DNA of 64,000 nucleotides, taken from NCBI RefSeq assembly GCF_036365525.1, contig NC_090383.1, positions 120,406,531 to 120,470,530 on the forward strand, read 5' to 3'. A program made the position numbers and the translations under genes. Below are positions 1 through 64,000 of the stretch, piece after piece. A model generated the notes under the pieces. It was not told the DNA's origin, did not search any database, and saw only the letters and a program-made list of their open reading frames with translations. Each line of letters begins with the position of its first letter. The stretch's first letter is position 1. The DNA comes from Heterodontus francisci (Eukaryota).

Positions 1-1560
1 GTTCTTTATCCATCTAGCTAGTACACCCTGGACCCCATGCGACTTCACTTTCTCCGTCAACCTACCATGGGGAACCTTATCAAACGCCTTACTGAAGTCC
101 ATGTATATGACATCTACAGCCCTTCCCTCATCAATCAACTTTGTCACTTCCTCAAAGAATTCTATTAAGTTGGTAAGACATGACCTTCCCTGCACAAAAC
201 CATGTTGCCTATCACTGATAAGCCCATTTTCTTCCAAATGGGAATAGATCCTATCCTTCAGTATCTTCTCCAGCAGCTTCCCTACCACTGACGTCAGGCT
301 CACCGGTCTATAATTACCTAGATTATCCCTGCTACTCTTCTTAAACAAGGGGACAACATTAGCAATTCTCCAGTCCTCCGGGACCTCACCCGTGTTTAAG
401 GATGTTGCAAAGATATCTGTTAAGGCCCCAGCTATTTCCTCTCTCGCTTCCCTCAGTAACCTGGGATAGATCCCATCCGGACCTGGGGACTTGTCCACCT
501 TAATGCCTTTTAGAATACCCAACACTTCCTCCCTCCTTATGCCGACTTGACCTAGAGTAATCAAACATCTATCCCTAACCTTAACATCCGTCATGTCCCT
601 CTCCTCGGTGAATACCGATGCAAAGTACTCGTTTAGAATCTCACCCATTTTCTCTGACTCCACGCATAATTTTCCTCCTTTGTCCTTGAGTGGGCCAATC
701 CTTTCTCTTGTTACCCTCTTGCTCCTTATGTATGAATAAAAGGCTTTGGGATTTTCCTTAACCCTGTTTGCTAAAGATATTTCATGACCCCTTTTAGCCC
801 TCTTAATTCCTTGTTTCAGATTGGTCCTACATTTCTGATATTCTTCCAAAGCTTCGTCTTTCTTCAGCCGCCTAGACCTTATGTATGCTTCCTTTTTTCT
901 CTTTGCTAGTTTCACAATTTCACCTGTCATCCATGGTTCCCTAATCTTGCCATTTCTATCCCTCACTTTCACAGGAACATGTCTCTCCTGCACGCTAATC
1001 AACCTCTCTTTAAAAGCCTCCCACATATCAAATGTGGATTTATCTTCAAATAGCTGCTCCCAATCTTCATTTCCCAGCTCCTGCCGAATTTTGGTATAGT
1101 TGGCCTTCCCCCAATTTAGCACTCTTCCTTTAGGACCACTCTCGTCTTTGTCCATGAGTATTCTAAAACTTACGAAATTGTGATCACTATTCCCAAAGTA
1201 GTCCCCTACTGAAACTTCAACCACCTGGCCAGGCTCATTCCCCAACACCAGGTCCAGTATGGCCCCTTCCCGAGTTGGACTATTTACATACTGCTCTAAA
1301 AAACCCTCCTGGATGCTCCTTACAAATTCTGCTCCATCTAGACCTCTAACACTAAGTGAATCCCAGTCAATGTTGGGAAAATTAAAATCTCCTATCACCA
1401 CCACCCTGTTGCTCCTACATCTTTCCATAATCTGTTTACATATTTGTATCTCTATCTCACGCTCGCTGTTGGGAGGCCTGTAGTACAGCCCCAACATTGT
1501 TACCGCACCCTTCCTATTTCTGAGTTCTGCCCATATTGCCTCACTGCTCGAGTCCTCCAT
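1..1560 (-). mobile_element. CR1-clade LINE ORF2 fragment (endonuclease to start of RT), runs off the window start
   Basis: Minus strand reads as CR1 ORF2 (e.g. QHGFVQGRSCLTNLIEFFEEVTK...YMDFSKAFDKVPHG near 60-210; GDFNFPNIDW near 1360-1400). Confidence 0.85.
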
Positions 1561-1596
1561 ACAGGAACACATACACTAAGAAACAGCAGAACTCAC

Positions 1597-1670
1597 CCAT
1601 CTATGTTCTGTAGAAGGAGGGCTTCTGTGATCTGCAGGCAGGGTCTGATCACCAGTTGTCCCCGATGAGG
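1597..1670 (-). CDS. Candidate cytoplasmic-tail exon of the minus-strand VJ-Ig receptor (pseudo)gene
   Basis: Unique island between two LINEs; acceptor ttttatcatttatttcacag, donor tgg|gtgagt; open in phase 1 matching the TM exon: (P)SSGTTGDQTLPADHRSPPSTEHRW. Confidence 0.45.
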
Positions 1671-1709
1671 CTGTGAAATAAATGATAAAATGTCATCAAC
1701 CGTCAAGAA

Positions 1710-4700
1710 AGAACAGAAGAAATAGGAGTTGGAGGAGGCCATTTGGCCCTTCAAACCTGCTCTGCCATTCAATAAGATCACGGCTGATCTTCTACCTCAA
1801 CTTCACCTTCCTGCACTATCCCCATATCCCTTAATTTCCTTTGTACACAAACATCCATCGACCTCTGTCTTGAATATACTCAACGATGAAACATCCACAG
1901 CTCTGGGGCAGAAAATTCTAATGATTCACAGCCCTTTGAGTGAAGACATTTCTCCCGATTCAGTCCTAAATGGCTGACCCTTTGTTCTGAGACCATGAAG
2001 AAACATTTTCTCAGCATCTACCCCATCAAGCCCTTTAAGAATTTTATGTGTTTCAATAAGATCACGTCTCATTCTTCTAAACTCCTGGGAATATAGGCCT
2101 AGTCTACTCAATCTGTCCCCATGGAACAATCCCCTCATCCCAGGAACCACTCTAGTGAACCTCAATTACACTCCTTCAAGGGCAAGTGTATCCTTCTAGA
2201 GGTAAGGAGACCAAAACTGCACACAGTTCTCCAGGTGTGGTCTCACCAATGCCCTGTATAATTGTAGTCAGCCTTCTTCACTCTTATACTTCAATCCCTA
2301 CAAGTCCCTAACAAAAGCTAACGTACCATTTGCCTTCCGAATTGCTTGCTGTGCCTGCATGTTAACTTTCGGTGATTCATGTCCAAGGACACCCAGGTCC
2401 CTCTGAATGCAAACATTTCCCAGTTTCTCACCATTCAAAAATATTCTGCTTTTTTATTTTTCCTGCCAAAGTGGATACTTTTAGGTCAGACTTCACCACA
2501 TTGTATTTAATCTGCCATGTTCTTGCCCACTCACTCAACCTGTCTATATCCCTCTGCAGTCTCTTTGAATCCTCCTCACCTCTTACTTTCCCACCTAACT
2601 TTGTATTGTCAGAAAACTTGGATACATTATATTCAGTCTCCTCATCTGAGTTATGAATATAGATTGTAAATAGTTGAGTACTGATCCTTGTTAGTTACAG
2701 CTTTCCAACGCAAAAATGTCTCCGTTTTCTGTCCATTAACAATCCTCAATCCATATATTACCTCAATATATTACCCCCCAATCCCATGAGTCCTAATTTT
2801 GTGATAAACTCTTGTGTGGCACCTTATTGAATACTTTTGAAAATCCAAATGCGCTTCATCCACTGCTTCCCCCTTATCCATCTTACTAGTTACATCCTTA
2901 AGAAATTCTAACAGATTTGTCAAACACAATTTACCTTTCATAAATCTGTGTTGACTCTGTTTCATCTTAGTATGATTTACTAAATGCCTTGTTACCATGT
3001 CCCTAATAATTTTGCCGACGACTGATGTTAGGCGAAATAGACAACAGTTCCCGATTTTCTCTCTTCCTCCTTTCTTAAACAGTGAGGTTATATTTGCTAA
3101 CTTCCAATGCTGGGTAACTGTTCTCCAATCTAATGAATGCTGGAAGATCTAAACCAATGCATCCACTTTCTCTGCAACGACCTCTTTTAAAATTCTAAAA
3201 TACAGGTCATCAGGTCCAGGGGATTTGTCACCATTTAGTCCCATTGATTTCTTTAAGTTCCTCATCCTCACTAGACCCTTGGTTCCCCATTATTTCTGGA
3301 ATTTTTTTTTGTCCTCTACCATGAGACAAATGCAAAGGGCTGGATTTTTAAATGCCGATGGGAATGAGTGCATGGACGATTAGAAAATCACATTCCCAGA
3401 GGGCGGCACTGGGCCCCACTGCCTCCGGGACACAAAGGGAGTTTGAAAGGGGCACCAGAAGGGGAAGAATGGGAAAAACGCATGCCTAGAGTTAAAGGCT
3501 TGTTAAGCACGTTGAGGAGCTCATTGAAAGGCTATGAAAAGAGACTGGATAGGCTAGGATTGTTTTCCTTAGAGCAGAGAAGGCTGAGAAGGGACCTGGT
3601 TGAGGTGTACAAGATTATAAGGGACATTGATAGGATAGATAGGAAGAAACCTTTTCCCTTAGCGGAAGGATCAACAACCAAGGGGCATAAATTTAAGGTA
3701 AGGGGCAGAAGGGAATTTTCGATACTTTAAATGCAAGTATCACATATGCCTTCCTAATCACCTTCTCTATCTGTGCTGCTGCCTTCAGTGATCTATGGAC
3801 TAGTACACCATGGTTCCTCTGACCCTCTGTACTTCCTTAGTCCTCCCAAAATGCATCACCTCACACTTCTCAGGATTAAATTCCATCTGCCACTGCTTCG
3901 CCCATCTTACCAGCCCATCTATATCATTGTGAATTTCCTGCTCACTATTTATGACACCACCAATTTTCGTGTCATCTGCGGACTTACTGATCATACCAAT
4001 CATCACCCTCTGCCTCCTGCCACTAAGCCAATTTTGGATCCAATTTGCCAAATTGCCCAAGATCCCATGGGCTCTTACCTTCTTAACCAATCTCTCATGC
4101 GGGACCTTATCAAAAGCCTTACTGAAGTCCATGTAGACTACATCAACTGCTTTACCCTCATCTACACATTTAGTCACTGCCTCGAAAAATTCAATCAAGT
4201 TTCTAAGACACGATCTCCCCCTGACAAAACCATGCTGACTATCCCTGATTAATCTCTGCCTCACCAAATGGAGATTAATCCTGTAAATGGAGATTAATCC
4301 TGAATATTGCCCCTTTTATGAGGGTGGCTGCCATCTCAGTGATTCAACTGACCACTTGAACTGACATTGTTAGGGAGACCTATGGCCATTCTGTGAGTTC
4401 AGTCCGCCTGAAGACAGAGTCTCTTGCCACTCACCTTTCCAGACCTTATGAGCTCATTGAATCTCTTCTAGCATTGGATCCACGTCCTTCGGGTCACTCC
4501 CCTGCCTCTGACCTCACTCGCTACTTCCTTCCAGGCCTTTTTATTTCCTTCAGTGGGTTCCTTCTCCCAGATTTTGGGAATAAGATGTCTCTCCCCTCAC
4601 TGACAGCCTCCTTTACTGCCTTGAGGGAGGTACTTGAGAATTGTGGAACCTGCCAGTTCCATCACTTTTTGTGGAAGTCCCCTGCTTCTCTGTTTCTTCA

Positions 4701-5870
4701 GCTAGCACCAAGCCCAGCCTTAGCTACAGCTTATCTTTTCAAAGGGCCCTCGCGTACTGGGTCCCGCGTCCATGTTGCTCCTGATGCTGCTATTGGGCAC
4801 CACACTCGCCTCGTGACCAATTAGGCTACGGGACAGGGTTGAGTCTTGGAAGTGATCCAGGCTTTGTGTTCCTAACCCCAGAATGAATGCTCAGGCTAAA
4901 GTATTTAATTAATATCTCTGCCATTTCCGTATTCCTGATTATAATTTCACCTGTCTCTGCCTCTGATGGATCCACTTTACCTTCACTAATCTCGTCCTAA
5001 TTACATACCGATAGAAACATTTACAATCTGTTTTATGTCTCTTGCTGGTCGAGTCTCATGTTCCCTTTTCTACATCCTTATCAATTTCTTGGTCTCCCTT
5101 TGCTGAATTCTAAAATCTTTTTTTTTTAATTTCCAAAATATACTTTATTCATAAAAATCTGTAAAAATTACATTGCCAAACAGTTTCAAACAGCACCAAA
5201 AAATACAAACATTGCAAGGGAGATCAGTTTCCTTCAATACAATCATGAGTTTCTTCACAACCCTTCCATTTCACAATTGTCATGCCAATTACAGTTTTAC
5301 ATTTACAGCAAATGAAAATATTAACGATACAGTTCGAGGGGTTTCCCATGAATCCAGCCCCTCAGTTCAGCTTGGTGGGGGAACCTGACACAGTGGTCTT
5401 TCCCCATTGACCTTTGCTGCGGCTGTCCCAAGCTTTACTGCGTCCCTCAGCACGTAGTCCTGGACCTTGGAATGTGCCAGTCTGCAACATTCGGTGGTGG
5501 ACATGAATTCTAAAATCCTCCCAATCTTCAGGCTTACTACTCTTTTTAGCAACATTATAAACCTTTACCTTTGATCTAATACTGTTTGTAATATTCCTCA
5601 CAGTTGGACCACTTTTATGTGGGGTTTTAGTGATTTCAAGGAATGTACATTTCTTGCAAATGATATATTAATTCTTTAAATGCTACCCATTGCTTCTCTA
5701 CTATCATGTATTTTAATGTAATTTTCCACTCTACCATGGCCATCTCACCCCTTATACCTAAATAGTTTATTTTCTTTATATTTAAGACACTAGCTTTGAA
5801 CTTAACAAAATCATTTTCAAACTCGATATAAAATTCTAACATATTACAGTCACTCTTCTCTGGAGGCTCC
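1710..5870 (-). mobile_element. Old degraded CR1 LINE with nested insertions
   Basis: Fragmented RT/C-terminal ORFs (1926-2165, 2771-2998, 5636-5872) with frameshifts; additional CR1 pieces at ~3530-3710 (+) and 3800-4267 (-) nested inside. Confidence 0.8.
5118..5503 (-). mobile_element. L1-Tx1 clade LINE 3' fragment with poly(A) and 14-bp TSD
   Basis: TSD tgaattctaaaatc at 5104-5117 and 5504-5517; poly(T) at 5118; minus-strand ECCRLAHSKVQDYVLRDAVKLG resembles the Tx1-type ORF2 C-terminus. Confidence 0.8.
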
Positions 5871-5949
5871 ATGTGTTATGTTATGAAAATAATTCCCTGA
5901 AAGTTAATTCATTTCTGAAAGCAAAAGTTAGAAAACAATGAGGGATATT

Positions 5950-8900
5950 TATCATAGAATCATAGAATGGTTACAGCACAGAAGGAGGCTTTTCAGACAT
6001 CAAGCCAGTGCCAGCTCTCTGGGAGAACAATTTCATTAGCCCCGCTCACCCACCCTTTCCCGTTGCCCTACGACTTTTTTCTCTTCAGGTGCTAATCCAA
6101 TTCCCTTTTGAAAGCCATGAATGAACGTGCCTCCACCATACTCTCAGACAGTGCATTCCAGATCCTAAACACTCACTGAACCTGCCTCCACCACACTCTC
6201 AGACAGTGCATTCCAGATCCTAAACACTCACTGAACCTGCCTCCACCACACTCTCAGACAGTGCATTCCAGATCCTAAACACTCACTGAACCTGCCTCCA
6301 CCACACTCTCAGACAGTGCATTCCAGATCCTAAACACTCACTGAACCTGCCTCCACCACACACTCAGACAGTGCATTCCAGATCCTAAACACTCACTGAA
6401 CCTGCCTCCACCACACTCTCAGACAGTGCATTCCAGATCCTAAACACTCACTGAACCTGCCTCCACCACACTCTCAGACAGTGCATTCCAGATCCTAAAC
6501 ACTCACTGAACCTGCCTCCACCACACTCTCAGGCAGTGCATTCCAGATCCTAAACACACACTGAACCTGCCTCCACCACACAGTCAGACAGTGCATTCCA
6601 GATCCTAAACACTCACTGAATCTTCCTCCACCACATTCTCAGGCAGTGCATTCCAGATCCTAAACACTCACTGAACCTGCCTCCACCACATTCTCAGACA
6701 GTGCATTCCAGATCCTAAACACACACTGAACCTGCCTCCACCACATTCTCAGACAGTGCATTCCAGATCCTAAACACTCACTGAACCTGCCTCCACCACA
6801 CTCTCAGACAGTGCATTCCAGATCCTAAACACTCACTGAACCTGCCTCCACCACACTCTCAGACAGTGCATTCCAGATCCTAAACACTCACTGAACCTGC
6901 CTCCACCACACTCTCAGACAGTGCATTCCAGATCCTAAACACTCACTGAACCTGCCTCCACCACACTCTCAGACAGTGCATTCCAGATCCTAAACACTCA
7001 CTGAACCTGCCTCCACCACACTCTCAGGCAGTGCATTCCAGATCCTAAACACTCACTGAACCTGCCTCCACCACACTCTCAGACAGTGCATTCCTGATCC
7101 TAAACACACACTGAACCTGCCTCCACCACACAGTCAGACAGTGCATTCCAGATCCTAAACACTCACTGAATCTTCCTCCACCACATTCTCAGGCAGTGCA
7201 TTCCAGATCCTAAACACTCACTGAACCTGCCTCCACCACATTCTCAGACAGTGCATTCCAGATCCTAAACACACACTGAACCTGCCTCCACCACATTCTC
7301 AGACAGTGCATTCCAGATCCTAAACACTCACTGAACCTGCCTCCACCACACTCTCAGGCAGTGCATTCCAGATCCTAAACACTCACTGAACCTGCCTCCA
7401 CCACACTCTCAGACAGTGCATTCCAGATCCTAAAAACGCACTGAACCTGCCTCCACCACACTCTCAGACAGTGCATTCCTGATCCTAAACACTCACTGAA
7501 CCTGCCTCCGCCACACTCTCAGACAGTGCATTCCGGATCCTGAACACTCACTGAATCTGCCTCCACCACACTCTCAGGCAGTGCATTCCGGATCCTGAAC
7601 ACACACTGAACCTGCCTCCATCACACTCTCAGACAGTGCATTCCAGATCCTAAAAACGCACTGAACCTGCCTCCACCACACTCTCAGACAGTGCATTCCT
7701 GATCCTAAACACTCACTGAACCTGCCTCCACCACACTCTCAGACAGTGCATTCCTGATCCTAAACACACACTGAACCTGCCTCCACCACATTCTCAGACA
7801 GTGCATTCCAGATCCTAAACACACACTGAACCTGCCTCCACCACATTCTCAGACAGTGCATTCCAGATCCTAAACACTCACTGAACCTGCCTCCACCACA
7901 CTCTCAGGCAGTGCATTCCAGATCCTAAACACTCACTGAACCTGCCTCCACCACACTCTCAGACAGTGCATTCCTGATCCTAAACACACACTGAACCTGC
8001 CTCCACCACACAGTCAGACAGTGCATTCCAGATCCTAAACACTCACTGAATCTTCCTCCACCACATTCTCAGGCAGTGCATTCCAGATCCTAAACACTCA
8101 CTGAACCTGCCTCCACCACATTCTCAGACAGTGCATTCCAGATCCTAAACACACACTGAACCTGCCTCCACCACATTCTCAGACAGTGCATTCCAGATCC
8201 TAAACACTCACTGAACCTGCCTCCACCACACTCTCAGGCAGTGCATTCCAGATCCTAAACACTCACTGAACCTGCCTCCACCACACTCTCAGACAGTGCA
8301 TTCCAGATCCTAAAAACGCACTGAACCTGCCTCCACCACACTCTCAGACAGTGCATTCCTGATCCTAAACACTCACTGAACCTGCCTCCGCCACACTCTC
8401 AGACAGTGCATTCCGGATCCTGAACACTCACTGAATCTGCCTCCACCACACTCTCAGGCAGTGCATTCCGGATCCTGAACACACACTGAACCTGCCTCCA
8501 TCACACTCTCAGACAGTGCATTCCAGATCCTAAAAACGCACTGAACCTGCCTCCACCACACTCTCAGACAGTGCATTCCTGATCCTAAACACTCACTGAA
8601 CCTGCCTCCACCACACTCTCAGACAGTGCATTCCTGATCCTAAACACACACTGAACCTGCCTCCACCACACAGTCAGACAGTGCATTCCAGATCCTAAAC
8701 ACTCACTGAATCTTCCTCCACCACATTCTCAGGCAGTGCATTCCAGATCCTAAACACTCACTGAACCTGCCTCCACCACATTCTCAGACAGTGCATTCCA
8801 GATCCTAAACACACACTGAACCTGCCTCCACCACATTCTCAGACAGTGCATTCCAGATCCTAAACACTCACTGAACCTGCCTCCACCACACTCTCAGGCA

Positions 8901-10110
8901 GTGCATTCCAGATCCTAAACACTCACTGAACCTGCCTCCACCACACTCTCAGACAGTGCATTCCAGATCCTAAAAACGCACTGAACCTGCCTCCACCACA
9001 CTCTCAGACAGTGCATTCCTGATCCTAAACACTCACTGAACCTGCCTCCGCCACACTCTCAGACAGTGCATTCCGGATCCTGAACACTCACTGAATCTGC
9101 CTCCACCACACTCTCAGGCTGTGCATTCCGGATCCTGAACACACACTGAACCTGCCTCCATCACACTCTCAGACAGTGCATTCCAGATCCTAAAAACGCA
9201 CTGAACCTGCCTCCACCACACTCTCAGACAGTGCATTCCTGATCCTAAACACTCACTGAACCTGCCTCCACCACACTCTCAGACAGTGCATTCCAGATCC
9301 TAAACACACACTGAACCTGCCTCCATCACACTCTCAGACAGTGCATTCCAGATCCTAAACACTCACTGAACCTGCCTCCACCACACTCTCAGACAGTGCA
9401 TTCCGGATCCTGAACACTCACTGAATCTGCCTCCACCACACTCTCAGACAGTGCATTCCAGATCCTAACCACTCACTGAACCTGCCTCCACCACACTCTC
9501 AGGCAGTGCATTCCGGATCCTGAACACTCACTGAATCTGCCTCCACCACACTCTCAGACAGTGCATTCCAGATCCTAACCACTCACTGAACCTGCCTCCA
9601 CCACACTCTCAGACAGTGCATTCCAGATCCTAACCACTCGCTGCATGATAAGGTTTTCCTCATGTCGCCTTTGGTTCCTTTGCCATTCACCTTAAGTCGG
9701 TGTCCTCTGGTTCTGAACGCTTCCGCCAATGGAACAGTTACTCCTGATCTACTCTGTTCAGAACACTCGTTATTTTGAATACATCTATCAAATCTCCTCT
9801 TAATCTTCTCTCTTCAAAGCAGAATAACACCAGCTTCTCCAATCTTCTCACGTGACTGAAGTTCCTCACCCCGGAACTATTCTCTTAATCTTTTCTTCCC
9901 CCTCTCCAATGCCGTCCCACCCTTCTACAGTGTGGTGTCAAGAATTGGACACAATAATCCAGTTGCTACAAACCAATGTTTTATAAATGTTCATCATAAC
10001 TCCCATACTTTTGTACTCTATGCCTCTATTTATGAAGCCCAGAATCCTGTATGCTTTATTAACCACTTTCTCAACCTGCCCTGCAACTTCCAATGATATC
10101 CTGCAACCCC
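5950..10110 (-). mobile_element. CR1 LINE 3' portion hosting the 55-bp minisatellite
   Basis: (atcataga)n CR1 tail at ~5950; CR1 sequence resumes collinearly after the array at ~9640. Confidence 0.8.
6123..9640. repeat. 55-bp minisatellite (~64 units) with higher-order duplications
   Basis: Unit aacctgcctccaccacactctcagacagtgcattccagatcctaaacactcactg; variant tcttcctcca recurs at 6621, 7171, 8051, 8711 (spacings 550/880/660 bp). Confidence 0.95.
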
Positions 10111-10821
10111 ATTAGTATATTTTGATTGTTATACAAGTAAATCTGAGCCTGATCTTAGTGACATTTTAATCCCAATATCTGTACAATACTGGAAATGCAG
10201 TCGATGCATCACCAAAAGACATCATTTAATTAATCCCACAATTATTTCTACACAGGATGTTTTACAGCAATCGCCAAAACATCTTCAACAGCACCTTCCA
10301 AACGCACAACCTCTACCACCTAGATAGACAAAGAAAACAGAGGAATGGGAACACCCTCACTTGCAAGTTCCCCTCTAAGTCACACACCATCCTGACTTGG
10401 AACTATATCGCTGTTCCTTCACTCTCGCTGGGTCAAAATCCTGGAACCCCCTCCCTAACAGCACTGTGGGTGTACCTACATCACATGGACTGCAGCTATT
10501 CAAGAAGGTGGCTCACCACCACCTTCTCAAGGAAAATTAGTGATGAGCAATAAATGCTGGTTTTGCCAGTGACATTCACATCTGGGAAATGGACAAATCT
10601 TCACTGACTGAAAGGGTGTTGGAAGCAAATTCAATAATAACTTTGAAAAGGGAATTGAATAAATACTTGCAGCAAAAAAAAAATGCCAAGGCTATGGGGA
10701 AAGAGCAGGTCTGTGGACTATTTGGATAGCTCTGCTGTATGGTCTACGGTGCTCTATCATTCGAAGATTCTACACAATGTCATAGCAATCAACTCAAGCT
10801 CAATTATTTAGTCACACATAC

Positions 10822-10953
10822 GGGATTGAATCTTGCCAAAAAGTGTGTATCTGGTGAATAAAATTCCTCCAATAACAGTAACTCCCAGCACAGTCCCCAG
10901 AATGATCCAGACAAAGGTCATCCTCTGAAAGTGATCCGTTTGTGTTTCAGAAA
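10822..10953 (-). CDS. Transmembrane exon of the minus-strand VJ-Ig receptor (pseudo)gene
   Basis: Acceptor gatttcctttcacag, donor c|gtatgt; 132 nt, symmetric phase 1-1, open: SETQTDHFQRMTFVWIILGTVLGVTVIGGILFTRYTLFGKIQS; 22-aa hydrophobic span followed by R/K. Confidence 0.7.
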
Positions 10954-11455
10954 CTGTGAAAGGAAATCACACATTTTAGACCAAAGACAAGCGAAAGACA
11001 TCAGATTTCCTTCCATCGGTAAAGTCAGAAATGGTACCAATGGGAAAATAAAATCAGGATGCAATTCAAATTGAGCTGGGCACCCGACATGCTGGAAACT
11101 CGGGGCGGGGGGCAATGGCTGGAAATTGCTTTTGAGATGCTCCTGCAATGCTGCTGTAACTTTACCGAAAGTATATTTCCAAGGAAATTCTAACCACTGT
11201 TAGCTTAACCAATTTGGGAAGATGCAGATAGAAGCAATAAGTTACAAAGAGATGAAGGCAGACTAAATTAATGAGTAAAATTGTTCAACGTGAGGAATTG
11301 GGAGGTCTAGCGCTTTGAAAACAAGGATGACAAGTCAGAATATTCTCTCAATGGTGAGAAACTAGGAACTGTGGAGGAGTAAAGAGATTTGGGTGTCCAT
11401 GAACAAATATCACTAAAAAAGCATTGGACAGGTAGAAAAAGTAATTAGAAAGGCT

Positions 11456-11611
11456 GAAATAAAAACAAGAAATGCTGGAATCACTCAGCAGGTCCGGCAG
11501 CATCTGTGGAAAGAGAAGCAGAGTTAACATTTCGGGTCAGTGACCCTTCTTCGGATTCCAGCATTTCTTGTTTTTATTTCAGATTTCCAGCATCCGCAGT
11601 ATTTTGCTTTT
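11456..11611 (-). mobile_element. Short Penelope-like terminal-repeat fragment with inverted ends and degenerate hammerhead motif
   Basis: ~28-bp inverted repeat tgaaataaaaacaagaaatgctggaatc / gattccagcatttcttgtttttatttca; flanked by near-duplicate aat(t/c)agaaaggct; core variant CCGAAGA...GAAA on the minus strand. Confidence 0.6.
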
Positions 11612-11626
11612 AATCAGAAAGGCTAT

Positions 11627-11970
11627 TATTTATTTAATTTAGAGATACAGCACTGAAACAGGCCCTTCAGCCCACCAAGTCTGTGCTGACCAACAACCAC
11701 TCATTTATGCTAATCCTACATTAATCCCATATTTCCTTCCGCATCCCCACCATTCTCTTACCACCTACCTACACTAAGGGCAATTTGTAACGGCCAATTT
11801 ACCCATCAACCTGTAAGTCATTGGCTGTGGGAGGAAACTGGAGCACCCGGTGGAAACCCACACAGTCACAGGCAGAACTTGCAAACTCCACACAGGCAGT
11901 ACCCAGAACTGAACCTGGGTTGCTGGAGCTGTGAGGCTGCGGTGCTAACCACTGCGCCACTGTGCCGCCC
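11627..11970 (-). mobile_element. HE1-like tRNA-derived V-SINE
   Basis: Reverse complement begins gggcggcacagtggcgcagtggttagcacc (A box), has B-box-like gggttcagttc, the V-domain gggtgctccagtttcctcccaca and a CR1-like tail. Confidence 0.85.
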
Positions 11971-13587
11971 ATTGACATATTGGTCTTTATCCCAACATGA
12001 CTACAATATAAAAGGGAAGAATTGATGCTTCAGTTGTACAGAGTCTTGGTCAGATGTCAACTGGAGTAATGGCATTTAATTCTGGGCACTGAACCTCAGC
12101 AATATGTTGGCCTTTAAGTGGGTTCCGGTACAGATTCACCAGAATGATAACTGGGCTAAAAGGGTTAAATTAAGAGGACAGGCTTCATAAACTTGGCTTG
12201 TATTCCTTTGAGTTTACTAGATTGAGGGGTGACCTAACTGAGGTGGTTGAAGGTCGTTACAGAAAATCTATGTTATCTGGTTGGGAAAATCCAGAGCAAA
12301 AGAGCACGATCTTAGGCTTGACCATTCAGGAGTGAAATCAGGAAGCACCTTTTCACAGAGAGGATAGTGGAAATCTAAAAACCCCTCTCCCAAAAAGCTG
12401 AGGATGTCGAGCAGCTAGTGTGTTGTAACTGCAGCATTTAGAAGTTTATGGAGAGCATTGTGACACTAAATGACCATAACTGCTGTAAGTGTTTGCATCT
12501 CAAGGAACTTCAGCTCAGAGTTGCTGAGCTAGAGTCCGAGCTGCAGACACTACGGGGCATCAGGGAGGGGGAGAGTTACCTGGATACTTTGATCCAGGAA
12601 GCAGTCTCACTCCTTAGGTTAGGAAGTGTTATTGGTTATAAACAGGAGGGTGTGATAGTGAGTCGGGCAGGTAAGCGGACCCAAGGGGCAGTGCTGGAGG
12701 AGCATTGACCTTTGTCCTTATCCAAAGGTACAAGGTTCTTGGTGTTTGTGTGGATCAAGGCAAAGTTTGAAGGATTCATGAACAAACTGACAGAAAACAG
12801 AGAGTAGGAATAAACGGGTCATTATCGGATTGGCAGGCTGTAACTGGCAGAGAACTGCATGAATCACTGCCTGGGCCTTGAGCTTTTTTCAATGTATATC
12901 AAGGACTTAGATGAGGGGACCAAATGTAATTTATCCAAGTTTGCTGATAGTACACGGGGTTGAGAATCTTTGAAATTCTCTACCTAAAGGACTGTGGGTG
13001 CACAGTTGTTGTGTATATTCATGTCAAAGATTGACAGGTTTGTGGATACTAAGGAAATTAAGGGATATGAAAAGGTGTAACTGAGTTCGAAGATCAGCCA
13101 TGACTAGCTCAGGCTCAAAGGGTTGAAAGACTGATTCCTGCTCCTTTTTCATAATGTTCTTATGTTGGGTTCATTGAAATTTTCAAGGTTGAGATTGACA
13201 GATTTTCATTCAGTAAAGTTTCAAGGGTATTATATAATAATAAGGCAGGTAACTGGAGTTCAGATACAGATCAGCTATAATCTAATAAAATGGGATAACA
13301 GGCTCAAAGGGCTGAATAGCCTACTCCTGTTACTATATTCCCTCCATATTATCTCACCATTCACAGCCGTGCTGTCAGCCACCTAGGCCCCATGTTCTTA
13401 ACTTTCCTGTCTCAATCCCTATGCCTCGCCATCTCCCCCTCCTCCTTTAAGACCTTCCTTCAAACCTACTCTTTCACTCAGCAACTTCCCCACATGCTCC
13501 TGGATGAAAATTTCAGGGTTAGCCCCGACTGGGTCACATTAGTCTTCATGTTTTCTCACCACTGCTCAGCTCTGAATTCTCACTCAC

Positions 13588-13682
13588 TGGGGAGATCAGT
13601 TGCAGACGGGATGGAGATGAAGTTATTGGGTAATTGGCAGCTGCAGATTTGTGACCAGCTGATTCTTTTCCTCCATCTGAGG
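13588..13682 (-). pseudogene. Candidate Ser/Thr/Pro/Ala-rich stalk exon (95 nt, 1 nt short of symmetric)
   Basis: Acceptor actttcacacttacag, donor cca|gtgagt; reads SDGGKESAGHKSAAANYPITS..., end frame IPSATDLP; lies between the V and TM exons. Confidence 0.35.
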
Positions 13683-15359
13683 CTGTAAGTGTGAAAGTAT
13701 TTTCTCAACAAGCCTGATTCTGTTGTACTCATTAATCCCTGATTATCCGGACACTTACGAATATTTGTTCCTCTCATGTCCTGTAGATAATTCCCAGCAG
13801 AATGAACCAGGTAACATGGAGAGAGAAGAGCCAAACCTACTCTGGCCATAGAATCCCCATTGTTTCCCTCATCCCATCATTCCTTCCAACTTTTCCAACC
13901 AGCAGTTTGAAGGCTAGTACCCAGGTCATCCAGATAGTGAATAGGAAAGGAGTGAGCAGGGTGTGACACAAAGTACTAGTGCACAGGAGCAAGAGAATCA
14001 AGGGGATGGGTGTCACCCCCAAGTCAAGGACTATCAGACGTCCGCTCCTTGGCTGAGGAGCCTCAGGACCTGAGACTACCCGGCTTATAAACAAAGGATG
14101 TAACAGAGCATCACACCGATGTACAGGCACTGTGTGTGAATTGTATATTAATTGTGATTGATTTCCTGCACTCACTTCATAGAATCACAGAATCACACAG
14201 CACAGAAAGAGGCTATTCTTCCCATCACGCCTGTGCTGGATCTCTGAAAGAATGATCCAATTAGTTCCACTCCGCTGTTTCCCCACAACCCGGCGGAATT
14301 TAGAGTTGAATTTAAATGGGATGCAAAACCAATGGATTTTATCAAAGCCCCATATTTTATCACCTCACTGCTCTATGGCAGATTCAGCATTCCCACCAAA
14401 CTATCAGAATTTTAGAGTATTTGACTTTGCTAGCTGCAGTCATTAACAATCTCTCCGCCTGCCGTCTCATAAGCAGTGACTGCCAGGGAACAATAACAGG
14501 GCTGTTGGGAATTGGGGGGTCATGGGTCAGCACTCTAGGTGTTAAGATGTCTTTTTCCTTTGGGTGCTGATCGGTGTGATGTATGTTTCCAATATTTTAC
14601 ACATTTATGTTAGACTTTCAGCACTTCAAGATTTTTTTATTTTTTCTCCCAATCTCTTTCCGTGTTTTACATCTCCGACCCCTTGATTCTGGAGTTTTTA
14701 TTCTGTGTATTTTCCCTGTGCCTTTTCACATGATGTTATTTCACATCCTTTTATTGTTTTAATTCCTTGTTGCCACAGGGAGATGATTTTCGTGTATCAG
14801 CTAGCTGTTTATACCTCTTTCCAGCTTCATTATAAACCTGTTGGTGGGTCACTGAACCAATGAGTTGCCTCTTTGTGACCAGTGTTGACCCTTAGCTCTC
14901 TCTCTCTCCGCCTGTTCCCCACTTCATTGCGTTGAGTCTAAGAGCAGTTTGTTCTTTTTCCACTCTATTAAGGGCCTATGCACAAAACATAAACCAGGTC
15001 TTTCTCTGTACGGATGTCGATTAGCCTGTTCTGTATTTCTGGCATTCAGTTTTATTTTGGATCTTTTTATTTTTATTATTGAATAGCATCAGACTAATTC
15101 CCTGTGGTAGTTTTTTTCTGCACAGTTGCTGTGGGAATGGTTGAGAGAGACATTTCTTTAGACGTCTTCCCTGTGGTTATCTGCAAAGTTACAGGAAATG
15201 AATGGTGGTGAGTTTGTTACTGGATATACTCGGCATTGTTTTTGGAAGGAAAGAGCTCAGTGTCCAATTGGCTTTGTCTAATCTCATAGCTTTTGTGTTC
15301 TTCTACTCAATACAGTGCAGTTCATGTGACTCTGCCAGTGTTCACTAACATTCACTTAC

Positions 15360-15706
15360 TGGTTACATTGAGCTGGGTCCCTGCTCCATAGATGTAGCTC
15401 CACACACTGCAGCTGTAGGCAGCTGTATCATTGAGGGTCACATTCACAATGGTCAGAATGTAACTGTTACTGGTGATATTCCTGGACGGTTGAAAACGGT
15501 TGTGGACACCATGGGACCTGGTAATGGTGCCATTCACAAACTGGCTCATCATCCAAAAGCTGATGTTCCCAGGTCACTGCTGTGTCAGTGGACATCAGTG
15601 TCACTCACACTGGCATGGTATATGGCACATTGTAACTCAACAGTTTCACCTTCTACCACCTTGCTAACTTGTGGATGCTGAATAAGGATTGGGTCCAGCA
15701 TTGGTC
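15360..15706 (-). pseudogene. Germline-joined VJ-type Ig V-set exon, disabled
   Basis: Acceptor caacag, donor a|gtaagt. Reads GPMLDPILIQHPQVSKVVEGETVELQCAIYHASVSDTDVH*...PGNISFWMMSQ...RFQPSRNITSNSYILTIVNVTLNDTAAYSCSVWSYIYGAGTQLNVT. Canonical Trp codon is TGA (15587-15585), there is a 1-nt deletion (347 nt), a second TGA (15576-15574) and YYC->YSC. Confidence 0.9.
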
Positions 15707-16398
15707 CTGTTGATATTTAAAAGAATCAAAAATGATAATATAACTTGAAGCAAACCTTCTCCTGCTTAATCATCGAATCATACAGCACAGAAGGGGGCCA
15801 TTATGCCTATTGTGTCTGTGTCTGCTCTTTGAAAGCAATATCCAGTTAATTCCAGTCCCCGTGCCCTTTCCCCATAGCTTTGCAAATTTCTCCTTTTCAA
15901 GTATTTATCCCATGCCCTTTTGCAAGTTAATATTAAACGTGCTTCCACCATGTTTTCAGGCAGTGCATTCTACATTACAACAACTCGTTGCATAAGGAAA
16001 TTGATCTACATTGCACCCCTAACTTTTTATCAATTACTTTAAATCTGTGTCCTTTGGTTACCGACCCTCCTGCCAGTGGAACTGCTTCTCACTAACTACA
16101 TAAAAACCCACATAATTTTGAACACCTGAATTAAATCTTCCCTTAAACTTTTCTGATCTGAGGAAAAAAATTCCAGTTTTCAAGTGTAAAAATAAGGAAT
16201 GGCAAAGTCCACAAGTCTGGTATCAGCTACTTACAAAGTACTACTTGGTTAATGGGGATTTCTTTTAGTTTAGTTCTTGTAATAAAAGTCTTAAAATATG
16301 AAATCTTGCCCTGTAATTCCTTAAATTGGCCTGGGGAGCTCATCTCTCCTATTTTAACATGAACGGTCGAACTGAGGTCGTAACAACACAAAACTGAC

Positions 16399-16464
16399 GA
16401 GTGCTGAGTGACTACTCCACAGAATTACCAACAGTTTAACATATTTAAACAAGATATTGCACAT
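16399..16464 (-). pseudogene. Possible leader exon of the minus-strand VJ gene
   Basis: ATG-initiated MCNILFKYVKLLVILWSSHSAL followed by gtcagt; phase 0, whereas the V exon needs phase 1. Confidence 0.25.
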
Positions 16465-16817
16465 GGTTATTTCTCATTGAATTATATGAATTAAAAACAT
16501 TTCGCTAAAACTATTGAAAATTTATAATGCTTGGATAAGAAATAGATTTTGCATGAAAACCAGAAATAGCTGGAAACATTCAGCATCTCTGAAGCAAGGA
16601 AAATGGGGATAATGTTTTATGTTGATTACCTTTCATCAGAACAAAAAGTTGTTAACAGCTGAACAGTTTATAAGGAGGAACGGAACGAGGGAAAAATGGC
16701 CAGAAAGAAAAAAAAAGCAAAGTCTATGATTTTGCTCTCATAGCTGCCTACTGTAGCAGGGTAGAATGTAAGTCTAGAAAATATGCAGATGTTCCTTCTC
16801 GCCAGAACTTCGCTCAG

Positions 16818-17215
16818 TTTTTTTTTTATTCATTCATGGGATGTGGGCGTCGCTGGCCAGGTCAGCATTTATTGCCCATCCCTAATTGCCCCAACTGAGT
16901 GGATTGTTAGGCCATTTCAGAGGACATCTAAGAGTCAACCACATTGCTGTGGGTCTGGAGTCACATGTAGGCCAGACCAGGTAAGGACGGCAGATTTCCT
17001 TCCCTAAAGGACATTAGTGAACCAGATGGGTTTTTACAACAATCGACAATGGTTTCATGGCCATCATTAGACTAGTTTTTTAATTCCAGATTTATTAATT
17101 GAATTCAAATTCCACCTTCTGCTGTGGTGGGATTTGAACCCATGTCCCCAGGGCAATACCCTGGGTCTCTGGGTTACTAGTCCAGTGACAATACCACTAC
17201 GCCACCTCCTCCCCT
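16818..17215 (-). mobile_element. tRNA-derived SINE (family B) whose 3' tail matches the LINE at 58640-61060
   Basis: Tail gggcaataaatgctg...ccagcgacgcccacatcccatgaatgaataaaa; other copies at ~31450-31897 (-), 45058-45440 (+), 47430-47700 (+), 49715-50070 (-). Confidence 0.75.
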
Positions 17216-19149
17216 GTCAGTTTGTGCCTGACAGTTTTCAATGGGCAGGACCAGTCGTGGCAGAAGCTACCGATCCATCTGATTCTGGGAGTACTAAATA
17301 GTCCCAATGTCCGTTTCTTGATTCAAGGAGGGCTGAGGAGTCCCAGCAACCTTTATTCCCGTTTGACGCAGGCTGGATAATTCGGGCCACAACACTGATA
17401 TGACGCTGATCAATATAACAACACTGATACGGCACTGATCAATATAACAACACTGATACGGCACTGATCAATGCTGCAACTGACATCTGAATGATTGTCA
17501 TGGCCACTGTCTCCAATGCCTGTCAAACATTAGGATCCTGCTAAGTCAAAATTTCCTTTTCCAAAAAAGCTAAATGAAAAGGTATAACTGAAGCCTTCCT
17601 CTTCAACTCAACAAACATCTACATGTCACTAACCTACCCAGACACAACCCTCGCAGAGATTGGAACTTTGTTGAATTGCTTGAACTGAAGTTTAGCTTTT
17701 TGCCCACAGCTGCTCCATCACCAGGATCAGTTTATTCTATGTCCTACCTCAACATTTTCCTTCTGCTGTCTTTGCTACTTTAAGGCTCAGTTTCTCTTAC
17801 ACCCCTCGTGCCAACCTCCCCAACTCATTGCAACACAAAAACATGACAGCCTGCACGTTCATCTATTCCAAAACCTACACATTCATCACATCTTCCTTTG
17901 CCAAGTTCCTCCGGCTCCCTGTACCCAAGTGAATTGAATTTAAGATCTTGGCCGCAAAATACATCTCTATAACTCCCGACTTTTGGCTACAGGCGCCAGG
18001 AGATGAGAAAAATGAACTTTCTCCTCCTTTTCACCTCCTCACTAACTAAGCTGCCCAATGCTGTATCTGAGAATCTAGGAGCCTCTCTCTGATCTGCTAT
18101 TGTATTGTTCTGGTTTCTTCCTGCTCAGAAAGTCTTCCCCTCCATATCCAGCACCTGCTGCAGGCAGAATGCACTTTCCATTTACAGAGGTGCAGACTAG
18201 CTTTAAGTATTGTTAGCCTTGTATAAACCTGGGCCCCCCGCTATGTGTGCAGCCACTCAGCAACATGTTTAGCACTGGGCTGCATGCCACAATCACAGGG
18301 ATGAGGAGGCAGCAAGAAGGTCACTTCTATTGGGGGTGGGATAATCTTGCATCACGATCACTGTGCGCTCTAACTGGGCTGATCACATTTTTAGTCCTTT
18401 TGTTTAAAATCCTTCACCCTTTGTTCATCAGAGATTGCCAATAGTTGTGCATTCTTGTGCGTGCCTTTCAATCCTCTCAAATTACCGACATCTTGTTCCC
18501 CACCACCTCCATTCCACCATTGATAGCTGCTGCCTCGTCCTCTGGAATTATCTCCTTTGGCACCTCTACCATTTCATCTCCCCCATTGCTGCTTACAGTT
18601 TGTAGCCCATCTTTCTCATTCATTGTCTTCGGGAGCCTGCATACCATTTTTCTCTTCAATCATGCTTTCACCTAACATCCTCCCTATATCCCATTATGCC
18701 AGCTAGTTGAAGTCTACTCTTCCCAATGCTTTCGAAGCTCATTGAGACATTTCTCTGCATATGAGGAGTGCTGGGAAATTGGAGGTTGTCAGATAAGCCC
18801 ACTTTTAACACATGTATGATACAGATATTGACCACATCCTCAAAAGATATCTGACCACAGTATGCTCATGGTAGAGTGGTAGAGGGATTTGAAGAGATAC
18901 AGAGGAAAGAGGTTTTAATAAAGTACTGACTTAGGGAAGGAGGACAGAGTTAGAAAAGCAATCAGATACAATGGCGCCGTATCTTAATCAGGGCTGGAAG
19001 AGCCCTTGTTGTGGGAAGGATTTCTGGCTGGGAAACCCAGGTGTCCCACTCAATGTGCAGAAATTAACCATATCTTTTAAACATCTTCCACAGACTTCCT
19101 GACCATCAGCCAGCCGGATCGACAGGCCTGGGTAACTGACATTTCAGAG

Positions 19150-19970
19150 GGGATGGCACCATGGGGAGTGCAGGGGGTTGTAGAGGGGAAGGCACCATGG
19201 GAAGTGTGGGGGGATTGCAGAGGGCAAGGCACCATGGGGAGTGTGGGGGGATTGCGGAGGGCAAGGCAGCATGGGGAGTGCGGGGGGATTGCGGAGGGCA
19301 AGGCACCGTGGGGAGTTGCAGAGGGGAAGGCACCATGAGGAGTGCGGGGGGTTGTAGAGGGGAAGGCACCATGGGGAGTGTGGGGGGATTGCGGAGGGCA
19401 AGGCACCATGGGGAGTGTGGGTGGATTGCGGAGGGCAAGGCACCATGGGGAGTGCAGGGGCGTTGCGGAGGGCAAGGCACCATGGGGAGTGCGGGGGCGT
19501 TGCGGAGGGCAAGGCACCATGGCGAGTGTGGGGGGATTGCAGAGGGCAAGGCACTATGGGGAATGCGGGGTGTTGTAGAAGGCAAGACACCATGAGGAGT
19601 GTGGGTGGATTGCGGAGGGCAACTCCATGGGGAATGCGGAGTGTTGTAGAGGGCAAGGCACCATGGGTAGTGTGGGGGGGGTTGCAGAGGGCAAGACACC
19701 ATGGGGAGTGTGGGGGGATTGCGGAGGGCAAGGCACCATGGGGAGTGTGGGGGGATTGCGGAGGGCAAGGCACCATGGGGAGTGCGGGGGGGTTTTGCAG
19801 AGGGCAAGGCTCCATGGGGAGTGTGGGGGGATTGCGCAGGGCAAGGCACCATGGGGAGAGCAGGGGGTTGTAGAGGGCAAGGCACCATGGGGAGTGTGGG
19901 GCGGTTGCAGAGGGCAAGGCACCATGTGGAGTGCGGGGGGTGGTGTTGCAGAGGGCAAAGCACCATGGGC
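19150..19970. repeat. 36-37-bp G-rich minisatellite
   Basis: Unit ggcaccatggggagtgtggggggattgcggagggcaa, ~22 copies; explains all overlapping ORFs at 19077-20075. Confidence 0.95.
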
Positions 19971-20560
19971 CAAGGGATGTCAGAAGGAGAGGATATTATG
20001 GGGGGTGGAAACTGCAGAGGGGCCAGATCTAGTGGGGGTCCTGGTTACATGGAGGTAAACTTATTGGGTCTGTAGGAAATCAAGGTTGGAGCTAGGAGGA
20101 AGTGATGGATTTCACTGGCAAGATCTCTGACAATATTCCATTACACTTTGGGTGGGATTGCATTGGAGAAACAAGCCTTTCTTCTCAAGTTCATTTCTAC
20201 AGGCATTCACTCACTATCGATGAAGCAAAATATTGGCATGAAGTAGTCATTTAGGCCTGTGTTCAGGGTTAACTATAAAGCACTAATGCTGCTGATAAGA
20301 TCACTGAATATTAAATAACAGACTCTTCCTGGGTGAATTCAATAGGTGGGAACAAAATCATTGTACAGGGGGGCATTTCACTGGATCAGCACATCTTGCA
20401 ACCATAGAATGATAGAATGGGTGCAGCATAGAAGATGACCATTCGGCCCGTCCTGTCTGTGCACACTCTTTGCAAGTTCAACACAGCTAGTCCCACCAAC
20501 ACCCCCAACCGTTTCTCTTACTCTTCAGAGAACAATCCAATTCCCTTTTGAAAACCTTGA

Positions 20561-23000
20561 ATGAATCTGCCTCCACCACACTCTCAGGCAGTGCATTCCA
20601 GATCCTAAACACTCACTGAACCTGCCCCCACCACACTCTCAGGCAGTGCATTCCAGATCCTAAACACTAACTGAACCTGCCTCCACCACACTCTCAGACA
20701 GTGCATTCCAGATCCTAAACACTCACTGAACCTACCTCCACCACACTCTCAGGCAGTGCATTCCAGCTCCTAAACACTCACTGAACCTGCCTCCACCGTA
20801 CTCTCAGACAGTGCATTCCAGATCCTAATCACTCACTGAACCTGCCTCCACCACACTCTCAGGCAGTGCATTCCAGATCCTAAACACTCACTGAACCTGC
20901 CTCCACCACACTCTCAGATAGTGCATTCCAGATCCTCACAAACCTTATTGAGTTTTTTGACAAGGTGACCAAACAGGTGGATGAGGGTAAAGCCGTGGAT
21001 GTGGTCTATATGGATTTCAGTAAGGCGTTTGATAAAGTTCCCCACGGTAGGCTATTGCAGAAAATACAGAAGTATGGGATTGAAGGTGAATTAGTGCTTT
21101 GGATCAGAAATTGGCTAGCTGAAAGAAGACAGAGGGTGGTGGTTGATGGTAAATGTTCATCCTGGAGTATAGTTTCTAGTGGTGTACCGCAAGGATCTGT
21201 TTTGGGGCCACTGCTGTTTGTCATTTTTATAAATGACCTGGATGAGGGTGTAGAAGGGTGGGTTAGTAAATTTGCGGATGACACGAAGGTCGGTGGAATT
21301 GTGGATAGTGCCGAAGGATGTTGTAGGTTACAGAGGGACATAGATAGGCTGCAGAGCTGGACTGAGAGATGGCAAATGGAGTTTAATGTGGAAAAGTGTG
21401 AGGTGATTCACTTCGGAAGGAGTAACAGGAATGCAGAATACTGGGCTAATGGGAAGATTCTTGGTAGTGTAGATGAACAGAGAGATCTTGGTGTCCAGGT
21501 GCATAAATCCCTGAATGTTGCCACCCAGGTCAATAGAGCTGTTAAGAAGGCATATGGTGTGTTAGCTTTTATTAGTAGGGGGATCGAGTTTAGGAGCCAC
21601 GAGGTCATGCTGCAGCTGTACAGAACTCTGGTGCGGCTGCACTTGGAGTATTGCATGCAGTTCTGGTCACCGCATTATAGGAAGGATGTGGAAGCTTTGG
21701 AAAGGGTGCAGAGGAGATTTACTAGGATGTTGCCTGGTATGGAGGGAAGGTCTTACGAGGAAAGGCTGAGGGACTTGAGGTTGTTTTCGTTAGAGAGAAG
21801 GAGGAGAAGAGGTGACTTAATAGAGACATATAAGATAATCAGAGGGTTGGACAGGGTGGATAGGGAGAGCCTTTTTCCTCGGATGGTGATGGCAAACACG
21901 AGGGGACATAGCTTTAAGTTGAGGGGTGATAGATATAGGACAGATGTCAGAAGTAGTTTCTTTACACAGAGAGTAGTAGGGGTGTGGAACGCCCTGCCTG
22001 CAACAGTAGTAGACTTGCCAACTTTAAGGGCATTTAAGTGGTCATTGGATAGACATATGGATGAAAATGGAATAGTGTAGGTCAGATGGTTTCACAGGTC
22101 GGTGCAACATCGAGGGCTGAAGGGCCTGTACTGCGCTGTAATGTTCTATGTTCTATGTTCTAAACACTCACTGAACCTTCCTCCACCACACTCTCAGACA
22201 GTGCATTCCAGATCCTAATCACTCACTGAACCTGCCTCCACCGCACTCTGACAGTGCATTCCAGCTCCTAAACACTAACTGAACCTGCCTCCACCACACT
22301 CTCAGACAGTGCATTCCAGCTCCTAAACACTAATTGAACCTGCCTCCACCACACTCTCAGACAGTGCATTCCAGATCCTAAACACTCACTGAACCTGCCT
22401 CCACCGCACTCTCAGACAGTGCATTCCAGCTCCTAAACACTAATTGAACCTGCCTCCACCACACTCTCAGACAGTGCATTCCAGCTCCTAAACACTAACT
22501 GAACCTGCCTCCACCACACTCTCAGACAGTGCATTCCAGCTCCTAAACACTAATTGAACCTGCCTCCACCACACTCTCAGACAGTGCATTCCAGCTCCTA
22601 AACACTAATTGAACCTGCCTCCACCACACTCTCAGACAGTGCATTCCAGCTCCTAAACACTAACTGAACCTGCCTCCACCACACTCTCAGACAGTGCATT
22701 CCAGATCCTAAACACTAACTGAACCTGCCTCCACCACACTCTCAGACAGTGCATTCCAGCTCCTAAACACTAATTGAACCTGCCTCCACCACACTCTCAG
22801 ACAGTGCATTCCAGCTCCTAAACACTAACTGAACCTGCCTCCACCACACTCTCAGACAGTGCATTCCAGCTCCTAAACACTAATTGAACCTGCCTCCACC
22901 ACACTCTCAGACAGTGCATTCCAGATCCTAAACACTCACTGAACCTGCCTCCACCACACTCTCAGACAGTGCATTCCAGATCCTAATCACACACTGAACC
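20561..23000. repeat. Second array of the 55-bp CR1-derived minisatellite, split by a young CR1
   Basis: Same unit as 6123-9640 at 20561-20936 and 22161-23000, with private variants (ccagctcc, actaatt). Confidence 0.9.
20937..22160 (+). mobile_element. Young 5'-truncated CR1 LINE, intact RT C-terminal ORF (20965-22080)
   Basis: 371-aa uninterrupted ORF with YMDFSKAFDKV, GVPQGSVLGP, FADD; (ttctatg)n 3' tail. Confidence 0.95.
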
Positions 23001-26000
23001 TCTGTAACTGAGTTGCAGTGGAACCGAACCTCCCTCTGTAACTGAGTTACACTGGAACCAACACTCCCTCCTTAATGAGTTCCACTGGAACCAACCCTCC
23101 CTCTGAAACTGAGTTACACTGGAACCAACTCTCCTTCTGTAACTGAGTTACACTGGAACAAACCCTCCCTCTGAAACGGAGTTACACTGGAACCAACTCT
23201 CCTTCTGTAACTTAGTTACACTGGAACCAACCCTCCCTCTGAAACTGAGTTACACTGGAAACAACCCTCCTTCTGTAACGTACTTACACTGGAACCAACT
23301 CTCCTTCTTAAACTGAGTTACACTGGAACCAATCCTCCTTCTGTAACTGAGTTATACTGGAACCAATCCTCCTTCTGTAACTGAGTTACACTGGAACCAA
23401 GCCTCCCTCCGTAACTGAGATGCAGTGGAACCAGCCATCCCTTTGGAACTAAGTTACACTGGAAGCAACCCTCCCTCTGGAACTGAGTTACACTGGTACA
23501 AATCCTCCCTCGGTAGCTGAGATTCCCTGGAACCAACTCCCCTTCTGGAACTGAGTTACGCTGGAACCAATCCTCCTTCTGTAACTGAGTTACACTGGAA
23601 CCAATCCTCCTTCTGTAACTGAGTTACACTGGAACCAATCCTCCTTCTGTAACTGAGTTACACTGGAACCAATCCTCCTTCTGTAACTGAGTTACACTGG
23701 AACCAATCCTCCTTCTGTAACTGAGTTACACTGGAACCAATCCTCCTTCTGTAACTGAGTTACACTGGAACCAATCCTCCTTCTGTAACTGAGTTACACT
23801 GGAACCAATCCTCCTTCTGTAACTGAGTTACACTGGAACCAATCCTCCTTCTGTAACTGAGTTACACTGGAACCAATCCTCCTTCTGTAACTGAGTTACA
23901 CTGGAACCAATCCTCCTTCTGTAACTGAGTTACACTGGAACCAATCCTCCTTCTCTAACTGAGTTACACTGGAACCAATCCTCCTTCTGTAACTGAGTTA
24001 CACTGGAACCAATCCTCCTTCTGTAACTGAGTTACACTGGAACCAATCCTCCTTCTGTAACTGAGTTACACTGGAACCAATCCTCCTTCTGTAACTGAGT
24101 TACACTGGAACCAATCCTCCTTCTCTAACTGAGTTACACTGGAACCAATCCTCCTTCTCTAACTGAGTTACACTGGAACCAATCCTCCTTCTGTAACTGA
24201 GTTACACTGGAACCAATCCTCCTTCTGTAACGTACTTACACTGGAACCAACTCTCCTTCTTAAACTGAGTTACACTGGAACCAACTCTCCTTCTGTAACT
24301 GAGTTACACTGGAACCAACTCTCCTTCTGTAACTGAGTTACACTGGAACCAACTCTCCTTCTGTAACTGAGTTACACTGGAACCAACTCTCCTTCTGTAA
24401 CTGAGTTACACTGGAACCAACTCTCCTTCTGTAACTGAGTTACACTGGAACCAACCACCATCTCTGTAACTGAGTAGCACTGGAAAAACCCTTCCTCTGT
24501 AACTGACTTACACTGGAACCAACCCACCCTCCATAACTGAGTTACACTCAAACCGACCCCCCTCTGTAACTGAGTTACACTCGAACCAGCCTCCCTCTGT
24601 AACTGAGTTACACTGGAACCACCCCTCCCTCTGGAACTGAGTTACAGTGGAACCAATCCTGCCTCTGGAACTGAGTTACACTGGAACCAACCCGCCCTCC
24701 GTAACAGAGTTGCACTGGAATCAACCCTCCCTCTGGAACTGACTTACACTCAAACCGACCCCCCTCTGTAACTGAGTTACACTCGAACCAGCCTCCCTCT
24801 GTAACTGAGTTACACTGGAACCACCCCTCCCTCTGGAACTGTGTTACATTGGAACCAGCCCTCGCTCTATAACTGTGTTACAGTGGAACCAATCCTGCCT
24901 CTGGAACTGAGTTACACTGGAACCAACCCGCCCTCCGTAACAGAGTTGCACTGGAATCAACCCTCCCTCTGGAACTGAGTTACAATGGAACCAACCCTCC
25001 TTCCGTAACTGAGTTACACTGGAACCAACCCTGCCTCTGGAACTGAGTTACACTGGAACCAACCCTCCCTCTGTAACTGAGTTACACTGGAACCAACCCT
25101 CCCTCTGGAACTGAGTTACACTGGAACCAACCCTCCCTCTGGAACTGAGTTACACTGGAACCAACCCTCCCTCTGGAACTGAGTTAGACTGAAATCATCC
25201 CTCCCTCTGGACCTGAGTTGCACTGGAACCAACCCTCCCTCTGGAACTGAGTTACACTGGAACCAACCCATCCTCTGAAACTGAGTTACACTGGAACCAA
25301 CCCCCCCCCCCCTCCGTAACTGAGTTACACTGGAACCAACCCTCCCTCTGGAACTGGGTTACACTGGAACCAACTCTCCCTCTGGAACTGAGTTACACTG
25401 GAACTGTCCCTACCTCTGGAACTGAGTTGCACTGGAAGCAAGCCTCCCTCTGGAACTGAGTTACACTGGAACCAACCCTCCCTCTGTAACTGAGTTACAC
25501 TGGAACCAACCCTCCCTCCGTAACTGAGTTACACTGGAACCAACCCTCCCTCCGTAACTGAGTTACACTGGAACAACCCTCCCTCTGGAACTGAGTTACA
25601 CTGGAACCAACCCTCCCTCTGTAACTGAGTTACACTGGAACCAACCCTCCCTCCGTAACTGAGTTACACTGGAACCAACCCTCCCTCCGTAACTGAGTTA
25701 CACTGGAACAACCCTCCCTCTGGAACTGAGTTACACTGGAACCAACCCTCCCTCTGGAACTGAGTAACTCTCAAACCAACCCTCCCTCCGTAACTGAGTT
25801 ACACTGGAACCAACCCTCCCTCCGTAACTGAGTTACACTGGAACAACCCTCCCTCTGGAACTGAGTTACATTGGAACCAACCCTCCCTCTGGAACCAACC
25901 CTCCCTCTGGAACCAACCCTCCCTCTGGAACTGAGTTACACTAGAACCAACCCTCCCTCTGTAACTAAGTTACACTAGAACCAACCCTCCCTCTGGAACT

Positions 26001-27566
26001 GAGTTACACTAGAACCAGTCCTCCCTCTGGAACTGAGTTACACTAGAACCAGTCCTCCCTCTGGAACTGGGTTACACTGGAACCAACTCTCCTTCTGTAA
26101 CTGAGTTACACTGGAACCAACCCTCCCTCTGTAACTCAGTTACATTGGAACCAACCCTCCCTCTGGAACCAACCCTCCCTCTGTAACTGAGATATACTGG
26201 AACCAACCCATCCCTTGTAACTGAGTTACACTGGAACCAACCCTCCCTCTGTAACTGAGTTACACTAGAACCAACCCTCCCTCTGGAACTGAGTTACACT
26301 GGAACCAACCCTCCCTCTGGAACTGAGTTGCACTGGAACTGTCCCTACCTCTGGAACTGAGTTGCACTGGAACTGTCCCTACCTCTGGAACTGAGTTACA
26401 CTGGAACCAACCCACCCTCCATAACTGAGTTACACTCAAACTGACCCCCTCTGTAACTGAGTTACACTGGAACCAGCCCTCCCTCTGTAACTGAGTTACA
26501 CTGGAACCAGCCCTCCCTCTGTAACTGAGTTACACTGGAACCAGCCCTCCCTCTATAACTGTGTTACAGTGGAACCAACCCTCCCTCTTTAAATGAGTTA
26601 CACTGGAACCAACTCTCCTTCTGTAACTGAGTTACAGTGGAACCAATCCTGCCTCTGGAACTGAGTTACACTGGAACCAGCCCTCCCTCTGGAACTGAGT
26701 TACACTGGAACCAACCCTCCCTCTGGAATTGAGTTACACTGGAATCTGCCCTCCCTCTGGAACTGAGTTACACTGGAACCAGCCCTCCCTCTGCAACTGA
26801 GTAACTCTCAAACCAACCCTCCCTCTGTAACTCAGTTACATTGGAACCAACCCTCCCTCTGGAACCAACCCTCCCTCTGGAACTGAGTTACACCGGAACC
26901 AACCCTCCCTCTGGAACTGAGTTACACTGGAACCATCCCTCCCTCTGGAACTGAGTTGCACTGGAACCAACCCTCACTCTGGAACTGAGTTACACTGGAA
27001 CCAACCCTCCCTTTGTAAGTGAATTACACTGGAACCAACCCTCCCTCTGTAACTGAGTTACACTGGAACCAGCCCTCCCTCTGCAACTGAGTAACTCTCA
27101 AACCAACCCTCCCTCTGTAACTCAGTTACATTGGAACCAACCCTCCCTCTGGAACCAACCCTCCCTCTGTAACTGAGATATACTGGAACCCACCCACCCT
27201 CTGTAACTGAGTTACCCTGGAACCAACGCTCCTTCTGCAACTGAGTTACACTGGAACCAACCCTCCCTCTGTAACTGAGTTACACTGGAACCAACACTCC
27301 CTCTGTAACTGAGTTACACTGGAACCAACCCTCCCTCTGTAACTGAGTTACACTGGAACCAACCCTCCCTCTGTCACTGAGTTACACTGGAACCAACACT
27401 CCCTCTGTAACTGAGTTACACTGGAACCAACCCTCTCTCTGGAACTGAGTTACACTGGAACCAACCCTCCCTCTGTAACTGAGTTACACTGGAACCAACC
27501 CTCCCTCTGGAACTGAGTTACACTGGAACCAACCCTGTTTATAAACAGGTTACATTGGAACCAACT
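23001..27566. repeat. 34-bp satellite (~130 units) containing a 15-bp palindrome
   Basis: Unit ctgtaactgagttacactggaaccaa(t/c)cctcc(t/c)t; TGTAACT-G-AGTTACA palindrome; near-homogeneous core ~23570-24440. Confidence 0.95.
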
Positions 27567-28039
27567 ATGTGTTTGACAGGGAACTAGCCGTCACCACACC
27601 TAATGTTCCCATTGGTGAAGCACTTGGATGAAGCAGTAGGATTGGCTGGAATAGGCACATATCGTAGAACATCACCAAGGAGACATGATGCAACAGGAAA
27701 CACTAAACTCACAGAGAAGGAATTCAATTGCTATTAATTAACTCCATTTCCTCCCCAATGTATCTCCTGATTTTGTTCAATGATTTTCCACTCAGCAAAG
27801 GTTGAGTCTCGATGACCATTGATGTAACCCAGACAGCAATGTTGGTGACAATGTTGGACCCACTTAATTGTCTACATTTGAACAGAAGGATTAGTTGAAT
27901 GAGTGGCTCAGGCATTTGTCTGAAGGTCATTAGGATGGGTATGTGGTCCACAAGGCATTTTGGATTCACAGTCTCTCAGCATCAGTATATTACACTGGAT
28001 TTAGTTGTGTGTTGGTTTCCTTCTCCTTCTTCTCCATGG

Positions 28040-28125
28040 TTAGACATCTTTCCATAGCAAAGCTGTGCAGCATAAAGCAGATCAGAATGCTCTCTGAGAC
28101 CCTGTTGGGGCTGTATGGATTTCTC
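28040..28125 (-). mobile_element. Degraded PIF/Harbinger transposase C-terminal relic
   Basis: Minus strand YSPNRVSESILICFMLHSFAMER resembles the Harbinger/HARBI1 motif QYSPxKVxxIIxACCVLHN. Confidence 0.5.
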
Positions 28126-28276
28126 AACACACAAACTATGTGTATTGGTTATTCTACCAAACAGAATCCAGTGGCCTGGGCTAATTGTCCAGAGAACACG
28201 AGTTCAAATATCACCAAGGCAATTTGAGAGTTTGACTATTTTTTAAATCTGGAAATAAAAAGCTGGTCTCAGAAAG

Positions 28277-29070
28277 GGAATCATAGAAAGTTTAAGGCAC
28301 AGAAAGAGATCACTTGTCCCATCATGTCTGTGTCGGCCGAAAAACTATCCACCCAGCCTAATCCCACCTTCCAGCATTTGGTCCGTAGCTCTGCAGGTTA
28401 CAGCACTTGAGGTGCATATCCAGACGTCTTTTAAATGAGTTGAGGGTTTCTGCCTCAACTACCCTTTCAGGCAGTGAGTTACAGACCCCCACCACCCTCT
28501 GGGTGAAACAGCTTTTCCTCATCTTCCCTGTATTCTTTCTACCAATCACTTTAAATCTATGGCCCCTCATCACTGACCTCTCTGCTAAGGTGAATAGACC
28601 CTTCACATCCCCTCTATCTAGGCCCCTCACAATTTTGTACATTTCAATCAGATCTCCCCTCAGCCTTCTCTATTCCAAGGAGAACAACCCCAGCCTATCC
28701 AATCTTTCCTCATAGCTGCATTTTCCCAGTCCTGGCAACATCCTCGTAAATCTCCGCTGTACCCTCTCTAGTGCAATTACATCCTTTCTGTAATGAGGTG
28801 ACCAGAACTAGAGCGTGGCTGCCTGACCTGAACTTGCCTTTTGGTCAGGGAGGGAAAGGGAAGTAAGGGTAAGAGTCATTAATTTCCGGTAGTCGGGTCA
28901 GGTCGGGCATGGGAAAAAACCAAAGGACTCGGGCCCGGGTCAGGTTCGGGTTGGACGTGATCGGGGCGGGTTTCAATTGTATACCCAAGCAGGCCTTTTA
29001 CCAGAACTGCACACACTGTTCAAGTTGTGGCCTAACGAATGATTTATACAGTTCTCGCATAACCTCGAAG
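28277..29070 (-). mobile_element. CR1 3' fragment inserted in a SINE, itself containing a hAT-like MITE (28809-28999)
   Basis: ORF 28358-28642 is the CR1 C-terminus; 8-bp duplication accagaac flanks a tagag...ggccttt element with cgggtc repeats. Confidence 0.75.
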
Positions 29071-29303
29071 TATGAAGCTTTGGGATTGTCATAAAAATCC
29101 AACTGGTTCACTAATGTCCTTGAGGGAAGGAAACCTGCTGTCTTTACCAAGTATGGCCTGACACAGACTATCAGTCACCATAAACTGGTACATTCTCCAT
29201 GGCAACACCTCTACCAATCAGAGTTCACTTGCCAACCAATCAGCACTCTCTTCTCATACAGTATAAATTGTTGTTTTCCCTTACATTTGGTTATTCTTGC
29301 GGA

Positions 29304-29339
29304 TTGTCCTGATGAGTGCAAGATGAAAAGTTTCAACAA
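29304..29339 (+). ncRNA. Degenerate minimal hammerhead ribozyme motif in a Penelope-like terminus
   Basis: ttgtc-CTGATGA-gtgcaagat-GAAA-agt-ttc-aacaa; stems II and III imperfect. Confidence 0.45.
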
Positions 29340-29590
29340 CATGTCTTTATTTTCAGCAATACTCAAGTTCTGTACTACCAAATGACTAATTGTGAGCATA
29401 CTTAGAATCATGGGGTTCTTTTTGTGCGTTCAAATCATTTCAGCAGAAATAAAGCTGAAATTCATCATGTTGGAAAGGCTGTCTCCCACAGCTACCAACT
29501 TTACAACATCTTTGTCTTTGGGCTCTGCCTTGAACAATTAGTAAACCAAATAACTTCCCCCCACCGCCATTCTAACAAAGCAGACAAATG

Positions 29591-29791
29591 TTATACTTTA
29601 GAGAATATAACAGCCCTGGTCAGGTCATTATTTTTTTTTTCACATGGCTCCACCATGCACGGTATTGCTGAGCTTGCAGTAAGAGTCTCTGTAACATCCT
29701 CCCATGCCACCATGTGGATCTTCCTTGGAGCCCCCATCCTCACGGTCCCCAGCAACCGTTTATGCCTCTTCACTAAATCCAGGAGCATCAC
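29591..29791 (-). mobile_element. Harbinger Myb/SANT-like (trihelix) ORF relic
   Basis: LLDLVKRHKRLL...AWEDVTETLTASSAIPCMVEPCEKKNNDLTR fits the MSANTD/NAIF1-like pattern W..VA..V......R...QC.KK..DL. Confidence 0.6.
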
Positions 29792-30746
29792 AGTTCTTTA
29801 TGGCCAAAGTTCTGTAACCTCTCTCATTCCCTTCTTTGGAAATTTTATGGGAAAAAAGTGTGCATGAAAAACAGTTAATTACTTTTTACAATGCAGTTTC
29901 ATATTTTAGTTACTTTTGAAAGTTGATTTCAGGTCATTTCAGAAGTTGTAGGTTACTCACCTCCCAGTGTCACAGCTTAACCGAGATACGGTATCCGTTT
30001 TCTGATTTGAATCTTGCCATATGGTTGCTCTGTGAGCTGGTTGGTTCATGAGGTTCCTGTGTGATACTGACATTGCTGCACCATTGTCGTTTCAGCAATT
30101 AACGATGCAAATATAGTGCAATGCCAATAGTGAGCTAAAAAGACGCATTAATGTCGCTGTTCATGAGACTGGCATTGCAGCAATTTCTGACCACATGTTT
30201 CCTTAGATTTCAATTTAACCCCTTCAAGTGCAGACCATATCCTCTGGTTCTATCTTTTCCCCTCCCCCTCCCCCGTGTAGGCTTCAGGCTGTTGAGACTG
30301 AAAAGGCTGTCGCTCTGTTGATCTTTGGGGATGTTCTGTCCCTTTAACTGTCTGGCTGCCTCTTCTCGTGCTGCAGACACTCTCCAATTCTAATTCCCAC
30401 GTCGGCTTTGAATTGTGAGGAATTCTCTCCCACTATTAACCATCCAGTAAAGAGAATTCCAATCTGGGAGAAGTAAGTTTGTTTTAGACAGCTGTTCCAC
30501 AGTGTGAGATCTACATTGCTCTTCACTATTATATCAGCACATCTGTACTGCTGACATCAGCAGACCGTCACTCCCAGGATCTTTATTGTTTCCTATGAAC
30601 CAGTAACAAAATAACACAACTAGTGCAGTCTCACAATGCTTTCTCTGTTTAACACCTAATCTGTGCTACCTGGACTGCCCTTTTGAACACTGGAAACACT
30701 TCAGATGGGATTATAAGTTATTGATATTTTTCTCTTCGTGGTGCAG

Positions 30747-31082
30747 TTGTCCCAGTTCTTATCCAGTCTCCGAGCCTCCGTGTCACAGAGGGTCACACAG
30801 CGCGGTTACAGTGCACCATGTGGAACACCGCAGTGAGAGACACTGATGTTCACTGGTACCGGGAGCTACCAGGACAAAATATGGAGTGGATTTTAACACA
30901 TGATATAATGAACAGCACACGACAGAGCCCAGGTTTCACTGACCGTTTCCAGTCTTCCAGAGACACCTCCAATAACAGCTTCATTCTGACAATCACAAAC
31001 GTGCAGCCCAATGACACTGCCGTCTATTACTGTAAAGTGTGGGGAGATATCAGTGGGAATGGAACCCAGATCATTGTAACCA
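30747..31082 (+). CDS. Germline-joined VJ-type Ig V-set exon, open reading frame
   Basis: Acceptor gtgcag, donor a|gtaaga, 336 nt phase 1-1: VPVLIQSPSLRVTEGHTARLQCTMWNTAVRDTDVHWYRELPGQNMEWILTHDIMNSTRQSPGFTDRFQSSRDTSNNSFILTITNVQPNDTAVYYCKVWGDISGNGTQIIVT; has both canonical Cys, the WYR motif, DTAVYYC and J-like GxGT. Confidence 0.9.
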
Positions 31083-31994
31083 GTAAGAACAGTTTACATT
31101 ACAGTAGCCTGAATTAATAATGAATGTATCGGAGATCAGTGTGTGATAATTGCCATAAACTCCTGTGGTAAACAGAACACAGTTATTTCTATAAAGAATA
31201 GACTAGTTGATCTCCTCTGGCTTTGCTCACAGAATAAAAAAAATGTGCATCTCCTCTTGAACCAGTTTCCCAAACTTATTCTTTGTTTTTTTTTTGCCAT
31301 TTACTCTCTCTAACCTAGGAATAGGGCTGTCGCTCAACCCCTTCCACTCCTGAATGGAGAGACCCAGGGCTCCCCAGATATTGGGCCTCTACGTCAGTGA
31401 ATGCAGGGGTCAGAGGTCAGGAGCAGAGTGGGTAGATTAGGGTCGGGGTTTTTTTTTTTAACTCATTCACAGAATGTGAGCATTGCTGGCAAGACCAGCA
31501 TTTATTGCCCATACCCTTGAGAAGATGGTGCTGAGCTGCTTCTTGAACCACTGCAGTCCATGTGGGGTAGCTACAGAGTGCTTTCTGTAGCAGTTTTATA
31601 CAACTGAGTGGCTTGCTAGGCCATTTCAGAGGGCAGTTAGGAGTCAATCACATTGCTGTGGGTCTTGAGTCACACGTAGAGCAGACTGGGTAAGATTTCC
31701 ATCACTGAGACATTAGTGAACCAGATGCGTTTTTACAACAATCCATTATTAATGAGACTAGCATTTTATTCCAGATTTATTAATTGAATTTAAATTCCCC
31801 CAGCTGCTGTGGTGGGATTTGAACTCATGCCTCCGAGCATTAGTCCAGCCTCTGGGTTACTAGTCCAGTGATATTACCACAATGTTACCATTCCCCTGAT
31901 TGGGATCAGCGAGGATATTGAGGTCAGGAGTCAGGAACAGTGGGTTAAGAGAGGAATCGGAGTTCGGGAGCAGAGCAAGGTCATCAAGGTAAGG

Positions 31995-32475
31995 GTTTTT
32001 TTTTTATTCATTCATGGGATGTGGGCGTCGCTGGCCAGGCCAGCATTTATTGCCCATCTCTAACTGCCCTTGAGAAGGTGGTGGTGAGCTGCCTTCTTGA
32101 ACCGCTGCAGTCCGTGTGGGGTAGGTATACCCACAGTGCTGTTAGGAAGGGAGTTCCAGGATTTTGACCCAGCGACAGTGAAGGAACGGCGATATAGTTC
32201 CAAGTCAGGATGGTGTGTGACTTGGAGGGGAACTTGCACGTGATGGTGTTCCCATGTATTTGCTGCCCTTGTTGTGTGGAGGTTGCGGGTTTGGAAGGTG
32301 CTGTCTAAGGAGCCTTGGTGCATTGCTGCAGTGCATCTTGTAGATGGTACACACTGCTGCCACTGTGCGTCAGTGGTGGAGGGAGTGAATGTTTGTTAAT
32401 GGGGTGCCAATCAAGCGGGCTGCTTTGTCCTGGATGGTGTCGAACTTCTTGAATGTTGGAAATGCACCCATCCAC
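31995..32475 (-). mobile_element. 3' fragment of the LINE family seen at 58640-61060
   Basis: Reverse-complement match to ~60585-61050; another fragment at ~10255-10580 (+). Confidence 0.8.
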
Positions 32476-33326
32476 CATGGAGGGAAGAACCAGGGATATA
32501 TTCTTTAAAAGTTGTTGAAATGTGAATCTGCAGGATTAATTTGTGAGTAAGTTATTAGGAAGTTCTCCAGGTCATACAATGGATTAAAAAGATGCAGAAT
32601 GGTGGAACACGCACAGCTTACTCTTCCTCAATTCCAGCTAGATGCCTGGGTCAGCTGATACAGATTTACAGGACTAATAATTCAGACAGTGTAAATTTAA
32701 ATCCCACCAAGGCAGTTACAGATTTTGAATTCAATTAAGAAAAAATCTGAAATTAAAAGTCTGGTACCAAATATATTAAAACCATTACAATGGTTCACGC
32801 TGAAGGGGAGCCCACCCTCATCTTCTCAGGTAACTAGGAACGAGCAATAAATGCCAGCCTTGCCAGTGACACCGACCTCCCCAACCCTGTCTATTCCAAA
32901 CCAGGTGCCAATGATCCTCTGACAGGATTGTTTGTCATTGATGTAAATTGTTAAATTCTAGTCACATTTTTAATTTCACTTTTTATTTAAAATTCTGAAG
33001 TTTTATGAAGTGTACAAAATCAGCCCATGTCGAACCCTTTAATATAACCAAAGAGTTAAACAGCAAGACTTCCACATTTGTGCTAGCTTCTGAACCACAG
33101 TGACCTCACCAGACTAATGAGGGGAGCACAGAACAAACCCACACCTCGTGGATCTGACACCATGCCAAGTGTGGGACTGGCAGCAGTCCAGAAAGCAGAT
33201 ATCACAGAACCACCAAGGCTTGTTGTCCCCAATAAAGTCTGAGGACGAAGGTGCATAACCCACGCAAATGTCTAAATTTTATGTAACTATTTCTATCTGA
33301 ACATTAGAAAAACGACTGTGTCTGGA

Positions 33327-33422
33327 ATAAAAACAAAAAAATGCTGGAAATACTCAGCAGGTCTGGCAGCATCTATGGAGAGAGAAACAGAGTTAACGTT
33401 TCAGGTCAGTGACCTTTCATCA
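33327..33422 (-). mobile_element. ~100-bp Penelope-like insertion with minimal hammerhead ribozyme and 13-bp TSD
   Basis: TSD gactgtgtctgga at 33314-33326 and 33423-33435; minus strand CTGATGA-a-aggtca-c-tgacct-GAAA-cg-tt-aact. Confidence 0.7.
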
Positions 33423-34959
33423 GACTGTGTCTGGACATCTTCTGGGCCCTTGTATCAGATGGACCTGCTTTTAAAAATACTTTTGCTGGTTTCACTACCC
33501 ACAGACTCACTGTTACCGATCAGAATTGGTCGTAAAATTACTGACACACCTCAAGTTCACTGTACTCATATTTATTTTTTATATAAATATATAAAAAAAT
33601 GTAATTCATATTCTGATAATTTAAAGGCCTTCATAAAATTCAGAATGTTGTTTGATTATATCTTCATTTCTTTTATGAATTATTAAAGCTTTTTTTAAGA
33701 CAAAGCATGCATACAATTTTACATTGTAGCCTTGGGCCTGGTTCAGATTCCAACGTGCCCCAGCTACTGGGTATCAGAGCAGAGGGAGGGGTATTAGTGG
33801 GGGCCAGGGAAAGTGGGACAGAGGTGAGGAGTGTCTCCTCTCGCTGTCCAATCTATTTAACCAGTCCCTTTAAAACCGTTAGTTTATACAAGCTTGCAGC
33901 AGACATTTTATCCAGACTCCCTTCCTGTGACATGCCCAAGAGAGTGAGAGGACTAGGTATTATATACAAACACAGGGCAGTGGAAGCACAGCATCTTTTA
34001 CTTCAGTACTCTACCTGATCAGGAGAGGATCTTAGTCTTTTTCACTTTGACTGCTAGGAGAATCCTACACAACGTCCGGGCCACAATCTGAAACCTGTGG
34101 GACATTTGGAGCAGAGGGACATGTAGCAGTACCTCGAACCCACCTCTGGAGAAGGTTGGCACGAGTACAGGGCAGACAGATGCTCAAATCCTTAGATGCC
34201 ATGCCAGTTAGTACAGGGCATCCACTGACCCCTCCAAACAGCTCACCTCGCAAATTAAACAACCCAGCAACTTGTGAAGCTGTGACCGAGTGTCACTGGC
34301 ACAGTGTCAGAGTCTATTAACTGGTTCACTGGGTGGGAGTAGGGAATGTCAGCTGGTCACAGCCACAGCTGGTGATAACCGTGTCAGGATAATGCAGGAT
34401 CTGAAAGTGTTCTCCAGCACCAGCCTACTCACACCGCAGGCCCATGGAGACTGCACACAGCCTCTCATTGGCTCCTCAGTCACATGCACCAAACATTTTA
34501 AAAACATTCCATCATTTCCCACTGGGAAAAAAAAACTTATTCCACAAAAGAGCAAAAAAAGCAGAAGATCTGACAGCAATCTTACAAACACTAATATTGA
34601 GAGGTCTGGATGAAGGCTCAAACCCAGAGAGCAGGTGAGGAATTAGTGACGGATGATGTCACAAATGAGGATATATGGACGGGAAGACAGATCAGGACAA
34701 AATTCCTGATTTTCTTTTTACCCAGTGTAGAGATGGTGATGTCACCAACTGTTCCCAGATTCTGGGCAAATTAAGCACATGTTTCTGAATTTTGAGCACC
34801 TTTTAACAGCTGTAAATAATAAACCTCATTGTCTGCCCTCCTCTCTCCAGTCAAACTCCACTCCACATAGTTACAGTGGGGCCACTCTTTTTTTTAATAA
34901 TCATCCAGATCTAAAATAAATAGTCCAGCATCAGAAACAATGAGCTGTGGAGAGTAAAA

Positions 34960-37900
34960 CCTTCAACAAATAGAGCTTGGAAGGAGATTTGATCATATAG
35001 AAGAGTATAACTGAAGGAAAATGATGGCGAGGTGCAAGAATTATAGAGTAGTTATAATGGGGGATTGAATTATCCAAATATAGACTGGGATAGTAACAGT
35101 GTAAAGGGCAGCAAATGGGAAGAGGTTCTCAAGTGTAGGATAATTTTCTCCATCAGTATGTCTCCAGTCCAGAGGAAGCAGCATTGCTGGATCTGGTTCT
35201 GGGGCATGAGCTGGGTCGAGTGACTCAGGTATCAGTCGGGAAACATTGAGGGGACAGTGACCATAGCTTCATAAGGTTCAGGTTGGCTATGGAAAAGGAC
35301 AAGGAGCAATCCAGAGTAAAGATAATTAATTGGGGAAGGCCAACTTCAATGGGGTGAGAACAGATCTGGCCCACATAAATGATAATCAAAGACTAGAAGG
35401 CAAAACTGTAATGGAACAATGGGCTGCCTTTGAAGTGGAGATGGTACGGGTACAGTCACGGTATATTATCATGAGGAAAAGTTGGGCAAACAAATCCAGA
35501 GCTCCCTGGACGACAAAAGAGATAGAGAGTAAAGATGAAGCAGTAAAAGGGAGCATATGACAGACATCAGGTTGACTATACAATTGAGAACCAGGCAGAA
35601 TATAGGAAGTTCAGAGGGGAAGCGAAAAAAGAAATAAGAGAAACAAAGAGAGATCATAAGAAGAGACTGACAGTTAACATAAAAGGGAATCCAAAAGTCT
35701 TCTATATGCATATAAATAGTAAAAGAGTGGTAAACGGAGGAATGAGGCATAACACATGGAGGCTGAGGGTATGGTTGAGGTACTAAATGAGTACTTTGCA
35801 TCTGTCTTTACCAAGGAAGAAGGTGATGTACAAGTCAGGGTGAAGGAGGAGGTAATTGATAAAAGATAAGCTGGCTGTAAAGTTAATAAGTCACCAGGAC
35901 CAGGTCAGATGCATTGAGGATATGGAGGGAAGTGTGGATAGAAATGGTGAGGCACTGGTCAGAATCTTCCAATCCTCCTTAGATACAGGGGTGAAGCCAG
36001 ACAACTGGAGAACTGCAAATGGTACACTCACGTTCAGAGATAAGTGTATGGATAAACCCAGCAATTTCGGGCCAGTCAGTTTAACGTTACTAGTGGAATA
36101 GCTATCAGAAACGAGAATCCGGGACAAAATTAACAGTCACTTGGACAAATGTGGATTAATTAAGGAAAGCCAGGATGGATTTGTTCAGGGCAAATCGCGT
36201 TGAACTAATTTGACTGAGTTTTTTGATGAGATAACAGAGAGAGTTGATATGGTGTACATGGACTTCCAAAAGGCGTTTGATAAAGTGCCACATAATAGGC
36301 TTGTCAGCAAAGTTGAAGCCAGTGAAATAAATGGGGCACAGGCAGCACGGATATGAAGTTGGCTGAGTGACAGAAAACAGAGAGTAGTGGTGAATGGACT
36401 GTAGGACGATATATAGTGGGGTTCCCCAGAGGTTGTTATTAAGGCCACTGCTTTTCTTGATCTATATTAATGAGCCAGACTTAGGTATATGGGGCACAAT
36501 TTCAAAATTTGCAGATGACACAAAACTTGGAAGTATTGTGAACTGTGAGGAGGATAGTGATAAACTTCAAGAGGACAGAGACAGGCTGGTGGAATGGGTA
36601 GACACATGGTAGGTGAAATTTAGTGGAGAGAAGAGTGAAGTGATACATTTTGAGAGGAAGAACTAGGCGACGCAATATAAAACAAAGGACAGAGTTCTAA
36701 CGGGGCTGTAGGAACAAAGAGACCTGGGGGTATATGTGTACAAATTGTTCAAGGTGGCAGGGCAGGTTAATAAAATAAGAATACAGGATCCTGGGCTTTA
36801 TAAATCGAGGCGCAGAGTACAAAAGCAAGGAAGTTATGGTGAACCATTACAAACACTGTTTCAGCCTCAACTGCAGTATTGGGATGAATTTTATAAGCAG
36901 AGTCAGGACCCCAATGTTAGGATAAAAAGTGGTTTCCAAGCCTGCACTTGTCAGCAAAAAGACCTGCTCAGGAATTCTACCAGCTAATTGGCCACCTACG
37001 GGCCTGCCGTCCAATTCAGGGCAGCAGGCAGGTTCCCAGTGCTGCAGGCCCAGAGCACCCAGAGATGCCTCAGTGGCACCATTGGGAGAGATGGTTGTTG
37101 TTGCAGGAAGCAGGAGAACTCAGCAGCTCGGAAGGTAAGAACATTTTTTTTTCAATAATGGGGCCCATTTTCAAGAGGGAAAACTCTGGGGAAATTGTTG
37201 AGGCTGGGGCAGTGTCTTCCTTGCCTGTGGCCCTCTCTTTGCTCTATTAAACCTACCTGCTGTGGGCTGTCACGGGGAAGCTGCTTCCATTTAGCTGGCA
37301 GCTTCTCCACATTACACCACATGGCCCCTAATTGGGTCTTTAATTATGTAAATTGGCTGCCTGCCTCCCAGTCCCTCCGCTTCTGGTCCTGCCGTCGGTA
37401 AAATGCCCCGACAGTGGAACTGCATCGAGGAACCAATCCAACGTGATTCTCCATGGCTTTACCAACTCCCACCCCCTCCAGCCCACATCTGGCAAAATCC
37501 TGGCTACTGTGTTCATTCTGGGCACCAAATTTTAGGAAGGATATGAAGGCATTAGAGAGGGCGCAGAAAAGATTGATGAGGATGTTTTCAGGGATGAGAG
37601 ACTTCAGTTAGAAGGATAGATTGGAGAAGCTGGGCCTGTTCCCTTAGAGAAGATTAAAAGAAGATTTTAGAGGTTTTCAATCATTAGGGGTCTAGATAGA
37701 GTAGATAGGGAGAAACTTGTTCCCATTGGCTGAAGGATCGAGAACCAGAGGTGACATGAGGAAAAACGTTTTTACACAGCGAGTGGTTAGGATTTGGAAT
37801 GCTCTGTCTGAGAGTGAGGTGGAGGCAGGTTCAATCGAGGTCTTCAAAAGGGAATTGGATAATTATCTGAAGAGAAAATTTGCAGGGTTACAGGGGAAAG

Positions 37901-37998
37901 GCAGGAGAGTGGGACTAGGTGAGTTGCTTTTACAGAGTTGGCACAGACATGATGGGCCGAATGGCCTCCTCCTGTGCAGTAATCATTCTACCATTCTA
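34960..37998 (+). mobile_element. Degraded ~3-kb CR1 LINE with a MITE-like insertion (~36880-37505)
   Basis: Collinear EN/RT/C-terminal fragments (GKANFNG, YMDFQKAFDKV, FADDTKLG, FTQRVVRIWNAL) with many stops. Confidence 0.85.
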
Positions 37999-38578
37999 GG
38001 TCAGTTGGAGCCTGGTTGCTTTCCTTCTTTCATCTCCAGCCTCTCCCCAGAAAAATACTGTTTATAACAAAATAGCGATGGTGGAGCCCAATTTGCAAAC
38101 GTGGTCAGAACCAGTAAAATCTGGAGAGGAACCATGTCTGAGTGACAAGAAATAGTAAAGGTCCATGGACAGCTCAGCACCGTCCTCTCAGAGTGCTGTG
38201 GTCACAGGGTGGCTCCGCTCAGCGACTGGCCAGGGGTGGACTGTGGCTCAGGGTCCCAGGTCTCTGACAAACCCTGTCAATTGGAACATTCTGCTCAATC
38301 CCTTGCGTCCAACCTACTGCACATAACTGGCCCAAAAAGAGCAGAATTTGTTCCCTCCCCCCATTTCACTCCGAGACACACTGCAGAATGAACCGGAAAC
38401 TCCACCACTGGCTCCAAGTCTATACCCCCAGATCCAACCATATCAGTCCACCCCATAGAGGGGCAAATCCGCTTTGTCCCGATTCCTGGGAGACCCTCTT
38501 CTCACAAAGAGCTCATGGATATAAAAACAAGCAGGGTGAGCTCTGTGATCCCACCAATCACCCACCAGCTTTCTTCAT

Positions 38579-38690
38579 TCAGTCATGAAAGCGTTGACAG
38601 GCTTTCTTCCATTTACAGGCCGTACACCACTGGCTCCTGTTCTCCACACCATACACCTTGCGACATTTCTTAGCTTCACCACGGACCTTC
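38579..38690 (-). CDS. ZNF395-like coding exon 8 (C-clamp, stop)
   Basis: [36 protein letters not shown]; acceptor ggttgacag. Confidence 0.95.
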
Positions 38691-41600
38691 CTGTCAACCA
38701 GCAAAAACAATCTCTTACTTTTATTACTTTTACAGACAGTGAAATGGTCATATTTCCCACAATAGGAGCCCCGCCCTCACTCACTTGCCTCTGCTGAGAG
38801 CCTGCGGCATCGAAGCAAATACAATGTGCGGTTTGAACAAAGCCACTTGTGGTTGCACAGAGCAATCTCCAAACGTGAAGGCACAGCCATACTCTGGAGA
38901 GACCTGGAACAGAAGGAGACACAGTCACTGCCCAGACCCACAGACACTGCCCACACCCATAGACACTGCCCAGACCAACGGTGACTGCCCACACCCACAG
39001 ACACTGCCCAGACCCACAGACACTGCCCAGACCAACGGTGACTGCCCAGACCAACGGTGACTGCCCAGACCAACGGTGACTGCCCAGACCCACAGACACT
39101 ACCCACACCCACAGACACTGCCCACACCCACGGTGACTGCCCACACCCACGGTGACTGCCCACACCCACGGTGACTGCCCAGACCCACAGACACTGCCCA
39201 CACCCACAGACACTGCCCACACCCACAGACACTGCCCACACCCACGGTGACTGCCCAGACCCACAGACACTGTCCAGACCCACGGTGACTGCCCAGACCC
39301 ACAGACACTGCCCTCACCCACAGACACTGCCCACACCCACAGACACTGCCCACACCCACAGACACTGCCCACACCCACAGACACTGCCCACACCCACAGA
39401 CTCTGCCCAGACCCACAGACTCTGCCCAGACCCACAGACTCTGCCCAGACCCACAGACTCTGCCCAGACCCACAGACTCTGCCCAGACCCACGGTCACTG
39501 CCCAGACCCACGGTCACTGCCCAGACCCACGGACACTGCCCAGACCCACGGTCACTGCCCAGACCCACGGTCACTGCCCAGACCCACGGACACTGCCCAG
39601 ACCCACGGTCACTGCCCAGACCCACGGTCACTGCCCGGACCCACAGTCACTGCCCGGACCCACGGTCACTGCCCGGACCCACGGTCACTGCCCGGACCCA
39701 CGGTCACTGCCCGGACCCACAGACACTGCCCGGACCCACAGACACTGCCCGGACCCACAGACACTGCCCGGACCCACAGACACTGCCCGACCCACGGTTA
39801 CTGCCCAGACCCACGGTTACTGCCCAGACCCACGGTTACTGCCCAGACCCACAGACACTGCCCTCAGTTAAGGGGTATGAGACTCAGAAAGCTGGGATTC
39901 TGTTAGTTTAGCGTATCTATACAATCTCCTCTATGTAGTTTGAGCAGCCTGAGCCCTCTGCCTCCCCTACCTGATAGGTGTGATCCACACAGACCTGCCA
40001 CAGGCAGCTGGGAGCAGACTGACTGAGTGTGTCTGACACCTGGAATTCCGATGCCTCCTCCTTTGGGCCAGCAGGAATTTTTTGACACTGGAGAACAGCG
40101 GGTGGGGACACACAGCGACGACTATACAGGATCTCTGAGGCCTTGTCCGCGTTCACTCGGATCTCAGTGTAGTAAAAATCTTCCTCTCCATCACTATGAT
40201 CTGAGTCGCTGCGTCTGTCAGAATTAAAACAGCAAGAACAACGCTTAAAACACAAGACCAGCAATTCCTCAGGAACCTCAGTCTGAATCCCAGCTGACAG
40301 TCTGTCTTTTCCCAGAAGCAGGTCCATCAGCGAGTGACACCCATTGCCTCAAACTCAATCTCAGACTGACTCAAATATGCAGCGCTGGGGTTAGTTTCCT
40401 GGCATCACGATGCTGGGGGGAGGCTCAGTGAACACGGGCTGAACAAAACCCCCACCCCACCTGGCCCATTACCTCAGCCAGAAGGCCGAGCTTCACATTC
40501 AACCTGAGACTATTGAAGCACAAGGTGCTTCAGCAGCAAGTTACACCCTGTCCTCACTCAATGACATAGAATCATACAGCACAGAAGGAGGCCATTCAGC
40601 CCATTGTGCCTGTGCCAGCTCTTTGAAACAGCTATCCAATTGGTCCCACTTATCCCCTGTTCTTTCCCCATAGCCCTGCAATTTTTCTTTTCCAAGTATT
40701 TATCCAATTGCCTTTTGAAAGTTACTATTGAATCTGCTTCCACTGCCCTTTCAGGCAGCGCATTCCAGAGCACAACAACTCGTTGGGCACTTAAAAGGTC
40801 TCGTCATCTCCCCTTCTCGTTCTTCTGCCAATTATCTTAAATCGATTTCCTTTGGTTACTGACCCTCCTGCCACTGGAAAGGCTTTCTTAGAATCATAGA
40901 ATGGTTACAGTACAGAATGAGGCCATTCGGCCTGTCAAATCCATGCCGGCTCTCTGCAAGAGCAACTCACCCAGTCCCAACCCCGCCCTTTCCCTGCAGC
41001 CCTGCTAGTCTTTTCTCTTCAGATAATTATCCAATTCTCTTTTGAATGCCTCGATTGAACCTGCCTCCACCACACTGTCAGGCAGTGTATTCCAGACCTT
41101 AACCACTCGCTGTGTAAAAATGTTTTTCCTCATGTCGGTGTTGCTTCTTTTGCCAATCACCTTAAATCAGTGTCCTCTGGTTCTCGACCCTTCTGTCAAT
41201 GGGAACAGATTCTCTCTATCTACTCTGTCCAGAACACTCACCATTTTGAGCTCCTCTATCAAATCTCCTCTCAACCTTCTCTTCTCTAAAGGAGAGCAGC
41301 CCCAGCTTCTCCAATCAATCCACATAACTGAAGTTCCTCATCCCTGAAACCATTCTCGTGAATCTTTTCTGCACCCTCTCAAACACCGTCACATCCATCC
41401 TTCCTAAAGTGCAGTGCCCAGAACTGGTCACAGTACTCCAGGTGAGGCCGAACCAGTGTTTTACACAGTTTTATCATAACTGCCTTATTCTTGTACCTTA
41501 TGCCCCTATTTATAAAGCCCAGGACACTGTATGCTTTATTAATCACTTTCTCAACCTGCCCTGCCACCTTCAATGATTTGTGCACATATACACCCAGGTC

Positions 41601-44600
41601 CCTCTGCTCCTGCACCCCTTTACAATTGCACCACTCATTTTATATTGCCTGTCCTCAATCTTACTTTATGAAAACCCTTTATGATTTTGAACACATCTAT
41701 TAAATCTTCCCTTAGTCTTCTCTGCCCGATAGAGAACAATTCCTGCTTGTCCACATAACTGAAACCCCTAAACTGACATCAAGTGCACATAATTCCAGAG
41801 GTCACTGGGCAGTGCCAACAGGAAGCTCACTGGCTGCCCTCCCTGGTCCACGGTGCAGGGCAGTGATGCGGCAACTGCATGTGCTGACTGTGGTTAAACT
41901 GCACGGTCCCGAAACACATCAGCAATTGCAATAACCTACTGCACCACTCGAGGGAGGACACAACTCAGGATTTCCTTCAACAGATTTTTATATTCTGCAG
42001 AGATTGTGCCAGTAGGACAGTGTAGAGGGAGCTTTACTGTGTATCTAACCCCCGTGCTGTACCTGTCCTGGGAGTGTTTGATGGGGACAGTGTAGAGGGA
42101 GCTTTACTCTGTATCTAACCCCCGAGCTGTACCTGTCCTGGGAGTGTTTGATGGGACAGTGTAGAGGGAGCTTTACTCTGTATCTAACCCCCGAGCTGTA
42201 CCTGTCCTGGGAGTGTTTGATGGGACAGTGTAGAGGGAGCTTTACTCTGTATCTAACCCCCGTGCTGTACCTGTCCTGGGAGTGTTTGATGGGACAGTGT
42301 AGAGGGAGCTTTACTCTGTATCTAACCCCGTGCTGTACCTGTCCTGGGAGTGTTTGATGGGGACAGTGTAGAGGGAGCTTTACTCTGTATCTAACCCCCG
42401 AGCTGTACCTGTCCTGGGAGTGTTTGATTGTGGGACCTTCTTCAGCTGCATGTCCCAGAGTTTGATGTTCCACTTTTACTGGGGGCAGGCAACCAGCCAC
42501 ATCAGCCTCTCCTCCCACAATGTCCCTCCTCCTGAGGCCTCTCCTCCCTGTAGCCTCCGTCATCCAGGCCCTTCCTACCTGAGATGCACGGTTCGGATGT
42601 GCCTCCGGATCCCGACAGTTGACGAGAGAAGTTTCTGGCAGCTTGGCCACATGCAGCGATACAGGAGCTTCATCGAGTTCTGGGAGGGAAAGGATGGGGA
42701 CAGAGGGAGTTAAACATCAAGGGAAGCATCTCCTTCATCACAGCCCCAGCACAATGAGCTGATACAGGCCAGCATCACTCTGAGTGAGTGTCCACAGCAG
42801 CTGCTTCTGAAACTGAGTGTGCCCTTCCATTTGTCTGTCGCTCACCACTCTCCTTCCCCACCACCCCCCCCAGAACCAACTCCGTATTCCGCTTCCGTTT
42901 CTGTTTACTCACCTTCCTTTTACGGGGAGCTGGCTCCTCAAACAGCAGTGGATGTGCATCATCTGCCTGGGCTGTGCCAAGCTCTGGTGTAAGTTGTGGT
43001 GGTGAAGGGGATGAGGAATTGCTGCTCCAGCACGAACTCCAATTGATGCTGTTCCCACTCCCGGAGTCATTCCCAGAGTCTCCCAACACTGGCACAGGGA
43101 CAAGTCACACAGGAAGATTCAGTAACACCATATCTAACCCATAGCAATCAGTTAAGGACAAGTGTGAAAATGGCCAGAATTTTATGCCCCCCCAAAAGAG
43201 CAGGCTAGTGGCAAGGGGAGACGGCAGGGGGGTGGGGTGATGTAAAATGGAATCGAGGCTCAAGGGGCCCTTCCCAATCCGCTCCCCCCTCTGCTGCCAA
43301 TTTACACAGGGTGGCGGCAGCAAGAAACAGCCTGCCCGCCCCAGGCCAATCAAGGCCCTTAAGAGCCTCTGCCCGCCGCCAGGGGGATTTTATGGTTGGC
43401 AGACGGGCAGCTGAGGCCTCAGAAAAGCCACCTGATAAAAGTAGGTGCCCTTCTGGCAGGCTGGGGTGGCCCTTCTGATCAGGTACCCTGTGTCCCACAG
43501 AGGGCTGCCCCCAAAACCCTAACTGCCCCCAACGCCCAGCATGCCCCTTGCCCCCTGACCGACCCCCCCCCCCCCTCCGCCTCATCGGGGCCCGACCAAT
43601 TGTCCCAGGCGAGGCCCTAAAAACTCATCTCTTTTCCGTGCTCTCCGTCATCATCATTCAGCTGGGCTGCAATCCCAGCAGTGGCCACCACTCCCAGTGG
43701 TGCTGCTGAGACTAAGAGCTCCCGGCCTCCTGATTGGCCGGCAGTTCCATTAGGCGGGACTTCCTGTCTCAATGAGCAGAAAGTCCCACCCAAAACCAAT
43801 TAAGGGCCTGGGGAGCAAAAAATCCCGATCTGGATCCCAAGGCCCAGCGGAGGCGGGATCACCACCGACTCTTCGGCCGGTAGACAGCTCCCCCCCCACC
43901 CACCGTAAAATCCAGCCCAATGTGTGTGAGCTCGCAGGTTCGAGTGTGAACCATGTGTGTGAATTAGTAGGTTTGAGTGTGAACCATGTGTGTGAGCTCG
44001 CAGGTTCGAGTGTGGACCATATGTGTGAGCTCGCAGGTTCGAGTGTGAACAATGTGTGTGAGTTTATAGGTTTGAGTGTGAACCATGTGTGTGAGTTTAT
44101 AGGTTGGTGTGTGAACCATGTGTGTGAGTTTATAGGTTTGAGTGTGAACCATGTGTGTGAATTCGTAGGTTTGAGTGTGAACCATGTGTGTGAATTCGTA
44201 GGTTTGAGTGTGAACCATGTGTGTGAATTCATAGGTTTGAGTGTGAACCATGTGTGTGAATTAGTAGGTTTGAGTGTGAACCATATGTGTGAGCTCGCAG
44301 GTTCGAGTGTGAACAATGTGTGTGAGTTTATAGGTTTGAGTGTGAACCATGTGTGTGAGTTTATAGGTTTGAGTGTGAACCATGTGTGTGAATTCATAGG
44401 TTTGAGTGTGAACCATGTGTGTGAATTAGTAGGTTTGAGTGTGAACCATGTGTGTGAGCTCGCAGGTTCGAGTGTGGACCATATGTGTGAGCTCGCAGGT
44501 TCGAGTGTGGACAATGTGTGTGAGTTTATAGGTTTGAGTGTGAACCATGTGTGTGAATTAGTAGGTTTGAGTGTGAACCATGTGTGTGAATTCGTAGGTT

Positions 44601-47080
44601 TGAGTGTGAACCATGTGTGTGAGTTTATAGGTTTGAGTGTGAACCATATGTGTGAGCTCGCAGGTTTGAGTGTGAACCATGTGTGTGAATTAGTAGGTTT
44701 GAGTGTGAACCATGTGTGTGAATTCGTAGGTTTGAGTGTGAACCATGTGTGTGAGTTTATAGGTTTGAGTGTGAACCATATGTGTGAGCTCGCAGGTTTG
44801 AGTGTGAACCATGTGTGTGAATTAGTAGGTTTGAGTGTGAACCATGTGTGTGAATTCGTAGGTTTGAGTGTGAACCATGTGTGTGAGTTTATAGGTTTGA
44901 GTGTGAACCATGTGTGTGAGTTTATAGGTTTGAGTGTGAACCATGTGTGTGAGCTCGCAGGTTCGAGTGTGAACCATGTGTGTGAGTTTATAGGTTCGAG
45001 TGTGAACCATGTGTGTGAATTAGTAGGTTTGAGTGTATATCAGACATTTATTAGAGGAGGGGTTGGCAAAGTGGTAATGTCACTGGACTAGTAATCCAGA
45101 GCCCAGGCTAATCCCTGTGAAAATGGGTTCGAATCCCACCATGGCAGATGGTGAAATTTGAATACAATTAATAAATCTGGAATTGAAAGCTAGACTAGTG
45201 GTGACCATGAAACCATTGTCGATTGTTGTAAAAACCCATCTGATTCACTAATGTCCTTTAAGGAAGAAAATCTGCTGTCCTTACCTGGTCTGGCCTACAT
45301 GTGACTCCAGACCCACAGCAATATGGTTAACTCTTAAAATGCCCTCTGAAATGGCCCAGCAAGACACTCAGTTCAAGGTCAATTCGGGATGGGCAACAAA
45401 TGCTGGCTTTGCCAGCGACGTCCACATCCCACAAAAAAATGAATTTTAAAAAATCCCATGTGTGAGAGGGCAGGCACAGACCAACACCCCATTAGAATTT
45501 AATGGAGACCCCCCCAAGTGAAACAAAGCCACCCCTAGAGGATAATCCTTTAGTCATGTGATAGCACCAGTCAATGTTCTTACCTGTCATTGGTCTGGTG
45601 TCCAAGGGGCTGTTAACCAGTGGATTGGACGACAGGCTGGTGAGCACCATGGCTGCCATGATCTCGTCCATATCAACCGTTCCCGAGACCCTGAAGCGAA
45701 TAACATGCGGGGATTAGTACCTGGTAGTGAAAGCTATCTACAACAGGGTTCAGAGGCCACTCAGTGACCATTCTGCACAAGCAGATGTCTACTACATAGC
45801 CACACCGCAAAGCAGCTCCTTCCAGTGACCTGGCACTGGATTTACCCTGGAATCCTGCCAGGAACATGAAGCCATTCCTGTCCCCACACTGGGACCACCA
45901 TTGGCCTCGCCCTCTCCCCCCGCTGCACGAGGGAGGGGCAGTGCTGATTTCCAGAGCTCCAGGAATTGGCAGTAACAGCTCTGAGCTTTCCCAGGAAATA
46001 GCAAGATCCTTACAGCATCTTCTCCCTTCTTCCACTGCACCCCCAGTGAAATACCTGTGAGTGCTGAGATCTTCACTCCCCCTGCCACTCACCTGTGAGT
46101 GCTGAGATCTTCACTCCCCCTGCCACTCACCTGTGAGTGCTGAGATCTTCACTCCCCCTGCCACTCACCTGTGAGTGCTGAGATCTTCACTCCCCCTCCC
46201 ACTCACCTCCCCCATGCAGACCCACCTTGTAGGCACGTTGATGCTGTCGGAGCAATGGTTCCTCTTGGGCTCAGAGGGATTGGTTGTCACTCTCGTGTGC
46301 TCCCTCTCCAGCTCCCGGAGTCGCAGCGACTTCCGGCTCTCTCCCAGTCGTACATCCTCGATTCTCCGCAGCGAGCGCAGCCCCAGTTCCTCCACGTAGA
46401 TCAGGACCTCATTATCCACGTGATTGTGTTGCTCAACCAGCCCAGCGCACTCACGCCCGCTGTGGGTCAGATAAACCTGAGGGTGGCAAGGCAAGGCCAT
46501 CATCATCAGCTGAGGGGAGGGGGTGTGGATGTTAAGATAGGAGAGGCATTCCATCGACAGCATCCATTCAACTGCTGTGTTCAAACAATATCTGGGCCCA
46601 ATGCTCATCAGAAACTGAAATCTGGAGCCAATTGTGCTGCCTTTCCCCATTTCTCCCATTCACATGAAAGGGCTGCAGCTAAAGAATTGACTTCCAGGCC
46701 ACCAGCAGGTGTGAAAGGCGAGCTGAGGTTTTCGCTGCCTCCTTTAGTCACCCTTGGCCCTGGGCTCCTGTCCCCCAAACAGGCACCGAACCCGCACAAA
46801 TAGTGCGACAGTTTTCAGCTGAACTTACCTTCTGCCCTGGATAGAGTTTAAATCGAGACAGGCTCTTAAACCCTGGTCCAATGATATTATCTTCGCTGTA
46901 CTCCTTGAACTGGCCATCCTCAAACGACACTGTGTACAAGGATGTGCTGCTCCTGGGATCCAACCGGAATGCTTGTATTACACCAGGAATCAGCATCCCA
47001 TCTCCGGAAGGACTGGGCGTGTGAACAAGGGCACCCAGCAGTGATCGTTTTCCCAGACGTCTGGACAGTACACTCGCCAT
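38579..47080 (-). CDS. ZNF395: ZNF395/ZNF704/SLC2A4RG-family C2H2 + C-clamp transcription factor, 8 coding exons, 453 aa (orthology within the family uncertain)
   Basis: Exons 47080-46829, 46476-46226, 45690-45584, 43088-42913, 42679-42579, 40214-39971, 38903-38785, 38690-38579; all GT-AG, phase-compatible, total 1362 nt. Motifs: [46 protein letters not shown]...[24 protein letters not shown]...[14 protein letters not shown]. Confidence 0.9.
38785..38903 (-). CDS. ZNF395-like coding exon 7
   Basis: Acceptor ctccttctgttccag, donor aa|gtgagt; [39 protein letters not shown]; bridges phase 0 to phase 2. Confidence 0.75.
38921..39862. repeat. 19-bp intronic minisatellite
   Basis: Unit cactgcccagacccacaga and variants, ~50 copies; source of ORFs 38575-39911. 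Confidence 0.95.
39971..40214 (-). CDS. ZNF395-like coding exon 6
   Basis: [18 protein letters not shown]...[19 protein letters not shown]; acceptor ttctgacag, donor cag|gtaggg. Confidence 0.9.
40560..41770 (-). mobile_element. Nested CR1 3' fragments (intronic)
   Basis: Two CR1 tails (~40565, ~40890); ORFs 40558-40773 and 41379-41615 are CR1 C-terminal sequence. Confidence 0.85.
42014..42428. repeat. ~69-bp tandem repeat, 6 units
   Basis: gggacagtgtagagggagctttactctgtatctaacccccgtgctgtacctgtcctgggagtgtttgat. Confidence 0.95.
42579..42679 (-). CDS. ZNF395-like coding exon 5 (C2H2 zinc finger)
   Basis: [33 protein letters not shown]; acceptor tttccctcccag, donor ag|gtagga. Confidence 0.95.
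42913..43088 (-). CDS. ZNF395-like coding exon 4 (Ser-rich region, NLS PRKRK)
   Basis: [18 protein letters not shown]...SPSPP...[12 protein letters not shown]; donor aag|gtgagt. Confidence 0.9.
43172..43918. mobile_element. Harbinger-like non-autonomous MITE
   Basis: Imperfect 15-bp TIRs ggccagaattttatg / rc gggctggattttacg (11/15) and 3-bp TSD aat (43169-71, 43919-21); GC-rich interior. Confidence 0.65.
43921..45036. repeat. 33-bp intronic minisatellite (~34 units)
   Basis: Unit gtgtgaaccatgtgtgtgagtttataggtttga; produces the 439-aa ([11 protein letters not shown])n ORF. Confidence 0.95.
45584..45690 (-). CDS. ZNF395-like coding exon 3
   Basis: [28 protein letters not shown]; acceptor ttcgcttcag, donor cag|gtaaga. 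Confidence 0.95.
46055..46206 (-). repeat. 4 x 38-bp tandem repeat, each unit GTGAGT...CACAG
   Basis: Minus-strand unit gtgagtggcagggggagtgaagatctcagcactcacag, starting 20 nt into intron 2. Confidence 0.9.
46226..46476 (-). CDS. ZNF395-like coding exon 2
   Basis: [30 protein letters not shown]...SDSINVPT; acceptor ccaccctcag, donor aag|gtgggt. Confidence 0.9.
46829..47080 (-). CDS. ZNF395-like coding exon 1 (84 codons)
   Basis: [17 protein letters not shown]...[19 protein letters not shown]; donor aag|gtaagt; upstream acceptor gives exon start 47086. Confidence 0.95.
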
Positions 47081-48074
47081 CCTTACCTGTCAGGAAGGTG
47101 ATAAACAGAGGCTCCAATATCAGGTATAAACCATCATATCATGGATGTAAACACACTCTTATTGTCCAAGAACCCTGCACATCTGGTGACATCTGGACAC
47201 CCAGCAGTCAGGGTGTACAATCATCACTCAAGCCATGTCTGTCATTGGGTCCACACTACAGTCAACATTCGACAAGGACCAATCCACTGAAACCTGCACC
47301 TGTCACTGAAACCGCTCGTCCGAGCCCACCGCCTGAACCAGGTGCAGCCTGGGACTGGTGGGGGGGTGGGGAGGTGGAAGAGAGGGGGAGAAGGGAGCTA
47401 CAGTCTCAGCTGCTGTGAATTATACAAGTCCAGGAGTGTCATGGTTCTGTTACTGGATTAATGACCTGGAAAACATGAGTTCAAATCCCACCAGGGCAGT
47501 TTGACAATTTGAATTCAAGTTTAAAGAATCTGGAAATTGGGAACTGTTAAAAGTGACCGTGAAGCTTTGGGATTGTCATAAAAATCCAACTGGTTCACTA
47601 ATGTCCTTTAGAGAAGGAAACCTGGGGTCCTTACCCCGTCTGGCCTGTGTGTTGCTCAACTGCCTCTACTAGCAAGCCACTCAGATTGTATCAAACTGTT
47701 CACTACTGTTGAAGGAGAGGATGAACCATTACCATCCAGGGAAGGGCAACCAGTTTGTGCCACATTCACAGAGTGAATGCAAATAGTGAATGAATCATCC
47801 TCCCTGTGGGCAGAGAGCTGTTCAACAGAGTGAGTGCCACTCATGACCTGTCCAGACTTGTCTTAACCACTCCTGCAGTTGGAAACTGATTTCAATCCAC
47901 AGTCCCAGGCCCAGTTTCACTGTTACTATTTGTTCCACAGTGCCAGCAACACAGACACAGTATTCTGACAGGGCAGACTCTGAAACCTCAGGAGTCAGTT
48001 ACTGCTCACCCAAGGCTGACATTTTGACACAGACAAAACCCAAGAGAGATTTTAAAATTTTCAACCTTATGCTC

Positions 48075-48425
48075 ACATCTTTCCATGGCCTCACCCTCCC
48101 TATTGCTGTAATCTCCTCCAGCCCCACAACCCTGAGAGATCTCTGTGCTCCTCCAATTCTGGTCACTTGCACAATCGTGATTTCCGTCACTCCATTGCCT
48201 TCAGCTGCCTTGGCCCAAAGATCTGGAATTCCATCCCTAAACCTCTCCACCTCTTTCTCCTCCTTTAAGATGCTCTTTAAAACCTCCCTCATTCACCAAG
48301 CTTTTGGGCACCTGAGTTAACATCTCCTTATGTGACTCAGTCAAATGTTGTTTGAAATGCTCCTGTGAGATACCTTGGAATATTTTACTATGTTAAAGGC
48401 GCTATATAAATAGAAGTTGTTATTG
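48075..48425 (+). mobile_element. L2-clade LINE 3' fragment
   Basis: Tail ...gcgctatataaatagaagttgtt; related minus-strand copies at ~50120-50900 and 54135-54500. Confidence 0.7.
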
Positions 48426-48674
48426 CCATTGGCCCTCATCCCAGGTTCTCTGGTCAAGCAGCAAAGGAGGATCAATCTAACCCATGGTCCAATCAACTCT
48501 GGAAGCCTTCACACTCCCCGCAACACAAAGGCAGGGACAGGTAGAGGAGAGTTTTGTTCACAATGTAGAATGCCCTTGAGGCTGTGCTGACAGGCTGCAG
48601 TGGTTTTTGTCAATTGTTGATAGCTGTGGCCTACAAGCGTTTTATAGAGTTCACCCACTCACCAATGTGACTGA

Positions 48675-48775
48675 AATAAAAACAAGAAATGCTGAAAACA
48701 CTCAGCAGGTCTGGCAGCATCTGTGAAGAGAGAAGCAGAGTTAACATTTCAGGTCAGTGACCCTTCATCAGAACT
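48675..48775 (-). mobile_element. ~100-bp Penelope-like insertion with minimal hammerhead ribozyme and 11-bp TSD
   Basis: TSD aatgtgactga at 48664-48674 and 48776-48786; minus strand agtt-CTGATGA-a-gggtca-c-tgacct-GAAA-tg-tt-aact. Confidence 0.7.
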
Positions 48776-49119
48776 AATGTGACTGAGCGAGCCTCTCCAC
48801 CAGGGTGGGATTATTGTCCATTCCTTGTGTAAAGTGCTGGGACTCTGCTGGTCACCTTTCCTCAATCCCCCTGACATGGGCAAAACCAAGGGATCCCTCT
48901 ATCCCATCCCCAAGCCTCACTCCACACATCAACTCTCCAACTCCTGGAACTTTATTCAGACACTGAACAGGATTCAGCTGCATCAGACATCAGCAATAGT
49001 GCAAGAGCAACACAAAATCATAGAAGGAAATCTTGTGCTGTTAGTGGTTGAGGATCTCAAGGACTTCTTTCTCCTGTGTTCTTCCATTCCCCTCAGTGAC
49101 AAGACCATGTCAATCCTAT

Positions 49120-49520
49120 ATCACCTTTCACCACCTCAGACTGCCCCTAAGTGCTTTATAGCCAATGAAGTTCTTCCAGAGTGTAGTCACTGTCACAATG
49201 TAGGAAGGCTGGCAACCAATTTGTGCACTGCAAGATCCCACAAATAGCAATGTGATAATGACCAAATAATTGGTTTTAGGGTTGAAAGATAAATATTTGG
49301 GCAGGGCACAGAGGAGAACTCCCCTGCTCTCCTTTGAAATATTGCCATCGGATGCACCCGAGACGAGAGATGGGGCCTTGGTTTAATATTTTATCTGACA
49401 GACAGCACCTCCAAAAGTGCAGCACTCCCTCAGTACTGCACTGGATTGTCAGCCAGCATTTTGTCCCTGAACTGAGACTCAGTGGCAAGACTGCTAATCA
49501 CTGAGTCACAGTTGACACTT
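49120..49520 (-). mobile_element. Deu-domain SINE (AmnSINE1/SacSINE1-like)
   Basis: Reverse complement has gagcaggggagttctcc...ttgctatttgtgggatcttgcagtgcacaaattgg...cttcattggctataaagcac, matching the remembered Deu-domain consensus. Confidence 0.7.
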
Positions 49521-50229
49521 TTGTGATATAGTACCAAGCTACAGCACACAAGGCTATGGAGGGGAAGCAGATCCAGCAGGATACGTGCTCCGGATCACCG
49601 CCCCTGCTGGAATGGCACATCTGGAGATGTCAGGATTAGGTTTATTTTTCCTTCTCTCAGGATTGGGGCGGAGTTGGGTGGGGGGGGTGGGGGGGGTGGG
49701 GGGGGGGGAGACTCGCTAACAAGGCTGGCATTTAAAGTCCATCACTAATTGAGAACATGCAGTACAACTGAGTGCTCAGAGGACAGTTAAAAGTCAGCCA
49801 TGTTGGTGTAGGACTGGAGTCACATATAGGCCCAGATTGGGTAAGGACGTTAGGTTTCCTTCCCCCAAAGAACATTAGTAAACCAGGTTTTCATGACAAT
49901 CGCAAAGCTTCATGCTCACTCTTACTGAGAGCAGATTTTTATTTCTATGTTTTGTAAACTGAATTCAAATTCTCAAGCTGCCTGTGGTAGGATCTGAACT
50001 CACCTTCTCTGGGTTATTCGTTCAGATCTCCGATTTACTAGTCTAATAACACAACATCTACTGTTCCCAACTCAATCCCTCAGCCACCATTTCCCACACA
50101 GTCGAACATCACTGTTACCAATAACAACTTGCATTTATATAGCAACTTTATCATAGTACAATGCCCCAAAGCGCTTCACAAGAATGTTATCAAACAAAAT
50201 TTAACACTAAGCCACATAAGGAGATATTT

Positions 50230-50570
50230 TTTTTAATTTTTTTATTTAGAGATACAGCACTGAAACAGGCCCTTCGGCCCACCGAGTCTGTGCCGACCAT
50301 CAACCACCCATTTATACTAATCCTACACTAATTCCATATTCCTACCACATCCCCACAATTCCCCTACCACCTACCTATACTAGGGACAATTTATAATGGC
50401 CAATTTACCTATCAACCTGCAAGTCTTTGGCATGTGGGAGGAAACCGGAGCACCCGGAGGAAACCCACGCAGACACAGGGAGAACTTGCAAACTCCACAC
50501 AGGCAGTCCCCAGAATTGAACCCAGGTCACTGGAGCTGTGAGGCTGCGGTGCTAACCACTGCGCCACTGT
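50230..50570 (-). mobile_element. HE1-like V-SINE inserted in an L2 fragment
   Basis: Same family as 11627-11970 and 52302-52625. Confidence 0.85.
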
Positions 50571-50904
50571 GAAGACAAGTGGCCAAAAGCTCAGTAAAAA
50601 GAGGGAGTTTTTAAGCAGTGTCTTAAAGGAAGTGAAAGAAATCGAGAGGCAGAGAGGTTTAGGGTGGAATTCTAGAGCTCAGGGCTCAGGGAGCTGAAGG
50701 TACGGCCACCAATGGTGGAGCGAAGGAAATGGGGAATGTGCAAGAGGTCGAAATTGGAGGAGAGCAAAGATCTTGGAGGAAGTTACAGAGATAGGAAGGG
50801 GGCGAAGTCATGGAGGGATTTGAACAGGACGATAAGAATTTTAAAATTGAGGCATTGCTGGACCGGAAGCCAATGTTGGTCAGTGAGCACAGGGGAAATG
50901 ATGA

Positions 50905-51490
50905 AGAATTGATTGCTTTTCAGACTGGAGGATGGTAGACAGTGGTGTTCCCCAAGGGTCAGTGCTGGGACCACTGCTTTTTTTCCTTATATATAAATGA
51001 CTTGGATCTCCGAATACAGAGTAGAAATACAAAATCTGCCAATGACACCAAACTTGGAGGTGTGTCAAACAGTGAGGGTGTTGTGAACCACCTGTAACAG
51101 GACATAGATAGGCTAGCAGAATGGGCAAAGAGGTGGCAGATGGAATTTAATACTGACAAGTGTGAGGTGATGCATTTTGGCAGAAGGAACAGGGAGAGGC
51201 ACAATAAACTTAATGGCACAGTTCTAAAGAGCATGCAGGAACCGAGGGACCTGGGGGTGCAGGTGCATCGATCTTTGAAGGTGGCAGGACATATTGAGAG
51301 AATGGTTAGTAAAGCGTATGGGATCTTGGGATTCATAAAGAGAGGCATTGAGTACAAAAGTGGAGTTGAGAAGATCAGCTGTGATCTTATTGAATAGTGG
51401 AGCAGACTCGAAGGAACAAATGGCCTACTTCAGCTCTTATCTCTTATGTTCTTGATGGGCCGAATGGCCTCCTGCTGTGTTATAAATGAC
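50905..51490 (+). mobile_element. CR1 RT/3' fragment
   Basis: GVPQGSVLGP; MEFNTDKCEVMHFGRRN (ORF 51140-51397). Confidence 0.85.
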
Positions 51491-52301
51491 TTTGACTCTC
51501 TCTGAGTTAGGACATGGACAGCAGAATTTTGGATGAGCTCAGGTTTATGAAGAGTGGAAGATGGGAGGCTGGCCAGGAGAGCATTGGGGTTAATAATAAT
51601 GTCGAGGGAGCAACTCCAAAGCAGTAAATTATGTAAAACAAAATAAGACCCAGGGTGCAAAAAGGCCATTCTGCCATTCGAGATTGCCCCTCCCACAAAT
51701 CCTGTAAAAGCCACCCCACCACAGACTCTCACACTCGCAACTCCAGGAGAAGGTTTTTGCCTAGTTTTCCCTCCATAGAAATTCCTGCAGGACATTAACT
51801 TGGTGGACATCTGATACTCTGTGCCCAGCCCTCAAATCCCATTCCCCAGCCCCAGTCTTCAAGCTCTCTACCATCCAGTGGGCACAGTCCCACTGAGCCA
51901 TCCAGTGTTCCATTAAGTACCCACCCATCAGTCTCTTATCTATAACCTTCAGTCCCATTCATAAAGACAGAATCAACTAGTTTTTCAAAATGTTCATGTA
52001 CACAGTGTTATCGGAGAGTACAATTACCTTCTGTTCGTTCAGTCTTTTTATCTGCAGATGAAAACAATTCAAATTATGCCATTAAAATTCAGCAACTTAA
52101 TATATTATTCTTTCTCACATTCAGAAAATCTGAATGAATGCCTCATTCAAAGTAAGCAACTACAAATTAAAAAAATACTCTGATCCTACAAGTTCACTGT
52201 GTATGAGTTGTGTGTCAGGGAACGAGTGTGTCAGGCAGCAAGCGTGTCAGGCAGCGAGCGTGTCAGGGTAAATTCCCTACAATCTCTGCTCTACTTCAAA
52301 T

Positions 52302-52625
52302 AGGGCGGCACAGTGGCGCAGTGGTTAGCACCGCAGCCTCACAGCTCCAGCGACCCGGGTTCGATTCTGGGTACTGCCTGTGTGGAGTTTGCAAGTTCTC
52401 CCTGTGACTGCGTGGGTTTCCACTGGGTGCTCCGGTTTCCTCCCACAGCCAAAAACGTGCAGGTTGATAGGTAAATTGGTCATTGTAAATTGCCCCGAGT
52501 GTAGGTCGGTGGTAGGAGAATTGTGGGGATGTGGTAGGGAATATGGGATTAGTATAAAATGGGTTGGCACAGACTCGGTGGGTCAAAGGGCCTGTTTCAG
52601 TGCTGTATCTCTAAACAAAATAAAA
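52302..52625 (+). mobile_element. HE1-like tRNA-derived V-SINE, full length
   Basis: A box tggcgcagtgg, B box gggttcgattc, V-domain, tail ...gctgtatctctaaacaaaataaaa. Confidence 0.9.
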
Positions 52626-53006
52626 AATACAAGGCTGAAACAAAACTTTGAAAATCTCCAGCAACATCAGCAGGGAGAGAGTCCCAGATTACCAAACGCC
52701 CAGGTGTGGTGTTAAGGGAGTGTAAGGGTGGGGGTGAGAGTGACAGGGCAGGATGTGGGGTGTTGGGTGAGAGAGACATGTGGTAGGTAGGGGTGAGAAT
52801 GGGGATGTGCGGTCAGGAATGGGAGTGGGGGGGGAGGGGGTATATCCTGACCCAGTGGTCCAGGGCTGCTCCCATTGCACTCAGGCTGAGCGGCGCCTTT
52901 GGAATTGGGATATGGAGCGAGTGGAAAGTTCTGAATGTGGGACAGTGGGAAGTGCAAACAGTGTGGACACTCTCTCTCTCTCACTGATGCCATTGCAGAC
53001 ACTTAC

Positions 53007-53540
53007 CCCGCCTGGGAGAGCGCAGGGTCCGCAGCAAGCTGCACTGCTCTGGGGAAGTCTGGATCCCCGTCCCGGCCGCTCTCAATCCCGCTTTACTCGG
53101 ACCTTTAACAGCAGCCGGATGCTTGGAGAGAGACCGAAATCCCGGACCGGAGTTTCGGAAAATCAGGATCAATTCCGCTCTATTCCTCCCCTAGCATTCC
53201 CATCACTGTAAACATTGCTTCACAAATTCCCCTAAATTAGTAACAAAAACACAGGAACCTTTTTGATTGGCTGAATCAGACGTTTTGGCAAAAAAGCAGC
53301 GGAGTTTGAATGTGGCACTAAGATGTGTTTAAAATCCAGGCCTGGTTTTGTGAACAGTTTGTACAACTGGTTGTAAACAGCAAATCCACGCGGCTGGAGT
53401 TGGTGAAGGGGATAAACTGGGAATGAGATTGGGAAGAGGGAGAGGGAGAGGGAATGGGATCGGGATGAGGGTGATGGATCTGAGCGGGAAGCGGAATGCC
53501 GCTGGAATGGGGCGGTCGGAATTCCCCAGGGCTGGCGGGT
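53007..53540 (-). promoter_or_regulatory. Probable CpG-rich promoter and non-coding exon 1 of the ZNF395-like gene
   Basis: Unique CpG-enriched stretch; donor cggg|gtaagt at 53007/53006; CCAAT box on the minus strand at 53266-53270; GC-box-like ggggcgg near 53510. Confidence 0.6.
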
Positions 53541-54789
53541 TTAATATAAACCCCAGGATTAATAATTATTAAAGTAATTTAATAAAATTAAAGATCTCAC
53601 TCTGTAAGATGAGCAACATTATCAAAGGCCAGAGTGGACTAGAAACAGGCTGGGGCATTAGTTATTATCTTGATATTTTAATTCAGAATTTCACTTTTTC
53701 ATCCTGAGATTTTACTGCACCGCTCTCCTTCACCCGCTTAAAGTTTCTCTGCTATTTGAAAGTTTGGTGGAATCCACAAACTTGGGCAAACAACGTTTCA
53801 ATTTCAATCTCATTTCAGTGCCTTTAAAAATCCCAATGCGATGCAGATTTACAGCAGCTCCGTGCAATCCGTGTTCTTTAGTGGTTCCATGTACTTTCCT
53901 GGAGCTCCTCCTTTGAGTTTGTTCCACTGTGTTACTGTTCATGGTGTACGTGCCAAGTCTCACATCATCACCCGCGCCCCTCCCTCCCCCCTGTTAAAGA
54001 ACAGGACAGAATGTGAATCAGCTCAGAGGGTCAGAGACTGAAAGAACCCAGAGACCCTCCCACACTACAACTCAACCCCCAGCCTTTTTCAAAATCCAAA
54101 CCGAGTCCTGTGCTGTGCTTGGAAAATTATTTCAACAATCTTCCATTTCTATATTGCCTTTAATGTAATAAAACATTCCCAGGTGCTTGGCTGGAGCATT
54201 ATAGGATAAAATTTGATATTGAACTACAAATGGCGATATTAGGTAAAATGACCAAAAGCTTGGTGAAAGAGGTCGGTTTTAAGGAGCATCTTAAAGGAGG
54301 GAGGGGTGGAGAGATTTAGGGAGGGAATTCCAGAGCTTAGGGCCCAGGCAGCTGAAGGCACGGCCACCAATGGTGGGGCGATTAGAATGGAGGATGTTCA
54401 AGAGGCCAGAATTAGAGGAGCGCAGATATCCAGGAGGGTTGTGAGGCTGGAGAAGGTTACAGAGATAGGGAGGGGCGAGGCTATGGAGAGATTTGAAAAC
54501 AAATTTCAGAGAGGTTTATGAGATTTTAACTCGTACAAAATCCATTCACTTAGAGTTAAAATCAGGCCCTTCATGCCCCCTTGCCACAAAGGAATCAAAT
54601 GGTGTCAGCTTCAGCTGAGGGATTCTTCGAGCCCCAGTCCAAAGTACTTGAGCACACACTCCACCACAGTGTAGAGGTAGAGCTGCACTGTTCGAAGTTC
54701 CCAATTTCAGGGGTTTGAGTTTTAGGGATAGACTGGAACTACTTGGCTGTGCACTCTGGAAGGCAAACACCTTATCGAGTGGATATGAC

Positions 54790-55336
54790 ATATGAACATA
54801 CAAATTAGGAGCAGAAGTAGGCCATTCGGCCCCTCTAGCCTGCTCCGCCATTCGGATGGCTGATCCGTTTGTGTCTCGAATTCCACACTCCCATCTACCC
54901 CCGATTACCTTTGATTCCCTTGCGTAACAAGAATCTATCTACCTTCTCCTTAAAATTATTCAATGACCCCGCCTCCACCATCTTCTCAGGTAGAGTTCCA
55001 AGGTCGCACCACCCTCTGAGAGAAAAAATTTCTCCCCATCTCTGTCCTACAAGGGCGACCCCTAATTTTAAAACAGTGCCCCCTAGTTCTGGACTCACCC
55101 ACAAGAGGAAACATCCTTTCCACATCCACCTTGTCAAGACTGTCCAGGATCTTATATACGTCAATCAAGTCTCCCCTCACTCTTCTAGACTACAGTGAAA
55201 ACAAGCTCAGTCTGTCCAACCTTTCCACATAAGACAACCCGCTCATTCCAGGTATCAATCTAGTAAACCTCTTCTGAACCGCCTCCAACACATTCACATC
55301 CTTCCTTAAATAAGGAGACCAAAACAGCACACAGTA
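54790..55336 (-). mobile_element. CR1 3' fragment
   Basis: ORF 54986-55180 RGDLIDVYKIL...FFSQRVV; CR1 tail at ~54790. Confidence 0.85.
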
Positions 55337-55944
55337 TCCTGTTAAGGGGATAGCAACAGATAATACAAGTTAATACTGCAAACTGGAAGAACCAATAGGT
55401 CTTTTACTGTCTGTCATTTTTATATCAGTGTATTTTTATTTTGATGCATGAGATCAGCAAGGTCTCATATATCTGATCACTTGGAGACACTGCAACACAC
55501 ACGCGTGACTGTTTGCGAGTGCAGATTACATACATTCATATAAACAGAAGACTGTGTACATTTATATATGCTGCAGAGTGTGTACATATAGACTGAGGGT
55601 GTGCCCGTGATGACACTCCTGTGAAACACCTTGCAATGTTAAACACACTATATAATGGAAGTAGTCGTTGAAATTTCTCAGAATATGAGCAACCAGCGTA
55701 AGCAGCACTGAATGGAACATTTCTTGTCCCAGGACTGCCCGAGAACAAAGGAACGAAAGGACATTAGCACCGAATGGTGTTAACAATGAGACACAGCTGC
55801 TCCCATATTTACAGGGGTTAATCTGTGTAATGTCAAGAGCTGTGACACAATCTGTGTGAAGAAACTAGTCAGGACTCCACCAAATATTATCCCCTTTCAC
55901 AATAAAAAGATTAACTTTCAAGCTGCTGTGGAGAGACAGAATGT

Positions 55945-58265
55945 GCCTCCCTCTCCCCATCCCTCACCCCTCCTCATCCCTCCTCATCCCTCCTCATCCC
56001 TCATCCCTCCCCCCTCCCCATCCCTCACCCTTCTCATCCCTCACCCCTCCTTATCCCTTACCTCTCCCCATCCCTCACCCCTCCTCATCCCTCCTCATCC
56101 CTCCTCATCCCTCATCCCTCCCCCCTCCCCATCCCTCAACCCTCCCCATCGCTCACCCCTCCTCACCCGTTACCTCTCCCCATCCCTCACCCCTCCTCAT
56201 CACTCACCCCTCCTCATTCCTTACCTCTCCCCATCCCTCACCCCTCCCCATCCCTCAACCCTCCCATCGCTCACCCCTCCTCACCCCTTACCTCTCCCCA
56301 TCCCTCACCCCTCCTTATCCCTCAACCATCCCCATCCCTCACCCCTCCTCATCACTCACCCCTCCTCATTCCTTACCTCTCCCCATCCCTCACCCCTCCT
56401 CATCCCTCAACCCTCCCCATCCCTCACCCCTCCTCATCCCTCACCCCTCCTCATCCCTCAACCCTCCCCATCCTTCACCCCTCCTTATCCCTCACCTCTC
56501 ATCATCCCTCACCCCTCCTCATCACTCACCCCTCCTCATCCCTCACCCCTCCTCATCCCTCCCCATCCCTCACCCCTCCTCATACCTTACCTCTCCCCAT
56601 CCCTCACCCCTCCTCATCCCTCAATCCTACCCATCCCTCACCCCTCCTCATCCCTCACCCCTCCTCATCACTCACCCCTCCTCATCCCTCAACCCTCCCC
56701 ATCCCTCACCCCTCCTCATCCCTCACCCCTCCTCATCCCTCAACCCTCCCCATCCTTCACCCCTCCTTATCCCTCACCTCTCATCATCCCTCACCCCTCC
56801 TCATCACTCACCCCTCCTCATCCCTCATCCCTCCCCCCTCCCCATCCCTCACCCTTCTCATCCCTCACCCCTCCTTATCCCTTACCTCTCCCCATCCCTC
56901 ACCCCTCCTCATCCCTCCTCATCCCTCCTCATCCCTCATCCCTCCCCCCTCCCCATCCCTCAACCCTCCCCATCGCTCACCCCTCCTCACCCGTTACCTC
57001 TCCCCATCCCTCACCCCTCCTCATCACTCACCCCTCCTCATTCCTTACCTCTCCCCATCCCTCACCCCTCCCCATCCCTCAACCCTCCCATCGCTCACCC
57101 CTCCTCACCCCTTACCTCTCCCCATCCCTCACCCCTCCTTATCCCTCAACCATCCCCATCCCTCACCCCTCCTCATCACTCACCCCTCCTCATTCCTTAC
57201 CTCTCCCCATCCCTCACCCCTCCTCATCCCTCAACCCTCCCCATCCCTCACCCCTCCTCATCCCTCACCCCTCCTCATCCCTCAACCCTCCCCATCCTTC
57301 ACCCCTCCTTATCCCTCACCTCTCATCATCCCTCACCCCTCCTCATCACTCACCCCTCCTCATCCCTCACCCCTCCTCATCCCTCCCCATCCCTCACCCC
57401 TCCTCATACCTTACCTCTCCCCATCCCTCACCCCTCCTCATCCCTCAATCCTACCCATCCCTCACCCCTCCTCATCCCTCACCCCTCCTCATCACTCACC
57501 CCTCCTCATCCCTCACCCCTCCTCATCCCTCACCTCTCCTCATCCCTCACCCCTCCTCATCCCTCATCCCTTTTCATCCCTCACCCCTCCCTCCCCACCT
57601 TCACCCTTTCTCATCCCTCACCCCTCCCTCCCCACCCCTCACACCTCCTCATCCTTCAGCCTTCACACCTCCTCACCCTCACACCTCCTCACCCCTCACA
57701 TCTCCTTATCCCCTGCCCCTCATCCCTCCTCACCCTCTTCACCCCTCCATACAACCTCACCTCTCCCTCCTGTCCCTCACACTTCCTCATCCCTCCCCTC
57801 TCCTCAGCCCTCACCCCTCCTCATCCCTCACCGCTCACCTCCTCAGCCCCCACCCCTCATCCCTCCTCACGCCTCCATACAACCTCACCTCTCCCTCCCC
57901 ACCCCTCATGCCTCCTTATTCCTCCCCCCTCCTCAGCCCTTACCCCTCCTCATCCCTCACTGCTCACACCTCCTCAGCCCCCACCCCTCACCCCTCCTTA
58001 CCCCTCCATACAACCTCACCTCTCCCAGCCCAACCCTCACCCCTCTTCATCCCTCAGCCCTCCCTCCCCCACCCCTCACCCTTCTATACAACCTCACCTC
58101 ACCTCCCCTCCCTTGCCCGACCCCTCACTCCTCCTCATTCCTCACCCCTCCCTAAAACCTCCCCTCCCCCCACCCCTCACCTCCCCCTCCCTCTCCCCAC
58201 CTCTTCACCTCCCTCTCACCTGCCCCTCACCTCTCCCCATCCCAACTCCCCCCTCCCCCCACCCC
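55945..58265. repeat. C/T-rich low-complexity tract (CCCTCA/CCTCAT-like units) with an internal ~0.82-kb duplication
   Basis: Almost G-free plus strand; marker ccatcgctcacccctcctcacccgttacc at ~56146 and ~56970. Confidence 0.95.
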
Positions 58266-58639
58266 CACTGTGCTCCATTATAAATGCGATAGAGCTGTAC
58301 TAAGGCCCATGATTGACATCACAGGCCCTGCCCTGGAGCCAGGCATCAAAAATTCTTTCATTACAACAACAATTGCCAAAGGAAAACAGCAACAAACAGA
58401 GCAACTGTGCACAGATGCTCACCAGCACCATCCCGTGCACTGTTAATGATCGAAGATTGCCTGAGGCAGCGACTGAGCCTTGAGTGAGGAGGGTACGGGC
58501 GAGGGCGCAGAGACGGGACAGGAAAAACAAGGAAGACTTACATTTTAATAACGCCTTTCATGACTACAGGACGTCCCAAAACGCTTTACAGCCAATGAGG
58601 TACTTTTGAAGTGTAGTCGGTATTGGAATGTAGAAAGCA

Positions 58640-61060
58640 CAGTAACTGGATACTGCAAAAGCTATGGGCCCTGACCACATTCTGGCAATAGTACTGAAGA
58701 CCTGTGCTCCAGAACGTGCCACGCCCCTAGCCAAGCTGTTCCAGTACAGCTACAGCACTGGCATCGACCTCTCGGAAATGCCCTCCGTGCCATTCCAATC
58801 GGCGCGGAGGGGTTTCCTGTACGGGCTGCTCCTGCACACTCTCCACTTCCTCGCCCTCGTCAGCCGGCCGGACACGCCCTGGCGGTCCGCGTTGCCATCT
58901 GGCGGCGAGGGGAAACCCCGATGGAGGTCTCTCTACGCGGGAGTCTTCCCCCTTTACATCGGGGACCTGGGATGGAGGGTGCTGCACAGAGCAGTCCCGT
59001 GCAATAGACTTTTAAGTAGGTTCACGGACTCCCAGGCCGCCTGTACTTTCTGCGGCCTGGACGAGTCCGTGTTCCATGTTTATACGGAGTGTGCGAGGTT
59101 GCAGCCCCTCTTTGAGTATCTGAAGGGGCTGCTCCTCAAATTCTGGCTGCACTTCAGTCCCACGCTCCTGATCTTTGGGCACCCGGTGCAGAGGGGCTTG
59201 GGCCGGGAGGAGGATCTCCTCGTCGGTCTGCTCCTGGGCCTGGCCAAGGTGGCAATTCACAGGTCCAGGTTGCGGGCCGTCGGGGGGTCCGTCCTCCCCG
59301 ATTGCCTGCCCCTCTTCCGCGGTTACGTTCGCGCCCGGGTGTCCCTGGAAAAGGAGCATGCGGTGTCCGCCGGTACGCTTGAGGCCTTCCGCGACCGGTG
59401 GGCACCGCAGGGACTGGAGTGCATTGTCGACGCCGAGAATGGCATTTTAATTTGAGTTTTTTGTTTATTTATCTGGTTTTAATAAAGTTATTTTAAAAAT
59501 ATAAGTGTGTATATAAAGGGGGCCTGAGGAATAAAGGCCCCCTCGACATAAAAAATATATATAAAAGGGGCCTGGGGTATAAAGGTCACCTTAAAAAAAA
59601 AAAAAACTGGCATCGACCTGGCAATGTAGAAAGTTGCCCAAGTACGTCCTGTACACAAAAGGCAGGACAAGTCCAACCTGGCCAATTACCGCCCCTCTAA
59701 TCTACTCTCAATCATCAGTAAAGTGATGGAAGGTGTCGTCAACAGTGCTATCAAACAGCACTTGCTTAGCAATAACCTGCTCAGTGATGCTCAGTTTGGG
59801 TTCCGCCAGGGCCACTCAGCTCCTGACCTCACTACAGCCTTGGTTCAAACATGGACAAAAGAGCTGAACTCAAGAGGTGAGGTGAGAGTGACTGCCCTTG
59901 ACATCAAGGCAGCATTTGACCGAGTATGGCATCAAGGAGCCCTAGAAAAACTGGAGTCAATAGGAATCAGGGGGAAAACACTCCGCTGGGTGGAGTCATA
60001 CCTAGCACAGAGGAAGATGGTTGTGGTTGTTGGCGGTCAATCATCTGAGCTCAGGACATCACTGCAGCAGTTCCTCAGGGTAGTGTCCTAGGCCCAACCA
60101 TCTTCAGCTGCTTCATCAATGACCTTCCTTCAATCATGAGGTCAGAAGTGGGGATGGTCGCTGATGATTGCACAATGTTCAGCACCATTCGTGACTCCTC
60201 AGATACTGAAGCAGTTCGTGTAGAAATGCAGCAAGACCTGGGGAATATCCAGGCTTGGGCTGATAAATGGCAAGTAACATTTGCGCCACACAAGTGCCAG
60301 GCAATGACCATCTCCAACAAGAGAGAATCTAACCATCTCCCTTTGACATTCAGTGGCATTACCCATCGCTGAATCCCCTACTATCAACATCCTAGGGACC
60401 ACCATTGACCAGAAACTGAACTGGAGTAGTCATATAAATACTGTGGCTACAAGAGCAGGTCAGAGGCTAGGAATCCTGTGGCGAGTAACTCACCTCCTGA
60501 CTTCCCAAAGCCTGCCACCATCTACAGGGCACAAGTCAGGAGTGTGATGGAATACTCTCCACTTGACTGGATGGGTGCAGCTCCAACAACACTCAAGAAG
60601 TTCGACACCATCCAGGACAAAACAGCCCACTTGATTGGCACCCCATCTACAAACATTCACTCCCTCCACCACCGACGCACAGTGGCAGCAGTGTGTACCA
60701 TCTACAAGATGCACTGCAGCAAGGCACCAAGGCTCCTTAGACAGCACCTTCCAAACCTGTGAGCTTTACCAACTAAAAGGACAAGGGCAGCAGATACATA
60801 GGAACACCACCACCTGCAAGTTCCCCTCCAAGTCACACACCATCCTGACTTGGAACTATATCGCCATTACTTCACTGTCACTGGGTCAAAATCCTGGAAC
60901 TCCCTTCCTAACAGCACTGTGGGTGTACCTACCCCACATGGACTGCAGTGGTTCAAGAAGGCAGCTCACCACCACCTTCTCAAGGGCAATGTGGGATATG
61001 GGCATTGGTGAGCAATAAATACTGGCCCTGCCAGCGTGCTCACATCCTGTGAATGAGTCA
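58640..61060 (+). mobile_element. CR1/L2-group LINE (RT to 3' end), interrupted by a Tx1 insertion
   Basis: GPDHILAIVLKTCAPE..., QFGFRQGHS, LDIKAAFDRVWHQG, ADD; tail shared with SINE family B. Confidence 0.9.
58771..59605 (+). mobile_element. Young 5'-truncated L1-Tx1 element (zf-RVT C-terminus) with poly(A) and 14-bp TSD
   Basis: TSD actggcatcgacct at 58757-58770 and 59606-59619; open frame with DLGWRVLH...CTFCGLDESVFHVYTEC to stop at 59455; CpG-rich. Confidence 0.9.
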
Positions 61061-63420
61061 GAGAGTCATAACGGCACGAAGGTGGCTATTCAGCCCATCG
61101 AGTCGAAGCTGGCTGTCTGTAGAGCATCCAATCCACCCCAATCCCTGGCTCTATCTAGTAACCCTGTAAGTTTATTTCCCTCAAGTGCCCATTCAATTTT
61201 CTTTTGAAATCATTCATTGTCTCCGCTTCCACCTCCCTCGTAGGCAGCGAGTTCCAGGAAACGAATTTAAAAAAGGAAACACAAACACTGAACATGCTGA
61301 AGCTTACAGTTCTAACTCTATTTCAATGAAAAAAAGCTTTAGATTTTCCCATTACAATCTAAAAAATGAAGTTACTCTTGTTCAATATCAAAAAACATAT
61401 TGAAAAACAGGCAAGCATTTTGTGCTAAAATACTGTCATAAAATTCTGCATTGCAAGCATCATTGCATCTTTGCTGATTGGGCTACTGAAGAGTTGGGCT
61501 TTAAATATTTGCTCTTCACCATCCTCCTCTTCCTGAGGCCTGGTTTGTTATTGTTCCTCTTTAGCAATGAGGCGAGTGCATCTTGTCCGCAGCGTGCAAT
61601 GTTGTGCCAGCTCGTTCAAGGTCACATTTGAAGTCATTGCGCAGAACATGCGAAATACTGGACAAATGCAAATGAATAGAGGGGACTAATTGTATTATGT
61701 ATTTGCCTCTTGAATATGAGTTACTACTGACTCTCGCAAGGGGTGTCTGCAGATTCCACAATGATGTCACTGGGCACAGTGATAGCAGTTATCCCTCGGA
61801 TTGTATCTTCCTGCTCGAATGATTGGGAAAATCTCCTGAATTCCTCAAGATATATGCATCATTTGCATGCTCCAGAAAACCAGAATTCACTTGTGTACCA
61901 TGTATAGGGAGCAACACCCTTCTCTGTTTGGAGTAGAGAAAGAGCTTTGTTTGAAGCTGTGCGAATAGTGTCAAAAAAACAGTCAGCGGTTCCCGGGGAG
62001 CGACACAACTCGTAAAATTGACTCTCACTCTGTCACTTTGAAACGTGGGCACTAATGATTGGAAGTCATCTTAACACATTGTCAAGATATCTCAACATAG
62101 GTCAAAGGTGAATTATTCTCAGAGTGTACTGAGTGTTTTGCAGTAAATAAAAAAAAATCACTGAACAGGTGGATTAAAACAGACGGTGTGCAATTTTAGA
62201 TAGGACACTGGTTCCAAACTCAGAGACAGAGTGTGAATCAGTTCAAACGATTCCTGGTCCTAAGGCAGCTTGCCAATTCCCCTGAAACAACAGTGTGGTT
62301 TTGTCAGGAAATGATTGATAGGCTGGTTTGACACAATTGAACAGAGCATTTGGGGCTGCAATGAATCTGTCGTAACATGAAGAGTAAGACACAGGACCTG
62401 CTGAGGCAGATCATCACTTCTGCTGACAGTAAGGAAACTAGTCAAACGCTGAGCATCATCTAATTCAACAGGGAGGTGCTGAGTTATCACCGGAAATTCC
62501 GTTGCTGACTCACACTTACCACATGCAGCTTAGAAATGGAGAAAGGATCAGCTGTTTGCATTTGGTCCTTATCAAAATCGGTGAGTGTTGCTCATGATTC
62601 CTTTTCATCCTCTTCAACGTCTCTGCAGTATTCAGGTCAGCTAACCACACTATCCACCTCCAGTGCCTCTCCTCCATAGATACACTGCTCTGGAATCCCT
62701 CTGCTTTCTCATCTACATGCTGCCCCTCAGTGACATCACTGGCATTTATGGCATAATCCTCCACATTTGTTGATAACACACAGCTTTACCTCTCCACTAC
62801 CTCTGTGTTGTCAGATTGTTTGTCCGACATTCAGTCTTGGATAAGAACATAAGAAATAGGAGCAGGACTAGGCCATTCAGCCCCTCAAGCCTGCCTCACC
62901 ATTCAATAAGATCATGGCTGACCTGTCCCGGGCCTCAACTCCTCTTTCGGGCCTGCCTCGACTCCCTCGACTCCCTGAGATTTCAAAAATCTATCTACCA
63001 ATTTCTCTAACTTAATGTCGGGAAGACCAAAACCATCTTCATCAGCTCCAGCCAGAAACTCCTCACTATTTATTCTGTACCCCCACTGCTCACTACCTCA
63101 AGCTAAACAAATAGTCAGATAACAAGGGGCAGGGGCTGTTGGACAAAATTCAGGATGTTTCCAGGGGGTGGATGGGGCCCAAACCTCCCCCAGAGTGCAC
63201 AGCTACTGCCATGTTTCCTGGTCGGTATCCTCCTGAAACCTATCCACCATGGATGTTTTACCTAATCCTAGAATATCTGGTGGGGTCAGGAACCCAGGCT
63301 CTCAGACAACTGACCCCAGAACTTCTGTTGGGATCAGACGGTCACGGTTTTCTAATGCCATTTTCTTTGAATTCAGCCAATCAGAGTCACAACATTCCAT
63401 TAGAGTATCTCAGTGACAAT

Positions 63421-64000
63421 AACGTCAGAAATGCTCCATCTATCAATATTGGCGACCACGCTCTGGAAGTGGTTCAAGAGTTCACCTACCTAGGCTCAAC
63501 TATCACCAGTAACCTGTCTCTCGATGCAGAAATCAACAAGCACATGGGAAAGACTTCCTCTGCTATGTCCAGACTGGCCAAGAGAGTGTGGGAAAATGGC
63601 GCACTGACACGGAACACAAAAGTCCGAGTGTATCAAGCCTGTGCCCTCAGTACCTTGCTCTATGGCAGCGAGGCCTGGACAACGTATGTCAGCCAAGAGC
63701 GACGTCTCAATTCATTCCATCTTCGCTGCCTCCAGAAAATCCTTGGCATCAGGTGGCAGGACCGTATCTCCAACACAGAAGTCCTCGAGGCTGTCAACAT
63801 CCCCAGCTTATACACACTACTGAGTCAGCGGCGCCTGAGATGGCTTGGCCATGTGAGCCGCATGGAAGATGGCAGGATCCCCAAAGACACATTGTACAGC
63901 GAGCTCGCCACTGGTATCAGACACACCGGCCGTCCATGTCTCCGCTTTAAAGACGTCTGCAAATGCGACATGAAGTCCTGTGACATTGATCACAAGTCGT
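63421..64000 (+). mobile_element. RTE-clade LINE ORF C-terminal region, open to the window end
   Basis: Frame from 63421: LEVVQEFTYLGSTI...LLYGSEAWTTY...LRWLGHVSRMEDGRIPKDTLYSEL, no stop codon before the edge, so missed by the ORF track. Confidence 0.9.

What the first reader, a model, noticed from the sequence alone, without database searches (positions are those of the whole stretch)
1597..16464. Hidden type-I membrane receptor architecture: VJ domain, stalk, TM and cytoplasmic exons scattered among LINEs
Seen: four minus-strand segments with good splice signals in colinear order, none in the ORF track in the right frame: V exon 15360-15706, stalk-like exon 13588-13682, an open phase-1/1 TM exon 10822-10953 and a tail exon 1597-1670. 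A Thr-rich segment at ~15102-15180 (ITTGKTSKEMSLSTIPTATVQKKTTT) has an acceptor but no donor. Known: V + mucin stalk + TM is the layout of CD8/CD7/TIM/CD300-type receptors. Inference: one gene, with an uncharged TM (so not DAP12/FcRgamma-coupled) and a tail continuing beyond the window. The V exon is dead while the TM and tail exons remain open.
Basis: partly seen in the sequence, partly recalled or inferred. Interest (0 to 1): 0.7.

Follow-up and report, generated by a model that had tools for sequence, protein, structure and literature searches.

The report
Broken shark antibody-like paired receptor
These scattered exons are a broken, most likely dead copy of a shark-and-ray cell-surface receptor gene whose intact neighbours carry predicted 'on' or 'off' signalling tails on ready-joined antibody-like domains, domains that were likely borrowed from an antibody light chain.

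Summary
Three of the four exons are real: the V exon (15360-15706), the TM exon (10822-10953) and the first tail exon (1597-1670). Each has a paralog 60-160 kb to the left and homologs in other cartilaginous fish. The 'stalk' and Thr-rich segments have no homolog, and the family splices V straight onto the TM exon, so the CD8/CD7/TIM/CD300 layout is not supported. The unit is an edge copy of a chondrichthyan cluster of type-I receptors with tandem single-exon VJ domains, uncharged TMs and either ITIM/ITSM tails or their own ITAM. By its TM and tail exon this copy is of the ITAM (activating) type, not the inhibitory type. It looks dead: a stop at the canonical Trp, a frameshift, no leader exon found and no ITAM exons found downstream. 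Open TM and tail frames are expected by chance. The interest lies in the family, not the locus. I found it named in none of 9 paper searches. It lies off the MHC class I contig, beside a ZNF395-like gene and MCM3, and its V domains are closest (about 50%) to a rearranging light chain, likely sigma-2. That grouping has only moderate tree support.

The parts
15360..15706 (-). Broken single-exon VJ domain (family V type normally found as an inner domain); stop at the C-strand Trp codon (15585), 1-nt deletion behind 15581; 3' part nearly identical to the intact paralog, likely by gene conversion
   Evidence: 36 differences in 348 columns to paralog exon at G000:C13:~120348760-120349111; 32 of first 152 vs 4 of last 196 columns (Fisher p 3.9e-9; 0 of 1000 permutations)
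10822..10953 (-). TM exon (short linker + uncharged TM + juxtamembrane), phase 1/1, open; of the type that leads to an ITAM tail in intact genes
   Evidence: only other copy found in G000 is gene A at C13:120249533-120249670; 70% aa identity to P0069; 2 synonymous and 12 non-synonymous codon differences plus one in-frame 3-nt gap
1597..1670 (-). First cytoplasmic exon (phase 1 to 0, 24 aa, no tyrosine); same exon type precedes an ITAM in other sharks' gene models
   Evidence: ranks next after gene A's exon among 3745 candidate exons with a family HMM (E 1.5e-5); best matches P0003, P0017, P0091, P0082
1671..10821 (-). TM-to-tail intron, 9151 nt against 173 nt in the intact paralog; filled with LINE pieces and a 3.5-kb 55-mer tandem array (6122-9643); both ends still align to the paralog intron
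13588..13682 (-). Proposed stalk exon: not supported. Exon-like splice signals, no homolog; faint resemblance to the cytoplasmic exon type (rank 14 and 27 of 3745), inconclusive
15102..15180 (-). Thr-rich segment: not supported as an exon (no donor, no homolog, single copy)
30747..31082 (+). Intact orphan VJ exon of the same family (336 nt, phase 1/1, AG/GT), on the opposite strand; no leader or TM exon found for it
   Evidence: Pfam V-set E 2.9e-19; 92-97% aa identity to V exons of the neighbouring genes

Best explanation
The V, TM and tail exons are the remains of one broken, likely non-functional edge copy of a cartilaginous-fish receptor family whose intact members put one to seven ready-joined VJ domains directly on an uncharged TM and are predicted to signal through their own ITAM or through ITIM/ITSM tails. 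Shown: exon homology, the lesions, family layout and tail motifs. Inferred: the intact members work as paired innate receptors, where ligand binding clusters the receptor, Src kinases phosphorylate the tail, and ITAM members recruit Syk/ZAP-70 while ITIM members recruit SHP-1/2 (established motif biology, untested here). This copy was of the ITAM type, lost its leader, upstream V exons and ITAM exons, took up about 9 kb of repeats in one intron, and had the 3' part of its V exon overwritten by conversion from the neighbouring intact gene. The V domains likely derive from a germline-joined sigma-2-type light-chain VJ exon (about 55%).
For: Paralogous exons with matching splice phases. 119 family proteins from sharks, rays and a chimaera; of 93 with a TM, 24 have an ITAM, 46 ITIM/ITSM only, 1 a charged TM. 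Intact gene A (ITAM, minus strand) and gene B (ITIM-type, plus strand) lie head to head 27-166 kb to the left. Contigs from runs X1 and X2 join gene A's V, TM and tail exons directly (the runs are only guessed to be RNA and are one sample). Catshark models P0031/P0036 join the same TM type to the same tail-exon type and P0036 goes on to an ITAM. For death of this copy: stop plus frameshift; no leader match better than E 0.4 in 464 kb except the two known leaders; best ITAM-exon scores left of the window equal shuffled sequence (18.6 vs shuffled mean 17.6; true exon 36.3); TM and tail stay open in 29-69% and 49-82% of neutral simulations. For origin: nearest non-family V in G000 are V-RSS12 segments with a downstream C exon on C46, 46-50% identical; tree support 96/93.
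Against: TM and tail exons keep open frames and good splice sites. In four carpet-shark models (P0003, P0017, P0082, P0091) this tail-exon type follows a different TM type, so TM and tail here could come from two gene copies. The ITAM-exon-3 profile is weak even on its true control (18.2), so a decayed or diverged exon 3 could be missed. The light-chain grouping fell to 79/82 with a wider sample, and a TCR-like sister (C5 segments) was not rejected (p-AU 0.127); NCR3, CD8, NITR and UrIg were not in the trees. No ligand, cell type or signalling was tested.
Confidence: 0.82

Rival explanations
1. One reading: one receptor with a single V, a mucin-like stalk exon, TM and an ITIM/ITSM tail (CD8/CD7/TIM/CD300 layout).
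For: Exon order is colinear; the 13682 acceptor with a donor 4 nt further on gives a 99-nt in-frame, Ser/Pro-rich exon; the Thr-rich stretch could be an exon with a lost donor (sequence). Some family members do carry long low-complexity stalks fused to the V exon (P0074, P0115).
Against: No homolog of either segment among 120 proteins or elsewhere in G000; linker 3-20 aa in 90 of 93 family proteins; paralog contigs join V to TM directly; TM and tail exon are of the ITAM branch; CD8, CD7, TIM and CD300 hallmarks absent.
Confidence: 0.05
2. The pieces are a patchwork of two or more decayed gene copies rather than one gene: psi-V from an inhibitory-type gene, TM from an ITAM gene, tail exon from a third.
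For: The V type is the third domain of inhibitory gene B in G000; the tail-exon type follows another TM type in four species; 9 kb separate TM and tail; the 'stalk' faintly resembles a stray cytoplasmic exon.
Against: Both ends of the TM-tail intron align to the paralog's single 173-nt intron; no second TM exon lies between them; P0031/P0036 join the same TM and tail types; this V type precedes an ITAM-type TM in P0098 and P0103.
Confidence: 0.1
3. The locus is still used: the broken V exon is skipped and the TM and tail exons give a small ectodomain-less or decoy membrane protein, or the assembly has inverted the 30.7-kb V exon across the tandem arrays at 20.5-27.5 kb and it belongs upstream on the minus strand.
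For: Open frames and intact splice sites; V exons are phase 1/1 and so skippable; flipping the orphan V gives the usual family order of V types before the TM; long tandem arrays lie between.
Against: No leader exon found on either side; no ITAM exons; 12 of 14 changed TM codons are non-synonymous; an unspliced tail ends 6 residues after the exon without a tyrosine.
Confidence: 0.07
4. On origin: the family's VJ exon is a relic of the pre-RAG non-rearranging precursor (like UrIg, NCR3) rather than a re-joined light chain.
For: Single-exon VJ without RSS; present in sharks, rays and chimaera; a joined VJ-C gene on C34 falls in the same part of the tree; deep branches are poorly resolved.
Against: About 50% identity to one rearranging light-chain class against 30-43% to other V classes; no hit on the MHC class I contig C29 among the 150 best V matches; no family member outside cartilaginous fish among named hits.
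Confidence: 0.3

Closest known systems
Ig light chain sigma-2 (sigma-cart, type I, NS5) V domain (label recalled; synonyms from PMC5985310)
   Same: Closest V class in G000 (46-50% identity) and in the representative library (P0162, P0205, P0209); shared RFQPSRD-SN-ILTI framework; sigma-2 V and J are joined in gar, coelacanth and turtle (PMC5985310, passages)
   Different: No RSS, no C1 domain, tandem V exons, 6-residue CDR3, Phe/Trp of the J motif kept in only 23 of 282 domains, 2.5 vs 0.3 N-glycan sequons per domain, TM and tyrosine tails
NITR (novel immune-type receptors of ray-finned fish)
   Same: Single-exon V with J-like end, clustered genes with pseudogenes (10.1101/2021.06.11.448072, passages); activating and inhibitory forms (recalled)
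   Different: No six-cysteine I domain (248 of 282 V cores have two Cys, none more than four); activation by an ITAM in the receptor's own tail rather than a charged TM
Hagfish APAR and NICIR, carp NILT (all recalled, no paper read)
   Same: Paired VJ receptors head to head (APAR); ITAM in the receptor's own tail (NICIR, NILT1)
   Different: APAR-A uses a charged TM; NICIR is V-C2; NILT V is CD300/TREM-like; no sequence test was possible
UrIg / UrIg2 and NCR3 (non-rearranging VJ genes; PMC12227049, parts 1-4 of 8)
   Same: Single-exon VJ in elasmobranchs
   Different: UrIg/UrIg2 have C1 domains and lie in the MHC or the antigen-receptor complex; this cluster has no C1 and lies on C13, while MHC class I is on C29
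CD8 / CD7 / TIM / CD300
   Same: Type-I membrane proteins with V-set domain
   Different: No stalk exon, tandem V, hallmark motifs absent; best sequence and fold matches are antibody and TCR V domains

Membership tests
Chondrichthyan tandem-VJ paired receptor family (unnamed; P0001-P0119) | Single-exon VJ, phase 1/1, no RSS | tested here: met
   exon is broken in this copy
Chondrichthyan tandem-VJ paired receptor family (unnamed; P0001-P0119) | Homologous uncharged TM exon and first tail exon | tested here: met
Chondrichthyan tandem-VJ paired receptor family (unnamed; P0001-P0119) | Leader exon and complete tyrosine-motif tail (functional gene) | tested here: not met
   none found in the flanks searched
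CD8 alpha/beta | O-glycosylated hinge exon and CxC/CxH Lck-binding tail motif (recalled) | tested here: not met
   linker 3-20 aa in 90 of 93; CxC/CxH in 3 of 93 family tails and not in this tail exon
TIM / CD300 | Extra conserved cysteines in V; WFND motif in TIM (recalled) | tested here: not met
   248 of 282 V cores with two Cys, WFND in 0 of 282
CD7 | Single V, long stalk, YEDM motif (recalled) | tested here: not met
   YEDM in 0 of 93 tails; short linker
CD8 / CD7 / TIM / CD300 | Fold closer to these than to antigen-receptor V | tested here: inconclusive
   the 50 rows shown are antibody, nanobody or TCR V domains (Z 19.5-16.7); unlisted families are not excluded
NITR | I domain with six conserved cysteines | tested here: not met
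   definition
UrIg / UrIg2 | VJ followed by C1 domains; linkage to MHC or IgH/TCR complex | tested here: not met
   no C1-set hit for P0069 or P0047; MHC class I on C29, IgH-type V on C34, cluster on C13
Ig light chain sigma-2 | V-J-C cluster with C1 exon, RSS or joined VJ | tested here: not met
   family genes end in TM and tail exons; C46 genes have RSS and C
Ig light chain sigma-2 | V domain descends from the sigma-2 clade | tested here: inconclusive
   96/93, 79/82; lambda-like sister rejected p-AU 0.015, C5 sister not rejected 0.127
Paired activating/inhibitory receptors | Kinase or phosphatase recruitment, shared ligand | not testable with these tools
   motifs only

The most novel reading that the evidence does not exclude
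Cartilaginous fish domesticated a germline-joined sigma-2 light-chain VJ exon more than 400 million years ago into a cluster of paired innate receptors with tandem V domains and their own ITAM or ITIM tails. This would be a direct case of the 'rejoined Ig gene becomes a novel receptor' idea, for which PMC2193156 said it had no direct example. This locus is a dead ITAM member that records the cluster's birth-and-death turnover and exon-level gene conversion.
Probability: 0.5. Interest if true: 0.75.

Novelty: new variant of a known kind. Interest (0 to 1): 0.42.

Why it matters
The locus itself is an ordinary decayed copy. The family matters: automatic annotation calls its members uncharacterized, PIGR-like, SIRP-like or perlecan-like, yet they look like a missing shark counterpart of NK/myeloid paired receptors, with the ITAM built into the receptor. 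If the V came from a re-joined light chain, traffic ran from adaptive to innate genes, and single-exon VJ genes cannot be taken by default as relics of the pre-RAG ancestor. Intact genes A and B next door give a ready activating/inhibitory pair for testing.

Tried and rejected
RNA: no RNA holder listed for window 10500-15800. Three runs guessed to be RNA (one sample, contigs only) were laid; the long pieces on the V and TM exons carried the paralogs' letters and none matched this copy; that blank is no evidence on expression, and one search was swamped by repeats. Stalk as a stray cytoplasmic exon: shuffle p about 0.002-0.004 with splice sites included but rank 14 and 27 of 3745 on exon bodies; left open. 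Hidden TM exon between V and stalk: none with a family TM HMM. Leader at about 16464: not matched by any of four family leaders. MHC class II profile found nothing in G000 and its control was silent; class I was used instead. J segments of C46 clusters were not picked up by my patterns, so the J parts were not compared. The C34 joined VJ (L101) was suspected to be UrIg2; it is a VJ + single C gene like P0238. Fold search listed no CD8/TIM/CD300 chain among 50 rows, which does not exclude them. Paper searches listed no description of this family; the 2019 J Immunol paper on the primordial immune complex is not held, subscription papers are not searched and no supplements were read, so a published name may exist.
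Full report
Setting. The window is G000:C13:120406531-120470530 of a 6.0-Gb genome, about 415 kb from the contig end. Family proteins and repeats mark it as a cartilaginous fish. Positions left of the window are given as negative window coordinates.

Observation. The V exon is 347 nt; its intact paralog at about -57770 is 348 nt. The window copy has TGA at the C-strand Trp codon and a 1-nt deletion four bases on. The TM exon has one other copy in G000 (86% over 188 nt) and the tail exon one (79% over 71 nt); both belong to gene A, about 157 kb to the left. TM and tail peptides score 143 and 72 against family proteins, above all 60 shuffles each.

The stalk is not supported. As drawn it is phase 1 to 0 and would frameshift the TM exon; a weaker donor 4 nt on gives a compatible 99-nt exon. 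It and the Thr-rich segment are single-copy and their proposed frames score like shuffles against 120 proteins (one other frame of the Thr segment, containing a stop, was reached by 2 of 60 shuffles). Exon-like segments occur about once per 4-7 kb in these introns. In 90 of 93 family proteins with a TM the last V is 3-20 residues from it; two of the other three have a V my pattern missed and one has a long repeat. Contigs from runs X1 and X2 on the TM exon carry gene A's letters, and their loose ends match a V-exon end on one side and gene A's tail exon on the other, so V joins TM directly. These runs are only guessed to be RNA and are one sample.

The family. A search with the intact + strand V exon at 30.7 kb gave 121 proteins at E <= 1e-15 of 170 candidates; 120 were listed, 119 family members and one light chain, and all 119 that show an organism are sharks, rays or a chimaera. 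They carry one to seven or more tandem VJ domains. Of 93 with a TM, 24 have an ITAM, 46 ITIM/ITSM only, 1 a charged TM (regular-expression calls on automatic gene models, some chimeric). Left of the window lie gene A (minus strand: leader, 2 V, TM, tail exon, 2 ITAM exons; P0069) and gene B (plus strand: leader, 4 V, a decayed V, TM, ITIM-type tail ending at -26808; P0007), head to head. More members lie on C650, C439 and C1995. MHC class I hits are on C29 and four small contigs, none on C13 (66 matches). The cluster borders a DUF4772 (ZNF395/704-type, name recalled) gene in the window and MCM3 about 105-115 kb right of it.

What this copy is. Its TM exon is gene A's type. Its tail exon is a sub-type that precedes an ITAM in models from bamboo, epaulette, whale and zebra sharks and catshark; catshark P0031/P0036 join the same TM and tail types, while the four carpet-shark models put this tail exon after another TM type. 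So the copy is of the activating branch. It looks dead. No leader was found: nhmmer with four family leaders over 464 kb gave only the two known ones below E 0.4. No upstream V lies on the minus strand. ITAM exons were not found left of the window: gene A's pair is single-copy in G000 and profile scores in the 28-kb gap equal shuffles, though the exon-3 profile is weak on its own control. The TM-tail intron has grown from 173 to 9151 nt. TM codon differences to gene A are 2 synonymous and 12 non-synonymous, and neutral simulation leaves TM open in 29-69% and tail in 49-82% of 4000 runs per setting, so open frames do not show function. The V exon differs from its paralog at 32 of the first 152 but 4 of the last 196 columns (0 of 1000 permutations), which I read as gene conversion; both lesions lie in the unconverted part.

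Mechanism of intact members (inferred). Tandem glycosylated V domains (2.5 sequons per domain against 0.3 in other V rows) with linkers of a few residues would form a rod. The J-motif Phe/Trp used in VH-VL pairing (recalled) is kept in 23 of 282 domains, so Fv-type pairing is likely lost. ITAM members would recruit Syk/ZAP-70 without an adaptor, ITIM/ITSM members SHP-1/2. No ligand is known; microbial or altered-self ligands are my guess from paired-receptor biology.

Origin. The nearest non-family V in G000 are C46 segments (46-50% identity) with a 12-spacer RSS and a C exon downstream; I recall them as the sigma-2 (type I/NS5) light chain. A 65-row tree grouped the family (98/88) with them and a joined VJ-C gene on C34 at 96/93. 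A 46-row tree, which dropped 25 family rows and 5 redundant others and added 11, kept the family at 99/97 but gave that grouping 79/82; a lambda-like sister was rejected (p-AU 0.015), a C5 (TCR-like) sister was not (0.127). Outgroups were chosen by likeness to the family and lacked NCR3, CD8, NITR and UrIg. The predicted fold of the paralog V (pLDDT 94.8) matches antibody and TCR V domains in all 50 rows shown. The representative search (2460 hits at E <= 0.001, 150 listed) gave family members, then light chains, among the 21 sequences I read and 10 I looked up.

Literature. Seen: PMC12227049 (parts 1-4 of 8), PMC2193156 (abstract, section 23), passages of PMC5985310, PMC11599192, PMC6795676 and bioRxiv 10.1101/2021.06.11.448072. 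None of what I read describes this family; nine searches listed no such paper. APAR, NICIR, NILT and the CD8/CD7/TIM/CD300 hallmarks are recalled. Seven earlier notes of this scan on other genomes reach the same family reading; I saw them after forming mine and they are not independent evidence.

Verdict. Real exons, wrong layout, likely pseudogene of a real and apparently unnamed family. Interest 0.42.

Noticed in passing
window 30747-31082 (+): Intact orphan VJ exon facing away from the broken V; the acceptor used by some paralogs appears changed but an in-frame AG 6 nt on is present; no leader or TM exon found for it. Could be a locally inverted upstream exon of the minus-strand unit.
   Followed up: partly
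window about 39900-47100 (-): Exons of a DUF4772 zinc-finger gene (ZNF395/ZNF704/SLC2A4RG type, name recalled); Pfam E 7.6e-16.
   Followed up: partly
L077:4522-5274 (-), window-equivalent 68522-69274: Long ORF with several tyrosine motifs and a proline-rich stretch, like a PAG1/LIME1-type transmembrane adaptor (resemblance recalled; no Pfam hit).
   Followed up: no
L087:3516-3782 and 7209-7481 (+): MCM3 exons about 105 kb right of the window.
   Followed up: yes
G000:C650:448217-454000 (+), L062: A family V exon runs on into a ~2000-codon Asn/Gly/Glu/Ser-rich repeat ORF before a TM exon: a giant glycosylated stalk fused to the V exon; similar in P0074 and P0115.
   Followed up: no
G000:C34:823795-824082 (-), L101/L120: Germline-joined VJ + single C light-chain-like gene on the IgH-bearing contig, 63% identical to P0238; may correspond to the joined sigma-2 genes flanking IgH in gar.
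   Followed up: partly
G000:C13 about 120364945-120365184 (+), L035: A second, more decayed V exon of the same type inside intact gene B.
   Followed up: no
G000:C439 and C1995: Two unplaced contigs give identical scores for the same three-V gene; P0047 fuses it to a coiled-coil gene 180 kb away, probably a gene-model error.
   Followed up: no
window 6122-9643, 20562-27536: Long 55-mer and 34-mer tandem arrays; the same 55-mer occurs on both sides of the broken V exon.
   Followed up: no
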